DNA from: Anaerolineales bacterium
Lineage (GTDB): Bacteria > Chloroflexota > Anaerolineae > CG2-30-64-16
Reading direction: 5' to 3'
Length of the DNA: 64,000 nucleotides
Assembly (NCBI GenBank): GCA_017882045.1
Contig: JADGQF010000001.1
Coordinates: 16,288 to 80,287 of the forward strand
The position numbers and the translations under genes were made by a program. The notes beneath the pieces are model-generated. The model was not told the DNA's origin. It searched no databases and saw nothing but the letters and a program-made list of their open reading frames with translations. Positions 1-64,000 of the stretch are shown here, one piece after another; position 1 is the first letter of the stretch, and every line of letters starts with the position of its first letter.

Positions 1-138
1 CAGCTCTCGCCGGACTTTCAGGTCCGCGAGCTGACCCTCAAGCAGCCCTTCGTGGGCACTATCTCGTTGCGGCAAGCGGCCGAAATGGCGGTGATCCTCG
101 ACGGCGTGCAGAAGTCGTTGGGGTTCCTGGTAAAGTAG
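1..138 (+). CDS. C-terminal fragment of an unidentified protein (gene begins upstream of the window)
   Basis: Frame +1 is open from base 1 to TAG at 136-138 (...GTISLRQAAEMAVILDGVQKSLGFLVK*). Third codon positions are GC-rich like neighbouring genes. Too short to assign a family. The competing antisense ORF 18..596 has no recognisable motif. Confidence 0.35.
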   Translation, partial: QLSPDFQVRELTLKQPFVGTISLRQAAEMAVILDGVQKSLGFLVK

Positions 139-158
139 CCGGTTACGGAGTTGTGTTG

Positions 159-1439
159 ATGGCGGAAATGAGAGTTGAGATTGCGGGGCTGGAGTTCCCG
201 AACCCGATCCTGCCGGGAGCGGGCCCGCTGGTTGATAATGGCCTGAAACTGGCCGCGGTGGCCGCGGGCGGGGCCGGCGGACTGGTGACCCGTACGGTCA
301 CGGTGGCGCCGGCTACTGCACCGCCGCGGCATGCCGAAATACGGGGCGGCGTGCTCAACACGCCCCGCTGGTCGGAACTGCCGCTCAGCCAGTGGCTCGA
401 GATAGAATACCCGCGCGCCAGGGCGGCGGCAGATGCGGCCGGTATCCCGCTGATCGTCAGCATTGGCTACACGGCGGAAGAAGTCGCGTACCTGGCGCCG
501 CGCGTGGCGCCCTTCGCCGACGCCTTCGAGCTGAGCATGATGCACGGTGAACCCGGCCTGCTGACAGACCCGGTGACCGAGGGGGAGCTGGTTCACCGCC
601 AGCCGGTGAGCACCTGGACGCGCGGACCGTCACCGGTGCTGGATGCGATCCGGGCGATCAAACCGGCAACCGACAAACCGTTGATCGTGAAAGTCAATCC
701 GCTGGGCAGCAGCGAAATGGGCGCCCTGGCGCGCGAGATCGAGGCCGCCGGCGCGGATGCCATCACGGCTACAAACGCTTTCGGTCCCGTCACCGCGCTG
801 GACGTCGAGAGCGGGCGCTTCCTGCTTGACACGCCCGACGGTCACGCCTGGCTTTCGGGCGCGGCCCTGAAACCGCTGGCCCTACGCTGCGTGTTCGATA
901 TCGCGCGCTCCGTTTCTATCCCGGTCATCGGCGCCGGCGGAATCACGAAGACCGAAGATGCGGTTGAGTACTTGATGGCCGGGGCCAGCGCCGTGGAGAT
1001 CACGACCGGGGCGCTGAAGACCGGCGCAGCCTTCTACGGCCGGTTCGCCGGGCGCCTGAGCAACTGGCTGGATGCGCACGGCTACGCATCGGTGGCGGAG
1101 ATACAGGGGCTCGGCATCCGGCGCTGGGAATCGCTGCAGCCGCATCGCGACAGCGTCCCGGTGCTGTACGATATCGACGAATGTATCGGCTGCGAATTGT
1201 GCGAGCTGAGCTGCCACTACGACGCAATCTATATGGTGCCGGGCAAAAACAAGGTCGGCGGTGATCTCGTTGCCGAGTTCAACGCCGACCGCTGCTTTGG
1301 CTGCGGACTGTGCGTAGTGCGCTGCCCGACCGATGCACTGCTGATGCCAATGTTGCAGCGGGACGGGATTTACTTGCATCCCAAGACACTGCAGCCGGCA
1401 AAGCCGGGTAGCGGATCGATCGAGACGCCGACACGGTAG
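159..1439 (+). CDS. Dihydroorotate/dihydropyrimidine dehydrogenase (PreA)-like flavoprotein with C-terminal 2x[4Fe-4S] ferredoxin domain
   Basis: ATG at 159 lies 8 nt after ACGGAG. The N-terminus (A)EMRVEIAGLEFPNPILPGAGP is typical of class-1 DHOD/DPD TIM-barrel flavoproteins. The C-terminus has two CxxCxxCxxxCP motifs (CIGCELCELSCHYD and CFGCGLCVVRCPTD). Confidence 0.85.
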   Translation: MAEMRVEIAGLEFPNPILPGAGPLVDNGLKLAAVAAGGAGGLVTRTVTVAPATAPPRHAEIRGGVLNTPRWSELPLSQWLEIEYPRARAAADAAGIPLIVSIGYTAEEVAYLAPRVAPFADAFELSMMHGEPGLLTDPVTEGELVHRQPVSTWTRGPSPVLDAIRAIKPATDKPLIVKVNPLGSSEMGALAREIEAAGADAITATNAFGPVTALDVESGRFLLDTPDGHAWLSGAALKPLALRCVFDIARSVSIPVIGAGGITKTEDAVEYLMAGASAVEITTGALKTGAAFYGRFAGRLSNWLDAHGYASVAEIQGLGIRRWESLQPHRDSVPVLYDIDECIGCELCELSCHYDAIYMVPGKNKVGGDLVAEFNADRCFGCGLCVVRCPTDALLMPMLQRDGIYLHPKTLQPAKPGSGSIETPTR

Positions 1440-1505
1440 GAGCGACTGAAGGCGCTTCCTGGACGCGGGGCGACTGAACTCGCTACTACGAAGGTGAAGG
1501 CAGGT

Positions 1506-2267
1506 TCAGGCGATGCCCAGGACCATGATCATCTTGCCAGGGTCCCAGTCGACGATAACCTGGCCCTTAACGTTGAAAGTGGGCGTAGTTTCGAAGCCGT
1601 TGGCCCAACCCTTGACACGTTGGGCCGCGGCGCGGTCCTTGGAGATATCCACTTCAACGTAAGAGATGTGATGTTCCTTGAGGAAGGCGCGTGCCCGCAT
1701 GCAGCCTGGGCACCAGGGCGTGCAGTACATGACGACGTCCGCCTCGGGCTCAGGGGCTGTCACGACGGCCGGTTTTTCCACGACGGCTTGCGCGGCCGCG
1801 AGCTTGGGATCGAGCCTGGCAAGCTCCGCGAAGAGCACCTCATTGTCGGGCTGCTCGGCGATATTGTGGACGTCGACGTAGCGGATGATGCGCTGCTTAT
1901 CGATGACAAAGATCGCACGTTCGGAGTAGCCCTCAGTGCGGAACACACCATACATCTGGGCAACACGCCCGTGCGGGAAGAAATCGCTCAAGAGCGGGTA
2001 ATCGATCCCGCCCAAACTGTCGGTCCATGCCTTGAGGCAGTCCGTGCTGTCAACACTCAGACCCAGAACCTGGGTCTCCATCCCATCGAACCGGGCCAGC
2101 GCGGCCTGGTAGGAAGGGATCTGGTTCGTTCAAACGGGTGTCCAGGCCAGCGGGAAGAAGGCCATCACGACATTGCACCGGCCGCGGTAGTCGCTCAGGC
2201 GAACGGATTGCCCGCTATGGCTTTTGAGGATAAAATCAGGAGCGAGTTGTCCAACAGTTAAAGGCAT
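1506..2267 (-). CDS. Selenocysteine-containing AhpE-like peroxiredoxin fused to a CPGC glutaredoxin/NrdH-like domain (UGA at 2132-2130 read as Sec)
   Basis: ATG at 2267 has GGGAGGA 5 nt upstream. The first 45 aa, MPLTVGQLAPDF...FFPLAWTPV, end at TGA exactly at the peroxidatic Cys position. The same frame continues with 16 sense codons (TNQIPSYQAALARFDG) into ORF 1506..2081, which carries the Prx core (YPLLSDFFPHGRVAQMYGVF, RAIFVIDKQRIIRY), a linker and a CPGC thioredoxin-fold domain. The stitched product is 253 aa. Confidence 0.8.
2090..2110 (-). promoter_or_regulatory. Candidate bacterial SECIS stem-loop downstream of the peroxiredoxin UGA
   Basis: On the minus strand, +20 to +40 after UGA reads ACCAGGCC-GCGCU-GGCCCGGU. 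GGCC pairs with GGCC and CC with GG, leaving a 5-nt apical loop. An outer CGAACC/GGUUCG pairing (+2..+7 with +38..+43) is an alternative fold. Folded by eye only. Confidence 0.35.
2130..2132 (-). other. In-frame UGA, predicted Sec codon of the peroxiredoxin
   Basis: Plus-strand tca at 2130-2132 is TGA on the minus strand. It follows ...AWTPV and precedes TNQ..., replacing the Cys of the Prx PxxxTxxC motif. Confidence 0.75.
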
Positions 2268-2404
2268 ACCTATCCTCCCTGCGATCGAGAAGGTTACAAC
2301 AGGCGCTATGATACCATAAAACAACGCATGTGATAAAAGTTGAAGTAGGGGAATGACTGAAAGGATGGCCCGTTTTCCCCAGACGCCCTGAAAGGAGTGG
2401 TCCG

Positions 2405-2581
2405 ATGCAAGAACATGGCTGGTCCTGGCTGCGAGCGCTGGAGTCGGGTTCGCTGAGCCCACACCAACTGGAGTCTCTGCAAGCAATGGTGGATGCGGGT
2501 GAAGTCGAGAGCCTGGCCGATGCGGCCCGGCTGCTGGATCATGAGTTGGCAAAACGCGCGGATCACGAGCAGGACCTTTAG
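2405..2581 (+). CDS. Small hypothetical protein (58 aa) immediately upstream of the Mo-hydroxylase genes
   Basis: ATG at 2405 is preceded by AAAGGAGTGG (GGAG about 7 nt upstream) and the stop is TAG at 2579-2581. It encodes MQEHGWSWLRALESGSLSPHQLESLQAMVDAGEVESLADAARLLDHELAKRADHEQDL. It falls below the 60-aa cut-off of the ORF track, has codon third positions like neighbouring genes, and ends 18 nt before the next start. Confidence 0.4.
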   Translation: MQEHGWSWLRALESGSLSPHQLESLQAMVDAGEVESLADAARLLDHELAKRADHEQDL

Positions 2582-2599
2582 AGAAGGATATCTTTACCC

Positions 2600-4006
2600 A
2601 TGTGGCAAACTTACTATGCGCCGGCCAGCCTGGCGGAAGCGCTAGAGTTACTGGCCCGGCACGGCGATGCTTGCCGTATTGTGGCCGGCGGCACTGACCT
2701 GATCCTCGAGCTGGAGCGCGGCGTGCGCCGGCAAGAGATCATGGTGGATGTCTCGCGCATTGCGGGACTGGACAACCTGACGCTGCGCGCTGGCATCCTC
2801 TCGCTCGGCCCCTTGGTGACTCACAACCAGGTGGTCGCCTCGCCCGATGCGGTGGCGCGGGCTTTCCCGCTGGCCCGCGCTTGTTGGCTGGTCGGCGCGC
2901 CGCAGATCCGTAACCGGGGCACGGTCGCCGGCAACCTGGTGACCGCCAGCCCGGCCAACGATACCATCACCCCCCTCTGGGCGATGGATGCGACGCTGAC
3001 GCTCTCCAGCCGGAACCGGAGCAGCCGTACCCTGCCCTTCGACCAGTTTTTCCTGGGCGTGCGCCGCACCGCTCTCGCGCCGGACGAAATGGTCACGAGC
3101 ATCGACATGCCCGCGCTGGGCGCCAACGAACGTGGCACGTTCCTCAAGCTGGGCCTGCGCCAGGCGCAAGCCATCAGCGTTGTCAATGTCGCGGTGATTG
3201 TGGATTTCGGGCCGGGACCGGAGGCCAGGGTCGGACGGGCACGCATCGCGCTGGGCTCGGTTGCGCCGACCATCCTGCGCGCCGCCCAGGCCGAGGCCTA
3301 CCTGGCCGGCCAGAGACTGCGCGACGAGGTCATTGAAGGAGCGGCCGAACTGGCGGCTGCTGCTGCCCGGCCCATTTCCGATGTGCGGGCAGGCGCGGAC
3401 TACCGGCGCGATATGATTCGGGTCATGACCGCACGCGCGCTACGCCAACTCAGGGATGGCACGGAATGCGCCGGCTGGCCGGAAAGGCCCGTGCTGCTGT
3501 GGGGAGGGCGCAACCGGCTGCCGGCCGCATCTCCGGCTCTCCCGGCCTCGGGAGACATTGAGTTCACGCTCAACGGGCAACCGATCAGGCTGCGGGGCGT
3601 GCATGGCAAGACGTTGCTGCGCGCCCTCCGGGAGGACGCGGGATTGACGGGCACTAAAGAAGGCTGCGCCGAAGGCGAGTGCGGCGCCTGTACGGTCTGG
3701 CTGGATGGCAAGGCCGTGATGAGTTGCCTGGTGCCGGCCGAACGAGCTCAGGGCTGCCAGGTCGTGACCGTGGAGGGACTGGGCGGGGCCGGCGGCGAGC
3801 TACATCCCGTGCAGCAGGCCTTCATCGAGGCCGCGGCCGTGCAGTGCGGCTACTGCACGCCGGGCTTCCTGATGTCGGCGGCCAATCTCCTGGAGGAATT
3901 GCCGCATCCGACGCAGGATGAGATTCGCCAGGCCCTGACCGGCAACCTGTGTCGTTGTACCGGGTATTACAAAATCCTGGAAGCCGTGGAAAAGGCGGTC
4001 AGATGA
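2600..4006 (+). CDS. Xanthine dehydrogenase/CO dehydrogenase-family fused FAD-binding (CoxM/XdhB-like) and [2Fe-2S] (CoxS-like) subunit
   Basis: The N-terminal half has FAD-binding motifs (IVAGGTDLILELERG, RNRGTVAGNLVTASPANDT). The C-terminal 150 aa has both 2Fe-2S motifs (GCAEGECGACTV; QCGYCTPGF...CRCTGY). Confidence 0.9.
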   Translation: MWQTYYAPASLAEALELLARHGDACRIVAGGTDLILELERGVRRQEIMVDVSRIAGLDNLTLRAGILSLGPLVTHNQVVASPDAVARAFPLARACWLVGAPQIRNRGTVAGNLVTASPANDTITPLWAMDATLTLSSRNRSSRTLPFDQFFLGVRRTALAPDEMVTSIDMPALGANERGTFLKLGLRQAQAISVVNVAVIVDFGPGPEARVGRARIALGSVAPTILRAAQAEAYLAGQRLRDEVIEGAAELAAAAARPISDVRAGADYRRDMIRVMTARALRQLRDGTECAGWPERPVLLWGGRNRLPAASPALPASGDIEFTLNGQPIRLRGVHGKTLLRALREDAGLTGTKEGCAEGECGACTVWLDGKAVMSCLVPAERAQGCQVVTVEGLGGAGGELHPVQQAFIEAAAVQCGYCTPGFLMSAANLLEELPHPTQDEIRQALTGNLCRCTGYYKILEAVEKAVR

Positions 4007-6222
4007 AATACCAGATTGTGGGCGCGAACGCCCCACGCATCGATGCCCCGGCGAAGGTGACGGGCCAGGCGCTTTACTCGGGCGACATCGCCTACCCGGA
4101 CATGCTACACCTTGCCACACTGTTTGCCGGACGGCCCCACGCCCGCATCCTGGCCATCGATACCGCGGAGGCCGAGGCCGCGCCGGGCGTGATCGCAGTT
4201 TTCACGGCGCGTGATGTTCCGGTGAACGAACACGGCCTGCAAATGCAGGACCAGCCCGTCCTGTGCGGCCCCGGCTCGTCAAAAGAGGGCGCGGACGTGG
4301 TGCGTTTCGTGGGCGACCAGGTAGCGATTGTCGTGGCGGAGAGCGAAACGCAGGCCAGGGCCGCGCTTAAGCTGATCCGCATCGAATGGCAGGATCTGCC
4401 CCTGCTGCTGAATCCCGAAGAGGCCATGCAACCCGGCGCTTTCCGGTTGCATCCCCATGCGCCCGACAACATTACTTACACCTATCATATCCGCAAGGGC
4501 GATGCCGAAGCCGCCTTGCGCGCGGCGGATGTGATGGTGGAAGGGGTCTTTGAGACGCCAGTCCAGGAACACGCCTATCTCCAGCCCGAGGCAGGCGTGG
4601 CCTACATCGACGAGGCCGGGCGCATCACGGTTGAGGCCGCCGGACAGTGGACGCACGTCGATCGCGCGCAGATCGCGCACTCGCTGGGCCTGGCCGATGA
4701 AGAGGTGCGGGTGATTTACCCGGCCATCGGCGGCGCGTTCGGCGGGCGCGAGGACATTTCCGTGCAGATCACCCTGGCCCTGGCCGCCTGGCGCCTGGCG
4801 CAGCGCGGTATACGCCGGCCGATCAAGACCATCTGGAGCCGGGAAGAATCGATTATCGCCCATGGCAAGCGCCACGCGATGAAGCTGTGGGCGCGCTTCG
4901 GCGCCCGGCGCGATGGCAAGCTGGTCGCCGCGCAAGTGAAGGTCATCGCCGACGGCGGCGCGTATTGCTATACCAGCAACAAAGTGCTGGGCAACTGCAC
5001 GTTGACCTGCACCGGGCCGTACGAGATCCCGAACGCGAAGGTCGACACTTATGCCATCTACACGAATAATCTGCCCGGCGCGGCATTCCGCGGCTTTGGC
5101 GGCCCGCAGGGCCATTTCGCCGCCGAAAGCCTGATGGACCGGCTGGCCGAAGCGCTCAACATCGATCCCGTCGAATTGCGCCTGAAGAACATCCTGACCG
5201 GCGAGAGCCTGCTGACCACCGGCACGCCCATCCCCGGCGGCGTCGGCCTGACCGAGACCGTGATCGCCGCGGCCCGGGCGGCAGGCTGGACGCAGGACGA
5301 GGCTGGCCATTGGCACAAACCGCCGCTGGAGCGGGGCGATGGGGCGGTCCGGCGCGGCCTGGGGTTTGCCTGCGGCTTCAAGAACGTTGGCTTCAGCTAC
5401 GGCTATCAAGAGAACAGCTACGCGCGCGTCGAGCTGGAGGGCGCAGCGGCGCCCGAAAGAGCCGTCGTCTATTATGCCGGCGCAGACGTGGGCCAGGGAA
5501 ACCACACTGTGGTCGCGCAGATGGCCGCCGAGGTGCTGGGCATCCCATTCGACTGCGTGCAGGTGGTGGCCTCGGATACGGCGAAGATGGGTGACTCGGG
5601 TAGCGCCTCCGCTTCTCGCCTGACCTATATGTCGGGCAACGCGGTGCGCGGTGCAGCCGCGAAGGCGCTGGAGGCCTGGCAGAACGAAGACCGCCCGGCC
5701 GTCGGCGAGTTCGTCTACCTGGCGCCCAAGACCAGCCAGTTGGACCACGACACCGGCTTTGGCAAGCCCAACTTCGCTTACGGGTACGTCGCGCAGGCCG
5801 CCCAGCTCACTGTGGACACTGAGACCGGCGAGGTGCTGGTCGAGCGCTTCATCAGCGCCGACGACGTGGGTCAGGCGATCAACCCGCAGCAGGTGCAGGG
5901 CCAGATCGAAGGCGGCGCCGTGCAGGCGCTGGGCTACGCGCTGATGGAAAACTTCAAAACCGCGGGTGGCAGGGTGTTGACGGACAAGTTGAGCACCTAT
6001 CTCATCCCGACCATCCTCGACGTGCCCGCAAGGCTGGATTCGATCATCGTCGAGGTGCCGGATCCAAACGGCCCATGGGGCGCGCGCGGCATGTCAGAGA
6101 TGCCTTATCTGCCGGCTGCAGCCGTCGTGGCCAACGCGGTCCATGATGCAACCGGCGTGCGCTTCGACGATTTCCCTCTGACGGCTGAGCGCGTGTGGCG
6201 CGGGCTGCGGAAGCGAGACTGA
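4003..6222 (+). CDS. Xanthine dehydrogenase-family molybdopterin-binding large subunit
   Basis: ATG at 4003 overlaps the upstream stop (ATGA). The N-terminus MKYQIVGANAPRIDAPAKVTGQALYSGD and motifs GGAFGGRED and AFRGFGGPQ are typical of aldehyde oxidase/xanthine dehydrogenase Mo subunits. Confidence 0.9.
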   Translation: MKYQIVGANAPRIDAPAKVTGQALYSGDIAYPDMLHLATLFAGRPHARILAIDTAEAEAAPGVIAVFTARDVPVNEHGLQMQDQPVLCGPGSSKEGADVVRFVGDQVAIVVAESETQARAALKLIRIEWQDLPLLLNPEEAMQPGAFRLHPHAPDNITYTYHIRKGDAEAALRAADVMVEGVFETPVQEHAYLQPEAGVAYIDEAGRITVEAAGQWTHVDRAQIAHSLGLADEEVRVIYPAIGGAFGGREDISVQITLALAAWRLAQRGIRRPIKTIWSREESIIAHGKRHAMKLWARFGARRDGKLVAAQVKVIADGGAYCYTSNKVLGNCTLTCTGPYEIPNAKVDTYAIYTNNLPGAAFRGFGGPQGHFAAESLMDRLAEALNIDPVELRLKNILTGESLLTTGTPIPGGVGLTETVIAAARAAGWTQDEAGHWHKPPLERGDGAVRRGLGFACGFKNVGFSYGYQENSYARVELEGAAAPERAVVYYAGADVGQGNHTVVAQMAAEVLGIPFDCVQVVASDTAKMGDSGSASASRLTYMSGNAVRGAAAKALEAWQNEDRPAVGEFVYLAPKTSQLDHDTGFGKPNFAYGYVAQAAQLTVDTETGEVLVERFISADDVGQAINPQQVQGQIEGGAVQALGYALMENFKTAGGRVLTDKLSTYLIPTILDVPARLDSIIVEVPDPNGPWGARGMSEMPYLPAAAVVANAVHDATGVRFDDFPLTAERVWRGLRKRD

Positions 6223-6341
6223 CCGGCGGATGGGGATGTGCGTTACTGGCGCGACGACCAGCAGGTGCATCATGGACCGAAGCGGAACCTGGATGCAGTG
6301 ATCCTGGGAGAGCGAAAGAACGAGTAGATGGGGAGTCAACG

Positions 6342-6884
6342 GTGAGCGCGCCTGTTGTGATCCTGGACTATGACCCTCGCTGGCCGGCGCTGTACGAGGA
6401 AGAGAAGGGCCGTATCGTGGCGGCGATTGGCCCTGCCATCCTGGCAATCGAGCACGTAGGAAGCACAGCCGTGCCCGGTCTCGCCGCCAAGCCAGTCATT
6501 GATATCATGGTCGGCATCCAGACGCTAGACGAGGCGCCGGCTCTATACGATCCTCTGGCCGCTATCGGCTACGAATACGCCCCCGAGTTTGAGGAGCTGA
6601 TCCCCGAGCGGCGCTTTTTTCGTAAGGGGCCGGCGGAATTTCGGACGCATCACCTCCATGTCGTCGAATTCGGGGACGATTTCTGGGTGCGGCACCTGTT
6701 GTTCCGCGAATATCTGCGCCGGCATGCCGAGGCGGCACACAATTACGCGCAGTTGAAGCGCAAGTTAGCCGCGCAGTATGGCGGAAACCGCCAGGGCTAC
6801 ACTGAAGCCAAAACCGATTTCATTCGCGGCATAGAATTCCTGGCGCGGGCCGATGCAGAGCTGGCCGGAGAGCTGCCGGCGTAA
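6342..6884 (+). CDS. GrpB (UPF0157) family protein
   Basis: GTG at 6342 lies 6 nt after GGGGAG. Motifs are VVILDYDPRWPALYEEEKGRI and IEHVGSTAVPGLAAKPVIDIMV. The longer track ORF (from 6195) overlaps the upstream gene. Confidence 0.85.
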   Translation: MSAPVVILDYDPRWPALYEEEKGRIVAAIGPAILAIEHVGSTAVPGLAAKPVIDIMVGIQTLDEAPALYDPLAAIGYEYAPEFEELIPERRFFRKGPAEFRTHHLHVVEFGDDFWVRHLLFREYLRRHAEAAHNYAQLKRKLAAQYGGNRQGYTEAKTDFIRGIEFLARADAELAGELPA

Positions 6885-6927
6885 TGCCTGAAATCGACGT
6901 TCGCTTTAGGAGGATATACGCAATACA

Positions 6928-8559
6928 TTGATCACCAATGAGTTTGTTTTCGCTTCCCGGCGATCGCCGGTGCTTGGGCGACGGGGCATGGTCGGGGCGT
7001 CGCAACCGCTAGCGGTTGCGGCAGGGCTCGAAATCCTGGCCAGAGGGGGCAACGCGGCCGATGCGGCAGTCGCCACCGCCGCGGCCCTTAACGTGACCGA
7101 ACCGACGTCGACCGGGCTGGGCGGAGATTGTTTTGCCCTCTTTTACGACGGCGCCTCGCGACAGGTCAGCGCCCTGAACGGCTCGGGGCGCGCGCCGGCC
7201 GCGCTGACTCTCGAGCGCTTGCAGAAGGAGGGCTTCGGCGGCCGGTTGCCTCCCTATCATCCCTACACTGTCACGGTGCCGGGCGCCTGCGCCGGCTGGT
7301 GCGACATGGTCGGACAGCACGGGCGCCTGGCGCTGGAAACAATCCTGGCCCCTGCCATCCGGTTGGCCGAAGAGGGTTTCCCGGTCGCGCCACTCACCGC
7401 CTATGCCTGGGAGCGCGGCGCCGAGCGGCAGTTGCGCCATGCAGCGGGCGGCCAGGAATTGACCATTGAAGGCCGCGCCCCGCGCGCTGGGGAAATCTTC
7501 CGCAACCCCGGGCTGGCCCGCACGTTGCGAACGATCGCCGGGGGCGGCAAGGAAGCCTTCTACCGGGGTAAAATTGCCGCCGCGATCGCCGCAACGGTGC
7601 AGGCTGCCGGCGGCTGCCTGGCCGAAGCGGACCTGGCGGCTCACGCCAGCACCTGGGAACAGCCGGTCAGCACCACCTATCGCGGGCTGAGGGTGTGGGA
7701 GTGCCCGCCCAATGGGCAAGGACTGGCCGCGCTCTTGGGGCTGAACATCCTGGAAGGGTTCGACCTGTCTGCGCTGCCGCCGCTCTCGGCCGAACGGCTG
7801 CACCTGGAGATCGAGGCGATGCGGCTGGCCTTCGCGGATGCGCGCTGGTACGTGGCCGACCCAACGTTCAGTCCGGCCCCCCTGGCCGAATTGCTCTCCA
7901 AAGGCTATGCCGCCACCCGCCGCCGCCTCATCCAGCCGGGGCGCGCCAGCCTGGATCGACTGAGGGGAAGCCCGGTCGCCGGCTCTGATACGGTCTATTT
8001 CAGCGTGGTGGACGGCGAAGGCAACGCGTGCTCGTTCATCAACAGCAACTATATGGGCTTCGGCACGGGCATTGTGCCGCGCGGCTGGGGCTTCTCACTG
8101 CAAAACCGCGGCCACAACTTCAGCCTGGAGGCCGGTCATCCCAACTCCCTCGCGCCGCGTAAGCGGCCCTACCACACCATCATCCCGGCCCTTGCCACAC
8201 GCGAGCACGATGGCTCGCTGTTCGCCAGTTTCGGAGTGATGGGCGGCTTCATGCAACCGCAGGGGCACCTGCAGGTCGCGGTGGCGCTGGCCGACGATGC
8301 CCTGGACCCGCAGTCTGCCCTGGACCGCCCGCGCTTCTGTATCGACGAGGGAGAAGCAGGCGGCGCGGTGGCGTTAGAAGAGGGTATTTCCATGCCGGTT
8401 ATGGCCCGGCTGGCGGAGATGGGCCATCCGCTGCTGCCGGTGAGCGGACAGGGGCGGGCGCTCTTCGGGCGCGGCCAGATCATCCTGCGTGACGCCGAGA
8501 ACGGAGTTCTGTGGGGTGGAAGCGACCCGCGGGCCGACGGTTGCGTGATGAGCCTGTGA
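6928..8559 (+). CDS. ggt: Gamma-glutamyltranspeptidase family protein
   Basis: TTG start lies downstream of TAGGAGGA (6907-6914). Motifs are TSTGLGGDCFALFYDG, PYHTIIPA and GGSDPRADG. The exact start is uncertain. Confidence 0.88.
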   Translation: MITNEFVFASRRSPVLGRRGMVGASQPLAVAAGLEILARGGNAADAAVATAAALNVTEPTSTGLGGDCFALFYDGASRQVSALNGSGRAPAALTLERLQKEGFGGRLPPYHPYTVTVPGACAGWCDMVGQHGRLALETILAPAIRLAEEGFPVAPLTAYAWERGAERQLRHAAGGQELTIEGRAPRAGEIFRNPGLARTLRTIAGGGKEAFYRGKIAAAIAATVQAAGGCLAEADLAAHASTWEQPVSTTYRGLRVWECPPNGQGLAALLGLNILEGFDLSALPPLSAERLHLEIEAMRLAFADARWYVADPTFSPAPLAELLSKGYAATRRRLIQPGRASLDRLRGSPVAGSDTVYFSVVDGEGNACSFINSNYMGFGTGIVPRGWGFSLQNRGHNFSLEAGHPNSLAPRKRPYHTIIPALATREHDGSLFASFGVMGGFMQPQGHLQVAVALADDALDPQSALDRPRFCIDEGEAGGAVALEEGISMPVMARLAEMGHPLLPVSGQGRALFGRGQIILRDAENGVLWGGSDPRADGCVMSL

Positions 8560-8564
8560 CGAGC

Positions 8565-8600
8565 GGCGTGATGCGCGGTGTGATGCGCGGCGTGATACTC
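8565..8600. repeat. Three tandem 12-nt units (GGCGTGATGCGC / GGTGTGATGCGC / GGCGTGATACTC) in the ggt-rsm intergenic spacer
   Basis: Read directly from the sequence. A further GCGTGATG copy is at 8543-8550 inside the ggt 3' end. Confidence 0.7.
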
Positions 8601-8601
8601 G

Positions 8602-10008
8602 ATGAGTGAGCAATCTCGCCCGCTGATCCCCCAGGCGTTTCTCGCACGCATGGAGCGCTGGCTGGGCGACGAGTACCCGGCTTTTCTCGCGAGTTACGAC
8701 CAACCGGCCACGAACGGACTGCGCGCCAACACCCTCAAGATTGCCCCCGAAGCGCTCCGGGAACGCCTGCCCTTCGCGTTGGAGACGCTGACCTGGCCTC
8801 CGGCAGCCTTCCGCGTATCCGAGGAGGAGCAGCCTGGGCGGCACCCCTATCACGCTGCCGGGCTATACTACCTCCAGGATCCTTCGGCCATGAGCGTAGC
8901 CGCGTTGCTGGCGCCTCAGCCGGGCGAACGGGTGCTCGACCTGGCAGCCGCTCCGGGCGGCAAGGCCACCCACCTCGCATCGTTGCTGGCGAACCAGGGG
9001 CTGCTGGTGGCCAATGAGATCCACCCGCGCCGGGTCTGGGACCTGGCCGAGAACCTCGAACGCTGGGGGGCGCGCAACGCGGCCATCACCGCCGAGACTC
9101 CCGAGCGCCTGGCCGAGCGTTTTCCGGACTTCTTTGACCGGGTGCTGCTTGACGCCCCCTGCAGCGGCGAGGGCATGTTTCGCAAGAGCGATGCGGCACG
9201 GCGCGAATGGGCCGCAGAACTGGTGCTGGGCTGCGCCAACCGTCAGACGGGTATTCTGGACGCGGCCGCGCGCATGCTGCGCCCAGGGGGCCTGCTGGCC
9301 TACTCCACCTGCACCTTTGCAGCCGAAGAGGATGAGGGCACGGTGGCTCGCTTCCTGGAAACTCATGCGGATTTCGAGCCGGTCGAACCGGCCAGGCAAG
9401 CGGGCTTCGCACCCGGACGCCCTGAGTGGCTGGGGAACGAGAAAGTTGGCGAGGCGGCCCGCGACGGCCTGGGGCGGGCGGTGCGCCTGTGGCCGCACAC
9501 CGGCCCGGGCGAGGGCCATTTCATTGCCTTGCTGCGCCGCTGCGAGCGGGAGGCGCACGAGGATCTACCAGGGTGGCGCTTGCCGAAGCTGCCCGTCGAA
9601 GCCACCCGCTTTTACGAGACCTTTTGCCGGGAGCATTTGCAGCGCGCGCCGGCCACAGAACGCCTGGCGCTGGCCGGCTCGTACCTGTACCAGGTTCCCG
9701 CCGGTCTGCCCGATCTCAGCGGTCTGCGTTTTATCCATCCCGGCTGGTGGCTCGGAACGCTGAAGAAGGGACGCTTCGAGCCCAGCCAGGGGCTGGCAAT
9801 GGGCTTGAGCCCGGCCGATGTGAGGCGGGTCGCCAACCTGGACTCCGCCGCTCCCCAGGTGCTGACCTATTTGCGCGGGGAGAGCCTCCCCAACGCCGGC
9901 GCGGACGGTTGGGTCCTGGTGACCGTGGATGGCTTTCCTCTGGGCTGGGGCAAGCGGGTGCAAGGGACATTGAAGAGCCACTATCCACGCGGGCTGAGAA
10001 GAGTGTGA
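8602..10008 (+). CDS. RsmB/RsmF (NOL1/NOP2/Sun) family rRNA cytosine-C5 methyltransferase
   Basis: Motifs are YYLQDPSAMSVAALL, LDLAAAPGGKATHLA, DAPCSGEGMFRK and YSTCTF. Confidence 0.85.
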   Translation: MSEQSRPLIPQAFLARMERWLGDEYPAFLASYDQPATNGLRANTLKIAPEALRERLPFALETLTWPPAAFRVSEEEQPGRHPYHAAGLYYLQDPSAMSVAALLAPQPGERVLDLAAAPGGKATHLASLLANQGLLVANEIHPRRVWDLAENLERWGARNAAITAETPERLAERFPDFFDRVLLDAPCSGEGMFRKSDAARREWAAELVLGCANRQTGILDAAARMLRPGGLLAYSTCTFAAEEDEGTVARFLETHADFEPVEPARQAGFAPGRPEWLGNEKVGEAARDGLGRAVRLWPHTGPGEGHFIALLRRCEREAHEDLPGWRLPKLPVEATRFYETFCREHLQRAPATERLALAGSYLYQVPAGLPDLSGLRFIHPGWWLGTLKKGRFEPSQGLAMGLSPADVRRVANLDSAAPQVLTYLRGESLPNAGADGWVLVTVDGFPLGWGKRVQGTLKSHYPRGLRRV

Positions 10009-10823
10009 TGATGTCTTCTTTTGATGACGTGCTGGTGTTGATCAAGGGCGCCGGCGACCTGGCCAGCGGGGTTGCGGCGCGTCTTTATCGCAGCGGCTTT
10101 CCGGTCGCAATGACCGAACTGGCGCAGCCGTTGATGGTCAGGCGCACGGTCGCCTTCGGCGAGGCAGTCTACGAGGGGGAATTTGCCGTCGAGGGAATTG
10201 TGGCCCGCCGGGTTAGCTCGCCGGACGAGGCGCGCCGCGCGCTTGCCGAGGGTAAGATTCCGGTGGCGGTGGACCCCGAGGCCAGCCTGCGCCTGGCATT
10301 GAAACCGGCCGTGGTGGTGGATGCCATCATGGCGAAACGCAACACGGGAACGCGGCCCGCGGACGCGCCGTTAGTGGTGGGGCTTGGTCCCGGCTTTAGA
10401 GCCGGGCAGGACTGTCACGCAGTGGTGGAGACAAACCGCGGACACTGGCTGGGCCGGGTGATCTGGGATGGGGAGGCGGAGCCAGACACCGGCATCCCCG
10501 GTGAAGTGGCCGGGCAACGCGGTAGGCGCATGTTGCACGCCCCTGCCGATGGCATCCTTGAAGCCCACGCGGCCATCGGAGACATGGTCAAGGCCGATCA
10601 GGTGCTGGCGACAGTCTCCGGAACGGAAGTGCGGGCCGGGCTTGACGGCGTTCTGCGCGGGCTGATCCACAGCGGGCTGGTCGTCTCAGCCGGGCTTAAG
10701 ATCGGCGACGTTGACCCGCGCGCCGAGCGCGCCCATTGCTTCAGCATCTCGGATAAGTCGCTGGCCGTGGGTGGCGGGGTACTCGAGGCCATCCTGGCCG
10801 GGAAACCGCCGGCTGCGGGTTGA
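10008..10823 (+). CDS. yqeB: Selenium-dependent molybdenum hydroxylase accessory protein, YqeB (EF2563) family
   Basis: ATG at 10008 overlaps the rsm stop (GTGATGATG). The N-terminus MMSSFDDVLVLIKGAGDLASGVAARLYRSGFPVAMTELAQPLMVRRTVAFGEAVYEG matches my memory of short YqeB-family proteins. The long track ORF from 9426 is an out-of-context extension over the rsm gene. Confidence 0.78.
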   Translation: MMSSFDDVLVLIKGAGDLASGVAARLYRSGFPVAMTELAQPLMVRRTVAFGEAVYEGEFAVEGIVARRVSSPDEARRALAEGKIPVAVDPEASLRLALKPAVVVDAIMAKRNTGTRPADAPLVVGLGPGFRAGQDCHAVVETNRGHWLGRVIWDGEAEPDTGIPGEVAGQRGRRMLHAPADGILEAHAAIGDMVKADQVLATVSGTEVRAGLDGVLRGLIHSGLVVSAGLKIGDVDPRAERAHCFSISDKSLAVGGGVLEAILAGKPPAAG

Positions 10824-10854
10824 GCCGCCTGTGCCTCTAAAAGGGGAGCTGCAA

Positions 10855-12303
10855 GTGCTCATCTCTCAAGCCCTACGAATACAGACCCAAGACATCGTCA
10901 CCATCGTCGGTGGCGGCGGCAAGACGACGCTCATGTTCCGATTGGCCGAGGAGTTGGCCGGTTCCGGGCGGCACGTGGTCACTACTATGACCACGCGTAT
11001 TTTTGCCAGCCAGATGCAGCGGGCGCCGGCCTTCCTGGTCCTGCACGATGAGCAGACCCTGCTGGCCCAGTTGCCGCAGGCGTTGGACACATATGGCCAC
11101 GTACTGGTCGCGGGGAACATTCAGGTTGAGATAGACAAAGTAGCCGGCATCCCGTCGGCCCTGGCCGAGCGCATCGCGGCCCTGCCTGGGGTGGACGCTT
11201 TGATTATCGAAGCGGATGGCTCACGGCGTCTGCCGTTCAAGGCCCCGGCCGCGCACGAACCGGTCGTCCCGCCGAGCACGACCATCCTGATACCCGTCGT
11301 GGGCATCGACGTGTTGGGACAGGCGCTGGACGCGGGACACGTCCACCGGCCGCAGATCGTCGCCGAACTTGCCGGCGCGACCTTGGGCCAACCGGTGACC
11401 CCGGAGATAGTCGCGGCGGTGATCGCCCATCCGGCAGGCGGCGCCAAGGATCTGCCCCCGGGCGCGCGGCTGGTGCCTTTCCTGAACAAGGTGGAAAGCG
11501 AAGAGACACTGAACGCGGCACGCACGCTCGCACGCCTCCTGCTCGCCTACGAGCCGGTCGACAGCGTGATCATCGGCGCCGCAGAGGCCGCAGATCCGGT
11601 GAGCGAGGTCTGGAGCCGTATCGGGGCGGTGGTCCTGGCGGCCGGAGGGGCCAGCCGGTACGGAGAGCTGAAACAACTATTGCCGTGGGGCGATGTGCCG
11701 TTGGTGGCGCACGTAACCCGGCAGGCGCTGGCCTGCCCAGACGTGACGCGCGTGGCAGTGACCCTGGGCGCCGGAGCCGACGGGGTGCACGCGGCGCTGA
11801 CCGGCGCGGCGCTGACCGGCGCGGACGTGTTACAGGCGCCGGTCCCGGATTGGGAAGCCGGCCAGAGTCGCAGCGTCCGCGCCGGGCTAGACGCCCTGCG
11901 GCGCGACAGTGCGCCGCTCGGTGGCGTCCTATTCCTCCTGGCCGATCAGCCGGGCGTCTCAACCGCCTTGCTGGCTGCCCTGATCCGCCGCCATCGGGAG
12001 ACGCTCGCCCCCATCGTCGCGCCCCGCTACCAGGGGCAGCGCGGCAACCCCGTGCTTTTCGACCGCGCCACTTTCGCGGAGTTTGCGCGACTGGAAGGCG
12101 ACATCGGCGCCCGGCCCATCCTGCAGGCGTACGCCGGGCAAATCGCCTGGCTGGACTGGCCAACAGCAGAGATCATCGAAGACATCGACACGCCCGCCGA
12201 TTATGCCCACCACTCGGCCGGCCGCGCTGCCCGGCCAGGCCACCCCGCAGGCGCCGATCAGGAGCACGGGCTGAGCGACAGGAGCGAGGAGAGGGATGGC
12301 TGA
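10855..12303 (+). CDS. Fusion of YqeC-family selenium-dependent hydroxylase accessory protein with MocA/MobA-like molybdenum cofactor nucleotidyltransferase
   Basis: GTG at 10855 lies 6 nt after AAGGGGAG. The N-terminal half has IVTIVGGGGKTTLMFRLAEEL...VVTTMTTRIF (YqeC P-loop signature). The C-terminal half has GAVVLAAGGASRYGELKQLLPW, LLADQP and RGNPVLF (NTP_transf_3 / MocA signature). Confidence 0.8.
   Translation: MLISQALRIQTQDIVTIVGGGGKTTLMFRLAEELAGSGRHVVTTMTTRIFASQMQRAPAFLVLHDEQTLLAQLPQALDTYGHVLVAGNIQVEIDKVAGIPSALAERIAALPGVDALIIEADGSRRLPFKAPAAHEPVVPPSTTILIPVVGIDVLGQALDAGHVHRPQIVAELAGATLGQPVTPEIVAAVIAHPAGGAKDLPPGARLVPFLNKVESEETLNAARTLARLLLAYEPVDSVIIGAAEAADPVSEVWSRIGAVVLAAGGASRYGELKQLLPWGDVPLVAHVTRQALACPDVTRVAVTLGAGADGVHAALTGAALTGADVLQAPVPDWEAGQSRSVRAGLDALRRDSAPLGGVLFLLADQPGVSTALLAALIRRHRETLAPIVAPRYQGQRGNPVLFDRATFAEFARLEGDIGARPILQAYAGQIAWLDWPTAEIIEDIDTPADYAHHSAGRAARPGHPAGADQEHGLSDRSEERDG
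11791..11820 (+). repeat. Perfect in-frame 15-nt tandem duplication (GCGGCGCTGACCGGC x2) inside the MocA-like domain
   Basis: Read directly from the sequence. It encodes AALTG-AALTG. Confidence 0.85.
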
Positions 12304-13057
12304 CGCCGACCCGGAGGTGAGCTTCGCCGCGGTCTACGATGTGGTTCACGAAAGCGCGCCCGATTTTCTGCGCGCCCAACTGGCCTTCCTGCAGGACCGG
12401 CTGGGCCCGCGCCGCGCACTGTTGGATGCGGGGTGCGGAACGGGGAGACACCTTCTGGCCCTCTCCCGAGCCGGCTATACGGTAACGGGTCTGGATGCAA
12501 GCCGGGCCATGCTGGCTCTCGCACGCGCGAAGCTTGCCGGGCAGAGTCTGCCTGCCCACCTGGTACGCGGGCTACTTCAATCGCTGCCCTTCAGTCCAGG
12601 TTCGTTTGACGGCGCGTTGTGCCTGGAGTCGCCGCTGGCGTATTTGTTTAGCGAGGAGGAGTTGGCGCGCGCCCTGGCCGGATTGCGCCGCGTTCTTCGC
12701 CCCGGCGGCCTCCTGCTGATCGACGTGTTCGACTACCCGGGAACGTTCGGCAAGGGTGGCACAAGGCCGCAAAAGACGCATTTTGACGCCCCGTGGGGCC
12801 GGTTAGAGGTTACGGAAACCCATCGCCACCGGCCCGGTACGGGCGCCTGGTGCATGACCCAAACCTTTGCCGCCCGGCGGGCAGATGAAGTCGAGCGCTT
12901 CAGCGTCGAACACCGGTTGCGGGTTCGTTCAGCAAATGACTATGCCGCCGCGTTGGAGCGCGCCGGCTTCATCATCCGGGAGCTATTGCCTGCCTATCCC
13001 GGCTCGCCGTCGGAGCTACGTTCAGAGGCGCGCATGATCTTCTTGGCCTCGGGCTGA
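12296..13057 (+). CDS. Class I SAM-dependent methyltransferase
   Basis: Motif I is LLDAGCGTGRHLLAL, followed by VTGLDAS. The start overlaps the yqeC-mocA stop by 8 nt. Confidence 0.8.
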   Translation: MADADPEVSFAAVYDVVHESAPDFLRAQLAFLQDRLGPRRALLDAGCGTGRHLLALSRAGYTVTGLDASRAMLALARAKLAGQSLPAHLVRGLLQSLPFSPGSFDGALCLESPLAYLFSEEELARALAGLRRVLRPGGLLLIDVFDYPGTFGKGGTRPQKTHFDAPWGRLEVTETHRHRPGTGAWCMTQTFAARRADEVERFSVEHRLRVRSANDYAAALERAGFIIRELLPAYPGSPSELRSEARMIFLASG

Positions 13058-13776
13058 GGCCGTAAGGCTACGAGCGCGATGAGGATGGCCGCCAGTCCCA
13101 ATAGCTGGAGCGTGCGCAGACCCGCCACAAGCGTCGCGCTGGATTCCCGGAAGGGCTCGATCAACCACAGGCTGACGCCATAGCCGAGCAGCGCCGACCA
13201 GGCGGCCCGACCGGGGCGACGCTGGCGCCGCTGGCGGCGCAGAACGAGCAGGACCACCCCAAAGGCCGCCAAAAGCGCGACGATCTGGTAAAGCTGGACG
13301 GGATGCCGGCGCACGCCCCATTCGGCAATCGCCCAGGGCAATCCCGCCGGCGCGCCCGGTTCCAGCCCGGCCAACCACGCCCCGAGCTGTGCGATCGCCA
13401 TCCCCAGCAGGCCACCCGGCGCCGCCGCATCCAGCACCGTGGCGAGGGGCAACCGATGCCGGTACACATAGTACCCGCTGACTGCCAACCCGGCGAGCGC
13501 CCCCGGCCAGGGTAAGAACGCGCGTGCATTCAGTCCGATGATCGACAATGGCTCGAGCCGGTACGCCGGCCAGAAGGCAATCAGGTGCGCCAGGCGCCCG
13601 ACTACGAGTCCGGCTGCCAGCCCGCTCAGACCCGCGTTGTAGATGTGATCCCCTTCGATTCCCAGCCTCGTCGCAAGGCGTGCCCCGGTCGCCAGGGCCG
13701 CCCAACCGGCCAGCAGCAGCGCCAGGGGATAGGTCTGCACGGCCAGGGGACCAATCTGCAGGACGGGAAGCATCAT
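12994..13776 (-). CDS. lgt: Prolipoprotein diacylglyceryl transferase
   Basis: Multi-pass membrane protein with RRHPVQLYQIVALL and the overall Lgt pattern. Its 3' end overlaps the convergent methyltransferase by 64 nt. Confidence 0.88.
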   Translation of the reverse strand: MMLPVLQIGPLAVQTYPLALLLAGWAALATGARLATRLGIEGDHIYNAGLSGLAAGLVVGRLAHLIAFWPAYRLEPLSIIGLNARAFLPWPGALAGLAVSGYYVYRHRLPLATVLDAAAPGGLLGMAIAQLGAWLAGLEPGAPAGLPWAIAEWGVRRHPVQLYQIVALLAAFGVVLLVLRRQRRQRRPGRAAWSALLGYGVSLWLIEPFRESSATLVAGLRTLQLLGLAAILIALVALRPQPEAKKIMRASERSSDGEPG

Positions 13777-14309
13777 GGGTAGATCGTCCCGAGCATCTGG
13801 GCCAGCAAAGGGCCGCTCAATGGACCGACATAGATCTGCCGGATGATGCCCTCGCGATCGATAAAGAAGGTGGTGGGCAGCGCGTGGACGCCGTAGGCAA
13901 GGCTGACCCGGCCGCTCTCGTCCAGCGGCGACGGGTAGGTCAACCCCTGCTGCGCAGTGTAGGCCTGCACCATCGCGGCCGGCTCGCCCTGGTCGACCGC
14001 GATCACCGCCACCTGCCCGGCATAGCGCCGGCTTGCGCTCTGCAAGTCCGGCGCCTCGCTACGGCACGGCGGGCACCAGGTAGCCCAGAAATTGAGCACG
14101 ACCGGTTGGCCACGTAAGGCGCCCAGACTGAAACTGTCTCCCGCCGGGCTATGCAGCGCGAACTCGGGCGCCGGGTGGCCGACCGCGGGCGCCGGGGATA
14201 AGTCCGCCCCGGAAGCGATCACAGATGGCGGCACGCGGCCTGCCCACGTCCAGGCCACCCCGAGCAGCAAGGCTATGCCGATCAGCAGGTTCCAGAGACC
14301 ACGCTTCAC
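13773..14309 (-). CDS. TlpA/ResA-like membrane-anchored thiol:disulfide oxidoreductase
   Basis: An N-terminal signal anchor is followed by VVLNFWATWCPPCRSEAPDL. The stop overlaps the lgt start. Confidence 0.85.
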   Translation of the reverse strand: MKRGLWNLLIGIALLLGVAWTWAGRVPPSVIASGADLSPAPAVGHPAPEFALHSPAGDSFSLGALRGQPVVLNFWATWCPPCRSEAPDLQSASRRYAGQVAVIAVDQGEPAAMVQAYTAQQGLTYPSPLDESGRVSLAYGVHALPTTFFIDREGIIRQIYVGPLSGPLLAQMLGTIYP

Positions 14310-15037
14310 GATTGTTCCCGAGAGACGATCCGCGTGCGCGTGGCAGCAGCCGGGAGAGGGGCGCGGCTGGCTTCCAGGAAACCGGCGAAGAGCAAGACGA
14401 CGCCTAACAACTCACTCAGGTAGAGGATAAAGTGCAACTGGGCCAGCCTCTGCAAGATCCCGCCGATGGCCGGGGACAGCGCTCCAAGCGCGATCAGGAT
14501 ATTGCCGATCACCCGGTTGCGCAAGATGTGCTTGCGGATGAAGAGCCACGAGGAGTAAATCGCACCGCCGACCAATAGGATGACACCCAGGGAATTGAAG
14601 AAGGGGGTGATGAGGCGCACGCTCTTAACGGTGATGGCGCTTCCGCTCAGCTCCCCGGCGATCATCTGCGTCGGGTCAAGGGGAACGCTGAATACCCGGT
14701 AGGCAGCATAGACGGAACCGATCAAGAGCAGGGCCATCAGCGCGTGCGCTACCCAGCGGGTCTTGCCGTGCATCAGCAGATAGGCGGTGCCCATGCCGAG
14801 GTAGGCCGCCACAAGCACCGCGCCGAACAGGTACCACAGCCGGAATACCCAGGGCTGCCAGCCGGCCAGGCCGTACAGCAACTCCATCGCGGTGCCGACG
14901 GCAAACATCAGCAGACCGATGCCCCACAGCAGCGAGTTGAGATGGCGTCTCTGTGCCCAGCGGGCTAATACCAGCGCGGCGAACACGACGCTGACCACAG
15001 TCGTCACAGCCGGGACCACGATATTCCACAAGCCCAT
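14306..15037 (-). CDS. Polytopic membrane protein of unknown function
   Basis: About 7 hydrophobic segments and no motif I recognise. It is translationally coupled to the tlpA-like gene (4-nt overlap). Confidence 0.6.
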   Translation of the reverse strand: MGLWNIVVPAVTTVVSVVFAALVLARWAQRRHLNSLLWGIGLLMFAVGTAMELLYGLAGWQPWVFRLWYLFGAVLVAAYLGMGTAYLLMHGKTRWVAHALMALLLIGSVYAAYRVFSVPLDPTQMIAGELSGSAITVKSVRLITPFFNSLGVILLVGGAIYSSWLFIRKHILRNRVIGNILIALGALSPAIGGILQRLAQLHFILYLSELLGVVLLFAGFLEASRAPLPAAATRTRIVSREQS

Positions 15038-15102
15038 CGACGTACCCCCTTAACCAGCGAATCGCTTTATAGATGTTGTCTGGCAGCCACAGGATACACT
15101 TA

Positions 15103-18117
<3,015 letters not shown>

Positions 18118-18119
18118 GC

Positions 18120-18980
18120 TCACCTGTAGACCGCGGCGGCCAGGTAGCCCACAGTATAGCTGCCCGGGTTCCTGTCGCCGGTAACATCCCCGGACGCTGC
18201 ATAGGCCAGCACCTGTGCGCCGCGCGCCCCGGCTTTCCGGGCCGCCTCGAGGACGGCCACCAGGCCGGTCGCACCGCAAGCCTGCACCTGTTCGGTCCGC
18301 AAAGCAGCCGTTAGCCCGTCTACGTCAAAGGCAGCAACCAGGTCGGCCAGGCGGCGATCGGTGCGCACGACGGCCTGATAGTCGTTCAGGTGGCTAAGAT
18401 CCGTGCTGGCAACAAACAAAGTCTGCTCATCGCTCAACGCTGCCAGCCCATCCGCCAGCGCATGCACTCGGGTCAGGGCGCCAGGTTCGGCGATATGTTC
18501 GCCAAGCATGATGGGAACCAGGCTGAAGCTGCCCAGCGCTACCTGCAAAAAGGGCAATTCGATCTCCAAGGCATGCTCTTTGTCACCCTGCACTGGCGTG
18601 AGGGGGACGCTACCGGCCAGCCGGGCGATGAACTCACGGTCCACCGGCAGGGTTCCCAGGGGAGTGCGGTAGGCCGTTTCGGTCGGAACCATGAACGGAC
18701 CCAGCCGGCTGCCCCAGATCGGCCGGTGCAAAGGGCCGAGCAGCACCACGCGCCGGTAGTCTGCCCCACGCACCTGGACAAAAGCGCGCGCCGCCGTCGG
18801 GCCGGAGAAAGTGTAACCCGCATGTGGGCTGACCAGGGCAATCACTCGACCGGGCAACGTCAGCGGCTCGACCTGAGCCATATAATCTTCCACCGCACGC
18901 CGCAGCGCCGGCTCGCTGCCGGGATACCAAGCTCCTGCCACCGCCGGCGGCCGGACCACCACATCTCGCGTTGCTGGCAT
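18120..18980 (-). CDS. MEMO1 family protein (AmmeMemoRadiSam system protein B-like)
   Basis: ATG at 18980 has GGAGGTG upstream. Motifs are PPAVAGAWYPG and VSPHAGYTFSGPTAA. Confidence 0.82.
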   Translation of the reverse strand: MPATRDVVVRPPAVAGAWYPGSEPALRRAVEDYMAQVEPLTLPGRVIALVSPHAGYTFSGPTAARAFVQVRGADYRRVVLLGPLHRPIWGSRLGPFMVPTETAYRTPLGTLPVDREFIARLAGSVPLTPVQGDKEHALEIELPFLQVALGSFSLVPIMLGEHIAEPGALTRVHALADGLAALSDEQTLFVASTDLSHLNDYQAVVRTDRRLADLVAAFDVDGLTAALRTEQVQACGATGLVAVLEAARKAGARGAQVLAYAASGDVTGDRNPGSYTVGYLAAAVYR

Positions 18981-19044
18981 TGCACACCTCCGCAACCGGC
19001 CCATGTTCAATCAAACGCGTTCAACGTTCCAGGTCTATTATACT

Positions 19045-19947
19045 CTAATGGCTTAAAGCGTGAAGGGGAGAATTCTGGCGCAACTCGGCCACAAGCTCCG
19101 TGGCCGGCGAGGGCCGAGGGGACAGGGAGGTAGCGGTGGCCCAACGCTGGTCGCCCAACCGGACGCCGGCGAGCAAAAGGACAAGGCCGATCAGAGGCGC
19201 AATGAACCGCCACGAGGCGGGGTTGCCATCGACCAAACGGGGCGCCGGCATCAACCCTTCCCAGCGCACGCTGTAATGCGGCGCCAGGCCGAGGCCCAAC
19301 AACAGCCCACTGATCAGACCACCCATGTGGGCGATATTATTGATGCCCGCGACGGTGAAGCCAAACACCAGGTTGATCCCGACCAGTATGAACAAAGTGC
19401 GCAGCCGCTGCTGGCTCAAGCCGCCGAGAAGGCGCCGGTTCAGGTAGAAGAAGGCAATTTCGGCCCCCACCAACCCGAAGATTGCCCCAGATGCACCGGC
19501 TGAGGGAACGAACGGCCCACCCAAACAATAGAAAGCCACGTTGCCGAACAGGCCGGTGAGGAAATAGATGATGGCAAAGCGAGGGGATCCATACAGGGCC
19601 TCAACCTCACGTCCGAGACTGAAAAGCGCCCAGCCGTTGAACACGAGATGCATGATGCCAAAGTGCAAGAAAAGCGCCGCGAAAAACCGCCAGTATTGCC
19701 CCTGAGCCACGTAGGCGTTGACCTGCGCGCCGAGATTCACTGCGGCCATAATATTAGTATTGATCGGGTCAAACCCGCTCGCAATCGTTTCGAGAATGAA
19801 GACCAGCACAATCGCGCCCAGGAGGATGTTGGTAACGATCGGGCGCGCGAGTGGCAAGCGGGCGCCCTGGCTGACAGGGGATTCGGGAACGGGACTGGAG
19901 GTCGGCTGCTCGTTCACAGCTGCACGGGTTCCCAGTCCACGCGGCAT
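19045..19947 (-). CDS. Rhomboid family intramembrane serine protease
   Basis: Motifs are HLVFNGWALFSLG and GASGAIFGL. An alternative GTG start at 19917 overlaps the gmk stop (GTGA). Confidence 0.85.
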   Translation of the reverse strand: MPRGLGTRAAVNEQPTSSPVPESPVSQGARLPLARPIVTNILLGAIVLVFILETIASGFDPINTNIMAAVNLGAQVNAYVAQGQYWRFFAALFLHFGIMHLVFNGWALFSLGREVEALYGSPRFAIIYFLTGLFGNVAFYCLGGPFVPSAGASGAIFGLVGAEIAFFYLNRRLLGGLSQQRLRTLFILVGINLVFGFTVAGINNIAHMGGLISGLLLGLGLAPHYSVRWEGLMPAPRLVDGNPASWRFIAPLIGLVLLLAGVRLGDQRWATATSLSPRPSPATELVAELRQNSPLHALSH

Positions 19948-20579
19948 TTCTCGGCCTGCATGATGGCAATGACCTGCTCAACCGCCTCATCCAGGGCACA
20001 TTCGCGATTCAGCACCCGATATTTGAATTCGTTCACGCGGAGCAACTCCGCCCGGGCGGTCGTGATGCGTGCATGCAACTGCGCTTCATCTTCGGTGCGC
20101 CGGCGGCGCAGCCGCTCGATCAACTCCTCCTCGGACTCTGCGGTCAGGAAAATGGTGACTGCCTGGGGGACCATGCGGCACATGGTAGCCGCGCCTTGCA
20201 CATCTACACGGAGCACCGCGTCCTGGCCGCTCTCCAGGGCCTGACGGACGTCGAACTTGGGGATGCCCTTATGTTGTCCGTATACCTGGGCGTGCTCCAG
20301 CAGCTCACCGTGTGCCAGCATATGGGCAAAAGTCTCTTCGGTAACGAAATGATAGTCGACGCCGTCCACCTCACCGGGCCGGATGGCGCGCGTGGTAGCC
20401 GTTACCACAAAATGGCACGAATAGCCGCGCTCTTTCATGCGTTTGATCGTCGCGTCTTTGCCGACACCCGAAGGACCGCAAATAACGACCAGCAATGGCC
20501 GCTTCGCCTGCAGGCCGGTATACCACTGCTGGATGGTATTATCGCTTTCTAACACGGCAGTTGGACTCAACTGGCTCAT
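19914..20579 (-). CDS. gmk: Guanylate kinase
   Basis: ATG at 20579. Motifs are GPSGVGKDAT and TTRAIRPGEVDGVDYHFV. Confidence 0.9.
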   Translation of the reverse strand: MSQLSPTAVLESDNTIQQWYTGLQAKRPLLVVICGPSGVGKDATIKRMKERGYSCHFVVTATTRAIRPGEVDGVDYHFVTEETFAHMLAHGELLEHAQVYGQHKGIPKFDVRQALESGQDAVLRVDVQGAATMCRMVPQAVTIFLTAESEEELIERLRRRRTEDEAQLHARITTARAELLRVNEFKYRVLNRECALDEAVEQVIAIMQAEKCRVDWEPVQL

Positions 20580-20607
20580 ATGGCTTTCCTGCTGTGGTGA
20601 ACCTGCT

Positions 20608-20635
20608 TTGTGACCCAGCAAGTTTGCGTTATAAT
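20608..20635 (+). promoter_or_regulatory. Putative sigma-70-type promoter of the zinc-ribbon gene
   Basis: TTGTGA (20608-20613), 16-nt spacer, TATAAT (20630-20635). Confidence 0.4.
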
Positions 20636-20676
20636 CGACTCGCTAAACATCGCATACCAAGTGGGGAAAGGTCACA

Positions 20677-21084
20677 ATGCCGATCTACGAATACTATTGC
20701 AACGACTGCAAACGGCGTGTCAGCCTGCTTTGGCAGTCCTTCGCCGATGCCGCCAGTCGCGATCCAGTTTGCCCTCGCTGTCACGGCACAAATCTGCGCC
20801 GCCTGATCTCAAAGGTCGCCGTCCTCCGTTCCGAAGAAAGCCGGCTGGACAACCTTTCCGATCCAAGTTCGCTCGGGGGACTGGACGAAGACGACCCGAA
20901 GTCCATGGCCCGCTTCATGCGCAAGATGGCCAACGAGACCGGCGAGGACCTGGGTCCTGAATTCAACGAAGTCATCGGCAGGCTCGAAGCCGGTGAGGAC
21001 CCCGAGTCCATCGAAAAATCCATGCCCGATCTCGGCGGCGACGATGCCGGGGGCGAAAGCGGAGACGATTTCGGCGTTATGTAA
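20677..21084 (+). CDS. FmdB-family zinc-ribbon protein with acidic C-terminal tail
   Basis: MPIYEYYCNDCKRR...CPRCHG is the CxxC...CxxC zinc-ribbon signature. GGGGAAAGG lies upstream. Confidence 0.75.
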   Translation: MPIYEYYCNDCKRRVSLLWQSFADAASRDPVCPRCHGTNLRRLISKVAVLRSEESRLDNLSDPSSLGGLDEDDPKSMARFMRKMANETGEDLGPEFNEVIGRLEAGEDPESIEKSMPDLGGDDAGGESGDDFGVM

Positions 21085-21089
21085 CCCCG

Positions 21090-21116
21090 AAAAAAAGACG
21101 TCTGGTCTCTCGTCTT
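21090..21116 (-). terminator. Intrinsic terminator after the darA-like gene
   Basis: On the minus strand: AAGACG-agagaccaga-CGTCTT followed by TTTTTTT. Confidence 0.5.
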
Positions 21117-21131
21117 CGCCTGCGTCCTGGC

Positions 21132-21458
21132 CTAGGCCTGTATAAACTGCTCCACGTTCAGCACGAAAATGACCGCGCCGCCCACACTCACCTCAATCGG
21201 CTCGGACATTTCCAAACCCGGCCCCTCCAGGGTGGGTAGCGGAGACACCCACTGGGTGCGGCGCCGGCAGCTCTGCCGCACCACTTCCACGATCTGCGGC
21301 AGCCGGTCATCTTCCACGCCCACCAGGATGGTCGTCTTGCCCTCACGCAGGAAACCACCGGTACTGGAGATCATGGTGGCCCGAAAACCGGCTTTGATCA
21401 AGCGGTTCAGTAGATCGCGCGAGTCATCGCTGCTGACAATGGCCATAACCAGTTTCAT
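21132..21458 (-). CDS. darA: PII-like cyclic-di-AMP receptor (DarA/YaaQ, DUF970)
   Basis: MKLVMAIVSSDDSRDLLNRLIKAGFRATMISSTGGFLREGKTTILVGV is the YaaQ/DarA signature. It lies next to tmk, as in Firmicutes. Confidence 0.82.
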   Translation of the reverse strand: MKLVMAIVSSDDSRDLLNRLIKAGFRATMISSTGGFLREGKTTILVGVEDDRLPQIVEVVRQSCRRRTQWVSPLPTLEGPGLEMSEPIEVSVGGAVIFVLNVEQFIQA

Positions 21459-21539
21459 GAGTGTTCCTCCTCGTTACGAGTAGATCATGGCTCGTATTCA
21501 ATACAACGTGATTGGCTGGAATCCGCTACGCGCTACATA

Positions 21540-22169
21540 TTACACTTTGCCGAGGCGGGACGAAACTGCCTCACGAACACTCTCCTGGATGGCGCCTACC
21601 GGCTGCATGGCGTCCAATACCAGCCATCTATGCGGCTCCGCCGCCGCCAAAGCCAGGTATCCCTGGTGCACGCGCTCGTGGAATGCCTCGACCTCACGCT
21701 CCAGGCGGTTCCACTCGGACTCATCGCATCCCTGTTTGCGCCGCAAACCCTCGCTCACCGCCAGATCCAGGTAGATAGTCAGGTCGGGCGTCAATTTCCC
21801 GGTGGCAAAAGCCAGGATCGTGCGTAGCGTGTCCAGGTCAAGCTGTCGCCCGTAACCCTGGTAGGCGAGGGTAGAGTCGGCGAAACGATCACAGAGTACA
21901 ACCCCGCCTCGTTGCAGATGTGGGCGGATTTTTTCGCCCACGATCTGCGCGCGGGCAGCGGAGTAGAGCAACGTCTCGGCTTCGGGTTGCATTTCGGTGT
22001 GAGCCGGGTCGAGGAGCAGCGTCCGTATCGCGTCGCCGATGCGGGTGCCGCCGGGCTCGCGCGTCGTCAGCACGTCGCAACCACGTTGGACCAGCCAGCG
22101 GCTCAACAGTTGGATCTGCGTCGTCTTGCCGCTGCCTTCAGGCCCCTCAAATGAAACGAACAGGCCCAT
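21540..22169 (-). CDS. tmk: Thymidylate kinase
   Basis: ATG at 22169. Motifs are FVSFEGPEGSGKTTQ and TREPGGT. Confidence 0.9.
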   Translation of the reverse strand: MGLFVSFEGPEGSGKTTQIQLLSRWLVQRGCDVLTTREPGGTRIGDAIRTLLLDPAHTEMQPEAETLLYSAARAQIVGEKIRPHLQRGGVVLCDRFADSTLAYQGYGRQLDLDTLRTILAFATGKLTPDLTIYLDLAVSEGLRRKQGCDESEWNRLEREVEAFHERVHQGYLALAAAEPHRWLVLDAMQPVGAIQESVREAVSSRLGKV

Positions 22170-22272
22170 CCTCACCAACCTGTGATATCACCGACTCTCG
22201 TGTGGCAGCGTCCCGATGCCCCGTCGCCCCGGTGGCCGCATGGCCCTGCTGCCGCATCGCCCTATGATAGTC

Positions 22273-22338
22273 AAAAACCCGGTTTCCACAAGTCCGGGGG
22301 AGTCCTCACGGGACTATCGGCTGGGAAACCGGGTTTTC
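22273..22338 (-). terminator. Long hairpin terminator (potentially bidirectional) after the R3H-AAA ATPase gene
   Basis: AAAACCCGGTTTCC (22274-22287) pairs perfectly with GGAAACCGGGTTTT (22324-22337), with T runs on both strands. Confidence 0.65.
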
Positions 22339-22346
22339 ATGGCAGA

Positions 22347-23978
22347 TTAGCCCTGTAAGATGCGCACGCGGCGCCGAGGCTCATTGCCGTAACTATGCGA
22401 GATCAGGTTGGCAGAACGGGCCATCTCGTGTTGCAGTCTACGAATCTCAGCGTTGGCCGGGCGCAGTTCCTCAGCTTCGGAACCGGCCAGGACCCGGCGA
22501 ATCGCCTCACGCGTCTCCGTGACCGCTCGCTCCATAGGATCCTCGGGCTCGACCGCGACGCCGAAGATGTCGCCAAGGACCGATTCCATCTGGTTGATCG
22601 TGTTAGCCCGCAACACGTAGACGGGTATACGCTGGCGCTCGGCCTCGGCAATCGGCTGCGGATGCTTGCGGTAGTAGTTCTTGAGCGTGACTGCGGTGTT
22701 CGCCTGGTCCAACGAGTCGACTATTTGGACAGGGACGCCGAGGTTCTGCGCCGCCTGCTCGAGCCGGCCTCGGCTGACACCGTAGGCATAGATGCGTGCT
22801 ACCCGGTCCGTGCGCTCAGCCCTGAGCGCGGCCTCCGAGGCTGCCGGGGCAGGAAGCGCGTCGGGATGGGGCTCGAAACGGCCGGTGCCGTTGGTATGAC
22901 CCACGCCTTGACGGTCAAACGGCAGCCGGTTCATCCCCATGCTCGCGGCACGCGCCTCCGAAGGCACCGGGGTGGGCGCGGCTTCGGTGATGCGCACCTG
23001 CCCGTTCTCGTCTCGATAGCGGATTTCCGGCGACAACGAGCGCCCACGTAGCAGGGCATCGACGGCCGCCGCCACGCTGTGATGCACCGCCATCCGTTGG
23101 CGGTCCTGGATCTCGATGAGCACGTCAAAGGTGGGCGGAGCGCGCCGCTCCAACACGGACTTCTGCGTGCCGCGGCGGCGAGCCTCCTCGTCGCTCAAGG
23201 TGACGCTCTCGATGCCACCCACCAGGTCCGACAAGGTCGGGTTCATCATCAGGTTTGCGAGCGAGTTACCATGCGCCGTGCCGATCAGTTGGACGCCGCG
23301 CTCGGCGATGGTACGGGCGGCGGCGGCCTCCTGCTGACGGCCGATCTCGTCGATGACAATCACTTCCGGCATGTGGTTCTCGACCGCCTCGATCATCACC
23401 TCATGCTGCAACTCCGGCGCGGACACCGGCATGCGCCGCGCGCGCCCGATCGCCGGGTGCGGAATATCTCCGTCGCCGCCGATTTCGTTCGAGGTATCCA
23501 CCACCACCGTGCGCTTTTTCTCGCCTAGTATACGTGCGGCCTCACGCAAGAGCGTGGTCTTGCCCACGCCCGGCCGGCCCAATAACAGCACGTTCTGGCC
23601 CGACTTCATAATATCTTCGACAATGTCGATGACACCGTAAACGGCACGGCCAACCCGGCACGTGAGGCCGATCACCCGCCCCTGACGGTTGCGAATGCAC
23701 GAAATGCGATGCAGTGTTCGTTCGATGCCTGCGCGATTGTCGCCCGTGAACTCACTGATGCGATCATTGACATAGGCCAGATCTTCGCAAGTCACTTCCC
23801 GATCGCTCAGGACCAGTTCGTGGTCCACGAAGCGGGCTTCCGGCCGGCGGCCGAGATCCAACACGATCTCGAGCAAATCATTTCCCTGGTTGGCCTTACG
23901 CAACGCCTGTTCCACAGGCGGGGGCAGGACCTGCAACAAGGCATCCAGGTCATCGGTGATTTGATATTGTTGTGACAC
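22347..23978 (-). CDS. AAA+ ATPase with C-terminal R3H-type nucleic-acid-binding region (Ycf45/SpoIIIAA-like)
   Basis: GTG start at 23978. Motifs are LLLGRPGVGKTTLLRE, VIVIDEIG and GTAHG. The N-terminus MSQQYQITDDLDALLQVLP matches the Ycf45-like family as I recall it. Confidence 0.78.
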   Translation of the reverse strand: MSQQYQITDDLDALLQVLPPPVEQALRKANQGNDLLEIVLDLGRRPEARFVDHELVLSDREVTCEDLAYVNDRISEFTGDNRAGIERTLHRISCIRNRQGRVIGLTCRVGRAVYGVIDIVEDIMKSGQNVLLLGRPGVGKTTLLREAARILGEKKRTVVVDTSNEIGGDGDIPHPAIGRARRMPVSAPELQHEVMIEAVENHMPEVIVIDEIGRQQEAAAARTIAERGVQLIGTAHGNSLANLMMNPTLSDLVGGIESVTLSDEEARRRGTQKSVLERRAPPTFDVLIEIQDRQRMAVHHSVAAAVDALLRGRSLSPEIRYRDENGQVRITEAAPTPVPSEARAASMGMNRLPFDRQGVGHTNGTGRFEPHPDALPAPAASEAALRAERTDRVARIYAYGVSRGRLEQAAQNLGVPVQIVDSLDQANTAVTLKNYYRKHPQPIAEAERQRIPVYVLRANTINQMESVLGDIFGVAVEPEDPMERAVTETREAIRRVLAGSEAEELRPANAEIRRLQHEMARSANLISHSYGNEPRRRVRILQG

Positions 23979-23986
23979 TTACCTGA

Positions 23987-25039
23987 CTATCCTCTGCTTT
24001 TCGCTTCTTGGGCCGATCGCATCGGGCCCTGGGCCTGGCTACGCACCGGCACTTCTTGACGCACTTCGATTGCCGGCAAGGCCGACCGGGCAGGAACCCG
24101 ACGGGTAGCCACAGTATGCCTGACAAAACGCGCCCGATCCGTATAGGGCGCAAAGCCGAACCCGGTCAAGGCCGCGCTGAGCCCGATCTCGTAATCGCGC
24201 ACCGTCGCGTAGACGGGCAGGTTGCCTGGCCTGTGCCGTGGCGGCAAGGTCGCCAACAACTGAAGTCCCTGCTCAACCAGCGCGCGCGTCTCACGCGCAG
24301 TCAACGCATTCGCGCCCCACACCCTCAGCCAGTGGCCGGCTCGCCCGACATGAACCCGGACCGCCCCGCGCACCTCGCCTGCCGGCGCCCAGACCGTGCC
24401 CTGCCAACGGTCCGGCTCCCACCACGACAGCGGCGGAGAGCCGGCCTCGCCAGTCATCGCGCCCTCTGCTTGTTGTACCAGGCAGGGGGTGCTACGCGCA
24501 TACAGGCGCTGCAAGGCCCAACTATCACGCGGGAACTGGCGGCGAAATCCTGGCGGGACCGGCGCGGCCTGCGGCACCTCAGACAACCGATAGATGGTCT
24601 CACGCGCGTAGAGGCTGAATCCGGCATCCCTCAAGCAAGCCATCTCGGGCCCGCCATCCGGAACACTGGCAAACACTCGCTGCAGCCCATGCCGCGCCGC
24701 TTCGGCGCAACAGTGGAGCAGCAAACGACGCCAGATTGCATCGGAAATAGGGTCGCCATCAGGGGCGACGGCGTGGGCCGGCGCGATGTGTAACAGGTCG
24801 GCCTCGGGCCGGGCAGCTCGCTTCAGTAACTGCACGAAACCCTTCATCTGCCGGCCCTGGCTGCGCTCCTTGAGCACGTAACTGGCCACTCCTCGGCCCG
24901 CCCAGGGCCAGGGGGCGGTCAGCGCCAGCCACAAGGGCGGGCGCGGGTGGCTCAGGATGTGCTCAATCGCCAACGGCACACCGTCATTCTGCAGCCGGTA
25001 AACCAGCAAGATGTCGGCCAGGGCGAATGGGCGTATCAT
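23987..25039 (-). CDS. Hypothetical protein, possibly tandem GNAT-like folds
   Basis: Only a weak resemblance to an acetyltransferase C-terminal strand (RVFASVPDGGPEMACLRDAGFSLYARETIY). It is the only long ORF here with gene-like codon usage and sits 8 nt upstream of the ATPase gene. Confidence 0.5.
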   Translation of the reverse strand: MIRPFALADILLVYRLQNDGVPLAIEHILSHPRPPLWLALTAPWPWAGRGVASYVLKERSQGRQMKGFVQLLKRAARPEADLLHIAPAHAVAPDGDPISDAIWRRLLLHCCAEAARHGLQRVFASVPDGGPEMACLRDAGFSLYARETIYRLSEVPQAAPVPPGFRRQFPRDSWALQRLYARSTPCLVQQAEGAMTGEAGSPPLSWWEPDRWQGTVWAPAGEVRGAVRVHVGRAGHWLRVWGANALTARETRALVEQGLQLLATLPPRHRPGNLPVYATVRDYEIGLSAALTGFGFAPYTDRARFVRHTVATRRVPARSALPAIEVRQEVPVRSQAQGPMRSAQEAKSRG

Positions 25040-25112
25040 ACAAATATTCTACCTGCATTACAGACTATTGGCAAGTGATTTGCGCTACACTGCCTTTGTG
25101 GCTTAAAGAGCA

Positions 25113-25138
25113 AGCCCTCGGCTTATCTGCCGAGGGCT
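25113..25138 (-). terminator. Terminator hairpin after csp
   Basis: AGCCCTCGGC-ttatct-GCCGAGGGCT is a perfect 10-bp stem. On the minus strand it is followed by TGCTCTTTAA. Confidence 0.6.
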
Positions 25139-25166
25139 GCGGTGTTTTACGAGAGTTCGCAGTGAA

Positions 25167-25376
25167 TCAGATGCGAGTTACATTAACTGCCTGGGGACCC
25201 TTTGGGCTGTCCTCGATGACGAAACTCACCCGGTCACCCTGATTCAGATTGCGGAAACCCTCGCCGACAATGTTGGAGTAGTGAACGAAAACATCTTTAT
25301 CACCACCACCGTCGGGCGAAATAAACCCGTAGCCCTTGCTTCGGCTGAACCACTTTACTACGCCTGTGCTCTCCAT
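25167..25376 (-). CDS. cspA: Cold-shock protein (CspA family)
   Basis: RNP motifs are [15 protein letters not shown] and DVFVHYS. Length is 69 aa. Confidence 0.95.
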
Positions 25377-25443
25377 TGCGAAGCACCTCCTCGGAGTATT
25401 ACCCGTGGGTCTGGCACATTAGCAGAGTCCAGTGCTTTAACAA

Positions 25444-25486
25444 AAACAGCCACTGGAAGGCAGACGTGCAGCCCGAGTGGCTGTTT
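25444..25486 (-). promoter_or_regulatory. Terminator-like hairpin inside the csp 5' leader
   Basis: On the minus strand: AAACAGCCACT-(21 nt)-AGTGGCTGTTT followed by TTGTT. It lies between the predicted promoter and the csp start. Confidence 0.4.
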
Positions 25487-25536
25487 GAGACGTACTCCCT
25501 GGAAAAGCTGCTGTGACTTCCCACGCTTATACGATA

Positions 25537-25565
25537 ATATTATCGCATGGCATAAGTTCTGTCAA
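25537..25565 (-). promoter_or_regulatory. Putative csp promoter
   Basis: On the minus strand: TTGACA (25565-25560), 17-nt spacer, TAATAT (25542-25537). The -10 lies within the 14-nt palindrome CGATAATATTATCG (25532-25545). This predicts a leader of about 150 nt. Confidence 0.55.
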
Positions 25566-25602
25566 ATTATCAGTGTATTAAGGCTCTTCAAAAAAGCGGT
25601 TC

Positions 25603-26295
25603 TTAGTTAGGCAAGAGCGTCCCGCTAGGGCCGAACTGCACCTGCCCGGGCCACTTTTTTGTCTTGGCCATCCACGTGAGAAGGGCGTTTTCCCGATTCA
25701 ACAGCGTCAGCTCGCGCAGCAGGATCTGGTCTAGCGAATCGCTTCCCAGCAATCCTTGCTTCTCGTCCAGGTCGATCTGCATGGCGACGGCGGCCAGATA
25801 GCCCACCTGTTGGGGCGTCTCCGGCGCCTCGCCCACCTCAATCTGCAAGCCGGCCGCCTCGGCGATGAGCTCGATATAGCGCGTGACGCGCGCTCGCACC
25901 TTGTCCGCCATGCCGCGCACTCGGTCTGGGTCTAGCGGCGCCGGCAGTGGATAGGTCTCGACCTGCCCGCGCAGGTACGGTTGATCACGCAACAACTCGC
26001 GAATGCGAAAGCGCTCGGTGCCGACCGTGATGATCTTCATGGTGCCGTCGGGCAAATGGGTACTCTCGACAATGCGCGTCAGTGTGCCGACCGGATGAGG
26101 ATCGGCCAACTCAGCCCCCACTTCCTGACCCTCGCGGATTAACACGACGCCGAACGGTGAGTCGTCCGCCAGGCAGCGGCGGATCATGGTTTGATAACGC
26201 GCCTCAAAGATATGCAGCGGCAAGACCTGCCCGGGAAAAAGCACAGTCTTGAGCGGGAATAACGGTAGCTCGATGACCTCAGTTGCCTCGTCCAT
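25603..26295 (-). CDS. LON substrate-binding (Lon N-terminal) domain protein
   Basis: LPLFPLKTVLFPGQVLPLHIFEARY is the Lon N-terminal signature. GGGAGGTGA lies upstream of the ATG at 26295. Confidence 0.85.
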   Translation of the reverse strand: MDEATEVIELPLFPLKTVLFPGQVLPLHIFEARYQTMIRRCLADDSPFGVVLIREGQEVGAELADPHPVGTLTRIVESTHLPDGTMKIITVGTERFRIRELLRDQPYLRGQVETYPLPAPLDPDRVRGMADKVRARVTRYIELIAEAAGLQIEVGEAPETPQQVGYLAAVAMQIDLDEKQGLLGSDSLDQILLRELTLLNRENALLTWMAKTKKWPGQVQFGPSGTLLPN

Positions 26296-26307
26296 ACGTC
26301 ACCTCCC

Positions 26308-27032
26308 TCAGGCTCGCCCGTAGACCGGGAGCGCCACCCCGCTGATGGCCGCCGCTTGATCCGAACACAGGAAACGGATCACGGCGGCAATCTGGACCGG
26401 CGTCACCCAGCGACCAGGGTCTGCGTCGGGCATGCTTGCCCGGTTAGCCGGTGTGTCGATGGTGCTTGCAAGTACGACGTTCGCCGTGATCCCCTGGTTC
26501 CGGGTCTCTAACGCTATATGCTTTGCGTCAGAGCGATCAAGGCCGCCTTGCTGGCCGCATACGCGCCGGACTGGGCCTGCCCGGTGACCGCCGAACGCGC
26601 GCCGACGGTGATGATCCGGCCCCAGGCGTTAGCCTGCATGACGGGTAAGACCGCCCGGCACGCGTTGAAGGCTGTTAATAAGTTAGTACGCAATAACCAA
26701 TCGAAGGTTGCCGGCTCGGTGGCGGCAACGGTCGCGCCGCCGCGCCAGCCCCCGGCGACTGCCGCCAGGATGTCTATACGCCCGTAGCGAGCCACGATCG
26801 CGTCGACCAGCGCCTGTGTCGCGGCTGGGTCCGCCAGATCCACCAGATACCCGGCCCAGCGGCCGCCGGGCAAGCCGAGCTCTTCACGCAGGTGGGCAAG
26901 CTCGGCTTCAGAACGGCTCGCGGCGGCGATCGTCGCGCCGTCTTCGGCAAATGCGGCCACCACGGCAGGACCGACGACGCCGGTCGCGCCCGTGATTAAG
27001 GTCACCTTCCCCTGCAAACCGCTGCTCGCCAT
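26308..27032 (-). pseudogene. Short-chain dehydrogenase/reductase interrupted by a frameshift at 26515-26516
   Basis: ORF 26514..27032 (KVTLITGATGVVG...YAASKAALIALTQSI*) stops inside the SDR fold. The next frame continues ALETRNQGITANVVLASTIDTP...FLCSDQAAAISGVALPVYGRA* to TGA at 26310-26308. The total is 725 nt (3n+2), consistent with an extra TA in the CATATAG context. Confidence 0.75.
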
Positions 27033-27180
27033 GCCCCCTCCACCGCCAGTATTTTACACCACGCGGGCAGCATTGGCTAGCCCCAAAAACGCAAACGGGA
27101 GGCAGTACCCCCCAGGTGCCTGCCCCCCGCTCGTCGCCCAGACTATAACCACTCACTAACCCGTCAACTACAACCCCACA

Positions 27181-27846
27181 TCACTCGATACTGCCCGCGG
27201 CCGCCTGAAGACCACGCACATCGCGTAACTCAATCTTGCGATAGCCCAACTCTACCAGTCCGGCATCCTTGAAGCCCCGCAGAATTGCGCTGATGGTCTC
27301 ACGGTAGGTGCCCAGCATGTCCGCCAAAGCCTGATGGCTGGTGCCACGAATGGCCCGCCCACCGTTAGAGAGTTCCAGCAGGAGCCCGGCCAGGCGCTCA
27401 GGCAAACGCTTATAGGCCACCTCTTCCATACGGTTCTCGACCTGCACTAAGCGCTCGCCGACAGTCTGAAGAATGCCCCAGCTCAGAACCGGATAGCGCA
27501 TCACTAGTTCCTGCGCCTGCGGGGCACCCACCGCCCAGATGATACAATCGGTCAACGCCACCGCCTTTACAGTCGAATCTTCGGCCCGCAGGAGAGCGCC
27601 TTCACCGAACATGGCGCCGGGACCAAGGGAGGCGATCGCCAGGCGACGGCCGTTCGGCCCCTCACGAATGAGCTGTACACGTCCCTTCATCAGGGTATAA
27701 AGGTTAAGGTTAAGCGCTTCCGGCTCGGCGATCGTCTGACCGGCCCGGAAACCCTGCGCTGAAATGGCCTGCTTGAACTCGGGGTCGTCCTCACGGAGCT
27801 CAATCAGAATCTCCGGCATCGTGCGTTGCTTGCCCCGGTATACCAT
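27181..27846 (-). CDS. Crp/Fnr family transcriptional regulator
   Basis: ATG at 27846 has GGGGAGG upstream. It has a cNMP-binding-type domain (GPGAMFGEGALL) and a C-terminal HTH (SHQALADMLGTYRETISAILRGF). Confidence 0.85.
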   Translation of the reverse strand: MVYRGKQRTMPEILIELREDDPEFKQAISAQGFRAGQTIAEPEALNLNLYTLMKGRVQLIREGPNGRRLAIASLGPGAMFGEGALLRAEDSTVKAVALTDCIIWAVGAPQAQELVMRYPVLSWGILQTVGERLVQVENRMEEVAYKRLPERLAGLLLELSNGGRAIRGTSHQALADMLGTYRETISAILRGFKDAGLVELGYRKIELRDVRGLQAAAGSIE

Positions 27847-27912
27847 TTTTGCCTCCCCGACCCGGCCTTCAAACCGGGCCACTGTTCTGCCGCTTTCCTC
27901 ATTTGTAAGCAC

Positions 27913-27942
27913 ACTATACGACTTAATTGACGCGCCCGTCAA
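27913..27942 (-). promoter_or_regulatory. Putative promoter of the Crp/Fnr gene
   Basis: On the minus strand: TTGACG (27942-27937), 18-nt spacer, TATAGT (27918-27913). Confidence 0.5.
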
Positions 27943-27952
27943 CGGGGTGAAC

Positions 27953-27970
27953 TACGGATTCAAATCCGTA
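27953..27970. promoter_or_regulatory. 18-nt palindrome TACGGATT-CA-AATCCGTA, candidate operator
   Basis: Perfect 8-bp arms with a 2-nt centre, which is too tight for an RNA hairpin. It sits 10 nt upstream of the predicted -35 of the Crp/Fnr gene. Confidence 0.4.
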
Positions 27971-27986
27971 TAATAAACTACAGTGT

Positions 27987-28751
27987 TTACAAACGATTTG
28001 CGATTTCTTCGGCAGCCGCCAGCAGTTCTGGCGCCTGATCGAAGACTGCTGCGCCGTCCTGATCGGCAGAGACGGCTGCCAGGGTAAAGGGGAGGCTACC
28101 GAGCAAAGGCAGATCGGGTCCATGTTCTCGGATGAACTCCTCATCCTGCGGACCGCGCGTCTTGTTGGCTACGAGATAGATGTTCTTGACGCCGATTTCC
28201 TGCGCTAGCCCCTGAATCTGATGGGCAGTGCCCAGGCTGCGCAGACCGGGTTCGACGACGATAACGAAGGCATCGACAGCGCCGGCAGTACCGCGCCCAA
28301 GGTGCTCGACGCCCGCTTCCATGTCGAGCAACAGCGTCTGGTTACGGTAGAGCAAGAGATGGGTGACCAGAGCTTTCAGCAGGGCATTTTCGGGGCAGAG
28401 ACAACCTGTACCCCCACCGCGCACCGTGCCCAGGCGGAGCAAACGAACCCCGTTCTGCCTGACACTGAAGGTGTCAGGAATGTCATCAACCTTGGGATTA
28501 AGCTTGAACCAACCGCCGACCGTGCCGGGTTGGGCTCCCGTGCGTTCATAGATCAGCGACTCCATCTCGGCGATCGGCTTGAGTTCAGCATCCAACTCGG
28601 CAGACAGACCGAACGCTAGGCCGAGGTTACCGGCTGGGTCAGCATCAATTGCAATCACGTCCTGGCCTCGTCCGGCATAGACGTGTGAAAGTAAAGCTGT
28701 CAGCGTCGTTTTCCCAACGCCACCCTTGCCAGTAATTGCCAGCTTCGGCAT
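27987..28751 (-). CDS. CooC/AcsF-family P-loop NTPase (Ni-enzyme maturation-type ATPase)
   Basis: ATG at 28751 has GGAGGAGGG upstream. The deviant Walker A is ITGKGGVGKTT and the CxC metal motif is GTGCLCPEN. The track ORF extension to 29183 runs over the divergent mannosidase gene. Confidence 0.78.
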   Translation of the reverse strand: MPKLAITGKGGVGKTTLTALLSHVYAGRGQDVIAIDADPAGNLGLAFGLSAELDAELKPIAEMESLIYERTGAQPGTVGGWFKLNPKVDDIPDTFSVRQNGVRLLRLGTVRGGGTGCLCPENALLKALVTHLLLYRNQTLLLDMEAGVEHLGRGTAGAVDAFVIVVEPGLRSLGTAHQIQGLAQEIGVKNIYLVANKTRGPQDEEFIREHGPDLPLLGSLPFTLAAVSADQDGAAVFDQAPELLAAAEEIANRL

Positions 28752-28841
28752 GAGTCCCTCCTCCGCATCCAGAGTTCCGCCGCTTCTCACATCTAATATA
28801 TTAGAGTAAGATAGCTGACAAAAGGTTACAAAGCCGTCCTT

Positions 28842-31800
28842 TTGCTCAGGAAATGGGAGGAAGAATTGCTTCACGAAGTTCGTCTGACAATCAAGAAGGT
28901 CCAGCGACGCCTGGAGTTGATCGAACCACTGGTCTATCGGCGTTACCAGGTGCTGCCGCCCTTCCGATGCCTGCTCCTGCCTGATGCCAGCCAGTTGGAC
29001 CCAACCAACATCGGTCCGGCAGGCGACGACAGCGCGTGGCCCATCATCCAAGCTAACACTTATTGGGGCGGATGGCTGACGGACTACGTGTTGCGTACGC
29101 AGTTTCAGGTGCCAGACGGCTGGGACCCTGACGCAGCGGTCGCGCTCTACCTGCCACTGGGAGTAGCCGGCGACTTCTCGCACCCGGAATCATTGGCCTA
29201 CATCGATGGCGAGCATTACGCCTCGTGCGATCGCCATCACCAGGAAATCAGTTTGCCGGCCGAGTGGCGTGACCGCCGCTCACACCTGCTCGCTTTGCAC
29301 GGCTGGACCGGCCGCGGCGGCGCCACCAAGGGCGAGCCGGGCACGCAGCTCTTCATGCGCACCTGCGCGCTGGTGGAGATCGACCAGGCCACGCGCGATT
29401 TTCTGGCCACCGCGCGGGTGGCCGCCGGCATCGTGCAGCAACTGGATGAGAACGAGCCCGCCCGCGCCTACCTGCTCAACGCGCTCGACGAGGCCTTCAA
29501 GCTCCTCGACACGCGTGAGCCGGTGGGCGACGGATTCTATGCCAGCGTGCCGCCGGCCCATGCCGCGCTGCGCCGAGGCATCGCTCGTGCGGGTAACCCA
29601 ATGGAAACCCAGATCGTCGCGACCGGCCACGCACACATCGACGTGGCCTGGCTGTGGACTCTCGCACAGACTCGCCGCAAGGCGGCCCGCACCTTCCACA
29701 CTGTGACACGCCTGATGGAGCAGTTCCCCGACTTTCACTTCACACAGAGCCAACCGCAGCTCTATGAGTTTATCCGCCAGGACTTCCCAGATCTGTTCGA
29801 GAAGATCGGCCAAAGGGTGGCCGAAGGGCGTTGGGAAGCGATCGGCGGCATGTGGGTCGAGGCCGACTGCAACTTGACCGGGCCGGAATCATTGGCCCGC
29901 CAGTTCCTGCTCGGGCGCAGCTTCTTTCGCGAGCATTTCGGCCCACAGGCCGAGTCGCCGGTGCTCTGGCTACCTGATGTCTTCGGCTATGCCTGGAATC
30001 TGCCTCAATTAATGAAGGAAGCCGGGCTCGACTACTTTTTCACGATCAAGATCGGTTGGAACAAGTACAACCGCCTGCCTTATGACAGCTTCTGGTGGCA
30101 GGGGCTCGACGGCACGCGCGTGCTGACCCACTTCAGCACGACGCCCGAAGGGGGCAGCATATTTTGGGGCGGGAATTCCTGGGCCAGCACCTACAATGCC
30201 GGCGCCACGCCGGGGGAAGCGATCGGCACCTGGCGCAAGTTCCAACAGAAGGAGCTGCACCAGGAGTTGCTGATGGCTTACGGTCAGGGCGACGGTGGCG
30301 GCGGCCCGACGCGCGAGATGCTCGAGAACATCCGCGAGATGGCAGCTTTCCCAGCGACCCCGCGCATGCGCCAGGGCAGCGCCGGCGACTTTTTCCGCAA
30401 GCTGGAGGCCAACGAAGGCGACAAGCTGCCGGTGTGGAACGGTGAGCTCTACCTGGAACTGCACCGCGGCACCTATACCACGCAAAGCCGCAACAAACGG
30501 GCCAACCGCAAAAGCGAATTCCTCCTGCACGATGCGGAGTTCCTGGCCGCCCAGGCTGCCTTGCTGAATCCGGGCTACCATTATCCGTTGCAGGCTCTCC
30601 AGCACGCCTGGCAACTAGTCTGCTTAAACCAGTTCCACGATATCATTCCGGGCAGCAGCATCACGCCCGTGTACACGGAATCGCTGGCCCAATATGCCGA
30701 GGTGCACGCGGCCGCGCTTTCGGTACGCGAGTCGGCCCTGGCTGCCATCGGGAGCCAGGCTGGGGGCGATTTGCTGGCTGCCAACCCGACATCGTTTGCC
30801 CGCCGGGACCTGGCTTTCTGGTCGGGTTACCTGGAAGCGGGCCAACACCTGGAACGCGCCGACGGCACCCCGGTCGCCACCCAGTCCGCGGCCGAAGGCA
30901 CCTGGCTCGCCCTGGGAGAGATCGCACCCTTCACCGTTGAAGCACTGAGGTTCGCCGGGCGCGCGGGCGCGCCCTCATCACTCCAGTCCGCCGCCCTGTT
31001 CGCGAGCGCAGAACTGCTCGAGAACGACTACCTGCGTGTCGAGCTCAACGCGGCGGGCGATATCACTCGCATCCTCGACAAGGTCAATCGGCGCGAAGTT
31101 CTGCCGGTCGGCGCGCTTGCCGGGCAGTTCCAGGCCTTCGAAGACCGACCCGTCGACTGGGACGCCTGGGACATAGACATCTTCTATGACGATAAGTTGT
31201 GGACGAGCGAGCCGGCCACTTCGATTCGGGTTGTGGAGTCCGGCCCGCTGCGTGCGACGCTGGAAGTGCGTCGCCGCATCCTGCACAGCGACTACGTGCA
31301 GCGCATCTCGCTGGCCTGCAACAGCCGGCAGCTCGATTTCGTTACCGACATCGAGTGGCGGGAGCGGCACATCCTGCTCAAGGCAGCCTTCCCGATTGAC
31401 GTTCTGTCGCCGGTCGCGACGTACGAGATCCAATGGGGCAATGTTCAGCGGCCAACTCATCGCAATACCAGTTGGGACTGGGCACGCTTTGAGAGTTGCG
31501 CGCAGAAGTGGGTCGACCTGGGCGAAGGCGGCTACGGCGCCAGCCTGCTCAACGACTGCAAGTACGGACACGATATCCGCGACAATGTCATGCGTATCAG
31601 CCTGCTGCGCAGCCCCACCGTTCCTGACCCGGAAGCCGACCAGGGCGAACATCGCTTCGCTTATAGCCTGCTCCCGCATGCGGGCAGTTGGGATGAGGCG
31701 ACCATCGCGGCCGCTTACGCCCTGAATGACCCAATTATCATCGCCGAAGGGCAGCGGGGCAGGGCAGAAAAGGCTTTAGCGCCTCTGTTGACGGTTGATC

Positions 31801-32045
31801 GGCCCAACATCGTGATCGAGACGATCAAGCAGGCCGAAGACGGCGACGGGATCATCGTGCGCCTGTACGAAAGCCAACGACAACGCGGCCCGGTCACCCT
31901 GACGACCGGCTTCCAACTGGACAGCGCCTGGCGGGCAAATCTGCTTGAGGAGAACCAGACGCCCCTCAGTGTGATGGGTCGCCAGGTGAGCCTGTTCGTC
32001 AAGCCGTACCAGATCGTGACCCTGCGCCTGGCGCCGGCCCGTTAG
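28842..32045 (+). CDS. Glycoside hydrolase family 38 alpha-mannosidase
   Basis: ATGHAHIDVAWLWTLAQTRRKAARTF is the GH38 metal-site signature, and the size (about 1060 aa) fits. The start is uncertain between TTG 28842 and TTG 28866, the latter just after GGGAGGA. Confidence 0.88.
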   Translation: MLRKWEEELLHEVRLTIKKVQRRLELIEPLVYRRYQVLPPFRCLLLPDASQLDPTNIGPAGDDSAWPIIQANTYWGGWLTDYVLRTQFQVPDGWDPDAAVALYLPLGVAGDFSHPESLAYIDGEHYASCDRHHQEISLPAEWRDRRSHLLALHGWTGRGGATKGEPGTQLFMRTCALVEIDQATRDFLATARVAAGIVQQLDENEPARAYLLNALDEAFKLLDTREPVGDGFYASVPPAHAALRRGIARAGNPMETQIVATGHAHIDVAWLWTLAQTRRKAARTFHTVTRLMEQFPDFHFTQSQPQLYEFIRQDFPDLFEKIGQRVAEGRWEAIGGMWVEADCNLTGPESLARQFLLGRSFFREHFGPQAESPVLWLPDVFGYAWNLPQLMKEAGLDYFFTIKIGWNKYNRLPYDSFWWQGLDGTRVLTHFSTTPEGGSIFWGGNSWASTYNAGATPGEAIGTWRKFQQKELHQELLMAYGQGDGGGGPTREMLENIREMAAFPATPRMRQGSAGDFFRKLEANEGDKLPVWNGELYLELHRGTYTTQSRNKRANRKSEFLLHDAEFLAAQAALLNPGYHYPLQALQHAWQLVCLNQFHDIIPGSSITPVYTESLAQYAEVHAAALSVRESALAAIGSQAGGDLLAANPTSFARRDLAFWSGYLEAGQHLERADGTPVATQSAAEGTWLALGEIAPFTVEALRFAGRAGAPSSLQSAALFASAELLENDYLRVELNAAGDITRILDKVNRREVLPVGALAGQFQAFEDRPVDWDAWDIDIFYDDKLWTSEPATSIRVVESGPLRATLEVRRRILHSDYVQRISLACNSRQLDFVTDIEWRERHILLKAAFPIDVLSPVATYEIQWGNVQRPTHRNTSWDWARFESCAQKWVDLGEGGYGASLLNDCKYGHDIRDNVMRISLLRSPTVPDPEADQGEHRFAYSLLPHAGSWDEATIAAAYALNDPIIIAEGQRGRAEKALAPLLTVDRPNIVIETIKQAEDGDGIIVRLYESQRQRGPVTLTTGFQLDSAWRANLLEENQTPLSVMGRQVSLFVKPYQIVTLRLAPAR

Positions 32046-32117
32046 GCGCCATCCGCATCACGCGCCACGCCTTGTGGGCCGCGCACGCCGAGGCGTCGGG
32101 CGGTCCGTACGGCACGC

Positions 32118-32156
32118 CACAACGAGGCAATCCTCCGGGAGGATTGCCTCGTTGTG
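32118..32156 (+). terminator. Perfect 19-bp inverted repeat downstream of the mannosidase gene
   Basis: CACAACGAGGCAATCCTCC-g-GGAGGATTGCCTCGTTGTG followed by TGCT. The stem is very stable but the U-tract is weak. Confidence 0.5.
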
Positions 32157-32183
32157 TGCTCGAGGCGTACGCGTCGGGCGCAA

Positions 32184-32213
32184 TTGACCCGATGAGTGCA
32201 AACTGAGTATAAT
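32184..32213 (+). promoter_or_regulatory. Near-consensus promoter of selD
   Basis: TTGACC (32184-32189), 18-nt spacer, TATAAT (32208-32213), lying 50 nt upstream of the selD ATG. Confidence 0.6.
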
Positions 32214-32263
32214 TCGCTCGACTGCCGAGTTAGAGAGGCAGCGAAGGTAGCTGAGGTGGCCAA

Positions 32264-33313
32264 ATGACCCGCGAAGAGATCGTCAGGCTGACAAGCCTGA
32301 GCACGTGCGCCGGCTGAGCGTCGAAGCTGCCGCCCGCGGCGCTGGCGCAGGTACTGCGCCCACTGCAAAACCTGTTCCCGGCCGGGCAGTATCCCGACCT
32401 GTTGGTAGGTCTCGGCGTGGCAGACGATGCTGCGGTGTTCCGGCTGAATGACGAACAGGCTATCATCCAAACGGCGGACTTCTTTACGCCAATCGTAGAT
32501 ACCGCCTATGAGTTCGGCGCGATCGCGGCGGCGAACGCAATGAGCGACGTCTACGCAATGGGCGGTGAGGTGCTGTTTGCCCTTAACCTGGCCGCCTTCC
32601 CGCCCGATCTGCCGGTCAGCATCCTATCGGACATCCTGCGCGGTGGGGCCGCAGTAGTCGGTTCGGTGGGCGCGCCCATCGCCGGCGGCCACACCATTCA
32701 GGACAAAGAGCCCAAGTACGGCCTGGCGGTAACGGGCATCGTCCACCCCGCGCGCGTCTTCACCAAGGGCGGCGCCCACCCCGGCGACCCCCTGGTGCTA
32801 ACCAAGCCGCTCGGCACGGGCACCATCACCACAGCGATCAAGCAGGAGAAAGTGGAGCAGGAACACCTGGATGGCGCGGTGACAAGCATGATGCGCCTTA
32901 ACCGGGTCGCGGCGCAGGCGGCACAAGCAGTCGACGTGCGCGCAGCCACTGACGTCACCGGGTTCGGGCTGCTGGGCCACGCGCTCGAAATGGCGCAGGC
33001 CGGCCAGGTGGGTCTGCGCATTCGCTTCGACGCCCTGCCCTGGCTGCCCGGCGCCTGGCAATACGGCGCGGACTGGATTTTCCCAGGCGGCGCACACAAT
33101 AATCATGATTACTACAACTCGCATGTTACTTACACCCGGCCGGTAGCGGATTGGCAGGCTATGCTGCTGCACGACCCGCAGACCTCGGGCGGCCTGCTCA
33201 TCGCGGTGCCGCGTGGCAGGCTGGAGGAGTTCCTGGCCTTCTGCACCGTGCGCGGTCAGCCGGCCTGGGTGATCGGAGAAGTCGTCGAGGGTGATCAGGT
33301 CGAGATCGTCTGA
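32264..33313 (+). CDS. selD: Selenide, water dikinase (selenophosphate synthetase) with in-frame UGA (Sec) at codon 18
   Basis: ATG at 32264 lies 4 nt after GAGGTGG. The N-terminus [31 protein letters not shown] aligns with E. coli ...LTQYSHGAGCGCKISPKVL, placing Sec at Cys17 and conserving Lys20. The same frame runs into track ORF 32402..33313 ([31 protein letters not shown]...). The only stop in between is TGA at 32315-32317. Confidence 0.9.
32315..32317 (+). other. In-frame UGA, predicted Sec codon of selD
   Basis: This is codon 18 of the extended reading frame, at the position of the catalytic Cys. Confidence 0.85.
32326..32360 (+). promoter_or_regulatory. Candidate SECIS region downstream of the selD UGA
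   Basis: There are two possible GC-rich stem-loops. One is +9..+29 (GC-GCCGC/GCGGC-GC with a CGC loop). The other is +27..+43 (GGCGCAG-GUA-CUGCGCC, 7 bp). Folded by eye only. Confidence 0.35.
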
Positions 33314-33350
33314 TCCACACCGTAGGACAGAAAGGCGCACGGGTCCGCCC

Positions 33351-34115
33351 ATGGAGCCACCTAAGAATTACTTGATCGACATGGATGGTGTCCTGATCAA
33401 TGGCCCAACCATCATCCCCGGCGCCGACCTGTTCCTGGAGCGGCTGCGCGCACGCCACGCCGAGTATTTGGTGCTGACCAATAACCCGCTTTATACCACG
33501 CGCGACCTGGCGCATCGGTTGCAGTCGATCGGGCTCGACATTCCCGCCGAGCGTATTTTCACCTCCGCAATGGCTACCGCACGTTTTCTCCAGTCGCAGC
33601 GACCCGGCGGCACGGCCTTCGTCATCGGCGAGAGCGGTCTGACCGAGGCCATCCATAGCGTGGGCTACGTACTGACCGACCGCAATCCCGACTATGTGGT
33701 GTTGGGTGAGACGTTCTCGTATAACCTGGAGCTGATCACCAAGGCCCTACGGCTGGTAGTCGGTGGGGTCCGCTTCATCGCAACCAATCCGGACCCTGTC
33801 GGCCCGGCCGAAGGGGGTCTCGTGCCGGCTTGTGGCGCGATGGCGGCTCTCATTGAACGGGCCAGCGGAGTCAGCCCCTTCTTCATCGGCAAACCTAACC
33901 CGTTGATGATGCGCAGCGCGCTGAATTACCTGGGCGTCCACTCGGAGAACACGCTGATGGTGGGCGATCGCATGGACACCGACATCATCGCCGGCGTAGA
34001 AAGCGGTATGGAAACCGCATTGGTGTTGAGCGGCGTCACGCGCCAGGCTGAGGTCAACCGTTTTCCCTACCTGCCCACTCGCATCGTGGAGTCGGTCGCC
34101 GATATTCAGCCGTAG
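33351..34115 (+). CDS. HAD-IIA family hydrolase (NagD/UmpH-like)
   Basis: Motifs are [12 protein letters not shown] and GDRMDTDI. Confidence 0.85.
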
Positions 34116-34123
34116 AGCCGAAC

Positions 34124-35146
34124 ATGAAGGTCTTTGTCATTCATAATCCGGCCGCGGGCCAGCGGGACATAGTCGCCGAGATCGGCCAGATGGTCGAGTA
34201 CCTGGCCGGACACGGCTGCGCGATAGCCGGTGTGGAACAAACTCACGGCCATGGCGACGCGACCACCTATGCCCGCCGGGCGGTGGTGCTCGGCTGCGAC
34301 GCGGTCCTGGCGGCGGGCGGCGACGGCACGCTGTCGCAGGTGGTCGACGGGCTGGCCGGCAGCGAGACGGCATTGGGCGTCTTGCCGGCCGGGACCGGCA
34401 ACGTGATGGCGCGCCAGCTCGGCTTACCCGTCCCGGGAAGCCTGTGGCCGCCCTACTCCCTGGTGACCTGCGCCCAATTGCTCCTGGAAGGCAGAGTGCG
34501 CCGGGTGGATGTGGGTCGAGTGGACCTGGCCGGCGGGCGGCTGGCCCATCATTTCCTGTGCTGGGTTGGGGTGGGCTTCGACGCCCAGGTGAACGTGGCC
34601 GTGAACGAAGAACTGGAGCGCAAACACCGGCTGGGGATGTTGGCCTTCGTCGTCGCCGCCGGCCTCACCCTGCGCGATTACGCGGGCACGTCGGCCATCG
34701 TGCGCGCCGATGGGCGGCGCGTCAGCCGGCGCCTGATCATGCTCGTCGCCAACAACATCCAGTTGTACGGCGCCTTCATGAAAATGGCGCCCTACGCGAT
34801 TCTCGACGATGGCTTGCTGGACATCTACTGTTTCCGTGGACGAGGCGCCGCGCGCACCGTGTTGCACGGCCTGCGCCTGCTGCTCAACCAGCATTTGCTG
34901 GACCCCGAAGTCGACATGTATCGCGCGCGCCGCCTGGAAATCAAAACCGCCCGCCCGCTGCCGGTGCACGTCGACGGCGAGCCGATTGGCTACACGCCGG
35001 TTGTCGTCGAGGTGGAACCGCGCTCCCTGAACCTGATGGTGCCCCACGGCGCTCCGCCAACGCTCTTCAGCGACGCCGGCGAGTTGGAAGAGCCCGCTAC
35101 TCCCTGGCAGCGAATGCTGCGCCTCGCCAAGATACCCAAAGCCTGA
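34124..35146 (+). CDS. Diacylglycerol/lipid kinase family protein (YegS/DagK-like)
   Basis: Motifs are AAGGDGTLSQVV and LPAGTGNVMAR. Confidence 0.85.
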   Translation: MKVFVIHNPAAGQRDIVAEIGQMVEYLAGHGCAIAGVEQTHGHGDATTYARRAVVLGCDAVLAAGGDGTLSQVVDGLAGSETALGVLPAGTGNVMARQLGLPVPGSLWPPYSLVTCAQLLLEGRVRRVDVGRVDLAGGRLAHHFLCWVGVGFDAQVNVAVNEELERKHRLGMLAFVVAAGLTLRDYAGTSAIVRADGRRVSRRLIMLVANNIQLYGAFMKMAPYAILDDGLLDIYCFRGRGAARTVLHGLRLLLNQHLLDPEVDMYRARRLEIKTARPLPVHVDGEPIGYTPVVVEVEPRSLNLMVPHGAPPTLFSDAGELEEPATPWQRMLRLAKIPKA

Positions 35147-35178
35147 TGGCGTCTGATGGCAGATAAAGGTGGCGCTCA

Positions 35179-36234
35179 ATGAAGTATTTGAACATCCTCC
35201 TGGTGTTCGCGCTGGTCGCGATCGTCGGCAGTTTCCTGGGCTGGTCCCCGACACTTCTGTTCATTGCTTCGGCGCTCGCCGTCATTCCTGCCGCCGGTAT
35301 CCTCGGCCAGGCAACCGAGGAAATTGCGCTGCGCACTGGTCCGCGCCTGGGAGGACTGCTCAATGCCACCCTCGGCAACGCGGCGGAGTTGATGATCACG
35401 CTTTTCGCCATTCAGGCCGGCCTGCTGGACCTGGCCAAGGCGTCGATCATCGGCTCCATCCTGGGCAACGTGTTGCTGGTGCTCGGGTTCAGCACCCTGC
35501 TGGGCGGCGCAAAGAACGGGATTCAGCGGTTTGACCGCCGGCACGCCGGCCACAATGCTACTCAGTTAATGATGGCCGTCCTGGCGCTGGTGATCCCGTC
35601 GTTGTTCTTCTTTTCGAATAAGGAAGCGCAAGGGCCGGTCGAGTGGCTGAGCCTGGGAACAGCCTTCACCATGCTGCTGATTTACGTCCTCGGCCTGTTC
35701 TTTGCCCTACGCGTGCTGCAGGCAGCAGAGCCCGGCATCGAAAACGAGATCCAGGCGGAACACCGCGGCGGCTGGTCCCGGCGGCGCTCGGTGGTATTGC
35801 TGTTGCTGGCCACGGGTCTTATCGCCTGGCTCAGCGAGATCCTGGTGGGGGCAGTCGAGCATACCGTGGCCGCCCTGGGCGTGTCTGAGTTCTTTATCGG
35901 CATCATCGTCGTCCCACTGGTTGGGAACGTAGCCGAGCACACGGTGGCTGTACAGACCGCCTGGAAGAACAAGATGGAACTGAGCCTTGCCGTCTCACTC
36001 GGTTCCAGCCTGCAAATCGCGCTCTTCGTGGCGCCGCTGCTGGTCTTCATCAGCCTGGCCATGGGCCACCCGCTGACCCTGGTGTTCAATCAGTTTGAGA
36101 TTATCGCCCTTGTCGGTGCCGCGATCATCGGCAACATGGTCGCCAACGACGGCGAGTCGAATTGGATGGAAGGGGCGCAGTTGCTGACGGTCTACGCGAT
36201 CCTGGCGATGGCCTTTCTTTTCCTCGGGGCTTAG
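35179..36234 (+). CDS. Ca2+/H+ antiporter (CaCA/CAX family)
   Basis: Two alpha-repeat motifs (GNAAELMI and GNVAEH), about 11 TM segments, and AAAGGTGG upstream. Confidence 0.88.
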   Translation: MKYLNILLVFALVAIVGSFLGWSPTLLFIASALAVIPAAGILGQATEEIALRTGPRLGGLLNATLGNAAELMITLFAIQAGLLDLAKASIIGSILGNVLLVLGFSTLLGGAKNGIQRFDRRHAGHNATQLMMAVLALVIPSLFFFSNKEAQGPVEWLSLGTAFTMLLIYVLGLFFALRVLQAAEPGIENEIQAEHRGGWSRRRSVVLLLLATGLIAWLSEILVGAVEHTVAALGVSEFFIGIIVVPLVGNVAEHTVAVQTAWKNKMELSLAVSLGSSLQIALFVAPLLVFISLAMGHPLTLVFNQFEIIALVGAAIIGNMVANDGESNWMEGAQLLTVYAILAMAFLFLGA

Positions 36235-36239
36235 GTTCA

Positions 36240-36269
36240 TGACACTTAAATGCACAATGGTTGTATAAT
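36240..36269 (+). promoter_or_regulatory. Putative xseA promoter positioned for a leaderless or near-leaderless mRNA
   Basis: TGACAC (36240-36245), 18-nt spacer, TATAAT (36264-36269). The ATG is at 36276, only 6 nt after the -10, with no SD. Confidence 0.5.
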
Positions 36270-36275
36270 CACTCT

Positions 36276-37499
36276 ATGCCGCCTACTAGCGTTTATACCG
36301 TTTCGCAGGTCAGCGCGTATATTAAGTCACTCTTTGCCGAGGATGTGCTGCTGGGTGACCTCTGGCTGTCGGGGGAGATCTCGAACTTCAAGCAGGCCAC
36401 CTCGGGTCACTGCTATTTCACGCTCAAGGACGCCACCAGTTGCATAAAGGCGGTCATCTGGCGCACGCAGGCTAACGGCATGCGCCTGCCGCGCGAGGGT
36501 GACGCGGTGGTCGCTCACGGCTATGTCTCGGTTTACGAGCCGCGCGGCGACTACCAGTTCTATGTCGATGCGCTGCAACCGGGAGGCATCGGCTGGCTGT
36601 GGCAGGAATTCCAGCGCCTCAAAACGCAACTGGAAGCCGAGGGGTTGTTCGAGGCGGCGCGCAAGCGGCCCATCCCGAGCCTGCCTCTCCGTCTGGGGAT
36701 CGTCACCTCGCCGGCAGCCGCCGCCCTGCGTGACATCCTGCGCACCCTTGACAGACGCTTCCCACTGGTCAGTGTGCTGCTCGCACCCTGTGCAGTGCAG
36801 GGCGACCTTGCGCCGGCAGGAATTGTCGCGGCCATTCAGGCCCTCAATCGCTGGTCGACAGAACGCGAGCCGCTGGACACAATCATCATCGCGCGCGGCG
36901 GTGGCTCGCTCGAAGAGTTATGGGCCTTCAACGATGAGCGGGTCGCACGCGCGATTGCCGCTTCGAGCATACCGGTCATCAGCGGGGTCGGGCACGAGAC
37001 CGACTTCACGATCGCCGACTTTGTCGCCGACTTGCGTGCGCCAACGCCCACCGGGGCGGCCACGGCGGCCGTTCCGGACATGCGTGAGCTGCGCATTGCC
37101 CTGGCCGGCCTGTTTTCGGTCGCACAGAACGAGATTGGCGCGCGCCTCGACGCGGCGCGTTCCGGGACACAAACTTTGGCTGCCCGCCTGGAGCGACTAT
37201 CGCCCCAGCGAGGCATCGCCGAGGACCGGCAACGCCTGGATGACCTTCAGCGTCGGGCCACGCTGGCGATGGCCAACCGTCTGGCCACCTGGCACGAACG
37301 CGTGCGCAGCCGCCAACAGTACCTGGACGGCATCCATCCGGCTAACGTGCTGGCGCGCGGCTACTCCATCGTGACCCGCGCCGGCGACGAGGTGGTCAGC
37401 TCCACGGAGCAGGTCTCGCCCGGCGAGCGCATCCACGTGCGGGTTAGCGACGGAACGTTCGGCGCTGAAGTGACCGGAAACCAAGGAGAGAGTAAATGA
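36276..37499 (+). CDS. xseA: Exodeoxyribonuclease VII large subunit
   Basis: Motifs are VYTVSQVSAYIKSLF...GHCYFTLKD and IIARGGGSLEELWAFNDE. Confidence 0.9.
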   Translation: MPPTSVYTVSQVSAYIKSLFAEDVLLGDLWLSGEISNFKQATSGHCYFTLKDATSCIKAVIWRTQANGMRLPREGDAVVAHGYVSVYEPRGDYQFYVDALQPGGIGWLWQEFQRLKTQLEAEGLFEAARKRPIPSLPLRLGIVTSPAAAALRDILRTLDRRFPLVSVLLAPCAVQGDLAPAGIVAAIQALNRWSTEREPLDTIIIARGGGSLEELWAFNDERVARAIAASSIPVISGVGHETDFTIADFVADLRAPTPTGAATAAVPDMRELRIALAGLFSVAQNEIGARLDAARSGTQTLAARLERLSPQRGIAEDRQRLDDLQRRATLAMANRLATWHERVRSRQQYLDGIHPANVLARGYSIVTRAGDEVVSSTEQVSPGERIHVRVSDGTFGAEVTGNQGESK

Positions 37500-37759
37500 G
37501 TCAAGCCCCATGCACCTTCGAGGACCTGTATCAGGAGCTCGAAGAGACCGTCCGGCGCCTGGAAGCGGGGAACTTGCCGCTGGCCGAATCTCTGGCCCTC
37601 TTCGAACGTGGCGCGGCCCTGACCGAACAATGTAACGCCCTGCTGGATCAGGCCGAGCTGCGCGTGCGCCAGTTAGTCGTGCGGGCTGACGGCAGCCTCG
37701 AGGCGGAGGCTGGCGATTCCCTCCAGCAAGGGCCTGAGGACTGGCCAGGGCGGGCATGA
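37496..37759 (+). CDS. xseB: Exodeoxyribonuclease VII small subunit
   Basis: FEDLYQELEETVRRLEAGNLPLAESLALFERG is the XseB signature. There is a 4-nt overlap with xseA. Confidence 0.9.
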   Translation: MSQAPCTFEDLYQELEETVRRLEAGNLPLAESLALFERGAALTEQCNALLDQAELRVRQLVVRADGSLEAEAGDSLQQGPEDWPGRA

Positions 37760-38226
37760 ACGCCCTGCACCACCTGGCGCCCAGCGGGGGGCTGTTCGCA
37801 AACCGTACACTGTGGATCGCGCTATTGGCATGGATCATCGCGCAGGTCTGGAAGTTTCTCGGGCGCCTGCTCCTCGACCGGAAGTTCGAGCCCGCGCTAT
37901 TATGGGCGCCGGGCGGTATGCCCAGCGCGCACAGCGCGCTGGTGGCTGCGTTGGCAATCAGCGTAGGTATGAACGTCGGCTTCAACTCGCCTGATTTTGC
38001 CATCGCGACGGGCATCGCGATGATCGTCATGTACGATGCTGCCGGCATCCGGCAGGCCGCCGGCAAGCATGCCCGGGTGATCAATCGCATTGTGGACGAG
38101 CTCCTCAGTGGCTATCCGGTCACCGAAGACCGCCTGCGTGAGATTCTCGGCCATACCCCACTCCAGGTAGTGGTCGGCGGCATGTTGGGCGCCTTGAGCG
38201 CGTGGCTGCTGAACCTCTGGCTCTAA
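37756..38226 (+). CDS. Divergent PAP2 family membrane protein (DUF212, acid phosphatase/vanadium haloperoxidase-related)
   Basis: Motifs are GGMPSAHSALVAAL and MYDAAGIR. There is a 4-nt overlap with xseB. Confidence 0.82.
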   Translation: MNALHHLAPSGGLFANRTLWIALLAWIIAQVWKFLGRLLLDRKFEPALLWAPGGMPSAHSALVAALAISVGMNVGFNSPDFAIATGIAMIVMYDAAGIRQAAGKHARVINRIVDELLSGYPVTEDRLREILGHTPLQVVVGGMLGALSAWLLNLWL

Positions 38227-38311
38227 GTCACTTTCCCAGCTTCGCGGAACCGCACCCCTTTCCGCGGCGTTTATAGATATGCGCCCGCGGACGGCACTTA
38301 TCGCCGTTTTG

Positions 38312-38320
38312 TGGTAGAAT
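38312..38320 (+). promoter_or_regulatory. Extended -10 element (TGgTAGAAT) upstream of the transglycosylase gene
   Basis: Read directly from the sequence. There is no good -35. It lies 28 nt before the TTG start. Confidence 0.35.
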
Positions 38321-38347
38321 CTCCTAAAATAAGCAACGGAGGTCATT

Positions 38348-40960
38348 TTGACCGTCAGGCATTACGCCTTGCTATGCATCCTGTTGTTGGCTGTCGCCGG
38401 TTGTTCACGGGTCCCCAGGCAAAACTCAACCTTTGGGCCGTCTCCCAATCCCCTCGCGACAGTTGCCTCTTTCACCGCCTCCGCACCAGGGGCAAGTTCG
38501 AGCGTCCCGGGTACGGACGCCGCGCGCCCGATAGTCACCCCGGGCACGACCGGAGCGCCGACCCTATTGCCCAACATGACAGTGCTTGCCACCGGCGTGC
38601 CGCAGCCGTCCGTCACGCTCAGCCAGGCCAGCGCGACCGCCAGTCCAGCGGCGAGCTTGACGGTCACAGCCCAGCCGGCTCCCAGCGTTGCGGAGTCGCC
38701 CCAAACGCGGTTGGAGACGGGAAAAGCCCTGCAGGCGACGGGCAACTGCCCGGCGGCCCGCCAGGAGTTTGCGGCCCTGCTGGCTGAGCAGGGTACGCCT
38801 TCCCCTGAAACGCCGCGCGCTGCGGATCGCGCTGCCGCGCAACGAACAGAAGCCGCCTACCGGCTCGCGCAATGCTATCTGACGGACGACGCCCCAGCCG
38901 AGGCTGCGGTAGTCCTGACACAACTGCTCGCGACCACTGCGCAAGATGACGCCTATCGCGCGCCGGCAACCTTCTTGCTCGGCGAGGCCCACTCGGCCCT
39001 GGCCGAATGGCAACCTGCCGAAGATGACTACCGGCGCTTCCTGGGACTGGCGCCCGACCTGTCCTCGCTCACCTGGCAGCGAATTGCAGCGGCGCGCGCC
39101 GCCGGCGGAGACCTGGCCGGCGCCGCCGCCGCCTATACGTCGGCGCTCGATGGCTCTCCCGATTGGAACAACACCGTCACGATCCGCCGCGCGCTGGCGG
39201 ACCTGGCTCTGCAGCAAAACGACGGGCGCGGCGCGGCTGCCCAATACGACACGTTACGCGGCACTCTCACGAAAGGCGCCTGGGCCGCCGAGATGCAATG
39301 GCTGGCCGGCTCTGCCCTGGACAAAGCAGGCGACCGGGCCGAAGCCCTGCAGCGCTGGCAGGCGGCGACAGTCGCTGACCCCACCAGCCGTTTCGCGCAT
39401 AGCGCCATGGCCGCCCTGGTGGACGCGGGCGCAACCGTGGATGAGTTTCTGCGCGGGCAGATCGACTACAACCGGGGCCTATACCAGTTGGCGATCGAAG
39501 CCTTCGACCGTTATGCGAGCCAGAACCCATCCGGCCAGGGTGGCCAGGCCTGGTATTACAGCGGACTGTGCTACATCGCGCTGGGCGAATTCGAGCGTGG
39601 GCTGGCCGAACTGGGCAACTTTATTGCGGCGTATCCCGATAGCCCGCTCGCAGCCGACGCATGGCTGGCCAGGGCGCGTGCCCAACAGAGCGCGGGCGAC
39701 ACACCAGGCACGATCGACACCTACCGGCAATTCGCCGCCGCGCGCCCCACCGATCCGCAGGCGCCCAAAGCGCTTTTCCAGGCCGCGAACCTGGAGGGCG
39801 GCGGAAATGCCCTGGAGACGGCTGCCCAATCCTACCTGGTCCTGGCACGGCGCTATCCTGCGGCAGACGAGGGCTGGCGCAGCTACCTGGCCGCAGGGCT
39901 GACCTACTTCCGCTTGAACAAGTGGCAGCAGGCCGCAGACATCTGGAAGGAAATGGCGGAGGCCAACCTGTCCGCCTCAGGCCGCGCTGTGGCCTACTAC
40001 TGGCTGGGACGCGCCCAGGCCGCGGCGGGCGAGCCGCAAGCAGCCCGCGCCTCCTGGTTGTCTGCCTGGCAGAGCGCCCCGACCAGCTTCTACGGCTTGC
40101 GTGCTGCCGACTGGGCCGCCCAAAACGGGCAATCCTTACCCGCGCCAAAACCGTCTGTCTCGTCGCCGGTCACGCAGACACAGTTGGCAGCCGGGCTGGA
40201 CACCTGGCTGCGCGGTTGGGCGGGCGATGGCGCCCTGGCCCCGCCGCCATCCGTCCTGGCAGACGCCGACTGGCGGCGCGGCAAGTTATTGCTTCAATTG
40301 GGGCTGCGCGCTCCCGGCCTGGCAGCCTGGGCAAACCTGCAAAAGCGACATGAAAAGGAACCCTGGACGCAGGCGGGCCTGGCGATGGCCTTCGCCGATG
40401 CCGGCGCCCACCGCCTGTCCATACTCTGCGCTGAGGAGCTGGCGGGCATGGCGCCTGGCGGCGACCTGTCTGCCGCTCCGCTGGCACTGCAAAGACTGGC
40501 CTATCCGCTGCCGTATCTCGACCTGCTGACAACGGAGGCGAACCGACGGGGGCTGGACCCGCGCCTGGTGGCAGCCGTGATCCGCCAGGAAAGCCGTTTT
40601 GACAGTGAAGCGATATCGTCAGCCGCCGCGCAGGGCCTCATGCAGATCATGCCTGCCACAGCCGACTGGATCGCCTCACGCCTGGGCTGGTCCGATTTCA
40701 CGTCCGAGCAGATCTACCGGCCCTACATCAACGTGGCTTTCGGCGCCTATTATCTACAGTGGGGACTCAACCAGTTCAATAACAACATCGCGGCAACGCT
40801 GGCGGGCTACAACGGGGGGCCGGGGAATGCGGCTGTTTGGCGCAAGTTGGCGCCAAACGACGACGATCTGATGGTAGCGCTCATCGACCTGCCCGAAACG
40901 CGCCTCTACGTCCAGGTAGTCTGGAGCCAATACGATATGTACCGGCGGCTCTATCCTTAA
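38348..40960 (+). CDS. TPR-rich lipoprotein with C-terminal lytic murein transglycosylase (Slt) domain
   Basis: TTG at 38348 lies 5 nt after GGAGG. The lipobox is LLAVAGC and the region is Ala-rich and TPR-like. The catalytic block is RQESRFDSEAISSAAAQGLMQIMPATA ... AGYNGGPGN. Confidence 0.85.
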   Translation: MTVRHYALLCILLLAVAGCSRVPRQNSTFGPSPNPLATVASFTASAPGASSSVPGTDAARPIVTPGTTGAPTLLPNMTVLATGVPQPSVTLSQASATASPAASLTVTAQPAPSVAESPQTRLETGKALQATGNCPAARQEFAALLAEQGTPSPETPRAADRAAAQRTEAAYRLAQCYLTDDAPAEAAVVLTQLLATTAQDDAYRAPATFLLGEAHSALAEWQPAEDDYRRFLGLAPDLSSLTWQRIAAARAAGGDLAGAAAAYTSALDGSPDWNNTVTIRRALADLALQQNDGRGAAAQYDTLRGTLTKGAWAAEMQWLAGSALDKAGDRAEALQRWQAATVADPTSRFAHSAMAALVDAGATVDEFLRGQIDYNRGLYQLAIEAFDRYASQNPSGQGGQAWYYSGLCYIALGEFERGLAELGNFIAAYPDSPLAADAWLARARAQQSAGDTPGTIDTYRQFAAARPTDPQAPKALFQAANLEGGGNALETAAQSYLVLARRYPAADEGWRSYLAAGLTYFRLNKWQQAADIWKEMAEANLSASGRAVAYYWLGRAQAAAGEPQAARASWLSAWQSAPTSFYGLRAADWAAQNGQSLPAPKPSVSSPVTQTQLAAGLDTWLRGWAGDGALAPPPSVLADADWRRGKLLLQLGLRAPGLAAWANLQKRHEKEPWTQAGLAMAFADAGAHRLSILCAEELAGMAPGGDLSAAPLALQRLAYPLPYLDLLTTEANRRGLDPRLVAAVIRQESRFDSEAISSAAAQGLMQIMPATADWIASRLGWSDFTSEQIYRPYINVAFGAYYLQWGLNQFNNNIAATLAGYNGGPGNAAVWRKLAPNDDDLMVALIDLPETRLYVQVVWSQYDMYRRLYP

Positions 40961-40964
40961 AAAG

Positions 40965-40998
40965 AGCGATTCCCCGGCCCACCCACCAGGGAATCGCT
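40965..40998 (+). terminator. Hairpin after the transglycosylase gene
   Basis: AGCGATTCCC-(14 nt)-GGGAATCGCT is a perfect 10-bp stem, but there is no U-tract. Confidence 0.35.
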
Positions 40999-41147
40999 TA
41001 ACTCCGGTCTACATGGAGGAACCGTATGTAGATTACGGACTCTCCTATTCGTTCTCACTCACGAGAGGACGCATTTCATCGAGCATCTGTAGTCTAGCGT
41101 CCTGACATTAAGCTTAGATGAAGGACAGCTAAGGAATAACTTAAGCT

Positions 41148-42338
41148 TTATGGATGGAGCGTGACCTTCATATCGTAAGGCACCACCTGCCACCAGCTAT
41201 TGCCGGGCTTCAATGGGATGTCCTGACCTTGAGCATCCACGAAGCGGAAGGGCGCATCTCCCATGGTGCGCACCCATTTCCCCTCGTAGACTTTGCCATC
41301 GCGCAGGATCTTGACCGGCCCCTCACCCCACAGTTGAACCTCAACCGACCGATTGACTCCGCCCGCCATTTCGGTGGTGCCATATTCCAGGATCAAGGTC
41401 TTCACGTGGTTGGCAGTGATCACGACCACGTCAGCGGCTGACAACTGCTTGCCATCCAGGGTATCCTTATGCGGTTGGCCGTCGATCGAACGCAGCCAGC
41501 GCCCGCTTGCCGCGTCATAGCCCCAACTGACAACCCCTTGCGGATAGGCGACGTCGAGCTTGCTGGCGGGCGCCGCGCCGGCGGGCGCAGCCGCGGAAAA
41601 CACCCAGGCGCCGGTGGGATTCGGTGTCTTGTTCCAACCCTTGTTCTGAGCCACGGCCCAGAGAGCAGAGGTGCTGGCAAACAAGTTGTTGGGCACTGCA
41701 ATGTTGGGATCACGGAAGTAGGACTGGCTATACATCAGAGCTTCCAGGATGTGATCGCCAAAGGCTGACTTGTATAGTTTCTGGCGCACCGGCTCGGCGC
41801 CCCCCGAGAAACAAAGGACGGCATCGAATATGACCGGTAATTCGGCATCGATCAGGCGGGCACTGCGGATCGAGCCCATGCGAGGCGCATCCTGGCTTTG
41901 ATAAATAGCGGTGAAACGCGTGGCGCTGAACTCGATCTGGCTTTCCACTACCACATCAGCCTTGCTTAAGCCCGATTGCGGCCGGACGGCGGCGATATTG
42001 GCGAATTTAACGGCTAACGGGCGGCGCTGCAACACAGCCGGGTCGGCCGGGCGCAACCCGGTGAAAGGCGAGAGACCTGGGTCGCGGGCCGGCACAATCA
42101 GGCTGGGATCGAGCGTCGGCGTTGCAGTGGGTCCGGGAGTATCGGTGGGGACCGGCGTAAACGTCGGGCTGGAAGTCGCGGTCGCTTCCCGTGCCTGAAT
42201 CATAGGTGTCTTGGTGGGGGTCGGCGTCGGAGACGCGGCCCGCCCGGCGCAGGCGCCTGCAAAAGATAACATCAGCAGCAGTGCCAGGCCGCCGCCCAAC
42301 ATTGCGAAACGAGGGGCAACTTCTTTGTTCACGAACAT
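41148..42338 (-). CDS. DUF3048-family secreted/lipoprotein (YerB-like)
   Basis: The signal peptide is MFVNKEVAPRFAMLGGGLALLLMLSFAGAC, followed by a Thr/Pro-rich linker. The core (FSATRFTAIYQSQDAPRMGSIRSARLID) matches DUF3048 as I recall it. GGAGGT abuts the ATG, so the start is uncertain. Confidence 0.75.
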   Translation of the reverse strand: MFVNKEVAPRFAMLGGGLALLLMLSFAGACAGRAASPTPTPTKTPMIQAREATATSSPTFTPVPTDTPGPTATPTLDPSLIVPARDPGLSPFTGLRPADPAVLQRRPLAVKFANIAAVRPQSGLSKADVVVESQIEFSATRFTAIYQSQDAPRMGSIRSARLIDAELPVIFDAVLCFSGGAEPVRQKLYKSAFGDHILEALMYSQSYFRDPNIAVPNNLFASTSALWAVAQNKGWNKTPNPTGAWVFSAAAPAGAAPASKLDVAYPQGVVSWGYDAASGRWLRSIDGQPHKDTLDGKQLSAADVVVITANHVKTLILEYGTTEMAGGVNRSVEVQLWGEGPVKILRDGKVYEGKWVRTMGDAPFRFVDAQGQDIPLKPGNSWWQVVPYDMKVTLHP

Positions 42339-42366
42339 ACCTCCGAGAGGATGGCAAACTGGCGCG

Positions 42367-42396
42367 ATTATACACGGCGCGCACACAAAACGTAAA
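42367..42396 (-). promoter_or_regulatory. Putative promoter of the DUF3048 gene
   Basis: On the minus strand: TTTACG (42396-42391), 18-nt spacer, TATAAT (42372-42367). Confidence 0.45.
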
Positions 42397-42543
42397 ACAC
42401 TGCGTGACGATTATCACGCGTACCGGCGTCATAAAGAGGCAAAGATAAAATCGTCCCGACTTCCGGCTTGCTTCGCGCCTTGTCGCCATTGTCAGCGCAA
42501 ACAGGTGCTGGATATTAAAACTATTACTTGCGCCAAAATCTGT

Positions 42544-42572
42544 TTGACAAGCGTTCGCTCTAATGCTATCCT
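42544..42572 (+). promoter_or_regulatory. Putative promoter of ABC transporter operon 1
   Basis: TTGACA (42544-42549), 17-nt spacer, TATCCT (42567-42572). This predicts a 5' leader of about 245 nt. Confidence 0.6.
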
Positions 42573-42823
42573 GACCTGGGCAGAGTATAACCCCGAACGA
42601 GCCTATCGTCGGAGTCCAATCGGCTTTTTGTCTCGGGCGTTGGGCTTGTTGAGACGCCCTATTCAGCGGAATGGCAACAAAGGGGGTGATGCCTCAGCCA
42701 GAAGGTGAACTAGCGATACCAGGCGTATCGGGTCGTGATCAGCCGGCGCATTGATATTGCCCTCAATGCCAGGCCGGCCGCCGTGTCAGCCATCAACCTC
42801 AGATTAGTAGTTCGGAGGAGAAA

Positions 42824-44761
42824 ATGTCCGCGAAGAAATGGTTCTCTGTGCTGGCGATCCTCGTGTTGGCCAGCATGATCGTCACCGCATGTGGCGCCCC
42901 TGCCACTCCCCAGGTTGTCGAGAAGGTTGTGACCCAGGTCGTCAAGGAAACCCAGGTGGTCGAGAAGATCTCGACGCAGATCATCCAGCAGACCCAGGTC
43001 GTCACGCAGGTCGTGGCTAAGGAAGACTTTACCACTCCCGACCCGATCCTGAGCGACGTGAAGGTGCGCCAGGCGATCGCCCTGTGCACCGACCGCGCAG
43101 GCGCAATCAAATCGGTATACCCCTTCGTGACCGATCAGAAGGCGCTCCTGATGGACACCTTCCTGACCAAGACCCATTGGGCCTACGGCGGCCCCTACCT
43201 GCCCGACCTCTCCTATAATCCTGACAAGGGCAAGGCCTTGCTGGATGAGGCCGGCTGGAAACTGGCGAAGCCAGACGATACCTACCGCACGAACAAGAAT
43301 CAAGAAACCCTGGCCGTGAAGTTCACCACCACCGATGCCCAATTCCGCCAGACCTGGTCCGCAGTAGTTGAGCAAAGCCTGAAGGGCTGCGGCATCCAGC
43401 TCCTGCGCAACTTCGTGCCCGCCTCCTGGTGGTTCGGCAGCACGAGCGGCCTGCAGCGGCGTGACTTCCAGTTGGGCGCTTACGCCTGGGTAGGCGAAGC
43501 CGACCCCAAGGGCCAGACGCTCTATTCCTGCAACCAGATCCCGCTGCCCAGCAATAACTGGGTCGGCCAGAACTACATGGGCTGGTGCAACAAGACGGCC
43601 AGCGATGCAGTCATCGCCGCCAACAACACCTTGAACAAGGACGAGCGCAAGAAGTTCTACAACATCGTGCAGCAGGAATTCGTCAAGGACATGGTCTCGC
43701 TGCCGATGTTCAACCGTGTCGAAGCCGAGGCCTGGGGCAACAACTTCCTGGGCCTGAAGCCCGACCCGACCGAATACGGCACCGCCAGCGTCGAACAGTG
43801 GAGCCTGAAGAACAACAAGACCAGCCTGGTCATCGGCTTCTCGCAGGAGCCGGCCTCCATGTACGCCATCGCCGAATCGGCGGCCGTGCAGCGCGAGGTT
43901 AACGACCTGGTCTTCGGGCGCGGCTACACGCAGTTCAGCTACGATTACCAGCCGTGGCTCTTCGAGCTGAGCACCCTGGAAAACAAGCTGGCCACCAACA
44001 ATATGGTGGACGTCAAGGCCGGCGACATGGTCTGGAACACGGACAACAAGCCGGAGAAGCTTGCCAAGGGCACCAGGATCATCGTTAAGGGCGCAGAACT
44101 CACCTACGACGGCACGAGCGCCCTGCAACTGCCCCAGCTCGTCGTCACCTACAAGATGAAGAACCCGCTCACCTGGAGCGACGGCAAGCCGGTAGTAGCC
44201 GCGGACCTGCAACTGGGCTACAAGCAGGACTGCAACAAGGACTCCGGCGCGCTGGACTACACGACCTGCGACGCGACGCAGAAGGCCGAATTCAGCGACA
44301 CCGGCGAGGTTGTGACCTACCTGCCGGGCTACCAGGCCTCCCTGTATTTCCTCGGGCCCGCTTTCTCCATCTACCCGGCGCATGAGGTGCTGAAGGACGG
44401 CCGCAAGCTGGCGGACGTGCCGGCCAAGGAATGGTCGACCCTGCCGGAGATCGCCGAACTTCCGATGGGCTATGGCCCTTACATGATGACCGCCTGGAAC
44501 AAGGGCCAGAACATCAAGCTGACGGTGAACCCGAACTACAAGCCGGCCCCGAAGATCAAGGACATCACGATCGTGATCATCGCGGACACCAACCAGGCCA
44601 AGGCGCAGCTGCTGAGCGGCGACGTGGACTGGCTGGAGAAGGCCACCCTGGGTGCAGATTTCGGCGACCTGATCACTGCCGGCAAGGCAGGCAAGATCGG
44701 CATCCAGGTGATCGCCAGCCCGACCTGGGAACACATCGACTTCAACCTGTTCACCAAGTAA
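42824..44761 (+). CDS. ABC transporter substrate-binding lipoprotein, family 5 (peptide/nickel/opine type), system 1
   Basis: GGAGGAG lies upstream. The lipoprotein signal is MSAKKWFSVLAILVLASMIVTAC, followed by a QVVEKVVTQVV-type tether and an SBP_bac_5-like body. The antisense ORF 42710..44779 is rejected. Confidence 0.88.
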   Translation: MSAKKWFSVLAILVLASMIVTACGAPATPQVVEKVVTQVVKETQVVEKISTQIIQQTQVVTQVVAKEDFTTPDPILSDVKVRQAIALCTDRAGAIKSVYPFVTDQKALLMDTFLTKTHWAYGGPYLPDLSYNPDKGKALLDEAGWKLAKPDDTYRTNKNQETLAVKFTTTDAQFRQTWSAVVEQSLKGCGIQLLRNFVPASWWFGSTSGLQRRDFQLGAYAWVGEADPKGQTLYSCNQIPLPSNNWVGQNYMGWCNKTASDAVIAANNTLNKDERKKFYNIVQQEFVKDMVSLPMFNRVEAEAWGNNFLGLKPDPTEYGTASVEQWSLKNNKTSLVIGFSQEPASMYAIAESAAVQREVNDLVFGRGYTQFSYDYQPWLFELSTLENKLATNNMVDVKAGDMVWNTDNKPEKLAKGTRIIVKGAELTYDGTSALQLPQLVVTYKMKNPLTWSDGKPVVAADLQLGYKQDCNKDSGALDYTTCDATQKAEFSDTGEVVTYLPGYQASLYFLGPAFSIYPAHEVLKDGRKLADVPAKEWSTLPEIAELPMGYGPYMMTAWNKGQNIKLTVNPNYKPAPKIKDITIVIIADTNQAKAQLLSGDVDWLEKATLGADFGDLITAGKAGKIGIQVIASPTWEHIDFNLFTK

Positions 44762-44783
44762 CACGGTTTTGGCCGGCACATAC

Positions 44784-44876
44784 GATCTGTCGCCCGGCTT
44801 ACGCCGAGCGACAGATCCTCACACGGTTTTTGACCACTGGGCGGGCATCTCCTTCAGCAGGAAGCGCCCGCCCAGT
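44784..44876 (+). other. Two strong intercistronic hairpins between the binding-protein and permease genes
   Basis: GATCTGTCGC/GCGACAGATC (44784-44817) and ACTGGGCGGGC/GCCCGCCCAGT (44836-44876). Each is preceded by a copy of ACACGGTTTT(T)G(G/A)CC (44761, 44821). Confidence 0.55.
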
Positions 44877-44905
44877 TTATACCTGACGCGAGCGGATAGC
44901 CCCTT

Positions 44906-46126
44906 ATGACTAATTACCTGATCCGGCGCTTGTTTCAGATGGCCCTGGTCGTGTTTCTGGCGGCCCTCTTCACCTATTTCCTGTTCAACATTGCGCCCGG
45001 CGGCCCCTTGACCGGCCTCGCCCAGCAGCAACGCCGGTTGAACCGCGACGACCTGGCCCGCCTGCGGGCCGGGTACGAACTGGACCTCTATTGGCCGGTC
45101 CGCTTCTCGCGCTGGCTGATCGGCGAGCCGCGCGGCCCTATCACCATTGCCGGCAAACCGATCTTCGCCAACGTGGCCGTGGGTTGTTATCTGACGCGCG
45201 ACGCGGGGTTCACAAAGAATACTGACGGCACATTGACACCCGTCGCCGCCGGCTGTGACCAATATGAGTACCTCAGCGACATCCAAAAGTATCACCCGCT
45301 GATCAAGACCAGCAACGGCATTTTGCGCCTGGATTTCGGCCTTTCGAGCGTCATTCTGCGCGACCGGCCCGTCTTGGAGCTGCTCAAGAGCCGCATCGGC
45401 CCCACTCTCCTGCTGATGAGCCTGGCGACGCTGTTTTCATTGATCATCGCCGTGCCCATCGGCATTTACAGCGCCGTCCGGCAATACTCGCGCTTCGATT
45501 ATTTCTTCACCACTATTTCGTTCATCGGTTCGGCCATGCCGGTGTTCTTCTTTGGGCTGCTGCTGATCCTGGTACTATCGGTATTCCCGGCTGAGCTCCA
45601 GTCGACAGTCCCCTGGATCCCACGCTTGCCGCCCGGCTTCGCCGTTGCCGTGCGTGACTATGATGTGGCCTCGTGGCTGCAAAATGTCTCCGCGGGCTCC
45701 CTGCTCGACCGGCTGCTGCACCTGGTTATGCCGGTAGCAGTCTTGACCTTTGCTTACATGGCCGGCTGGAGCCGCTTCGTGCGTTCGTCGATGTTGGAAG
45801 TGATGCGCCAGGATTACGTGCGCACGGCGCGTGCCAAGGGGCTGTTTGAGAGGGTCGTCATCGTCAAACACGCGCTCCGCAACGCGCTCATCCCCTTCGT
45901 CACCATCGTGGTGCTTCAGCTTCCGGGCATCTTCGCCGGGGCCATTCTAACCGAAACGGTATTCGCCTGGCCGGGCATGGGCCGCCTTTATTTTGACGCT
46001 TTGAACCGCAGCGACTGGCCGGTAGCCCTGTCGGTTATCTTCATTGAGGCCGTGCTGACTGTGTTTGCCACGCTGCTCGGCGACATCCTGTACACGGTAG
46101 TTGACCCGCGCATCAAGTACTCTTAA
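44906..46126 (+). CDS. ABC transporter permease (DppB/OppB-like), system 1
   Basis: The N-terminus is MTNYLIRRLFQMALVVFLA and the EAA-region motif is DYVRTARAKGLFERVV. Confidence 0.9.
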   Translation: MTNYLIRRLFQMALVVFLAALFTYFLFNIAPGGPLTGLAQQQRRLNRDDLARLRAGYELDLYWPVRFSRWLIGEPRGPITIAGKPIFANVAVGCYLTRDAGFTKNTDGTLTPVAAGCDQYEYLSDIQKYHPLIKTSNGILRLDFGLSSVILRDRPVLELLKSRIGPTLLLMSLATLFSLIIAVPIGIYSAVRQYSRFDYFFTTISFIGSAMPVFFFGLLLILVLSVFPAELQSTVPWIPRLPPGFAVAVRDYDVASWLQNVSAGSLLDRLLHLVMPVAVLTFAYMAGWSRFVRSSMLEVMRQDYVRTARAKGLFERVVIVKHALRNALIPFVTIVVLQLPGIFAGAILTETVFAWPGMGRLYFDALNRSDWPVALSVIFIEAVLTVFATLLGDILYTVVDPRIKYS

Positions 46127-46140
46127 CCTGGAGCGTATTC

Positions 46141-47142
46141 ATGACGACCGCCGCCCGAATTGTTCCCGTGAGGAACCGAGCCGAAGATGCCACGCAGGAG
46201 AACCAGCTGGCTCTGATCGCCCGGCGCTTCCTGCGCCATCGGCTGGCGACTGCATCCCTGATCCTGATTCTCTTCGTCTTTGTGGCTTCGCTGCTCGCGC
46301 CAGTGATCACGGTTTTCCCGCGCGACGCGATCGACATCTCCTCTGCCAACCGGCCGGCGCCGCCCGGCGTGGTAGACAGCCAGGGCCGGGTTCACATTCT
46401 GGGCATCGATCAATTGGGGCGCGACTTGTTCACGCGCGTCCTGTACGCGGCACGTGTCTCTCTATCCATCGCCTTTGCGGTGGTCCTGGTGTCCGAGACT
46501 TTCGGCGCGCTGGTCGGCGCAGTGGCGGGCTATTACGGCGGCGGGATCGATATGATTATCTCCCGTATCATCGAGTTCATGCTCACGATCCCCACCCTGC
46601 CGATCCTGCTCATCATCTCGGCCATCCTGATCAAGAGCGACACCGTGCTGCCGCTGCCCGGCTTCGTCACCAAAACGTTGAGCGCGGTCATGCTGGCTCC
46701 CGAGCGCGAGGTACAGAAGGTCGTCGTCCTGATCCTGATCCTGATCGTCTTCGGCTGGATGGGCGCCGCCCGCTTGATGCGCGGCATGGCCCTCTCGGAG
46801 ACCAAAAAGGACTATGTCGAGGCGCTGCGCTCGGTCGGCGCCTCAGATGTACGCATCATCTTCCGGCACATCATCCCCAACGGACTGGCGCCGATCCTGG
46901 TAAATGCCAGCCTCAATTTGGGCGGTGTCATTGTGCTGGAATCGGCCCTCAGCTTCCTCGGCCTGGGCGTTCAGGATCCGACGCCGACCTGGGGGAACAT
47001 TCTGGCCTTGTCCCAGAGCTATATGTCCCAACACCCGTGGATGCCACTGGTGCCCGGCGTACCACTCGTCATCGTGTCGATCGGCTTCAACTTCGTCGGC
47101 GACGGTCTGCGCGACGCGCTCGATCCGCGCCTGAAACGTTGA
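46141..47142 (+). CDS. ABC transporter permease (DppC/OppC-like), system 1
   Basis: YVEALRSVGASDVRIIFRHIIPN is the DppC/OppC-type motif, within a polytopic protein. Confidence 0.9.
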   Translation: MTTAARIVPVRNRAEDATQENQLALIARRFLRHRLATASLILILFVFVASLLAPVITVFPRDAIDISSANRPAPPGVVDSQGRVHILGIDQLGRDLFTRVLYAARVSLSIAFAVVLVSETFGALVGAVAGYYGGGIDMIISRIIEFMLTIPTLPILLIISAILIKSDTVLPLPGFVTKTLSAVMLAPEREVQKVVVLILILIVFGWMGAARLMRGMALSETKKDYVEALRSVGASDVRIIFRHIIPNGLAPILVNASLNLGGVIVLESALSFLGLGVQDPTPTWGNILALSQSYMSQHPWMPLVPGVPLVIVSIGFNFVGDGLRDALDPRLKR

Positions 47143-47257
47143 GGTCTGCCGGCGATTGGGTAGCCGGCCCCTTGAATAAACCGGGCGCATATGTTAGCAT
47201 TTCTTCTCGTTATGTAAGTTTGTTATTGCCAGCGCTAGAAACAAGGCATCAAGCACT

Positions 47258-48364
47258 ATGACTCTTACAGCTCTCATGATTGACGGAAACAAGAAGGAAA
47301 GATCGGATAGGATCCTGCTCGAGGTCAAGGGATTGAAGACCTACTTCTACACCGAAGACGGCGTCGTACAAGCCGTCAACGGGGTGGACTTCACCATCCG
47401 CGAAGGGGAAGTGATGGGCCTGGTGGGCGAATCTGGCAGCGGCAAAAGCGTGACCTCGCTCTCCATCATGCGCCTCTTGGGCGCGTCGGGGAAGATCGTC
47501 GCAGGCGAGGTCATCTTCAAGGACCGTGACCTGGTGAAGGTGAGCGAAGACGAGATGGTGAAACTGCGCGGCCGCGACATCTCGATGATCTTCCAGCAAC
47601 CCACCAGTTGTCTTAACCCGGTATTTCGCGTGGCCGAGCAGGTTGGAGAAGTGCTGCAGGTGCACCGCGGGTTCGGCAAGGAAGAGTCGTGGAAACAGGC
47701 GGTCGATATGCTGCGCCTGGTCGGCATCCCTGACCCCGAGCGTCGCGCCCACTCCTTCCCACATGAAATCTCGGGTGGTCAGGCTCAACGGGTAATGATC
47801 GCCATGGCCCTGGCCTGCGCACCCGATCTTTTGATCGCCGACGAGCCAACCACTGCGCTCGACGTAACCATCCAGGCACAGATCCTTGACCTGATGCGCC
47901 GGCTGCGCAGCGATACCGGCACGGCCATCCTGCTCATCACGCATGATATGGGCGTGATCGCCGAGATATGCGACAACGTGGCCGTGATGTACGCCGGGCA
48001 GATCGTCGAGTACGGCGACGTCAACACCATCTTCGATAATCCCCTGATGCCGTACACGGAAGGTCTCCTGGCCGCCATCCCGGTGCTCGGCGAGATACGC
48101 GATAGGCTCGCCGTCATCCCCGGCTCGGTGCCGAACCTGATTAATCTGCCGACGGGCTGTAAGTTCGCTCCTCGCTGTCCATACGCGAAAGAGTTCTGCA
48201 CCCTCGACACCCCGCCGCTGGTCGAGGTCGAGCCGAACCACCGGGTGCGCTGCTATATGCGCCAGCCGGAGACCAAGCATCGATGGGGCGAGGTGAAACG
48301 CGCCGACTGGCACTTCCTGGGCGACGAGGTGCTGATCACGACCGCGCCCGAGCAGGAGGCCTGA
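47258..48364 (+). CDS. ABC transporter ATP-binding protein (DppD/OppD-like), system 1
   Basis: Walker A is GESGSGKS, the signature is ISGGQAQR and Walker B is LLIADEPT. It has the oligopeptide-type C-terminal extension with Cys motif. Confidence 0.9.
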
Positions 48365-48365
48365 G

Positions 48366-49400
48366 ATGGCGATCAAGATCGAAGATAGCAAAAAGGACCT
48401 CCTGGTCGTGCAAGATCTGAAGAAATACTTCCCCGTTCGCTCGGGCTTGCTGCAGCGCGTTGCGGCCTGGGTTAAGGCGGTGGATGGCGTGAGTTTCAGC
48501 ATCCGCGAGGGCGAGACTTTCGGGCTGGTGGGCGAGTCGGGCTGTGGCAAGACCACGGTCGGGCGCAGTATCCTGCGCTTGATCCCGGCCACTGGCGGCT
48601 CGGTGTTCTTTGACGGCGAGGATGTGTACGGCAAGCGGGGCGCGGATCTCAAGGCGTTGCGGCGCAACATGCAGATCATCTTCCAGGACCCGTACTCATC
48701 GCTGGACCCGCGCATGCCCGTCGGCGACATCATTGCCGAAGGGCTGCAGATCCACAATATCGGACACGGCAAAGAGCGGCACGAGATCGTGCAGGCGATG
48801 CTCGACAAGGTCGGGTTGAATCCTTACCACGCGCGTCGTTATCCTCACGAGTTCTCCGGAGGCCAGCGGCAGCGCATCGGCATTGCGCGGGCGCTCGCGC
48901 TGCGGCCAAAGTTCATTGTGTGCGACGAACCGGTCTCGGCCCTGGATGTGTCCATCCAGTCGCAAGTCCTGAATCTGCTCAACGACCTGCAACGGGAATT
49001 CGGTCTCACCTACCTCTTTATTGCTCATAACCTCAGCGTGGTAGAGCACATCAGCGACCGGGTGGGCGTGATGTACCTGGGCAAGATGGTCGAGCTGGCC
49101 AGCCGCGAAGAGCTGTTCCGCAACCCGCTGCACCCCTATACGCAGGCCTTGATGTCCGCCATCCCTGTACCCAACCCCCGGCTGAAGCGCCAGCGCATCG
49201 TGCTCACCGGCGACGTGCCTTCGCCACTTAACCCGCCCAGCGGCTGCCGTTTCCATCCGCGCTGCCCACTGGCCGTCGAGATCTGCAAACACGTCGACCC
49301 GCCTTTCGAGCAAAAGGCTGCGGACCACTGGGTCGCCTGCCACCTGGTGCCTTCTGGCATTCCTAAGAGTTCTGCACAGCCGGCGGCCCTGGCGCATTGA
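48366..49400 (+). CDS. ABC transporter ATP-binding protein (DppF/OppF-like), system 1
   Basis: Walker A is GESGCGKTT, the signature is FSGGQRQR and Walker B is [12 protein letters not shown]. Confidence 0.9.
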
Positions 49401-49418
49401 CGCCAGACCCAAGGTAGC

Positions 49419-49448
49419 CCCAGGCTCTCCGGCAAGGGAAAGCCTGGG
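49419..49448 (+). terminator. Hairpin after ABC operon 1
   Basis: CCCAGGCT-(14 nt)-AGCCTGGG is an 8-bp stem, but there is no U-tract. Confidence 0.35.
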
Positions 49449-49527
49449 ACCTGCCGGCCACAGCCCCCGCACCCGGTTTTCGTCTGTGAGCTTACATCCT
49501 TTCCTTTCGTCCCCTTTAAACTTTGGC

Positions 49528-49556
49528 TTGACACCGATTTACCCCTGTGCTATCAT
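49528..49556 (+). promoter_or_regulatory. Putative promoter of ABC transporter operon 2
   Basis: TTGACA (49528-49533), 17-nt spacer, TATCAT (49551-49556). This predicts a leader of about 140 nt. Confidence 0.6.
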
Positions 49557-49704
49557 CCGCGTCATACATTATGGAAGTTCCTTACAATTGGCGGTTAGCA
49601 ATCGATTAGGCTTCCAACTTATAACAAGGAACTCTTGGTGTCTCCGAGAATACCAAAACTGCTAAGCTCCCATACGTGGCACATTTTCCGCCCGGAGGAT
49701 TTGG

Positions 49705-50703
49705 ATGGGTAGTCTGCTCGAGGTGAAGGGCCTGGAGACGCGCTTCTTTACCCAGGACGGGTTGGTTAAGGCCGTTAACGGCATTTCATACCACCTGGAT
49801 GAAGGCGAAACCCTGGCAATTGTAGGCGAAAGCGGATGCGGGAAGAGCGTGGGGGTGCTGTCACTCTTGCGTCTCATCCCACAGCCGCCCGGCAAGGTGA
49901 CTGCTGGCGAGGTCTGGTTCGAGGGCAAAGACCTCCTGCAAATGAGCGATGAAGAGATCAGGCAAGTGCGCGGCAACCGCATCGCCATGATCTTCCAGGA
50001 CCCGATGACCTCCCTCAACCCGGTGCTGACCATCGGATTTCAAGTATCCGAAGCCCTTATGCTGCACATGGGCATGGACCGGGCAGCCGCGGCCAAGCGC
50101 ACGGTCGAGCTATTGGAGATGGTCGGCATCCCCGAGGCTGCCAACCGCATCGACGACTACCCCCATCAATTCTCCGGCGGCATGCGCCAACGCGTGATGA
50201 TCGCCATGGGCCTGAGCTGCAACCCGCAAATCCTCATTGCCGACGAGCCAACCACCGCGCTGGATGTGACGATCCAGGCCCAGATCACGGACCTGGTCAA
50301 ACGACTGCGCGACGAGATCGGCATGGCGATCATTTGGATCACGCACGACCTGGGCGTCGTGGCCGGCCTGGCCGACCGGGTGATCGTCATGTACGCCGGT
50401 TTCATCGTAGAGGAAGCAGCGGTCAAGGACCTTTACGCGCGTCCCAGCCATCCTTACACGGTGGGTCTGCTCGGATCATTGCCCAGGCTAGACGCCGGTC
50501 GAGCACACCGGCTGGTTTCCATCGAGGGCTTGCCGCCCGACTTGATCGATCTGCCCAAGGGGTGCCCATTCTTTGCCCGCTGCAAGTACCGGATTGAGCG
50601 TTGTGCAGTCGAGAACCCGCACCTGGAACCGGTGTCGCCGGGCCACAGGATCGCTTGTTGGGTCGACGTAAACACTGGGAAGGGGCGCAGCTATGAGCAG
50701 TAA
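49705..50703 (+). CDS. ABC transporter ATP-binding protein (DppD/OppD-like), system 2
   Basis: GGAGGA lies upstream. Walker A is GESGCGKS, the signature is FSGGMRQR and Walker B is ILIADEPT. Confidence 0.9.
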
Positions 50704-51709
50704 CGGCAAGGGTTCTCAAGAGCACGGCGCCGCCGTACACGAGAAGCTCCTCGAGGTCAAGGGCCTCAAAATGTGGTTCCCGATTTTCCGGGGCATCCTG
50801 CAGCGCCATGTGGCCGATGTCAAAGCGGTCGACGGTATCAACTTCGATGTCTATAAAGGCGAGACGCTGGGCCTGGTAGGCGAATCGGGGTGTGGGAAAT
50901 CCACTACCGGCCGCGCGATCCTGCAACTGTACCGGCCGACCGACGGCGAGGTCCTGTTCGAGGGCAAAAATTTGCCTGACATCAAAGGCAATGACCTGCG
51001 CCAAATGCGCCGCCAGATGCAAATGATCTTCCAGGACCCCTATGCCTCCCTTAACCCACGCATGACCGTGGGCAGCATCGTTGGCGAGCCGCTGGAAGTG
51101 CACAACATCGGTGACCGCGCCTCACGGCTGGAGCGCGTGCGGGAGCTGTTGAAGGTGGTGGGCCTCAACCCTTACTTCATCAACCGCTATCCACACGAGT
51201 TCTCCGGCGGGCAGCGCCAGCGCATCGGCGTGGCGCGCGCCCTGGCCGTTAACCCATCTTTCATCGTGTGCGACGAGCCAATCTCGGCTCTCGACGTTTC
51301 GATCCAGGCCCAGATCATCAATTTGCTCGAAGACCTGCAGGAGAAGCTGGGCCTGACCTACTTGTTCATCGCCCATGACCTGTCGGTGGTGCGCCACATC
51401 TCGAACCGGATCGCGGTTATGTACCTGGGCAAAATCATGGAACTGGCGGACCGCGACGAGCTCTATCGCAATCCGATGCATCCGTACAGCCAGGCGTTGC
51501 TCTCGGCAGTGCCGATCCCTGACCCGGCCATCGAAGAAAAACGCAAGCGCATCATTCTGGAAGGCGACGTGCCGTCTCCGGTGAACCCGCCCAAGGGCTG
51601 CCACTTCTGCACGCGCTGTCCGAAGGTCATGGACATCTGCCGGGAACAAGAACCCGAGTTCCGCGACTATGGCGGCGGCCATTTCGTGGCCTGCTGGTTG
51701 CATCAGTAA
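50693..51709 (+). CDS. ABC transporter ATP-binding protein (DppF/OppF-like), system 2
   Basis: Walker A is GESGCGKST, the signature is FSGGQRQR and Walker B is [12 protein letters not shown]. There is an 11-nt overlap with the upstream gene. Confidence 0.9.
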
Positions 51710-51890
51710 GCCGGCCGGGGACATAGCTGCCCCGGCCGCAAGCTGGCCAGCCAGCAACCTGGCCCGGCTTGAAAGGAGGTGGAGGACTATCTAGGACCCC
51801 CAGGCGTGGACTTGCCCGGTTAGCGATTGTAACCGGCACGAGCCAATCCATTTCTGCGTTAGAGAACTTCATCCAAGGGAGGAGACACAC

Positions 51891-53723
51891 ATGTCTGTCA
51901 AGAAGCTGTCCACTGTGCTGGGCCTGATCCTGATCGCCAGCATGTTCCTGACTTCCTGCGTGACCCCTGCGCCCCAGGTTGTGGAAAAGGTCGTGACCCA
52001 GGTCGTCACCCAGGAAAAGCAGGTCATTCAGACCCAGGTTGTCGAGAAGCAGGTCCAGGTAGTCGCGACTCCGACGGCTCTGCCGAAGGAAAAAGTGGTG
52101 CGCATCAACCTCGGCTCTTACCCCGATGTCATCGATCCTCAGAAGAGCTCCTTCGTCAACGAAATCGCGCACCTGAAGCTGATGTACGAAGGCCTGACCA
52201 AGCTGGATAAGGACCTGAAGACCGTCCCCGGCTCCGCTGAGAAGTGGACGTACAATGCGGACGCCACGCAGCTCACCTTCAACATCCGCGCCGGACTGAA
52301 GTACAGCGACGGCTCGCCCCTCAACGCCGCCCGTTTCAAGTTCGCGCTCACGCGCAACATCAACCCGGCGACTGCCGGCGAGTATGCCCAGATCACGGAT
52401 GAGATCAAGGGCGCTCCCGAGTGGCGCGCCTTCAAGGCTGATGACAAGAAGACCGCGGACGAGAATGCCAAGGCCGCAGCCGACCTCCAGGCAGTGGTCG
52501 ACAAGAGCATCGCCGTTTCCCATCCTGACGGCAAGGCTTGCGCCGCGACGGACACCTACAAAGACGTCGACTGCACCGTCCTGGCGCTGACGTTCTCCAA
52601 GCCGGCGCCCTACTTCCACACCGTGATGTCCCTGTGGGTCACCTACCCGGCCAAGGAAGAAAATATCACGACCGGCGGCGAGAACTGGTGGAACAGCTCC
52701 AAGTGGCAGGTTGGCAACGGCCCCTTCATCTTGAAGAGCCTCGAGCCCTTTGTCAAGGGCGTGTTCGTGCCGAACGGCCAATACTGGGGCGACAAAGCCA
52801 AGGTCAACATCGAGTACTCCTACATCGTCGATAGCGCTGTAGCCTTCCAGGCCTACAAGAACAACGAGTTCGACGTCATTCCGGCGGCGGCCGAGGACCT
52901 GGCTACCATCAAGAACGATGCGACCATGAGCAAGGAACTGGTGAACTACCCCGGTTCCTGCACCTACGCCATCATGTTCCATCAACTGAAGGAACCCTTC
53001 ACCGACCAGAAGGTGCGTGAGGCATTCGCGATGGCCTACGACCGTGAAGGCTGGGTGAAGGACGTCCTGCAAACCCTGGGCAAGCCCACCCTCACCTGGA
53101 TCCCGCCTGGGTACCCTGGGTACGACGCCAGCGAGAACCGCTGGGGCTACAACCCAGATGCGGCCAAGAAGGCCCTGTCCGAGTCCAAGTACGGCAGCGC
53201 CGACAAGCTGCCCCCGATCAAGCTGACCTTCAGCGACAGCCCGCGCAACCGCATGCGCTACGAGTGGCTGGCGGCCAAGTGGAAGGACGTCCTGGGCGTC
53301 ACGGTTACGCTGGATCCGGTTGAGGCGACGACCTACACCGCCCTGACCAAGGACATCAAGACTGCGCCTTTGGCGTTCATCCTCGGCTGGTGCGCCGACT
53401 ATCCCGATCCGCAGAACTGGCTGAGCGTGTACTGGAAGACGGGTGCTTTCGGCGAGCGCATCGGCTACTCGAACCCCGACCTGGACAAACTTATTAGTCA
53501 GGCCGACGTCGAGATCGATCCGGCCAAGCGCATGGACCTCTACAACCAGGCCCAGAAGCTGCTGATCACCGGCGCCCCCGTGGCATTCGCCTGGAACAGC
53601 GTCAACACCTACCTGGTCAAGCCCTGGGTGAAGGGCGTCGTCACGACCCCGCAAGACTCTGACTTCCCGGGCAGCACCGTCCCGACGAGCATCGACATCG
53701 ATACGGCCGCGCTGCCTAAGTAA
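51891..53723 (+). CDS. ABC transporter substrate-binding lipoprotein, family 5, system 2
   Basis: GGGAGGAG lies upstream. The signal is MSVKKLSTVLGLILIASMFLTSC, followed by a QVVEKVVTQVVTQEKQVIQTQVVEKQVQVV tether and an SBP_bac_5-like body. The antisense ORF 51627..53654 is rejected. Confidence 0.88.
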   Translation: MSVKKLSTVLGLILIASMFLTSCVTPAPQVVEKVVTQVVTQEKQVIQTQVVEKQVQVVATPTALPKEKVVRINLGSYPDVIDPQKSSFVNEIAHLKLMYEGLTKLDKDLKTVPGSAEKWTYNADATQLTFNIRAGLKYSDGSPLNAARFKFALTRNINPATAGEYAQITDEIKGAPEWRAFKADDKKTADENAKAAADLQAVVDKSIAVSHPDGKACAATDTYKDVDCTVLALTFSKPAPYFHTVMSLWVTYPAKEENITTGGENWWNSSKWQVGNGPFILKSLEPFVKGVFVPNGQYWGDKAKVNIEYSYIVDSAVAFQAYKNNEFDVIPAAAEDLATIKNDATMSKELVNYPGSCTYAIMFHQLKEPFTDQKVREAFAMAYDREGWVKDVLQTLGKPTLTWIPPGYPGYDASENRWGYNPDAAKKALSESKYGSADKLPPIKLTFSDSPRNRMRYEWLAAKWKDVLGVTVTLDPVEATTYTALTKDIKTAPLAFILGWCADYPDPQNWLSVYWKTGAFGERIGYSNPDLDKLISQADVEIDPAKRMDLYNQAQKLLITGAPVAFAWNSVNTYLVKPWVKGVVTTPQDSDFPGSTVPTSIDIDTAALPK

Positions 53724-53741
53724 GCCAGCCGCGTGCTAAGC

Positions 53742-53817
53742 AGAGACCGGGTTCCACCATTCGCAACGAATGGTCGGGAACCCGGTCTCTAGCCCAGGCG
53801 GGAGCCCGATCTGGGCT
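53742..53817 (+). other. Very long intercistronic hairpin plus a second hairpin between the binding-protein and permease genes
   Basis: AGAGACCGGGTTCC-ACCATTCG-caa-CGAATGGT-c-GGGAACCCGGTCTCT (53742-53790, about 22 bp) is followed by AGCCCAG-(13 nt)-CTGGGCT (53791-53817). Confidence 0.6.
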
Positions 53818-53890
53818 TCCACGGCCGGTGCCCGCGGGTTCCCCGGGCGCCGGCTACATCTCAGCGCCGGTTTGTGAGGGACTGCAAACC

Positions 53891-54886
53891 ATGACGACCT
53901 ATATCGTGCGGCGGCTGCTCTGGCTGATCCCGGTCATTTTCTTTGTGTCGTTGATCACCTTTACGCTGATGCATGCGACACCGGGCGGCCCGTGGGACCG
54001 GGACCCCAGCGCCCGGCAGGTAGACGCCCGGACCCAAGAATTGCTCAACTCGCGTTTCGGCCTGGATAAACCCTGGTTCATCAACATCAGCGGTGGAAAC
54101 CCGCTGGATAGCCAGTTCCTGAATTATCTTTGGGGCCTGGTACACCTGGACCTGGGACCTTCCTACCGGCAACGCGGCCTGGATGTGCAAGATATTCTGT
54201 TCCAGCCATCCGAGGGCAAGCCATTCTTCGATAGCAAATTTGGCTATTCGGCCCGCCTCGGCTTGCTGGCGCTGGGCCTTGCGGTAGTGTTCGGTATTCC
54301 GTTCGGCATCATCGCCGCCCTTAACCGGAATACAATCATCGACTACATTACGCTGTTCCTCTCGACCATCGGTATTTCAGTGCCGAACTTCGTCCTGGGC
54401 ATCCTCTTGATCATTGTCTTCGCGGGCCAGCTAAAGATCATCAAGATCGTCCAGGCAAACTGGAGCGCCCCAGGCGCCTGGTTTATCCCGGCCATCATCC
54501 TGGGCTTCAATACCTTCGCCTACATCACCCGCCTGACCCGCTCCACCATGCTCGAGGTTATGCAGCAGGACTATATCCGCACGGCACGCGCCAAGGGATT
54601 GGCCAACCGGGTGGTCGTTATCCGTCACATGCTGCGCAATGCCCTGATCCCGGTGGTGACAATCATGGGCCCTGCGCTGGCCGGCCTGGTGACCGGTTCA
54701 TTCATCATCGAATCTATGTTTGCCTTTCCGGGCATGGGCCGGCAATACGTGATGTCGATTCAGAACCGTGACTACTCCATGATCATGGGCACCACCCTGA
54801 TCTTCGCGCTGCTGATAGCCGTCGCCAACCTGACCGTCGACGTTATCTACGGGTTCCTGGACCCGCGCATCAAGGTGGGAGATTGA
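53891..54886 (+). CDS. ABC transporter permease (DppB/OppB-like), system 2
   Basis: ATG at 53891. The N-terminus is MTTYIVRRLLWLIPVIFFV and the EAA-region motif is DYIRTARAKGLANRVV. Confidence 0.9.
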   Translation: MTTYIVRRLLWLIPVIFFVSLITFTLMHATPGGPWDRDPSARQVDARTQELLNSRFGLDKPWFINISGGNPLDSQFLNYLWGLVHLDLGPSYRQRGLDVQDILFQPSEGKPFFDSKFGYSARLGLLALGLAVVFGIPFGIIAALNRNTIIDYITLFLSTIGISVPNFVLGILLIIVFAGQLKIIKIVQANWSAPGAWFIPAIILGFNTFAYITRLTRSTMLEVMQQDYIRTARAKGLANRVVVIRHMLRNALIPVVTIMGPALAGLVTGSFIIESMFAFPGMGRQYVMSIQNRDYSMIMGTTLIFALLIAVANLTVDVIYGFLDPRIKVGD

Positions 54887-54893
54887 ACCGACC

Positions 54894-55883
54894 ATGACCG
54901 CACAGGCTAATTCACTTCAGCAGCCTCTCGGCTTGCAAACCATATCCCGCCCACCCCGCTCCCTGTGGAGCGATGCCTGGCATCGTTTGCTGCGCAACCG
55001 GGCCGCCATCGCCGGGGCGATCATCATCCTGTTCTTCATCGCGATCGCCGTCTTCGCGCCCCTCATTGCGCCGCACAACCCGCTCAAGATTTACGACGGC
55101 AAAGGCTTCCTGCCCCCGGCCTGGGTGACAAGGGGGCCCAATGGGAAAGCCGGCGAGCCACAGTTCCTGCTCGGCACCGACAGCCTGGGGCGGGATAGTC
55201 TCAGCCGCACTATCTATGGCGCGCGCGTCTCCATGGTGGTGGGCTTCGTCCCCGTGCTGATTATCCTGGTCGTCGGCATCACAATGGGGCTCCTGGCGGG
55301 CTACAGAGGCGGGCGAACCGACAACCTGCTCATGCGCCTCGGGGATATCATCTACGCTTTCCCCGACCTGTTGTTCTTCATTATCGTTATGACCGCCCTG
55401 CGCGACACGCCGATTGGGCAGGCCTTGAACGGCCTGATCCTGCTGTTCGCCGCGCTATCGATCGTCAATTGGGTCGGCCTGGCCCGCCTGGTGCGTGGGC
55501 AGGTGCTGTCGCTGCGGCGCAAGGAATTCGTCGAGGCCGCGCGCATGATTGGCTCATCCGATACGCGCATCATGCTCAAACACCTGCTGCCCAACTGCCT
55601 GGGTCCGATCATCGTCTCGACCGCCTTCAGCATCCCGGGCATGATCATCACCGAGGCTGTGCTGGGCTACCTGGGCATCGGCCTACGCCCGTCGACCGAC
55701 CCGCACGCGATCTTCATCACCAGTTGGGGGTCGCTGTTGTTGGACGGCCAGACCGCGATCAACGCTCAATACTGGCTACTGATCGCGCCGGCCATCTGCG
55801 TGGCGCTGGTCGTGCTGGGCTTCAACTATGTAGGCGACGGCCTGCGCGACGCCCTGGACCCCCGCCTGGCGGGAACCGAGTAA
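54894..55883 (+). CDS. ABC transporter permease (DppC/OppC-like), system 2
   Basis: FVEAARMIGSSDTRIMLKHLLPN is the DppC/OppC-type motif. Confidence 0.9.
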   Translation: MTAQANSLQQPLGLQTISRPPRSLWSDAWHRLLRNRAAIAGAIIILFFIAIAVFAPLIAPHNPLKIYDGKGFLPPAWVTRGPNGKAGEPQFLLGTDSLGRDSLSRTIYGARVSMVVGFVPVLIILVVGITMGLLAGYRGGRTDNLLMRLGDIIYAFPDLLFFIIVMTALRDTPIGQALNGLILLFAALSIVNWVGLARLVRGQVLSLRRKEFVEAARMIGSSDTRIMLKHLLPNCLGPIIVSTAFSIPGMIITEAVLGYLGIGLRPSTDPHAIFITSWGSLLLDGQTAINAQYWLLIAPAICVALVVLGFNYVGDGLRDALDPRLAGTE

Positions 55884-55908
55884 GAGCGCTCAGAGGATTG
55901 AAGTCAAG

Positions 55909-55939
55909 GGGGAACGGGCCTCGCCCATTCCCCTTTTTT
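55909..55939 (+). terminator. Rho-independent terminator of ABC operon 2
   Basis: GGGGAACGGGC-ctc-GCCCATTCCCC (one C/A mismatch) is followed by TTTTTT. Confidence 0.75.
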
Positions 55940-55963
55940 GTGCCCTTGTGGAGGATATCACTT

Positions 55964-57757
55964 TTGCGTAAGTTTAAGGGTTTGTCTCGGAAACGGCTGG
56001 TGCTCGTGGCTGTAATGGCGGGCGCGCTCTTGTTGTTCGGGGCGTGCAGCCAGCGGAAGCCGGCAGTGATCCAGGAACCTGCCACTCCTCAGTTCCAGGT
56101 GACCGTTGCGGTTCCCGTCATCGAGACCCGGCTGGTCGAGAAGACAGTGATCCTCACCGCCACGCCTGTCTCGACGCCGGCCTACGTTTCACGGACTAAC
56201 CTCGAGTCGGGCACCCTGGGTTATCCGCTGGCAAACGAGCCACAGACCCTGGACCCGCAGGCGGCAACCGACGACGCCTCTCGCCTGGTCGTGGCACAGC
56301 TATACGAAGGGCTTTTCAGCCTGGATAAAGATGGTGCGGCCGTGCCGGCCGCAGCGAGCGGTTATCAAGCTTCAAACGACGGTAAGACCTATACCGTAAC
56401 CCTGCGCACCGGCCTGCAATGGTCCGACGGCCAGCCCGTGACGGCGCAGCAGTACGTGGACGGCTTCTGCCGCGCCCTTGACCCTGTGCTTGCCAACGAC
56501 CTAGCCCAACAGGCGGCCCGGACGGCAGGCATCAGCGGGGCCGCGGCCTACGCCAGCGGCGCGAGCGGAGACTGCGCCACGGTCGGCGTCCACGCGACGG
56601 ATGCGCAAAGCATTCGCATCGACCTGGAGCATCCGACCGGCGCCTTGCTTCAGTTGCTGGCGTACCCGTCATGGCTGCCCGCACCTCGCGCTCAAGCCGC
56701 CGGAGCCTCTTCTACTTCGGCCTTGATGCTCGATCCTTCATCCTTCAAGGGGAATGGCCCGTATCTGCTGGCCGCCTGGCAGCCTGAGACACGCCTGGCC
56801 TTCGTCAAGAACGCGCATTACTGGGATGCGGCGCATGTTGCCATCGAGCGCGTCGATCTCCAGTTCGTCGCCGAACCGGCCGGCCAGCTGGCGCTCTATG
56901 AGGGAGGAAGCCTTCACGTCGCCAGCTTCCCGTTGACCGAGCTGCCCCGTATCCACACCCAGCCCGCCTTCAGCCAGGAACTACAAAGCCTCGTCCGGCC
57001 CGGTGTCAGCTACCTGGGTCTGAACACGCTGGCGGGCCCCACCGCCGACGCCAACTTCCGGCGCGCCATCGCGAGCGCCATCGATCGCCAGGCCCTCATC
57101 CGCGATGGGCTGCGCCAGCCCTGGCACACGCCCGCACACAGCCTCATACCGCCGGGGGTGGCAGGCTACCAGGCAGAGGACGACGCCGGGTACGGCTACG
57201 ATCCGGCCGCAACGCAGAAGTTCCTGGCGCAGGCCGGCTACGGCCCGGCCAACCCACCCCCGGCCATCGAGCTGTGGACAAATCGCGAGGGGAACAATCC
57301 GGCGCTGATGGGCGTGGTGGCGGACATGCTGGAAAAGGCCGGCATCCCCACCCGCCTGGTCACCAGCAGTTGGGACGTCTACCAGGCCTCGCTGGGCGCA
57401 TGCAATCAGCCGACCCGCCCGGCCGGCTGCAGTTACAGCGTCTATTGGGGAGGCTGGGTTCTGGATTCCGCCGACCCGGGCAACCTGCTGTCAGGGGTGC
57501 TGGGTCCTCGCTCGTCCCTGCAATATACCGGTTGGCAGTCAGCCGATTACGAGGACCTCCTGGCCAGGGCCGTGGGCGAGAGCGATGCGGCCAAACGAGG
57601 GGAGTTATATCGTGCCGCGGAAAAGGTATTGCTCGACGATGCGGTGGCCGTCGTGCCGCTCCTGTACTACGATCAGCTTCTGCTGATCAAGCATGGGGTG
57701 GGGTTTGCGTATCCGCCCTTCGGCCCGCCTGAGTTTAAAAATTGGACGCTACCGTAA
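55964..57757 (+). CDS. Third family-5 substrate-binding lipoprotein (orphan, own transcription unit)
   Basis: TTG at 55964 lies 8 nt after GGAGGA. The signal is LRKFKGLSRKRLVLVAVMAGALLLFGAC and the body is SBP_bac_5-like (LDPQAATDDASRLVVAQLYEGLF). The track ORF extension from 55469 overlaps the permease gene and the terminator. Confidence 0.82.
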   Translation: MRKFKGLSRKRLVLVAVMAGALLLFGACSQRKPAVIQEPATPQFQVTVAVPVIETRLVEKTVILTATPVSTPAYVSRTNLESGTLGYPLANEPQTLDPQAATDDASRLVVAQLYEGLFSLDKDGAAVPAAASGYQASNDGKTYTVTLRTGLQWSDGQPVTAQQYVDGFCRALDPVLANDLAQQAARTAGISGAAAYASGASGDCATVGVHATDAQSIRIDLEHPTGALLQLLAYPSWLPAPRAQAAGASSTSALMLDPSSFKGNGPYLLAAWQPETRLAFVKNAHYWDAAHVAIERVDLQFVAEPAGQLALYEGGSLHVASFPLTELPRIHTQPAFSQELQSLVRPGVSYLGLNTLAGPTADANFRRAIASAIDRQALIRDGLRQPWHTPAHSLIPPGVAGYQAEDDAGYGYDPAATQKFLAQAGYGPANPPPAIELWTNREGNNPALMGVVADMLEKAGIPTRLVTSSWDVYQASLGACNQPTRPAGCSYSVYWGGWVLDSADPGNLLSGVLGPRSSLQYTGWQSADYEDLLARAVGESDAAKRGELYRAAEKVLLDDAVAVVPLLYYDQLLLIKHGVGFAYPPFGPPEFKNWTLP

Positions 57758-58942
57758 GCCTAGCCGGATAATCTTCGCCTGGGCGAGCTCCTGGATCTCC
57801 TCATCGCCCAGGCCCGCCTGCCGCAGCACTTCTTGCGTATGCTGGCCAAGCTTCGGCGCAGGAGCGCCCCGACCTCGCTCCACAAACTGGAAAGGCGGCC
57901 CGAACCGCCAGGGAGGACCGGGAGCGGATACAGGTCCTGCAGCGTCCAGAGGATCTGCCTCAACCACCAGGCCCCGTTCCCGTGCCTGTGGGTCCTGGAG
58001 CACCTCGTCGACGCCATACACCGGCTCCAGGCAGACGTCGGCCGGACCAAGCAACGCCAACCATTCGGCGCGCGTCCGCTGGGCGAACAACGCCGCCAGC
58101 TCGGGGATCAAGCTGGCATCGAACTGGCGCCTGAACAGGTCCTCCCGCCCGAGTGCGTTGCAGAAAGCCGTCCAGAAATGGGGCTCCAGGGCGGACAGGG
58201 CGAGGTACTTGCCGTCCGCGGTGGCATAGACGCTATAGCTCGGCAGCGAGCCGGTCAGGGGGGTCCCTCCGCGCGCCGGGTTCTGGCCTGATTGCAGAAA
58301 GAGAGCGCCCGCCACCGGTGCGAGCCACGAAACGACCGCGTCAAGCATCGAGACATCCAGGTAGGCGCCCTGGCCCGTCTGCTGGCGGCCGAACAGCGCA
58401 CCCAGGATGGCGATAGCCGCCAACATTCCGCCGGCCAGGTCGGCAATCTGTACGCCGGTCGGGAGAGGCGGCCCGCCGGCTGCGCCGTTGAGAGCGAGCA
58501 ATCCGCCCAACGCCTGGTAGTTCAGGTCGTGCCCGGCGCGCTCGGCGTACGGGCCGTTCTGGCCGTACCCCGAAAGGGAGCAATAGACGACTGAGGGGCT
58601 AACCTGCCGGATCGCCTCGTAACCCAGCCCCCAGCGCGCGGCTGCGCCCGGCCGGAAGCCCTCCACCACGACATCGACGGCGGTCGCCAGGCGCAGGAAA
58701 ACCTGCAGCCCGCGCGCGTTCCGATAGTTCAGGGCCACGCTCTTTTTATTGCGATTCACCGCCTGGAACGTGCCGTCGCCGCCCAGATCGGTCGGGATCA
58801 TACGCGAGTAATCACCCGCACCGGGGGTCTCGATCTTGATCACTTCGGCGCCCAGATCCGCCAGGAACGAGGTACAGTACGGACCGGGCAGGAGGCGCGA
58901 CAGGTCCAGAACACGAATGCCGGTTAAGGGTGCTGAAATCAT
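57749..58942 (-). CDS. Family III CoA-transferase (CaiB/BaiF / alpha-methylacyl-CoA racemase family)
   Basis: LTGIRVLDLSRLLPGPYCTSFLADLGAEVIKIE is the family III signature. The start overlaps the vapC stop (ATGA). Confidence 0.88.
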   Translation of the reverse strand: MISAPLTGIRVLDLSRLLPGPYCTSFLADLGAEVIKIETPGAGDYSRMIPTDLGGDGTFQAVNRNKKSVALNYRNARGLQVFLRLATAVDVVVEGFRPGAAARWGLGYEAIRQVSPSVVYCSLSGYGQNGPYAERAGHDLNYQALGGLLALNGAAGGPPLPTGVQIADLAGGMLAAIAILGALFGRQQTGQGAYLDVSMLDAVVSWLAPVAGALFLQSGQNPARGGTPLTGSLPSYSVYATADGKYLALSALEPHFWTAFCNALGREDLFRRQFDASLIPELAALFAQRTRAEWLALLGPADVCLEPVYGVDEVLQDPQARERGLVVEADPLDAAGPVSAPGPPWRFGPPFQFVERGRGAPAPKLGQHTQEVLRQAGLGDEEIQELAQAKIIRLGLR

Positions 58943-59352
58943 TCGATTGCTGCCGAGAAGGGCTCAGGATAAGGCAATAAGCGCAAGCCGGCGATGAAGC
59001 GGTAATCGCGCTGATTCTTGGAAACAAACGGTTGGTTCAACGATAGGGCAGTTGCTGCCACGAGCGCATCCGCTATCAGCAGACCATGACTCAGCCTATA
59101 TCGGCGCAGCAGGTCTAACGCGGCATCTGAAATGTTCTGATCTAACGTGGCCAAACGAAACCGCGCCAGGAAACGGTCGAGAGCCTTCAATTCTGTCTTG
59201 GTCTGGCAGCCGACAATAAGCTCCATCTGAGTAACGGCACTGATTGCCAGCAAGGATCGCTCCTCGATGTCAGCGTGGCACTTGACAGCATCACCGATAC
59301 CCCGAGCGGCATCAATCAAGACGTCAGTGTCCACCAGCACGGCATCTACCAT
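58939..59352 (-). CDS. vapC: PIN-domain toxin (VapC family)
   Basis: MVDAVLVDTDVLIDAARG, ...TQMELIVG... and LIADALVAATAL show the acidic PIN residues at the usual positions. Length is 137 aa. Confidence 0.82.
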   Translation of the reverse strand: MVDAVLVDTDVLIDAARGIGDAVKCHADIEERSLLAISAVTQMELIVGCQTKTELKALDRFLARFRLATLDQNISDAALDLLRRYRLSHGLLIADALVAATALSLNQPFVSKNQRDYRFIAGLRLLPYPEPFSAAIE

Positions 59353-59358
59353 GGTTGT

Positions 59359-59589
59359 CTACCACTCGCGCTCGCGCAAGGCTCGAACCCACCCAGTGCT
59401 TTCATTCAAGTCCTGCCGATCACGCCACATCCCAATGAACGTCTCATCAGTCAGTTCCGTTTGCTTGCTCTTCTTGTCCGGGCGCGATCGCGCATAACGT
59501 GCGCGTAGGAAAGCTATGAAATCGCTCACCTCGCGCTGAGCCTCGGGGGGAAGAGCCGCGAATTCACTCCAGAGACTATCTTGTTCCAT
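59359..59589 (-). CDS. DUF2281-type antitoxin (VapB-like)
   Basis: ATG at 59589 gives 76 aa, MEQDSLWSEFAALPPEAQREVSDFIAFLRARY...FIGMWRDRQDLNESTGWVRALREREW. It lies 6 nt upstream of the PIN gene. The longer track ORF (to 59742) overlaps the upstream gene. Confidence 0.65.
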   Translation of the reverse strand: MEQDSLWSEFAALPPEAQREVSDFIAFLRARYARSRPDKKSKQTELTDETFIGMWRDRQDLNESTGWVRALREREW

Positions 59590-59635
59590 GCCTCGACCTC
59601 TCAACTCAACTATCGCACCGTTAATCTCCTTCTGC

Positions 59636-59664
59636 AGTATCGGCCATACCCAGTCTCTTGTCAA
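59636..59664 (-). promoter_or_regulatory. Putative promoter of the toxin-antitoxin pair
   Basis: On the minus strand: TTGACA (59664-59659), 17-nt spacer, GATACT (59641-59636). Confidence 0.45.
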
Positions 59665-59716
59665 GGAATTGGCGCTGCCGCGCCACGCGCTACCTGGACA
59701 AGCCAGGCCGCCCTGG

Positions 59717-60889
59717 TTACTTGAGTTCCTCTTGCCCCACAAACTGCCGGTACGGCGACAGTATCTCCAGCGTCTGGCAGTCGTCCGGCGTCAACCGGTC
59801 CTGGACCATACGCGTGATCAACTCGCCCACGCCCGGCCCGAGCATAAAGCCCTGGCCACACATGCCCACCGCCAGGAGCAGGCCCTGCACCTCGCGACAC
59901 CAGCCGACGATCGGCGAGCCGTCCGGGGTCATCGGGTAGAGGCCGCGCCAGGTGCGGCGTACCCGTATGTTGGCCAGACGGGGCATCAGGTCTACCAGGC
60001 GGCGGGCAACCATCGGCAGGAACGCGCTGGTCTCGCGCCGGTCCTCGCCCCAGATTTGCGGGTTCGGCGTGATGCAAAAGATGATCTGGCCGGTGTAGTG
60101 TTGATAGAAGTAGTAGTTAGTTGAGCCGGGCGCCGGCCGGATGTCGACCACCATGGGGTGGAGAAAGCGAGCCACGGGCTCGGTGATGGCCGCCTCGTGC
60201 GAGTCGGGCGTCACCGGGACGTCGATGCCCGCCATCTGCGCCACGCTCCTGGCAAAGGCGCCCGCCGCGTTGATCACCACGCCGGCGCCGTAACGCCCGC
60301 GGTCGGTGACCACCCCGCGAATCCGTCCTCCCTCGACAGGCAGCCCGATCACCTTCTCGCCGAAGTGAAACCCGGCGCCCATCCGGCGGGCATGCTCGTA
60401 GAAAGCGTGGGTGGTCAGCAGGGTCGAGCAGTGCCCGTCGTCCGGCGAGTAGGTGCCGCCCAACAAGTCATCGTGGTTGAGATCGGGCAGGACGTCGACG
60501 TCGAGCATCGCCTCCCGGTCGAGCCAGTTGATATTCAGCCCATACGTTTTCTGGACAGCCAACAGGTCCTTGAGGATCTTCTCTTCCCGTTCGCGGTAAG
60601 CGACGTAAACGTATCCTCCCTTATGCCACTCGATGTCTTCGCCATAAACTTCCTTCCAGGTGGAAAGGATCTCCAGGCTGCGCAGGTTAAGGCGGATCTT
60701 GGCCGGGTCGGAATGGGTCGCCCGGACGCCGCCGATGGCCGCCTTGTTGGAGCCCTGACCAACGCTACTGGCGGCATCGACGACCAGCGTGCGCACGCCT
60801 GCGCTTGCCAACGCAAAAGCCGCCGGCGTGCCGATGCTCCCGGCGCCGATGATGATCACGTCGTAGTGCGGGATCCCGCGCTCAATCAT
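59717..60889 (-). CDS. FAD-dependent amino-acid oxidoreductase (DAO family; SoxB/HcnC/OoxB/proline dehydrogenase beta-like)
   Basis: ATG at 60889 gives MIERGIPHYDVIIIGAGSIGTPAAFALA, a GxGxxG dinucleotide fold. There is an 8-nt overlap with the upstream gene. Confidence 0.85.
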   Translation of the reverse strand: MIERGIPHYDVIIIGAGSIGTPAAFALASAGVRTLVVDAASSVGQGSNKAAIGGVRATHSDPAKIRLNLRSLEILSTWKEVYGEDIEWHKGGYVYVAYREREEKILKDLLAVQKTYGLNINWLDREAMLDVDVLPDLNHDDLLGGTYSPDDGHCSTLLTTHAFYEHARRMGAGFHFGEKVIGLPVEGGRIRGVVTDRGRYGAGVVINAAGAFARSVAQMAGIDVPVTPDSHEAAITEPVARFLHPMVVDIRPAPGSTNYYFYQHYTGQIIFCITPNPQIWGEDRRETSAFLPMVARRLVDLMPRLANIRVRRTWRGLYPMTPDGSPIVGWCREVQGLLLAVGMCGQGFMLGPGVGELITRMVQDRLTPDDCQTLEILSPYRQFVGQEELK

Positions 60890-62987
60890 GGTCCGCCTCC
60901 ACCCCGGCAAACACCCCCAGTGGCGCCTCCATGAACAGCGGCCTCTTGACGCCGTCGACTACCTCGGCGTCCTTTATGCCCTCGTCAAGAAACAATCGCC
61001 GGATGAGCGAGGCACAGGTCTTAGAGCCACAGGCGCCCATCCCGGCCCGCGTTACCGCCTTGATCTCGTTGACATCCCGGTAGCCTCGGCGGATCAACTC
61101 GCGGATCTCGGCAGCCGTCACCCGCTCGCAGCGGCAGACGATCGTATCGTCGCTGATCCGCTGCACGTACTGTTCCAGGGGCTCGCTAACCTGCCGCTCC
61201 TGCACGCGGATGCCGGCGATCTGCTTTGCGTATTCGGCCGGGGCCCGTACCTTGACCAGGAGAGTGCGGTCGTTGGCCTTGGCTGCGCGCACCCCCGTCA
61301 CGGGCACATTGCCCAGCACATTGCCAGAGGTATCCAGCACGGTCACCACATCGCCCTGGTGGATGGCGCTCGCGGCAAACTCAAAGGGGATAGTCACTGT
61401 GGCCTGGCCGCCATCTTTGCGGTAGTCCACCAGCGTGATCGCCAGGCCCGGACAGACTGTCACGCACTTTTCACAACCCAGGCATGCCTTGCCGAGTTGC
61501 GCCGCGATATATTCGGGGACCTGGCGAATGTCGTCCGGGTCAATGTAAATCGCGCCCTGCGAGCAAACGGAGGTACAGGGATTACACGGGATCTCCTGTG
61601 TGCAATGAAACACCGGGAACACGCCCGATTGCTCCTCCGGCAAGGCTTCCGCCGCCACGCGACCTGGCTTCGAACGCAGGATCTCGGCCGTCCGCTGCCA
61701 GTCCGGTGGTATCTGGCCCACGTCGTAGCCCAGGGCCTGGGCCACCTCCAGCCCCTTGATCTTGCCGGAGAACATGGCTGCCGACGCCTCGGCGATCTCC
61801 TCGGCATCCCCCGCCGCAAACGCCTTCAAGCCGAACTCCTGCGCCTTGGCGTAAAACTCGTTGACCGGGTCCAGCCCGACCGCAATCAGCAGGGTGTCGC
61901 ACGCAAAGGAGCGCTCGGTGCCGGGGACCGGCCTGAAGCGCGCGTCTACCTGGGCAATCGTCACCGATTCGACCGCATCCACGCCGTTCGCGCTGAGCAC
62001 CGTGTGCGAGGTATAGATCGGCACACCCATCCTTGCCAGCTTGTCGCGGTGGACTTTGTAGCCGCCACACTCGGGCAGCGCTTCGACCAGGCCGACGACC
62101 TGGATGCCCGCCTGCAGGGCATGGTAGCCGGCGATCAGGCCGACGTTGCCGCCGCCGACGATGAACAATCGCTCGGCTGCCCGCACCAGGTCGCGGTTGA
62201 CCAGCGTCTGGAAGGCCCCCGCGCCGTAGACACCCGGCAGGGTGTTACCGCGAAAGACGAGCGACTTCTCGCGGGCTCCCGCGGCCACCAGCAGGACCTG
62301 CGGCTTTACCAGCACATATTCGCCCCCGTCGCGCAGGATGCCCACCTTGCCGTCGCTGAAGACCGCCAGGGCGGTGCTGTTCAGCCAGACCTGCACGCTC
62401 TCATGGGCACGCACCTCTTTCTCCAGGCGTGTGGCAATGTCAATGCCGCGCGTGCCCGCGTAGACAGCGTTGATCGAACCGAAGAAGCGATGCGTCTGCA
62501 ACACCAGCTTGCCGCCAAGCCGCTGCTTGTCGTCCACCAGCAGGGTCCCGATCCCATGTTGCCCCAACTGCACGGCTGCCGACATGCCCGCCGGTCCGCC
62601 GCCGATGATCAGCGCAGGCACTGCCATCTCGCGGATCTCATGCATGACCGGCGCCCGGCCCACCTTCGGCAACTCCGGCAGGCCATCTACCGGCTCAGCG
62701 CGCAGGCCCGGTCGCACCGGTTCCATGCAGGACTTTACCGGCTTGCCATCGGCCAGCACCAGACACTGCGCGCATTGCCCGTTGGCGCAGAAGATGCCCT
62801 GCGGCGACCCGTCCCTGGCATGGTGCCCAAAAGTGCGAATACCGTTCGCGAAAAGGGCGGAAGCGATGGTCTCCCCTTCCCGGGCCATCAACTCCCGCCC
62901 CTGCCAGTAAAACGCCACGCACGCACGCGGTGCGACGGATAGAATCGGGTGCTCTGCTATGCGATAATCCACCCACTGGTCGCCCAT
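60882..62987 (-). CDS. Multidomain iron-sulfur flavoprotein: N-terminal 2Fe-2S (HcnA/SoxA-N-like) + FAD/NAD(P) pyridine-nucleotide-disulfide oxidoreductase + Cys-rich 4Fe-4S-like insert + BFD-like [2Fe-2S] domain
   Basis: GAGGTGA lies upstream of ATG 62987. Motifs in order are CANGQCAQCLVLADGKPVKSC; ALIIGGGPAGMSAA and a second GGGNVG fold; CNPCTSVCSQGAI...CLGCEKCVTVCPG; and CRCERVTAAEI...GACGSKTC. The antisense ORF 60888..62942 is rejected. Confidence 0.82.
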   Translation of the reverse strand: MGDQWVDYRIAEHPILSVAPRACVAFYWQGRELMAREGETIASALFANGIRTFGHHARDGSPQGIFCANGQCAQCLVLADGKPVKSCMEPVRPGLRAEPVDGLPELPKVGRAPVMHEIREMAVPALIIGGGPAGMSAAVQLGQHGIGTLLVDDKQRLGGKLVLQTHRFFGSINAVYAGTRGIDIATRLEKEVRAHESVQVWLNSTALAVFSDGKVGILRDGGEYVLVKPQVLLVAAGAREKSLVFRGNTLPGVYGAGAFQTLVNRDLVRAAERLFIVGGGNVGLIAGYHALQAGIQVVGLVEALPECGGYKVHRDKLARMGVPIYTSHTVLSANGVDAVESVTIAQVDARFRPVPGTERSFACDTLLIAVGLDPVNEFYAKAQEFGLKAFAAGDAEEIAEASAAMFSGKIKGLEVAQALGYDVGQIPPDWQRTAEILRSKPGRVAAEALPEEQSGVFPVFHCTQEIPCNPCTSVCSQGAIYIDPDDIRQVPEYIAAQLGKACLGCEKCVTVCPGLAITLVDYRKDGGQATVTIPFEFAASAIHQGDVVTVLDTSGNVLGNVPVTGVRAAKANDRTLLVKVRAPAEYAKQIAGIRVQERQVSEPLEQYVQRISDDTIVCRCERVTAAEIRELIRRGYRDVNEIKAVTRAGMGACGSKTCASLIRRLFLDEGIKDAEVVDGVKRPLFMEAPLGVFAGVEADHD

Positions 62988-63150
62988 CTTTCACCTCGTA
63001 GACTGACAACACTGTCAGAGTGCAGACAGGCTCTATTATGCCAGATTCCACAGAGCTTTACTATGATGGTCGTCATCGATGTCGGCCATCATAGATGGCT
63101 ATCGACGGCGGCCATTCGTCAAAGCCCGGAATTGGCCAAATTGGCCTGGT

Positions 63151-63178
63151 TTTGCCCTGGGGATTATCCGAGTATAAT
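63151..63178 (+). promoter_or_regulatory. Putative helicase promoter positioned for a leaderless mRNA
   Basis: TTTGCC (63151-63156), 16-nt spacer, TATAAT (63173-63178). The ATG at 63185 is 6 nt after the -10, with no SD. Confidence 0.45.
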
Positions 63179-63184
63179 GGCCGC

Positions 63185-64000
63185 ATGTCCATGGCCGAAG
63201 CACTGCAGGCGTTGCGGCTGGAACCGAAGCGCATGCATACTGTCACTGCCTGGCGGCGCCTGCCTGCCCGTGCGGCACGCTACGCACCCTATCCCGCCGG
63301 TCTTGACGGGCGCCTGGTTGACGCGCTGCGCCAAGGGGGCCTGTCCGAGCTCTACACCCACCAGGCGCAGGCCATCGCCGCCGCGCTGCAGGGCGACCAG
63401 GTGGCGGTCGTCACTCCGGCTGCCAGCGGCAAGACCTTGTGTTACAACTTGCCCGTGCTCCAGTGCTTGCTGGCCGACCCGCAGGCGCGTGCGCTCTATC
63501 TCTTCCCTACTAAGGCCCTGGCGCAAGACCAGCTGGCCGCGCTGCATGACCTGATCGCGCCACTCCGCTCCTCCGCTGCGGGCCCGCAGAGTGCATTGAC
63601 CTGTAATACTTACGACGGCGACACACCGCCCGGCCAGCGGGCGAAGATACGCGACGGGGCCCGCATCATCCTGTCCAACCCCGACATGCTGCATGCCGGT
63701 ATCCTCCCACAACATACGCGCTGGGCGAGCTTCTTCACGCACTTGCGCGTGGTCGTCATCGACGAGATGCACGTTTACCGCGGGGTGTTCGGTTCCCATG
63801 TCGCCAATGTGCTGCGGCGTTTGCGCCGCATCTGCCGCTTTTATGGCAACGACCCGCAGTTCATTCTCGCGTCCGCGACAATCGCCAACCCGGCCCAGCT
63901 TGCCGAGTGGATGGTGGAAAAGCCGGTCACGGTGATCGGCCCCGAGCAAAATGGCGCGCCGCAGGGGGAACGCAACATCATCTTCTGCAACCCGCCTATG
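63185..64000 (+). CDS. DEAD/DEAH (DExH) box helicase, 5' partial (YprA/MrfA-like N-terminus); continues beyond the window
   Basis: The frame is open from ATG 63185 to the window end and is absent from the ORF track because it has no stop. Motif I is [11 protein letters not shown], motif Ia is [13 protein letters not shown] and motif II is VVIDEMHVY. The antisense ORF 63164..63949 is rejected. Confidence 0.85.

Follow-up and report, generated by a model that had tools for sequence, protein, structure and literature searches.

On the minus strand of the 64-kb stretch of Anaerolineales DNA analysed here (the window), a single frame that runs from an ATG at 2267 to a TGA at 1506, with the TGA at 2132-2130 as its sole interruption, quite probably encodes one 253-residue selenoprotein, in which an AhpE-like peroxiredoxin (Prx) carrying selenocysteine (Sec) is fused to a glutaredoxin-fold (Grx) domain, and in which the internal UGA would be recoded through a distal hairpin (H2) as the SECIS with a proximal structured domain (H1) as spacer. 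The evidence comes from the frame itself, a Sec/Cys pair among relatives, selection on the coding sequence, the folds of the two domains, RNA helices specific to the Sec forms, an apex of the selD type in H2, and a selD gene in the same window that is itself of the Sec type. The coordinates of all features are given in Table 1.

Table 1. Position, strand and supporting details of the features in the window.
Feature	Position	Strand	Details
Predicted complete selenoprotein gene, 253 codons	1506..2267	minus	ATG 2267, Sec-UGA 2132-2130, terminator TGA 1508-1506
Shine-Dalgarno-like GGGAGGA	2273..2279	minus	5 nt before ATG 2267; read directly from the sequence
In-frame UGA, predicted selenocysteine 46, peroxidatic residue of P39-x3-T43-x2-U46	2130..2132	minus	Aligns with Cys45 of M. 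tuberculosis AhpE (MtAhpE)
AhpE-like peroxiredoxin domain, residues 5-131	1875..2255	minus	Invariant P39, T43, R117; Pfam, PDB, Foldseek
Cys77, start of helix alpha3	2037..2039	minus	Conserved in at least 90% of family members, three alignments
Proximal 40-nt structured domain H1	2081..2120	minus	Starts 10 nt after the UGA; contains the hairpin 2110-2090 of the preliminary description
Distal hairpin H2, AGACCCAG-GUU-CUGGGUCU, apex G-GUN-C	2059..2077	minus	+55..+73; loop 60 nt from the UGA
Glutaredoxin-fold domain, residues 178-238	1554..1736	minus	After an Ala/Pro/Glu-rich linker; Pfam Glutaredoxin (PF00462), E = 3.4e-14
Redox motif C186-P-G-C189	1701..1712	minus	Family consensus W-C-P-x-C, both Cys invariant
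selD (selenophosphate synthetase), itself a predicted selenoprotein gene	32264..33313	plus	UGA 32315-32317, motif CAG*ASK; tblastn and Pfam AIRS/AIRS_C
selD SECIS hairpin GGCGCAG-GUA-CUGCGCC	32344..32360	plus	Loop 33 nt after the UGA; reference SECIS apex of the lineage

Gene structure and coding evidence

The 45-codon N-terminal part of the gene reads MPLTVGQ...FFPLAWTPV up to the TGA at 2132-2130, and the 16 stop-free codons that follow it (TNQIPSYQAALARFDG) run into a 191-codon ORF (2081-1506) in the same frame. The preliminary description of this DNA had placed the ORFs 2130..2552 and 1506..2081 in one minus-strand frame, had located ATG 2267 at 5 nt after GGGAGGA, and had counted 253 codons in total with no stop in the 16 bridging codons; direct reading of the sequence and a check of the frame agree with it on these points. 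Homologs align colinearly with the window protein across its full length, and the first in-frame ATG lies 44-45 codons upstream of the TGA in 51 of 76 relatives. The pN/pS ratio is 0.25 upstream of the UGA, 0.34 across the bridge and 0.23 downstream, and, judged from these ratios, purifying selection acts on both sides of the UGA and across the bridge.

We give next to no credence to the UGA being a true stop, in which case the locus would be a pseudogene, two genes (a 45-aa piece and a 191-aa 'glutaredoxin' starting from ATG 2081) or the outcome of a sequencing error. Gene callers do annotate the split form (in the relative L083 the 45-aa N-terminal piece is also called as a gene, ending 48 nt before the downstream ORF), and an ATG does exist at 2081. 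However, the codon aligned to this internal ATG is an ATG in 15 of the 76 loci and is neither ATG, GTG nor TTG in 36 of them, and the family has no conserved internal start, while the bridging codons hold the family-invariant residues Q49, I50, P51 and Y53. Two separate genes with a start at 2081 in the relatives, which the preliminary description had itself considered, are not what the alignments contain. The same holds for an error at 2130-2132, as 75 of 80 relatives at the species level keep the TGA and independent assemblies contain it too; moreover, the TGA is not a sequencing error because the identical 191-aa ORF recurs on at least 23 contigs from separate assemblies (JGI, NCBI, ENA and Logan). 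Purifying selection is equal on either side of the TGA, a 191-aa product would miss the Prx active site and part of the N-terminal fold, and a Sec-specific RNA structure lies downstream of the TGA. Nor is UGA a general sense codon here, since the gene's own terminator is TGA.

Sec/Cys exchange and database annotation

The alignment puts the UGA on Cys45 of M. tuberculosis AhpE, and thereby at the peroxidatic-Cys position to which it had been assigned from the sequence alone. Among 80 species-representative loci, nearly all of them from Anaerolineae, the aligned codon is TGA in 75, TGT in four and TGC in one, with conserved flanks, so that the Cys/Sec pair looked for in the homologs is indeed there, and further Cys forms are present among the protein matches beyond these five loci. 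At least 593 candidate loci were confirmed by tblastn, and by this count of sequence matches the fusion family is very large in Anaerolineae and not rare.

As the preliminary description had foreseen, automatic annotation truncates the gene, and databases store it as 191-aa 'glutaredoxin' fragments. Some database entries for close homologs show W or G at the Sec column. In entry P0010 the W is a product of the translation procedure, since the codon on its contig is a plain TGA, and by analogy with this verified case the G in entry P0008 may be explained by code-25 translation. These entries could be taken to mean that the UGA is read as Trp or Gly by an alternative code, and some anaerobes are reported to have a selC*/SelB* system that could place Cys at UGA (PMC5389517), so that a reading as Cys, through a SelB paralog and a tRNA-Cys(UCA) resembling tRNA-Sec, has to be weighed as well. 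We regard both as very improbable. Codes 4 and 25 are excluded by the TGA that ends this gene and many other ORFs of the window, and the W of P0010 stands over a plain TGA. The selC* genes were reported from Firmicutes, Thermodesulfobacteria, Nitrospirae and Proteobacteria and not from Chloroflexi, in which genuine tRNA-Sec was noted (PMC5389517). In the relative L023, a tRNA located about 135 nt downstream of the orthologous Prx gene scores as tRNA-Sec (Rfam, 70.3 bits vs 47); the discriminator base after it is a G, whereas selC* has U73. A Sec-type selD is present in the window. We rejected UGA-to-Cys recoding by selC* on two of these grounds, the taxa in which selC* is found and the L023 tRNA being a tRNA-Sec.

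With the UGA read as Sec, the architecture had been presented as one that could not be placed in a described family. This stands insofar as we found neither a description of a Sec AhpE-Grx fusion or of Anaerolineae selenoproteins in the open-access literature, where absence is no proof, nor a curated family model for the fusion; however, the family is very large, and the architecture is no rarity. Sec-peroxiredoxins and Prx-Grx hybrids are each known already, and it is the combination of a Sec AhpE-type Prx with a Grx domain for which no description was found. In hundreds of Anaerolineae genomes and on thousands of metagenomic contigs, the gene is present as a truncated ~190-aa 'glutaredoxin' or as a spurious full-length product whose active site has Trp or Gly, an annotation that one curated family model with the Sec position would repair.

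Peroxiredoxin and glutaredoxin domains

The N-terminal domain matches Pfam AhpC-TSA (E = 1.2e-36) and shows the hallmarks of the Prx fold, namely PxxxTxxU (P39, T43, U46) and the catalytic R117, with P39, T43 and R117 invariant in the family. When the PDB was searched with its sequence, M. tuberculosis AhpE (Rv2238c) was the best match (E = 4.9e-29) and the next Prx class followed at 8e-20, the bit scores being 104.6 for AhpE, 74.5 for the best 2-Cys Prx and 66.8 for BCP. For the fold comparison we used an AF2 model of a natural Cys-form homolog that is 59% identical to the window protein (pLDDT 91.5, pTM 0.80), with which Foldseek again placed AhpE on top (rmsd 1.6 Å, TM 0.88-0.92, or about 0.9, for the homolog model). 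By the PDB sequence search and by Foldseek on the homolog model, the Prx domain is nearer to AhpE than to other Prx subfamilies, and the AhpE type proposed in the preliminary description agrees with both.

The C-terminal domain had been described as a fused Grx-like domain with a CPGC motif after an Ala/Pro/Glu linker, which the Pfam Glutaredoxin match and the invariant CPxC motif bear out; W185, C186, C189 and the cis-Pro motif T228-P229 do not vary in the family. Its nearest solved sequences are 3zit, a 78-aa CPPC Grx-fold 'thioredoxin' (1.7e-9), and 2lqo, M. tuberculosis mycoredoxin-1 (1.8e-8). None of the NCBIfam Grx models reaches its cut-off on the fused domain (YruB 52.1 vs 88.55, mycoredoxin 48.8 vs 89.5 and NrdH 25.4 vs 85.75). 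From these scores, the domain resembles the small redoxins of the mycoredoxin/NrdH/YruB type while belonging to no curated family.

Proposed function and comparison with known systems

In the proposed mechanism, the U46 selenolate would reduce a hydroperoxide and become a selenenic acid, which would be attacked by a thiol to give a selenenylsulfide; the attacking thiol would be that of Cys77 or one of the CPGC domain, either of the same chain or of a partner subunit. The CPGC pair would resolve this selenenylsulfide and become a disulfide, to be re-reduced by an external donor that may be a thioredoxin-reductase-type enzyme or a low-molecular-weight thiol. The mycobacterial AhpE/mycoredoxin relay would thus be built into a single polypeptide, with selenium added. 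Given its conservation, Cys77 is a candidate resolving or relay thiol. In neighbourhood clustering, even the best family was present at just 8 of 80 loci, so that no partner gene is conserved and the genomic context gives no clue to the external reductant.

Peroxiredoxins with Sec are known as the 'Prx, PF00578, TxxU' selenoprotein family and from PrxU of Eubacterium acidaminophilum (PMC1794560, PMC2398784, PMC13188914), and in the selenoproteome surveys consulted the only reported Prx fusion is with a PP2C phosphatase. The window protein shares with these peroxiredoxins the predicted replacement of the peroxidatic Cys of PxxxTxxC/U by Sec, membership of PF00578, a UGA with an intragenic SECIS, and the existence of Cys homologs. 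It differs in being AhpE-like, in its C-terminal CPxC Grx-fold domain, and in a proposed SECIS apex 60 nt from the UGA. Nor is it PrxU, as it reaches 65.3 bits with the NCBIfam equivalog of that protein, NF040737, vs a cut-off of 270.

AhpE is reduced by Mrx1 and mycothiol, according to the passage of PMC6178380 that cites Hugo 2014. The fusion mirrors this experimentally demonstrated electron relay because its two parts are nearest to AhpE and mycoredoxin-1, the latter being among the closest sequence relatives of the fused domain. Unlike the mycobacterial pair, it has a predicted Sec and not Cys, its reductant is fused and not separate, and its host belongs to Chloroflexota and not to Actinobacteria; moreover, MtAhpE, a strict 1-Cys Prx, lacks Cys77, which at least 90% of the family retain, and the redox motif is WCPGC in a domain that stays below the cut-off of the mycoredoxin model. 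The natural fusion of an AhpE-type peroxidase with a mycoredoxin-like CPxC domain independently supports the AhpE-Mrx relay and, if the reading is true, would show in the manner of a natural Rosetta stone that mycoredoxin-like domains recycle AhpE-type peroxidases beyond Actinobacteria as well.

The same layout is known from Haemophilus influenzae PGdx (Prx5-Grx, 1nm3), which likewise has an N-terminal Prx and a C-terminal Grx-fold reductant with CxxC in one chain. With the homolog model, Foldseek aligned both domains to 1nm3 over 258 columns (E = 2e-14, 21% identity), and the domain packing differs from that of PGdx, since the rmsd is 11.6 Å and the TM 0.47-0.49. The Prx of PGdx is of the Prx5 subfamily and devoid of selenocysteine, whereas that of the window is AhpE-like. 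PGdx uses a classical glutathione-dependent CPYC Grx.

The fusion is probably a major peroxidase of its lineage, which is dominant in anaerobic digesters and sediments and at subsurface sites. As a self-contained Sec peroxidase with natural Cys relatives, it would offer a way to measure what selenium contributes to the Prx active site.

RNA structures downstream of the UGA

The RNA after the UGA holds two structures. The window sequence of H1 folds with -19.8 kcal/mol (z = -2.5 vs shuffled sequences), and its outer helix is 83% paired in the family with compensatory changes at two pairs. H2 folds with -12.8 kcal/mol (z = -2.8) and is 96% paired across the family, with GC/AU/GU and UA/GC covariation. 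Both are found in the MFE folds of most Sec forms (47 of 76 for H1, 68 of 76 for H2) and in 0 of 9 Cys forms, and the mean energy of H2 is -10.2 kcal/mol in Sec forms vs -2.6 in Cys forms (p = 1.7e-6, n = 9 for Cys), a contrast that could partly reflect lineage, as the nine Cys forms are phylogenetically separate. RNAalifold finds H2 as the sole helix with default scoring and recovers H1 and H2 with RIBOSUM scoring. Throughout 76 sequences, the H2 loop has G70 conserved in at least 90%, an invariant U71 and a following base that is free to vary. A long-range stem around the UGA, seen in the single-sequence MFE fold, was dropped, being 62-83% paired in the family with little covariation.

The consensus bacterial SECIS has an apical loop of 3-9 nt, an upper stem of 4-16 bp, an MFE of at most -7.5 kcal/mol, a G within the first two loop positions (N1-G-[G|U]-N-N2) and a UGA-to-loop distance of 16-37 nt (PMC13188914). 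H2 resembles it in its 3-nt loop (5 nt if the closing G-C opens), its 8-bp stem, its energy, its location downstream of the UGA inside the coding region and its G-GUU-C apex, which fits N1-G-[G|U]-N-N2. It differs from the consensus (bSECISearch; E. coli fdhF type) in that the UGA and its loop are 60 nt apart (alignment columns 10-69), outside the published 16-37 nt, with a conserved 40-nt domain in between.

The SECIS hairpin of selD folds with -12.1 kcal/mol (z = -3.1) and is 96-100% paired over 57 distinct selD sequences, with the loop GGU in 49 of the 57 and GGUNCUG in 47; in selD relatives, a variable hairpin precedes it. The apex of H2 is identical in type to that of selD; the two differ in spacing, and the selD hairpin, at 33 nt, fits the consensus fully. 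In the 64-kb window there are two CAG-GUN-CUG hairpins with a stem of at least 7 bp, both after in-frame UGAs, with 0.055 expected, a census that is independent only insofar as the selD family defines the motif, the apex having first been spotted in these two genes. From these sequence comparisons, H2 is proposed to be the SelB-binding SECIS.

The preliminary description had instead placed the SECIS in a stem-loop at +20..+40, which lies within H1, and the reading of the protein could be right with this proximal hairpin (apex at about +28, 2110-2090) as the functional SECIS; H2 would then owe its conservation to something else, for instance to a part in pausing the ribosome, in stabilizing the mRNA or in contacting SelB a second time. 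The UGA-to-SECIS spacing matters in E. coli, where the minimal SECIS begins about 10 nt after the UGA, and H1 starts at about this position; the proximal apex is 27 nt from the UGA, within the 16-37 nt range, the first loop base in the window is a G, and the inner helix includes many pair types. In addition, the TGA-bearing relative L057 lacks H2 entirely and has a proximal apex, GCC-AGUUU-GGC, that conforms to the consensus. We nevertheless consider this alternative unlikely. A GC-rich hairpin does exist at +20..+40, but taken alone (-10.3 kcal/mol, z = -1.1) it is no better than shuffled sequences, and it is weakly conserved and probably not bound by SelB: it is probably not the SECIS because its inner helix is about 74% paired in the 76 Sec forms, fully in 9 of them, and pairs almost as well in Cys forms (57-60%). 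Moreover, its loops (GAAUA, GAUAA, GCGCU and others) are mostly without G[G|U] and have nothing in common with the selD SECIS, whereas the apex of H2 is an exact match to that of selD, and RNAalifold with default scoring reports no helix other than H2.

With H2 as the SelB-binding hairpin, recoding of the UGA would be directed by mRNA structure within the coding region, in which H1, 40 nt long from 10 nt past the UGA, is followed by a 3-nt gap and then by the 8 bp of H2 with the G-GUU-C apex. H1 would serve as a compact spacer that holds H2 near the ribosome despite a loop 60 nt downstream. To a more general model, we would assign about even chances: an Anaerolineae two-hairpin SECIS would consist of the UGA, ~10 nt, a variable spacer hairpin, 0-3 nt and a G-GUN-C SelB hairpin, and in the Prx gene the spacer would have grown to 40 nt and the loop would act from 60 nt. 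If true, the distance is outside the 16-37 nt predictor window and the E. coli spacing rule, and the two-hairpin architecture would be a natural demonstration that Sec insertion tolerates a long linear distance when the intervening RNA folds. If H2 is the SelB site, SECIS searches that apply the 16-37 nt rule would mis-assign or miss such genes, and the tolerance to distance can be tested.

Selenocysteine machinery and selenium use

The window had been said to contain a selD gene with an in-frame UGA of its own; we located selD by tblastn with an E. coli SelD query, and the UGA was found at 32315 in the motif CAG*ASK. Where this motif was located in metagenomic relatives, the codon was TGA in 61 of 61. 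None of selA, selB and selC was found in the 64-kb window: Pfam annotation of about 20 ORFs in the surroundings of the Prx gene and of selD yielded neither selA nor selB, and no tRNA or Rfam match was obtained in the window (ARAGORN; Rfam at gathering thresholds). The presence of selD suggests Sec decoding in this genome. A scan of the flanks of the 80 relatives for more genes with a UGA and a hairpin returned off-frame noise only.

The selD motif of this lineage is G*ASK and not of the G*GCK type. Markers of a selenium-dependent molybdenum hydroxylase also lie within the window and, together with the Sec-Prx and the Sec-selD, they point to a substantial selenium requirement.

Reading frame and conservation across the UGA

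Direct reading of the minus strand of 1400-2700 reproduced exactly the frame of the preliminary description, with a Shine-Dalgarno-like sequence, an ATG, an in-frame TGA, a bridge and a downstream ORF, and the stitched peroxiredoxin (Prx) product has 253 residues. The gene itself ends in TGA, thus UGA does not generally act as a sense codon here. At least 23 contigs from JGI, NCBI (GCA_036726245.1), ENA and Logan assemblies carry an identical 191-aa ORF, and in the related locus L083 the 45-aa N-terminal piece is also gene-called, with 48 nt between its end and the downstream ORF; since this arrangement (TGA, 16 codons, ATG) is that of the window, a sequencing error does not account for the TGA.

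Scanning one genome per species gave at least 593 tblastn-confirmed candidate loci for the Prx gene. The best 80 of these are from Anaerolineae/Chloroflexota almost throughout, and the codon aligned with the predicted Sec (U46), conserved in sequence on both sides, is TGA in 75, TGT in 4 and TGC in 1, which supplies the Cys/Sec pair expected at this column. The pN/pS ratio (Nei-Gojobori) is 0.25 in the 18 codons before the TGA, 0.34 in the 16 bridging codons and 0.23 in the next 40, and where the window has its internal ATG, 15/76 loci have ATG and 36/76 a codon other than ATG/GTG/TTG. The ratios on both sides of the TGA and the unconserved internal ATG rule out the two-gene and pseudogene readings; separate genes with a functional internal start and an unconserved bridge, the outcome that the preliminary description had set against its own reading, are not what the relatives show. 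In one relative (L170 65-808, protein entry P0068) the Sec column holds CGA (Arg), one substitution from TGA, with both RNA helices intact; as this contig is a 953-nt singleton, the probable explanation is either a sequencing error or an inactivation that happened very recently.

A protein search returned 2198 relatives. In the best 120 both Pfam domains are always present, and these proteins form two size classes, one near 190 aa (75% coverage) and one near 250 aa. The shorter class, like the separately called 45-aa piece in L083, is the annotation split that had been foretold. Among the longer entries, the alignment has W or G at the UGA column in those nearest the query and C in more distant ones. 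W stands in P0009, P0010, P0012, P0019, P0028, P0033, P0037-P0039, P0069, P0078 and P0093, and G in P0008 and P0011. In P0010, the one such entry checked on DNA, the contig carries TGA at this position, so its W stems from translating TGA as Trp; the W/G entries likely arose where genetic code 4 or 25 was applied to short contigs. Such full-length entries with a Trp/Gly active site pollute alignments and could mislead active-site inference.

As previously proposed, the window's selD also has an in-frame UGA, and the position is TGA in all 61 metagenomic relatives where it was located (80 examined). The 64-kb window gave no tRNA, selC included, and no Rfam match, and no selA or selB stood among the ORFs annotated in it. 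About 600 kb of relatives' flanks held two tRNAs only, one being a tRNA-Sec, followed by a G discriminator, that lies ~135 nt downstream of the orthologous Prx gene in a Levilinea sp. MAG (L023), with no selA/selB beside it; this linkage, seen once, may be a coincidence. A system that decodes UGA as Cys (selC*/SelB*) is present in other phyla and is not reported in Chloroflexi (PMC5389517).

Coordinates of the features discussed, in the window unless a relative is named
Feature	Position	Strand	Remark
DHO_dh + 4Fe-4S protein (PreA-like)	153-1439	+	other side of Prx gene
Prx gene terminator TGA	1508-1506	minus	direct reading
191-codon ORF	2081-1506	minus	same frame as 45-codon piece; direct reading
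H2, AGACCCAG-GUU-CUGGGUCU	2077-2059	minus	columns 62-69/73-80
H1, 40-nt domain	2120-2081	minus	alignment and RIBOSUM-scored alifold
16 open codons after TGA, TNQIPSYQAALARFDG		minus	direct reading
In-frame TGA	2132-2130	minus	direct reading
45 codons from ATG 2267, MPLTVGQLAPDFILKSHSGQSVRLSDYRGRCNVVMAFFPLAWTPV		minus	direct reading
Shine-Dalgarno-like GGGAGGA	2279-2273	minus	5 nt before ATG 2267
58-aa ORF	2405-2581	+	between XDH-like and Prx genes; no Pfam match
FAD/CO-dehydrogenase flavoprotein + 2Fe-2S fusion	2600-4006	+	part of xanthine-dehydrogenase (XDH)-family molybdoenzyme
MoCo-binding subunit	3949-6222	+	part of the same molybdoenzyme
RsmF-like gene	8602-10008		ORF annotation
465-aa ORF	9426-10823	+	no Pfam match
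YqeC-MobA-like fusion	10711-12303	+	ORF annotation
selD	32264-33313	+	in-frame TGA at 32315, motif CAG*ASK
selD SECIS hairpin, GGCGCAG-GUA-CUGCGCC	32344-32360	+	loop 33 nt after UGA
tRNA-Sec, anticodon TCA	L023 4866-4958	+	Rfam RF01852, 70.3 bits (gathering score 47)

RNA structure downstream of the UGA

We aligned 76 TGA-form sequences, gap-free from -6 to +81, pairing and covariation being counted per sequence and not per evolutionary event. With default scoring, RNAalifold predicted a sole helix, the distal hairpin H2, which is 96% paired; by these per-sequence counts pair 64/78 is GC in 44, AU in 26 and GU in 4, and pair 63/79 is UA in 49 and GC in 10, so that a synonymous third position in a Gly codon varies together with the first position of a Thr/Ala/Val codon. 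RIBOSUM-scored alifold recovered both H2 and the proximal domain H1, whose outer helix is 83% paired, with compensatory changes between synonymous third positions of Ile/Pro codons and second positions 10 codons downstream. When the 3' partners were shifted by 1-3 columns, pairing fell from 85% to 21-50%. In the window, H2 reaches -12.8 kcal/mol (z = -2.8), H1 -19.8 (z = -2.5) and both together -34.6 (z = -3.1). In nine Cys-codon relatives, a small set phylogenetically distinct from the Sec forms, H2 is intact in none, its mean dG is -2.6 kcal/mol versus -10.2 in the Sec forms (p = 1.7e-6), and the MFE fold contains H2 in 0/9 versus 68/76 Sec forms and the H1 outer helix in 0/9 versus 47/76.

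The preliminary description had placed the SECIS at about +20..+40, and a hairpin does fold there (2110-2090, the inner part of H1), but it is just 74% paired in the 76 TGA forms and alone reaches only -10.3 kcal/mol (z = -1.1), while H2 is almost always paired. The selD SECIS is an independent reference for the SelB-binding apex. Across 57 distinct selD sequences its hairpin is 96-100% paired, with GGU in the loop in 49 (GGUNCUG in 47 of those) and CGUG in place of GGUN at the apex in 8, and a short variable hairpin always lies 5' of it. In the first ~55 nt after the UGA of selD relatives L085-L164, the SECIS consists of two hairpins that abut in tandem, the first variable (for example GGGCC-CUGA-GGCCC) and the second the conserved GGCGCA-GGUNC-UGCGCC.

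H2 shares with the selD SECIS a CAG-GUN-CUG apex, which fits the published bacterial pattern N1-G-[G|U]-N-N2 (PMC13188914, Fig. 2). Exactly two such hairpins whose stems reach 7 bp or more occur on the two strands of the window taken together, selD's and H2, against 0.055 expected (200 dinucleotide shuffles), in a census whose motif was first spotted in these same two genes. Spacing is the sole criterion of the bacterial model that H2 fails (60 nt versus 16-37 nt), and we therefore propose for this lineage an architecture in which the UGA is followed by about 10 nt, a spacer hairpin (40 nt long in the Prx gene), 0-3 nt and the SelB hairpin; H2, judging from sequence, would be the last of these. 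It is unlikely that SelB instead binds the proximal hairpin, even though in L057, a TGA form without H2, the proximal apex GCC-AGUUU-GGC conforms to the consensus pattern 27 nt from the UGA. L057 (about 4127-4210 of the complete chromosome OY969578.1, encoding ...WNVEIIAIS) is the sole TGA-form relative lacking the distal hairpin, and may represent an alternative SECIS solution or a decaying gene.

Domain architecture and possible catalysis

Pfam assigns residues 5-131 to AhpC-TSA (E = 1.2e-36) and 178-238 to Glutaredoxin (E = 3.4e-14). The top PDB sequence match is M. tuberculosis AhpE (E = 4.9e-29, 104.6 bits; next Prx class 74.5 bits), with the UGA column on its peroxidatic Cys45, which bears out the AhpE-type Prx with a glutaredoxin-like domain first suggested. 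On its own, the C-terminal domain most resembles a CPPC 'thioredoxin' of 78 aa with the Grx fold (3zit, 1.7e-9) and Mtb mycoredoxin-1 (2lqo, 1.8e-8). An AlphaFold model of P0013, a natural Cys-form homolog 59% identical to the window protein (pLDDT 91.5, pTM 0.80), superposes its Prx domain on AhpE at 1.6 Å (TM 0.88-0.92); both its domains align with the H. influenzae hybrid Prx5-Grx (1nm3), but poorly (11.6 Å, TM below 0.5, 21% identity). In family alignments P39, T43, R117, W185, C186, C189, T228 and P229, among others, are invariant, and Cys77 is kept in at least 90% of members.

A possible cycle is one in which the U46 selenolate would reduce peroxide and become a selenenic acid, a thiol of the CPGC domain or Cys77 would then form a selenenylsulfide with U46, and the CPGC pair would resolve it, leaving a CPGC disulfide to be re-reduced by an external donor. 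Precedents for such a relay are MtAhpE, described where PMC6178380 cites Hugo et al. 2014 as reduced by mycoredoxin-1 and mycothiol, and the H. influenzae hybrid. No conserved neighbourhood surrounds the Prx gene (the commonest neighbour is in 8/80 loci), a result compatible with a self-contained unit.

Both Prx-Grx hybrids and the pairing of AhpE with mycoredoxin are already known, and Sec-peroxiredoxins (PF00578, TxxU) have featured in catalogues from 2001-2006 onwards, appearing in a 2026 review and in the GOS survey, where the sole Prx fusion is Prx-PP2C. In the open-access literature we found no account of an AhpE-type Prx with Sec that is joined to a Grx-fold domain, nor of Anaerolineae selenoproteins; NCBIfam has no curated model for the Prx-Grx family and none of its models reached cut-off (PrxU 65 vs 270, YruB 52 vs 88.6, mycoredoxin 49 vs 89.5), in line with the preliminary description, which could not place the fusion in a described family. 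Its protein chemistry is expected; the interest lies in the scale of mis-annotation and in a candidate SECIS outside the spacing range.

Neighbouring genes

The XDH-family molybdoenzyme and the YqeC-MobA-like fusion adjoin the Prx gene, and the Sec-selD is 20 kb off. Haft & Self in 2008 reportedly took YqeC, SelD and an XDH-like enzyme as markers of the selenium-dependent molybdenum hydroxylase trait; as this marker set occurs in the window, the source organism may put selenium to two uses. In close relatives (L081 4944-6576) the DHO_dh/4Fe-4S protein is followed by a 1089-aa Fer4_20/Pyr_redox_2 protein. The two look like a dihydropyrimidine-dehydrogenase-type pair, which with the XDH-like enzyme suggests a purine/pyrimidine catabolism cluster. 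The 465-aa ORF and the RsmF-like gene overlap at the latter's 3' end, and the ORF extends as far as the YqeC-MobA gene. This ORF may be a spurious call; alternatively, it may conceal a gene so far unrecognised (a YqeB-like partner?) in the unassigned ~700-nt stretch 10008-10711. In close relatives the 58-aa ORF is gene-called in three assemblies made independently (L081-L083).

Follow-up and report, generated by a model that had tools for sequence, protein, structure and literature searches.

Introduction

Of the three ways in which organisms use selenium, its placement on the molybdenum cofactor is understood least. The trait of selenium-dependent molybdenum hydroxylases (SDMH) is marked by YqeB (TIGR03309), YqeC (TIGR03172), YgfJ/MocA (TIGR03310) and SelD (Haft & Self 2008, PMC2276186), and in C. 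difficile deletion of yqeB phenocopies a selD mutant (PMC11448449). Among its carriers are gut or purinolytic Bacillota and enterobacteria, and the nicotinate dehydrogenase (NDH) of Eubacterium barkeri (3HRD) is the sole structurally proven Mo=Se enzyme.

The E. coli 23-gene ygeW-xdhD region unites the markers with subunits of the xanthine dehydrogenase (XDH) family, ygfK and ssnA. There, yqeC and mocA are separate and divergently transcribed, and YqeB carries a fused, N-terminal XdhC-like module; an XdhC-YqeB fusion is also found in Haloarcula (PMC2276186). In 2025 a reductive uric acid (2,8-dioxopurine) pathway was published in which YgfK is the reductase and SsnA the ring-opening hydrolase, both E. 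coli proteins acting on 2,8-dioxopurine (10.1101/2025.05.19.654654). The opening reactions of reductive urate breakdown are catalysed by XdhD/DOPDH, YgfK and SsnA (10.1101/2025.05.19.654654; 10.1101/2025.04.24.650524). Both DOPDH and XDH require SelD, and YqeBC together with SelD occur in every cluster-bearing strain (10.1101/2025.04.24.650524).

Here we analyse a 64-kb stretch of DNA (the window) from an uncultured member of the Anaerolineae (Chloroflexota) that occurs in metagenomes of peat, permafrost and soil. Like the E. coli region, the locus, extended upstream by a near-identical contig, co-localises the markers with XDH-family subunits, ygfK and ssnA; unlike those carriers, the host is a free-living peat and soil bacterium. 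As the known marker genes and the uric acid pathway genes are both present, the locus points to a real system of a kind already known, in a new lineage. Probably, then, the region is a genuine SDMH locus with the maturation route and the anaerobic purine role proposed below. It extends the current picture and leaves it unchanged.

Results and discussion

Marker genes for selenium maturation

Profile matches were judged against the NCBI curated cut-offs (NCBIfam/TIGRFAM), together with Pfam domain scans. Every element that an earlier, sequence-only reading of this DNA had named was recovered where it had placed it (Table 1). The YqeB, YqeC and SelD matches exceed their curated HMM thresholds, and chance is ruled out. 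YqeB, YqeC, selD and Mo hydroxylase genes, features of the SDMH trait, are co-localised here.

Table 1 Features of the locus, numbered from the first nucleotide of the window
Feature	Position	Strand	Remarks
ygfK 3' end (2,8-dioxopurine reductase homologue)	1-138	+	remainder of gene upstream of window
PreA/UacX-like flavoprotein, DHO_dh (FMN) + 2x[4Fe-4S]	159-1439	+	Pfam DHO_dh, Fer4 families
Peroxiredoxin-glutaredoxin (Prx-Grx) fusion, candidate selenoprotein	1506-2267	-	in-frame UGA 2130-2132
Conserved 58-aa ORF	2405-2581	+	18 nt upstream of FAD/Fe-S gene
Fused FAD + 2x[2Fe-2S] subunit, 468 aa	2600-4006	+	FAD part first, Fe-S second
Molybdopterin-binding catalytic subunit, XDH/aldehyde oxidase family, 739 aa	4003-6222	+	Pfam
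YqeB, short form without XdhC module	10008-10823	+	presumed selenium-insertion factor
YqeC domain of fusion protein, P-loop	10855-11589	+	TIGR03172, Pfam YqeC
Molybdenum cofactor cytidylyltransferase (MocA/YgfJ-like) domain of fusion protein	11614-12303	+	NTP_transf_3
SAM-dependent methyltransferase	12296-13057	+	Pfam Methyltransf_25, Methyltransf_11
selD, selenophosphate synthetase, itself a selenoprotein	32264-33313	+	in-frame TGA 32315-32317

The assignments to YqeB and YqeC made by the sequence-only reading proved sound, both proteins scoring far above the cut-offs. YqeB (367.5 bits on TIGR03309 matur_yqeB, cut-off 220) covers model residues 1-254 of 256 and shares 54% identity with residues 270-524 of E. 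coli YqeB, from which it differs in having no N-terminal XdhC module. Its gene start overlaps the rsmF stop. The AF2 model has a pLDDT of 92. The protein consists of a Rossmann-like domain and a biotinyl/lipoyl-like barrel-sandwich domain, and Cys244, His137 and His146 are invariant.

The product of the next gene (10855-12303) matches YqeC with 182.9 bits on TIGR03172 (cut-off 73.05) and 136.8 bits on Pfam YqeC, and its Walker A motif, GGGGKT, is invariant among 48 homologues. By contrast with E. coli, this YqeC is fused to a MocA-like (MobA-like) C-terminal domain, an arrangement seen in 120 of the 120 best homologues. The domain scores 103 bits on Pfam NTP_transf_3 and 130 bits on TIGR03310 (YgfJ/MocA), under the cut-off of 186.45, and Foldseek aligned it with the MocA-related Rv0371c, SSO Q97W15 and MobA at target-normalised TM scores of 0.75-0.90. 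YqeC-MocA can be read as a Rosetta-stone fusion, which would connect YqeC with synthesis of the cofactor's cytosine dinucleotide form.

The arrangement recalls the MobA-MobB pair of molybdopterin guanine dinucleotide synthesis, in which a MobA-fold nucleotidyltransferase likewise works with a small P-loop protein, although MobA uses GTP and the MocA-like transferase of this locus belongs to the CTP type. E. coli can dispense with mobB, and deletion of yqeC in C. difficile similarly gave no obvious phenotype. In hhalign, the similarity between YqeC and MobB is confined to 23 residues at the P-loop (probability 28%), a match that does not demonstrate homology.

The selD gene that had been noted nearby encodes, with its UGA read through, a protein that exceeds the TIGR00476 cut-off of 125 with 377 bits, in a match spanning the residues around the UGA, and that reaches 358 bits on NF002098. 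The Prx-Grx gene, which breaks into the hydroxylase cluster, yields on read-through matches to both the Prx and the Grx families, with 'TPV(U)T' at the peroxidatic position. A hairpin follows its UGA (z = -2.25), and its homologue in L014 (related contigs and loci are designated by L numbers) is annotated as two split ORFs. Sec decoding in these two genes agrees with the earlier proposal that the organism uses selenium in proteins alongside a Se-Mo cofactor.

XdhC-type genes

The sequence-only reading had remarked on the absence of an XdhC-type gene from the window. This observation stands: Pfam scans detected no XdhC_CoxI or XdhC_C domain in any plausible gene of the window, and when 36 XdhC-like proteins encoded at other yqeB loci served as tblastn queries, neither the window nor any of seven related loci gave a match. 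Its use as a signature of the trait does not. Of 80 genomes, 36 have an XdhC-like gene no more than 10 kb from yqeB, in relatives one shares an operon with this Mo-enzyme family and yqeB, and in E. coli such a module is fused to YqeB itself; the absence of xdhC is therefore no part of the signature. For the same reason, an xdhC adjoining a further copy of the enzyme, which had been expected to weaken the selenium reading, is not diagnostic. YqeB with and without XdhC, and YqeC-MocA with and without an adjacent YqeB, represent natural variants.

A two-subunit molybdenum hydroxylase

Pfam domains confirmed the two-gene FAD/[2Fe-2S]/Mo hydroxylase at 2600-6222, whose genes overlap by 4 nt. The 468-aa subunit comprises FAD_binding_5 (5-172), CO_deh_flav_C (183-283), Fer2 (322-384) and Fer2_2 (390-464); the best matches of its FAD and Fe-S parts are XdhB (29% identity) and XdhC (50% identity; there the Fe-S subunit) of E. 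coli XdhABC. The 739-aa subunit contains Ald_Xan_dh_C, MoCoBD_1 and MoCoBD_2. The DNA domain order FAD, Fe-S, Mo is that of XdhD-YgfM and also of the nicotinate dehydrogenase genes ndhFSLM, but in XdhD/DOPDH the Fe-S domain is N-terminal on the Mo subunit, not on the FAD subunit as here.

With its FAD, Fe-S and Mo modules the enzyme resembles B. subtilis PucCDE and E. coli XdhABC, and the top HMM scores of the Mo subunit are to the corresponding models. Yet it missed every NCBIfam equivalog cut-off, the best match being pucD (552.9 bits versus 783.65); the XdhA-type models gave 454.9 (NF043082, versus 780) and 446.8 bits (PRK09970, versus 916). On Se_dep_XDH (TIGR03311) it scored 453.3 bits, under the cut-off of 830.45, and it lacks the fused Fe-S/Mo architecture. 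Orthology to XdhD/DOPDH was considered and rejected (TIGR03313, 303.8 bits versus 1101.9; 29.5% identity to E. coli XdhD); in the alignment with XdhD, the insertion carrying Glu606 is missing. A further difference from PucCDE and XdhABC, which are matured by XdhC/PucA, is that no gene of this type lies nearby and that in relatives the enzyme is linked to yqeB.

Among solved structures, 4-hydroxybenzoyl-CoA reductase and the Se-containing nicotinate dehydrogenase 3HRD come closest, the latter being the best solved relative by score per aligned residue (chain A, 282 bits over 423 residues; chain B, 141 bits). Whereas 3HRD has its Mo subunit divided into L and M chains, that of the window is a single polypeptide; its active-site motif is GGAFGGRE rather than the GGGFGGKL of NDH, and its gene context is ygfK/ssnA instead of nicotinate fermentation genes.

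Active-site positions are given in a tentative bovine numbering (E802, R880, E1261 and A1078), which does not come from a tool alignment of the bovine sequence. The Glu of GGAFGGRE aligns with E802, which is typical of purine-oxidising members, and a second Glu, in GMSEMP, would correspond to the catalytic E1261. At the position of Arg880, which is required for xanthine turnover, the subunit has an Asn, in contrast to PucCDE and XdhABC; the segment at this site, 'GN(x)(S/T)LT...C(x)GP', is like that of E. coli XdhD. A Ser occupies the Ala1078 position, as in DOPDH (reported Thr/Ser), while Phe is retained at bovine position 1009, where DOPDH has Val. We found no sequence determinant that discriminates Se- from S-dependent enzymes, and the literature concurs.

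A probable purine degradation context

Contig L010, 99.57% identical over 16.2 kb, provided a view beyond the window start, where ssnA and ygfK lie directly upstream. Its YgfK (1089 aa) scores 972 bits on TIGR03315 Se_ygfK (cut-off 835) and is 41% identical to E. coli YgfK; its SsnA (NF005540/TIGR03314) scores 558 bits (cut-off 444) and is 38% identical to E. coli SsnA. The enzyme thus sits beside ygfK and ssnA, the place held by XdhD-YgfM in E. coli and by DOPDH (XdhAC) in C. sporogenes, which puts it in the context of 2,8-dioxopurine degradation. The sequence-only reading, which had left the substrate open, was too pessimistic on this point, as the upstream genes narrow it toward purines of the 2,8-dioxopurine route; its hint at purine- or pyrimidine-type compounds, taken from the PreA-like gene, pointed in the right direction. 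The PreA-like protein itself scores 149.6 bits on NF006183 PreA, under the cut-off of 335, and L010 carries a paralogue of it (46% identity) upstream of ygfK.

The Mo enzyme stands beside ygfK and ssnA in L010, L009, L015 and L016, and L014 has ygfK. In the relatives, ygfK, ssnA, [FAD-FeS] and [Mo] follow one another just as ygfK, ssnA, ygfM and xdhD do in E. coli. In L007 the enzyme adjoins a Bmp-family ABC transporter, a family linked to nucleoside uptake. With E. coli queries, tblastn detected no HyuA, YgeW/YqeA or UacY, YgeY or YgeX in the window-type loci, about 10 kb on each side, except for a carbamate-kinase fragment at the L015 edge and weak YgeX matches to PLP-enzyme genes there. Given this span, the downstream pathway genes may lie elsewhere.

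For the substrate that we infer, two steps come into question. The enzyme may be the one that interconverts urate and 2,8-dioxopurine, a tentative assignment that falls somewhat short of an even chance; that it is a feeder step from xanthine to urate is a weaker candidate still.

Conserved gene order and alternative explanations

A YqeB-profile scan of GTDB genomes returned 80 loci. Fourteen of these encode a Mo subunit that shares 50% or more identity with the one in the window, always upstream of yqeB and on the same strand. In nine of the 14, all from Chloroflexota (55-61% identity), a gap of 2-45 nt separates the end of the Mo gene from yqeB, and seven of the nine continue with yqeC and mocA. 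Four closer relatives (73-81% identity) share the order ygfK ... FAD-FeS, Mo ... GGT, rsmF, (yqeB), yqeC-mocA; three relatives (L009, L015 and L016) have no yqeB within 10 kb and retain yqeC-mocA. XdhD-like genes occur in the Chloroflexota yqeB loci L029, L032, L042, L049 and L073, and in L029 and L073 such a gene is separate and lies beside a window-like enzyme, for which reason the window-like family may not be the urate reducer.

Directly observed are the gene content, the conserved order of the genes and the families to which YqeB, YqeC, SelD, YgfK and SsnA belong. Could the hydroxylase at 2600-6222 be an ordinary sulfur-dependent enzyme, with YqeB and YqeC serving a Mo enzyme elsewhere, for example an XdhD-like urate reductase, and their proximity an inherited order? 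In the window 3.8 kb separate the enzyme from yqeB, occupied by unrelated GrpB, GGT and RsmF genes. The surrounding genes as a whole, lgt, ahpC and priA among them, keep their synteny in the relatives, so that conserved order by itself is weak evidence, and the three relatives without yqeB at the corresponding position and the XdhD-like genes of the other loci fit this explanation as well. We nevertheless regard it as unlikely. Nine more distantly related genomes have the Mo gene abutting yqeB within 2-45 nt on one strand, which represents operon-level linkage rather than inherited synteny, and no XdhC was found in the 70 kb surrounding the enzyme, nor in the seven related loci. The adjoining genes in these nine genomes support the labile-selenium cofactor trait with an XDH-family client, as the sequence-only reading had proposed. 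The XDH-family enzyme is likely a client of YqeB/YqeC/SelD selenium maturation, the selenium dependence and the roles of YqeB and YqeC being what we infer.

Even less probable, in our judgement, is that the enzyme and its neighbours act on another N-heterocycle or aromatic acid (nicotinate, another pyridine or a pyrimidine-type ring) by the logic of nicotinate fermentation, with a hydroxylase followed by a ring reductase and an amidohydrolase. The closest structures include no xanthine dehydrogenase, the Asn replaces Arg880 (in the tentative numbering), two additional DHO_dh-type reductases flank ygfK, and later purine-pathway genes are absent from the DNA covered. Against this, YgfK and SsnA exceed equivalog cut-offs and resemble the E. 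coli 2,8-dioxopurine enzymes at the identities given above, the Glu at the Glu802 position is kept, and the L007 enzyme adjoins a Bmp-family transporter.

Proposed maturation and role

In the selenium-dependent route that we favour, the MocA-like domain fused to YqeC would convert Mo-molybdopterin to its cytosine dinucleotide form, and the YqeC P-loop domain may help in cytidylylation or cofactor hand-over, much as MobB does beside MobA. SelD would supply selenophosphate, and YqeB would place selenium on molybdenum as a labile terminal ligand, replacing sulfur. The matured enzyme would then act in anaerobic purine breakdown beside YgfK, for reductive dearomatisation of 2,8-dioxopurine, and SsnA, for ring hydrolysis.

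A more specific combination is improbable as a whole: that the FAD-FeS/Mo enzyme is a non-orthologous, Se-dependent replacement of XdhD/DOPDH, or a single enzyme that takes xanthine through urate to 2,8-dioxopurine; that stand-alone YqeB matures it without XdhC; and that the YqeC-MocA fusion places YqeC at cytidylylation or hand-over and not in selenium chemistry. The reductive uric acid/2,8-dioxopurine route, described in 2025 as a trait of the gut microbiome, appears to extend to free-living Chloroflexota of peat and soil, where it would be relevant to the recycling of purine nitrogen under anaerobic conditions.

Two further genes accompany the cluster. The methyltransferase gene overlaps the yqeC-mocA stop by 8 nt and is possibly part of the same operon; its product has a weak, sub-threshold match to the DVU_1556-family methyltransferase. 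The 58-aa ORF has no NCBIfam match, and homologous small ORFs at the same position in L014, L009 and L015 share with it the motif WSWxRALxxGxLxxxQxESLxAxVD.

Gene content of the locus

YqeB, YqeC and YgfJ were defined as markers that accompany selenium-dependent molybdenum hydroxylases, and they were found in selD-positive genomes only (Haft and Self, PMC2276186). Family scans of the window, which has a G + C content of ~64% and carries a plus-strand gene run across positions 1-13100, confirmed every hydroxylase module that the sequence-only reading had named, together with yqeB, yqeC and selD. The YqeB and YqeC products both exceed the cut-offs of their family models, while the MocA-like domain fused to YqeC scores below that of TIGR03310 (130 bits against 186). 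The main interpretation of this locus, as bearing the selenium-dependent molybdenum hydroxylase trait, is right; the selenium dependence itself and the substrate are what we infer. The signature is already known, and NCBI names relatives of these proteins selenium cofactor proteins.

The enzyme genes lie 3.8 kb from yqeB, with the GrpB, GGT and RsmF genes in between. The rsmF stop is overlapped by the yqeB start, 31 nt separate yqeB from yqeC-mocA, and the end of the latter is overlapped by 8 nt by a methyltransferase gene. The best NCBIfam match of this methyltransferase, below threshold, is the DVU_1556 family, and the MocA domain shows a weak match to the DVU_1551-family NTP transferase. 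Judged by accession number and name, these two models appear to be grouped with those of a Mo aldehyde oxidoreductase and its XdhC-related maturation factor.

Features of the window and of related loci (L numbers)
Feature	Location	Strand	Evidence or remark
DHO_dh paralogue, no 2x[4Fe-4S] domain	L010 1931-2842		46% identical to PreA-like protein
DHO_dh paralogue, PreA-like	159-1439		carries 2x[4Fe-4S] domain
Peroxiredoxin-glutaredoxin fusion	1506-2267	-	in-frame UGA 2130-2132 at peroxidatic Cys position
Small ORF, 58 aa (58-67 aa across four loci)	2405-2581	+	WSWxRALxxGxLxxxQxESLxAxVD
Small ORF counterparts	L014 8237-8419; L009 7941-8144; L015 8191-8376		same motif
FAD + Fe-S subunit, 468 aa	2600-4006	+	FAD_binding_5, CO_deh_flav_C, then Fer2, Fer2_2 (Pfam)
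Mo subunit, 739 aa	4003-6222	+	Ald_Xan_dh_C, MoCoBD_1, MoCoBD_2 (Pfam)
YqeB	10008-10823	+	TIGR03309 367.5 bits, cut-off 220
YqeC fused to MocA-like domain	10855-12303	+	TIGR03172 182.9 bits, cut-off 73; MobA-like NTP-transferase domain
Methyltransferase	12296-13057	+	DVU_1556 family, sub-threshold
PriA, 1058 aa	15103-18279	-	unusually long
SelD	32264-33313	+	in-frame UGA 32315-32317; TIGR00476 377 bits on read-through
Two tandem Opp/Dpp-type ABC transporter operons	42755-57757	+	three family-5 solute-binding protein genes in total
rsmF to yqeC-mocA, no yqeB between	L009 19592-19660; L015 19577-19625; L016 18601-18625
FAD/Fe-S to Mo gene, ~2.2-3 kb apart	L007 6932-9959; L048, L058, L069, L071 ~5600-7800
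XdhD-like gene, Fe-S + Mo fused	L029 1195-4167; L073 18-1712		36% identical to E. coli XdhD

Directly 5' of the FAD/Fe-S gene, the window and three related loci share a conserved small ORF without a family match, the product of which may serve the hydroxylase as a small subunit or in its assembly. No Moco, purine or xanthine riboswitch was found in window positions 1-13500 or in five related loci, and a promoter and terminator scan did not rise usefully above shuffled background. Four sequencing runs retrieved by an RNA query, of unknown type, cover genes and spacers evenly and are thus uninformative on transcription.

The enzyme family is linked to yqeB

The gene order of the window, including the yqeC-mocA fusion, is kept in four relatives whose Mo subunits are 73-81% identical to that of the window. 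On its own this is weak evidence, because the entire neighbourhood is syntenic among them. The window-type position is occupied by yqeB in just one of the four (L014). In the other three (L009, L015 and L016), rsmF is followed by yqeC-mocA, with no yqeB between the two or within 10 kb; these genomes either have yqeB at another place or keep YqeC-MocA without it.

Scanning GTDB genomes with a YqeB profile yielded 80 loci. Fourteen of these contain a Mo subunit with ≥50% identity to that of the window, always upstream of yqeB and on the same strand. The gap between the end of the Mo gene and yqeB is 2-45 nt in nine of the 14, and in seven of those nine yqeC and mocA come next. This ties the enzyme family to the selenium markers at the level of the operon; such a link between a distinct Chloroflexota enzyme family and yqeB is new.

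GrpB, GGT and RsmF were considered as parts of the system and rejected; their order is kept in close relatives, but they are missing from the compact Mo-yqeB-yqeC-mocA operons. One branch of the family (L007, L048, L058, L069 and L071) has an insert between the FAD/Fe-S and Mo genes that is missing from the window. In L007 it contains three ORFs (480, 238 and 170 aa), none of which has a firm Pfam match.

XdhC-like proteins accompany YqeB

The sequence-only reading had noted that the window has no xdhC and had counted this absence towards the trait. The observation holds: a Pfam scan of all plausible genes of the 64-kb window revealed no XdhC_CoxI or XdhC_C domain, and tblastn with 36 XdhC-like protein queries gave no match. 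The absence does not serve as a hallmark of the trait. Of the 80 loci, 36 have an XdhC-like gene no more than 10 kb from yqeB, and in 12 the distance is 300 nt or less; in four such cases both XdhC_CoxI and XdhC_C were confirmed by Pfam. Six loci (L029, L048, L058, L069, L071 and L073) show the order XdhC, FAD-FeS, a ~2.2 kb stretch, a window-like Mo subunit, YqeB, YqeC and MocA. Moreover, E. coli YqeB is an XdhC-like module fused to a YqeB module, and YqeB is often fused to XdhC-like domains (PMC2276186). Given this co-location and the E. coli fusion, XdhC-like proteins appear to work together with YqeB rather than to replace it, a correction that is new. The window organism either encodes an XdhC-like gene elsewhere in its genome or dispenses with one.

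Predicted structures of YqeB and YqeC-MocA

Deletion of yqeB in C. difficile phenocopies a selD mutant in growth on xanthine and urate, and no mechanism is known for either YqeB or YqeC (Johnstone and Self, PMC11448449). The AlphaFold model of the window YqeB (pLDDT 92, pTM 0.89) predicts an N-terminal domain of Rossmann-like fold that contains a GAGD glycine loop, and a C-terminal β domain. Foldseek found no global match among solved structures (TM ≤0.3); at the domain level the matches were Rossmann enzymes and the barrel-sandwich domains of BesA, the pyruvate carboxylase BCCP and AstE-type proteins. The predicted β domain superimposes on barrel-sandwich (biotinyl/lipoyl-type) domains, with an rmsd of 1.4 Å over 64 residues for BesA, in agreement with the resemblance of YqeB to AccB noted previously (PMC11448449). 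Invariant residues include Cys244, His137, His146, Lys110, Lys231 and Arg45-Arg46. YqeB may bear selenium or the cofactor on its barrel-sandwich module. Its N-domain has no significant match to the XdhC-like module that E. coli YqeB carries (E = 0.074 over 33 columns).

YqeC has an invariant Walker A motif, GGGGKT, and comparison with MobB, the PDB and FtsY/MinD-type NTPases gave nothing beyond P-loop level. The YqeC-MocA fusion occurs in all 120 best homologues; its lineage-wide presence is also new. MocA-domain matches dominated the fold search with the fusion model, and the predicted fold of this domain agrees with those of MocA-related proteins and MobA. From the fusion one may argue that YqeC and the cytidylyltransferase act together; the two would jointly make or hand over the cytosine dinucleotide cofactor. 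Such a role would fit the lack of an obvious phenotype upon yqeC deletion in C. difficile (PMC11448449).

Identity of the Mo enzyme

The Mo subunit falls short of every curated equivalog cut-off among the NCBIfam models, scoring 553 bits with pucD (cut-off 784), 453 with Se_dep_XDH (TIGR03311; 830) and 304 with the XdhD-type model (TIGR03313; 1102). It is 29.5% identical to E. coli XdhA and likewise to E. coli XdhD. The highest-scoring solved structure is 4-hydroxybenzoyl-CoA reductase (315 bits), while the Mo=Se nicotinate dehydrogenase (NDH; 282 + 141 bits over two chains) is the best solved relative per aligned residue. The alignment places the catalytic Glu in the segment GMSEMP. In what we take to be bovine XOR numbering, the Glu of GGAFGGRE occupies the Glu802 position, which is Leu in NDH and Gln in both E. 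coli XdhA and XdhD. Asn presumably replaces Arg880, and the segment around it (GNCTLT..CTGP) resembles E. coli XdhD GNHSLTVPCNGP. By the same assumed numbering, Phe is found at the Phe1009 position, where the XdhD-type urate/2,8-dioxopurine enzyme (DOPDH) has Val, and Ser at the Ala1078 position, which is Thr or Ser in DOPDH. In the alignment the window subunit lacks the Glu606-containing insertion of XdhD.

Relatives with the order ygfK-ssnA-[FAD-FeS]-[Mo] are collinear with E. coli ygfK-ssnA-ygfM-xdhD, the two differing only in the side of the Fe-S domain on which the gene boundary falls, and this favours a DOPDH-like role. Such a role is a credible if tentative assignment for the window enzyme. 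By contrast, the XdhD-like gene just upstream of XdhC and the window-like enzyme in L029 and L073 indicates that one yqeB cluster of these Chloroflexota can contain two different Mo hydroxylases, which favours a separate role for the window-like enzyme, for example xanthine to urate; for the window enzyme we consider that conversion somewhat less probable than the DOPDH-like role.

In the reductive uric acid pathway, which was established in two preprints of 2025, XdhD/DOPDH reduces urate to 2,8-dioxopurine, YgfK dearomatises it and SsnA opens the ring (10.1101/2025.05.19.654654; 10.1101/2025.04.24.650524). In C. sporogenes both DOPDH and XDH require SelD, YqeBC and SelD are present in all cluster-bearing strains, and no active-site residue explains the use of selenium versus sulfur (10.1101/2025.04.24.650524).

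SsnA and YgfK genes upstream of the window, and source population

A 68-kb ENA contig (L010), which shares 99.57% identity with the window across 16.2 kb (70 differences), adds 6 kb upstream. The genes before window position 1 are, in order, an alpha/beta hydrolase, SsnA (558 bits, cut-off 444), a 98-aa ORF, a DHO_dh-only protein and YgfK (TIGR03315, 972 bits, cut-off 835), the final 138 nt of which are window 1-138; the PreA-like gene follows. Identity to the E. coli counterparts is 41% for YgfK and 38% for SsnA. Chloroflexota SsnA neighbourhoods were described as lacking YgfK and UacX and having an F420-type reductase instead (Li et al., 10.1101/2025.05.19.654654). Contrary to this, YgfK is present in five Anaerolineae loci (L010, L009, L014, L015 and L016), with ygfK adjoining ssnA or DHO_dh genes. 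This ygfK/ssnA context in a peat/soil bacterium is new. Two paralogous DHO_dh flavoprotein genes flank ygfK, and the product of the PreA-like one shares the architecture reported for C. difficile UacX. In C. difficile UacX stands in for YgfK, whereas here a UacX-type protein and YgfK coexist.

All Mo-subunit homologues that share 65-81% identity originate from Anaerolineae/Chloroflexi MAGs, and the window DNA occurs in peat, permafrost and soil metagenomes. The closest YqeB among GTDB representatives is 67% identical, the same species not being represented in that scan. Cultured Anaerolineae that carry yqeB include Longilinea arvoryzae. Window 1-13200 differs from contigs of other metagenomes at many, mostly synonymous-looking sites, and the source population is microdiverse.

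Selenoprotein genes and remainder of the window

Apart from the two ABC transporter operons, the remainder of the window holds housekeeping genes. In PriA, a stretch of ~310 residues that separates the 3'-DNA-binding domain (97-186) from the helicase core (starting at ~498) has no family match.

The in-frame UGA codons in SelD and in the peroxiredoxin-glutaredoxin fusion indicate that the organism decodes Sec. SelD is itself a selenoprotein, in which CAG-U-ASK replaces the Cys17 motif; the stem-loop that follows its UGA does not exceed shuffled sequence in stability (z = -0.6). The peroxiredoxin-glutaredoxin gene lies on the opposite strand between the PreA-like and hydroxylase genes. A hairpin begins 8 nt past its UGA (z = -2.25), and its L014 counterpart was called as two split ORFs.
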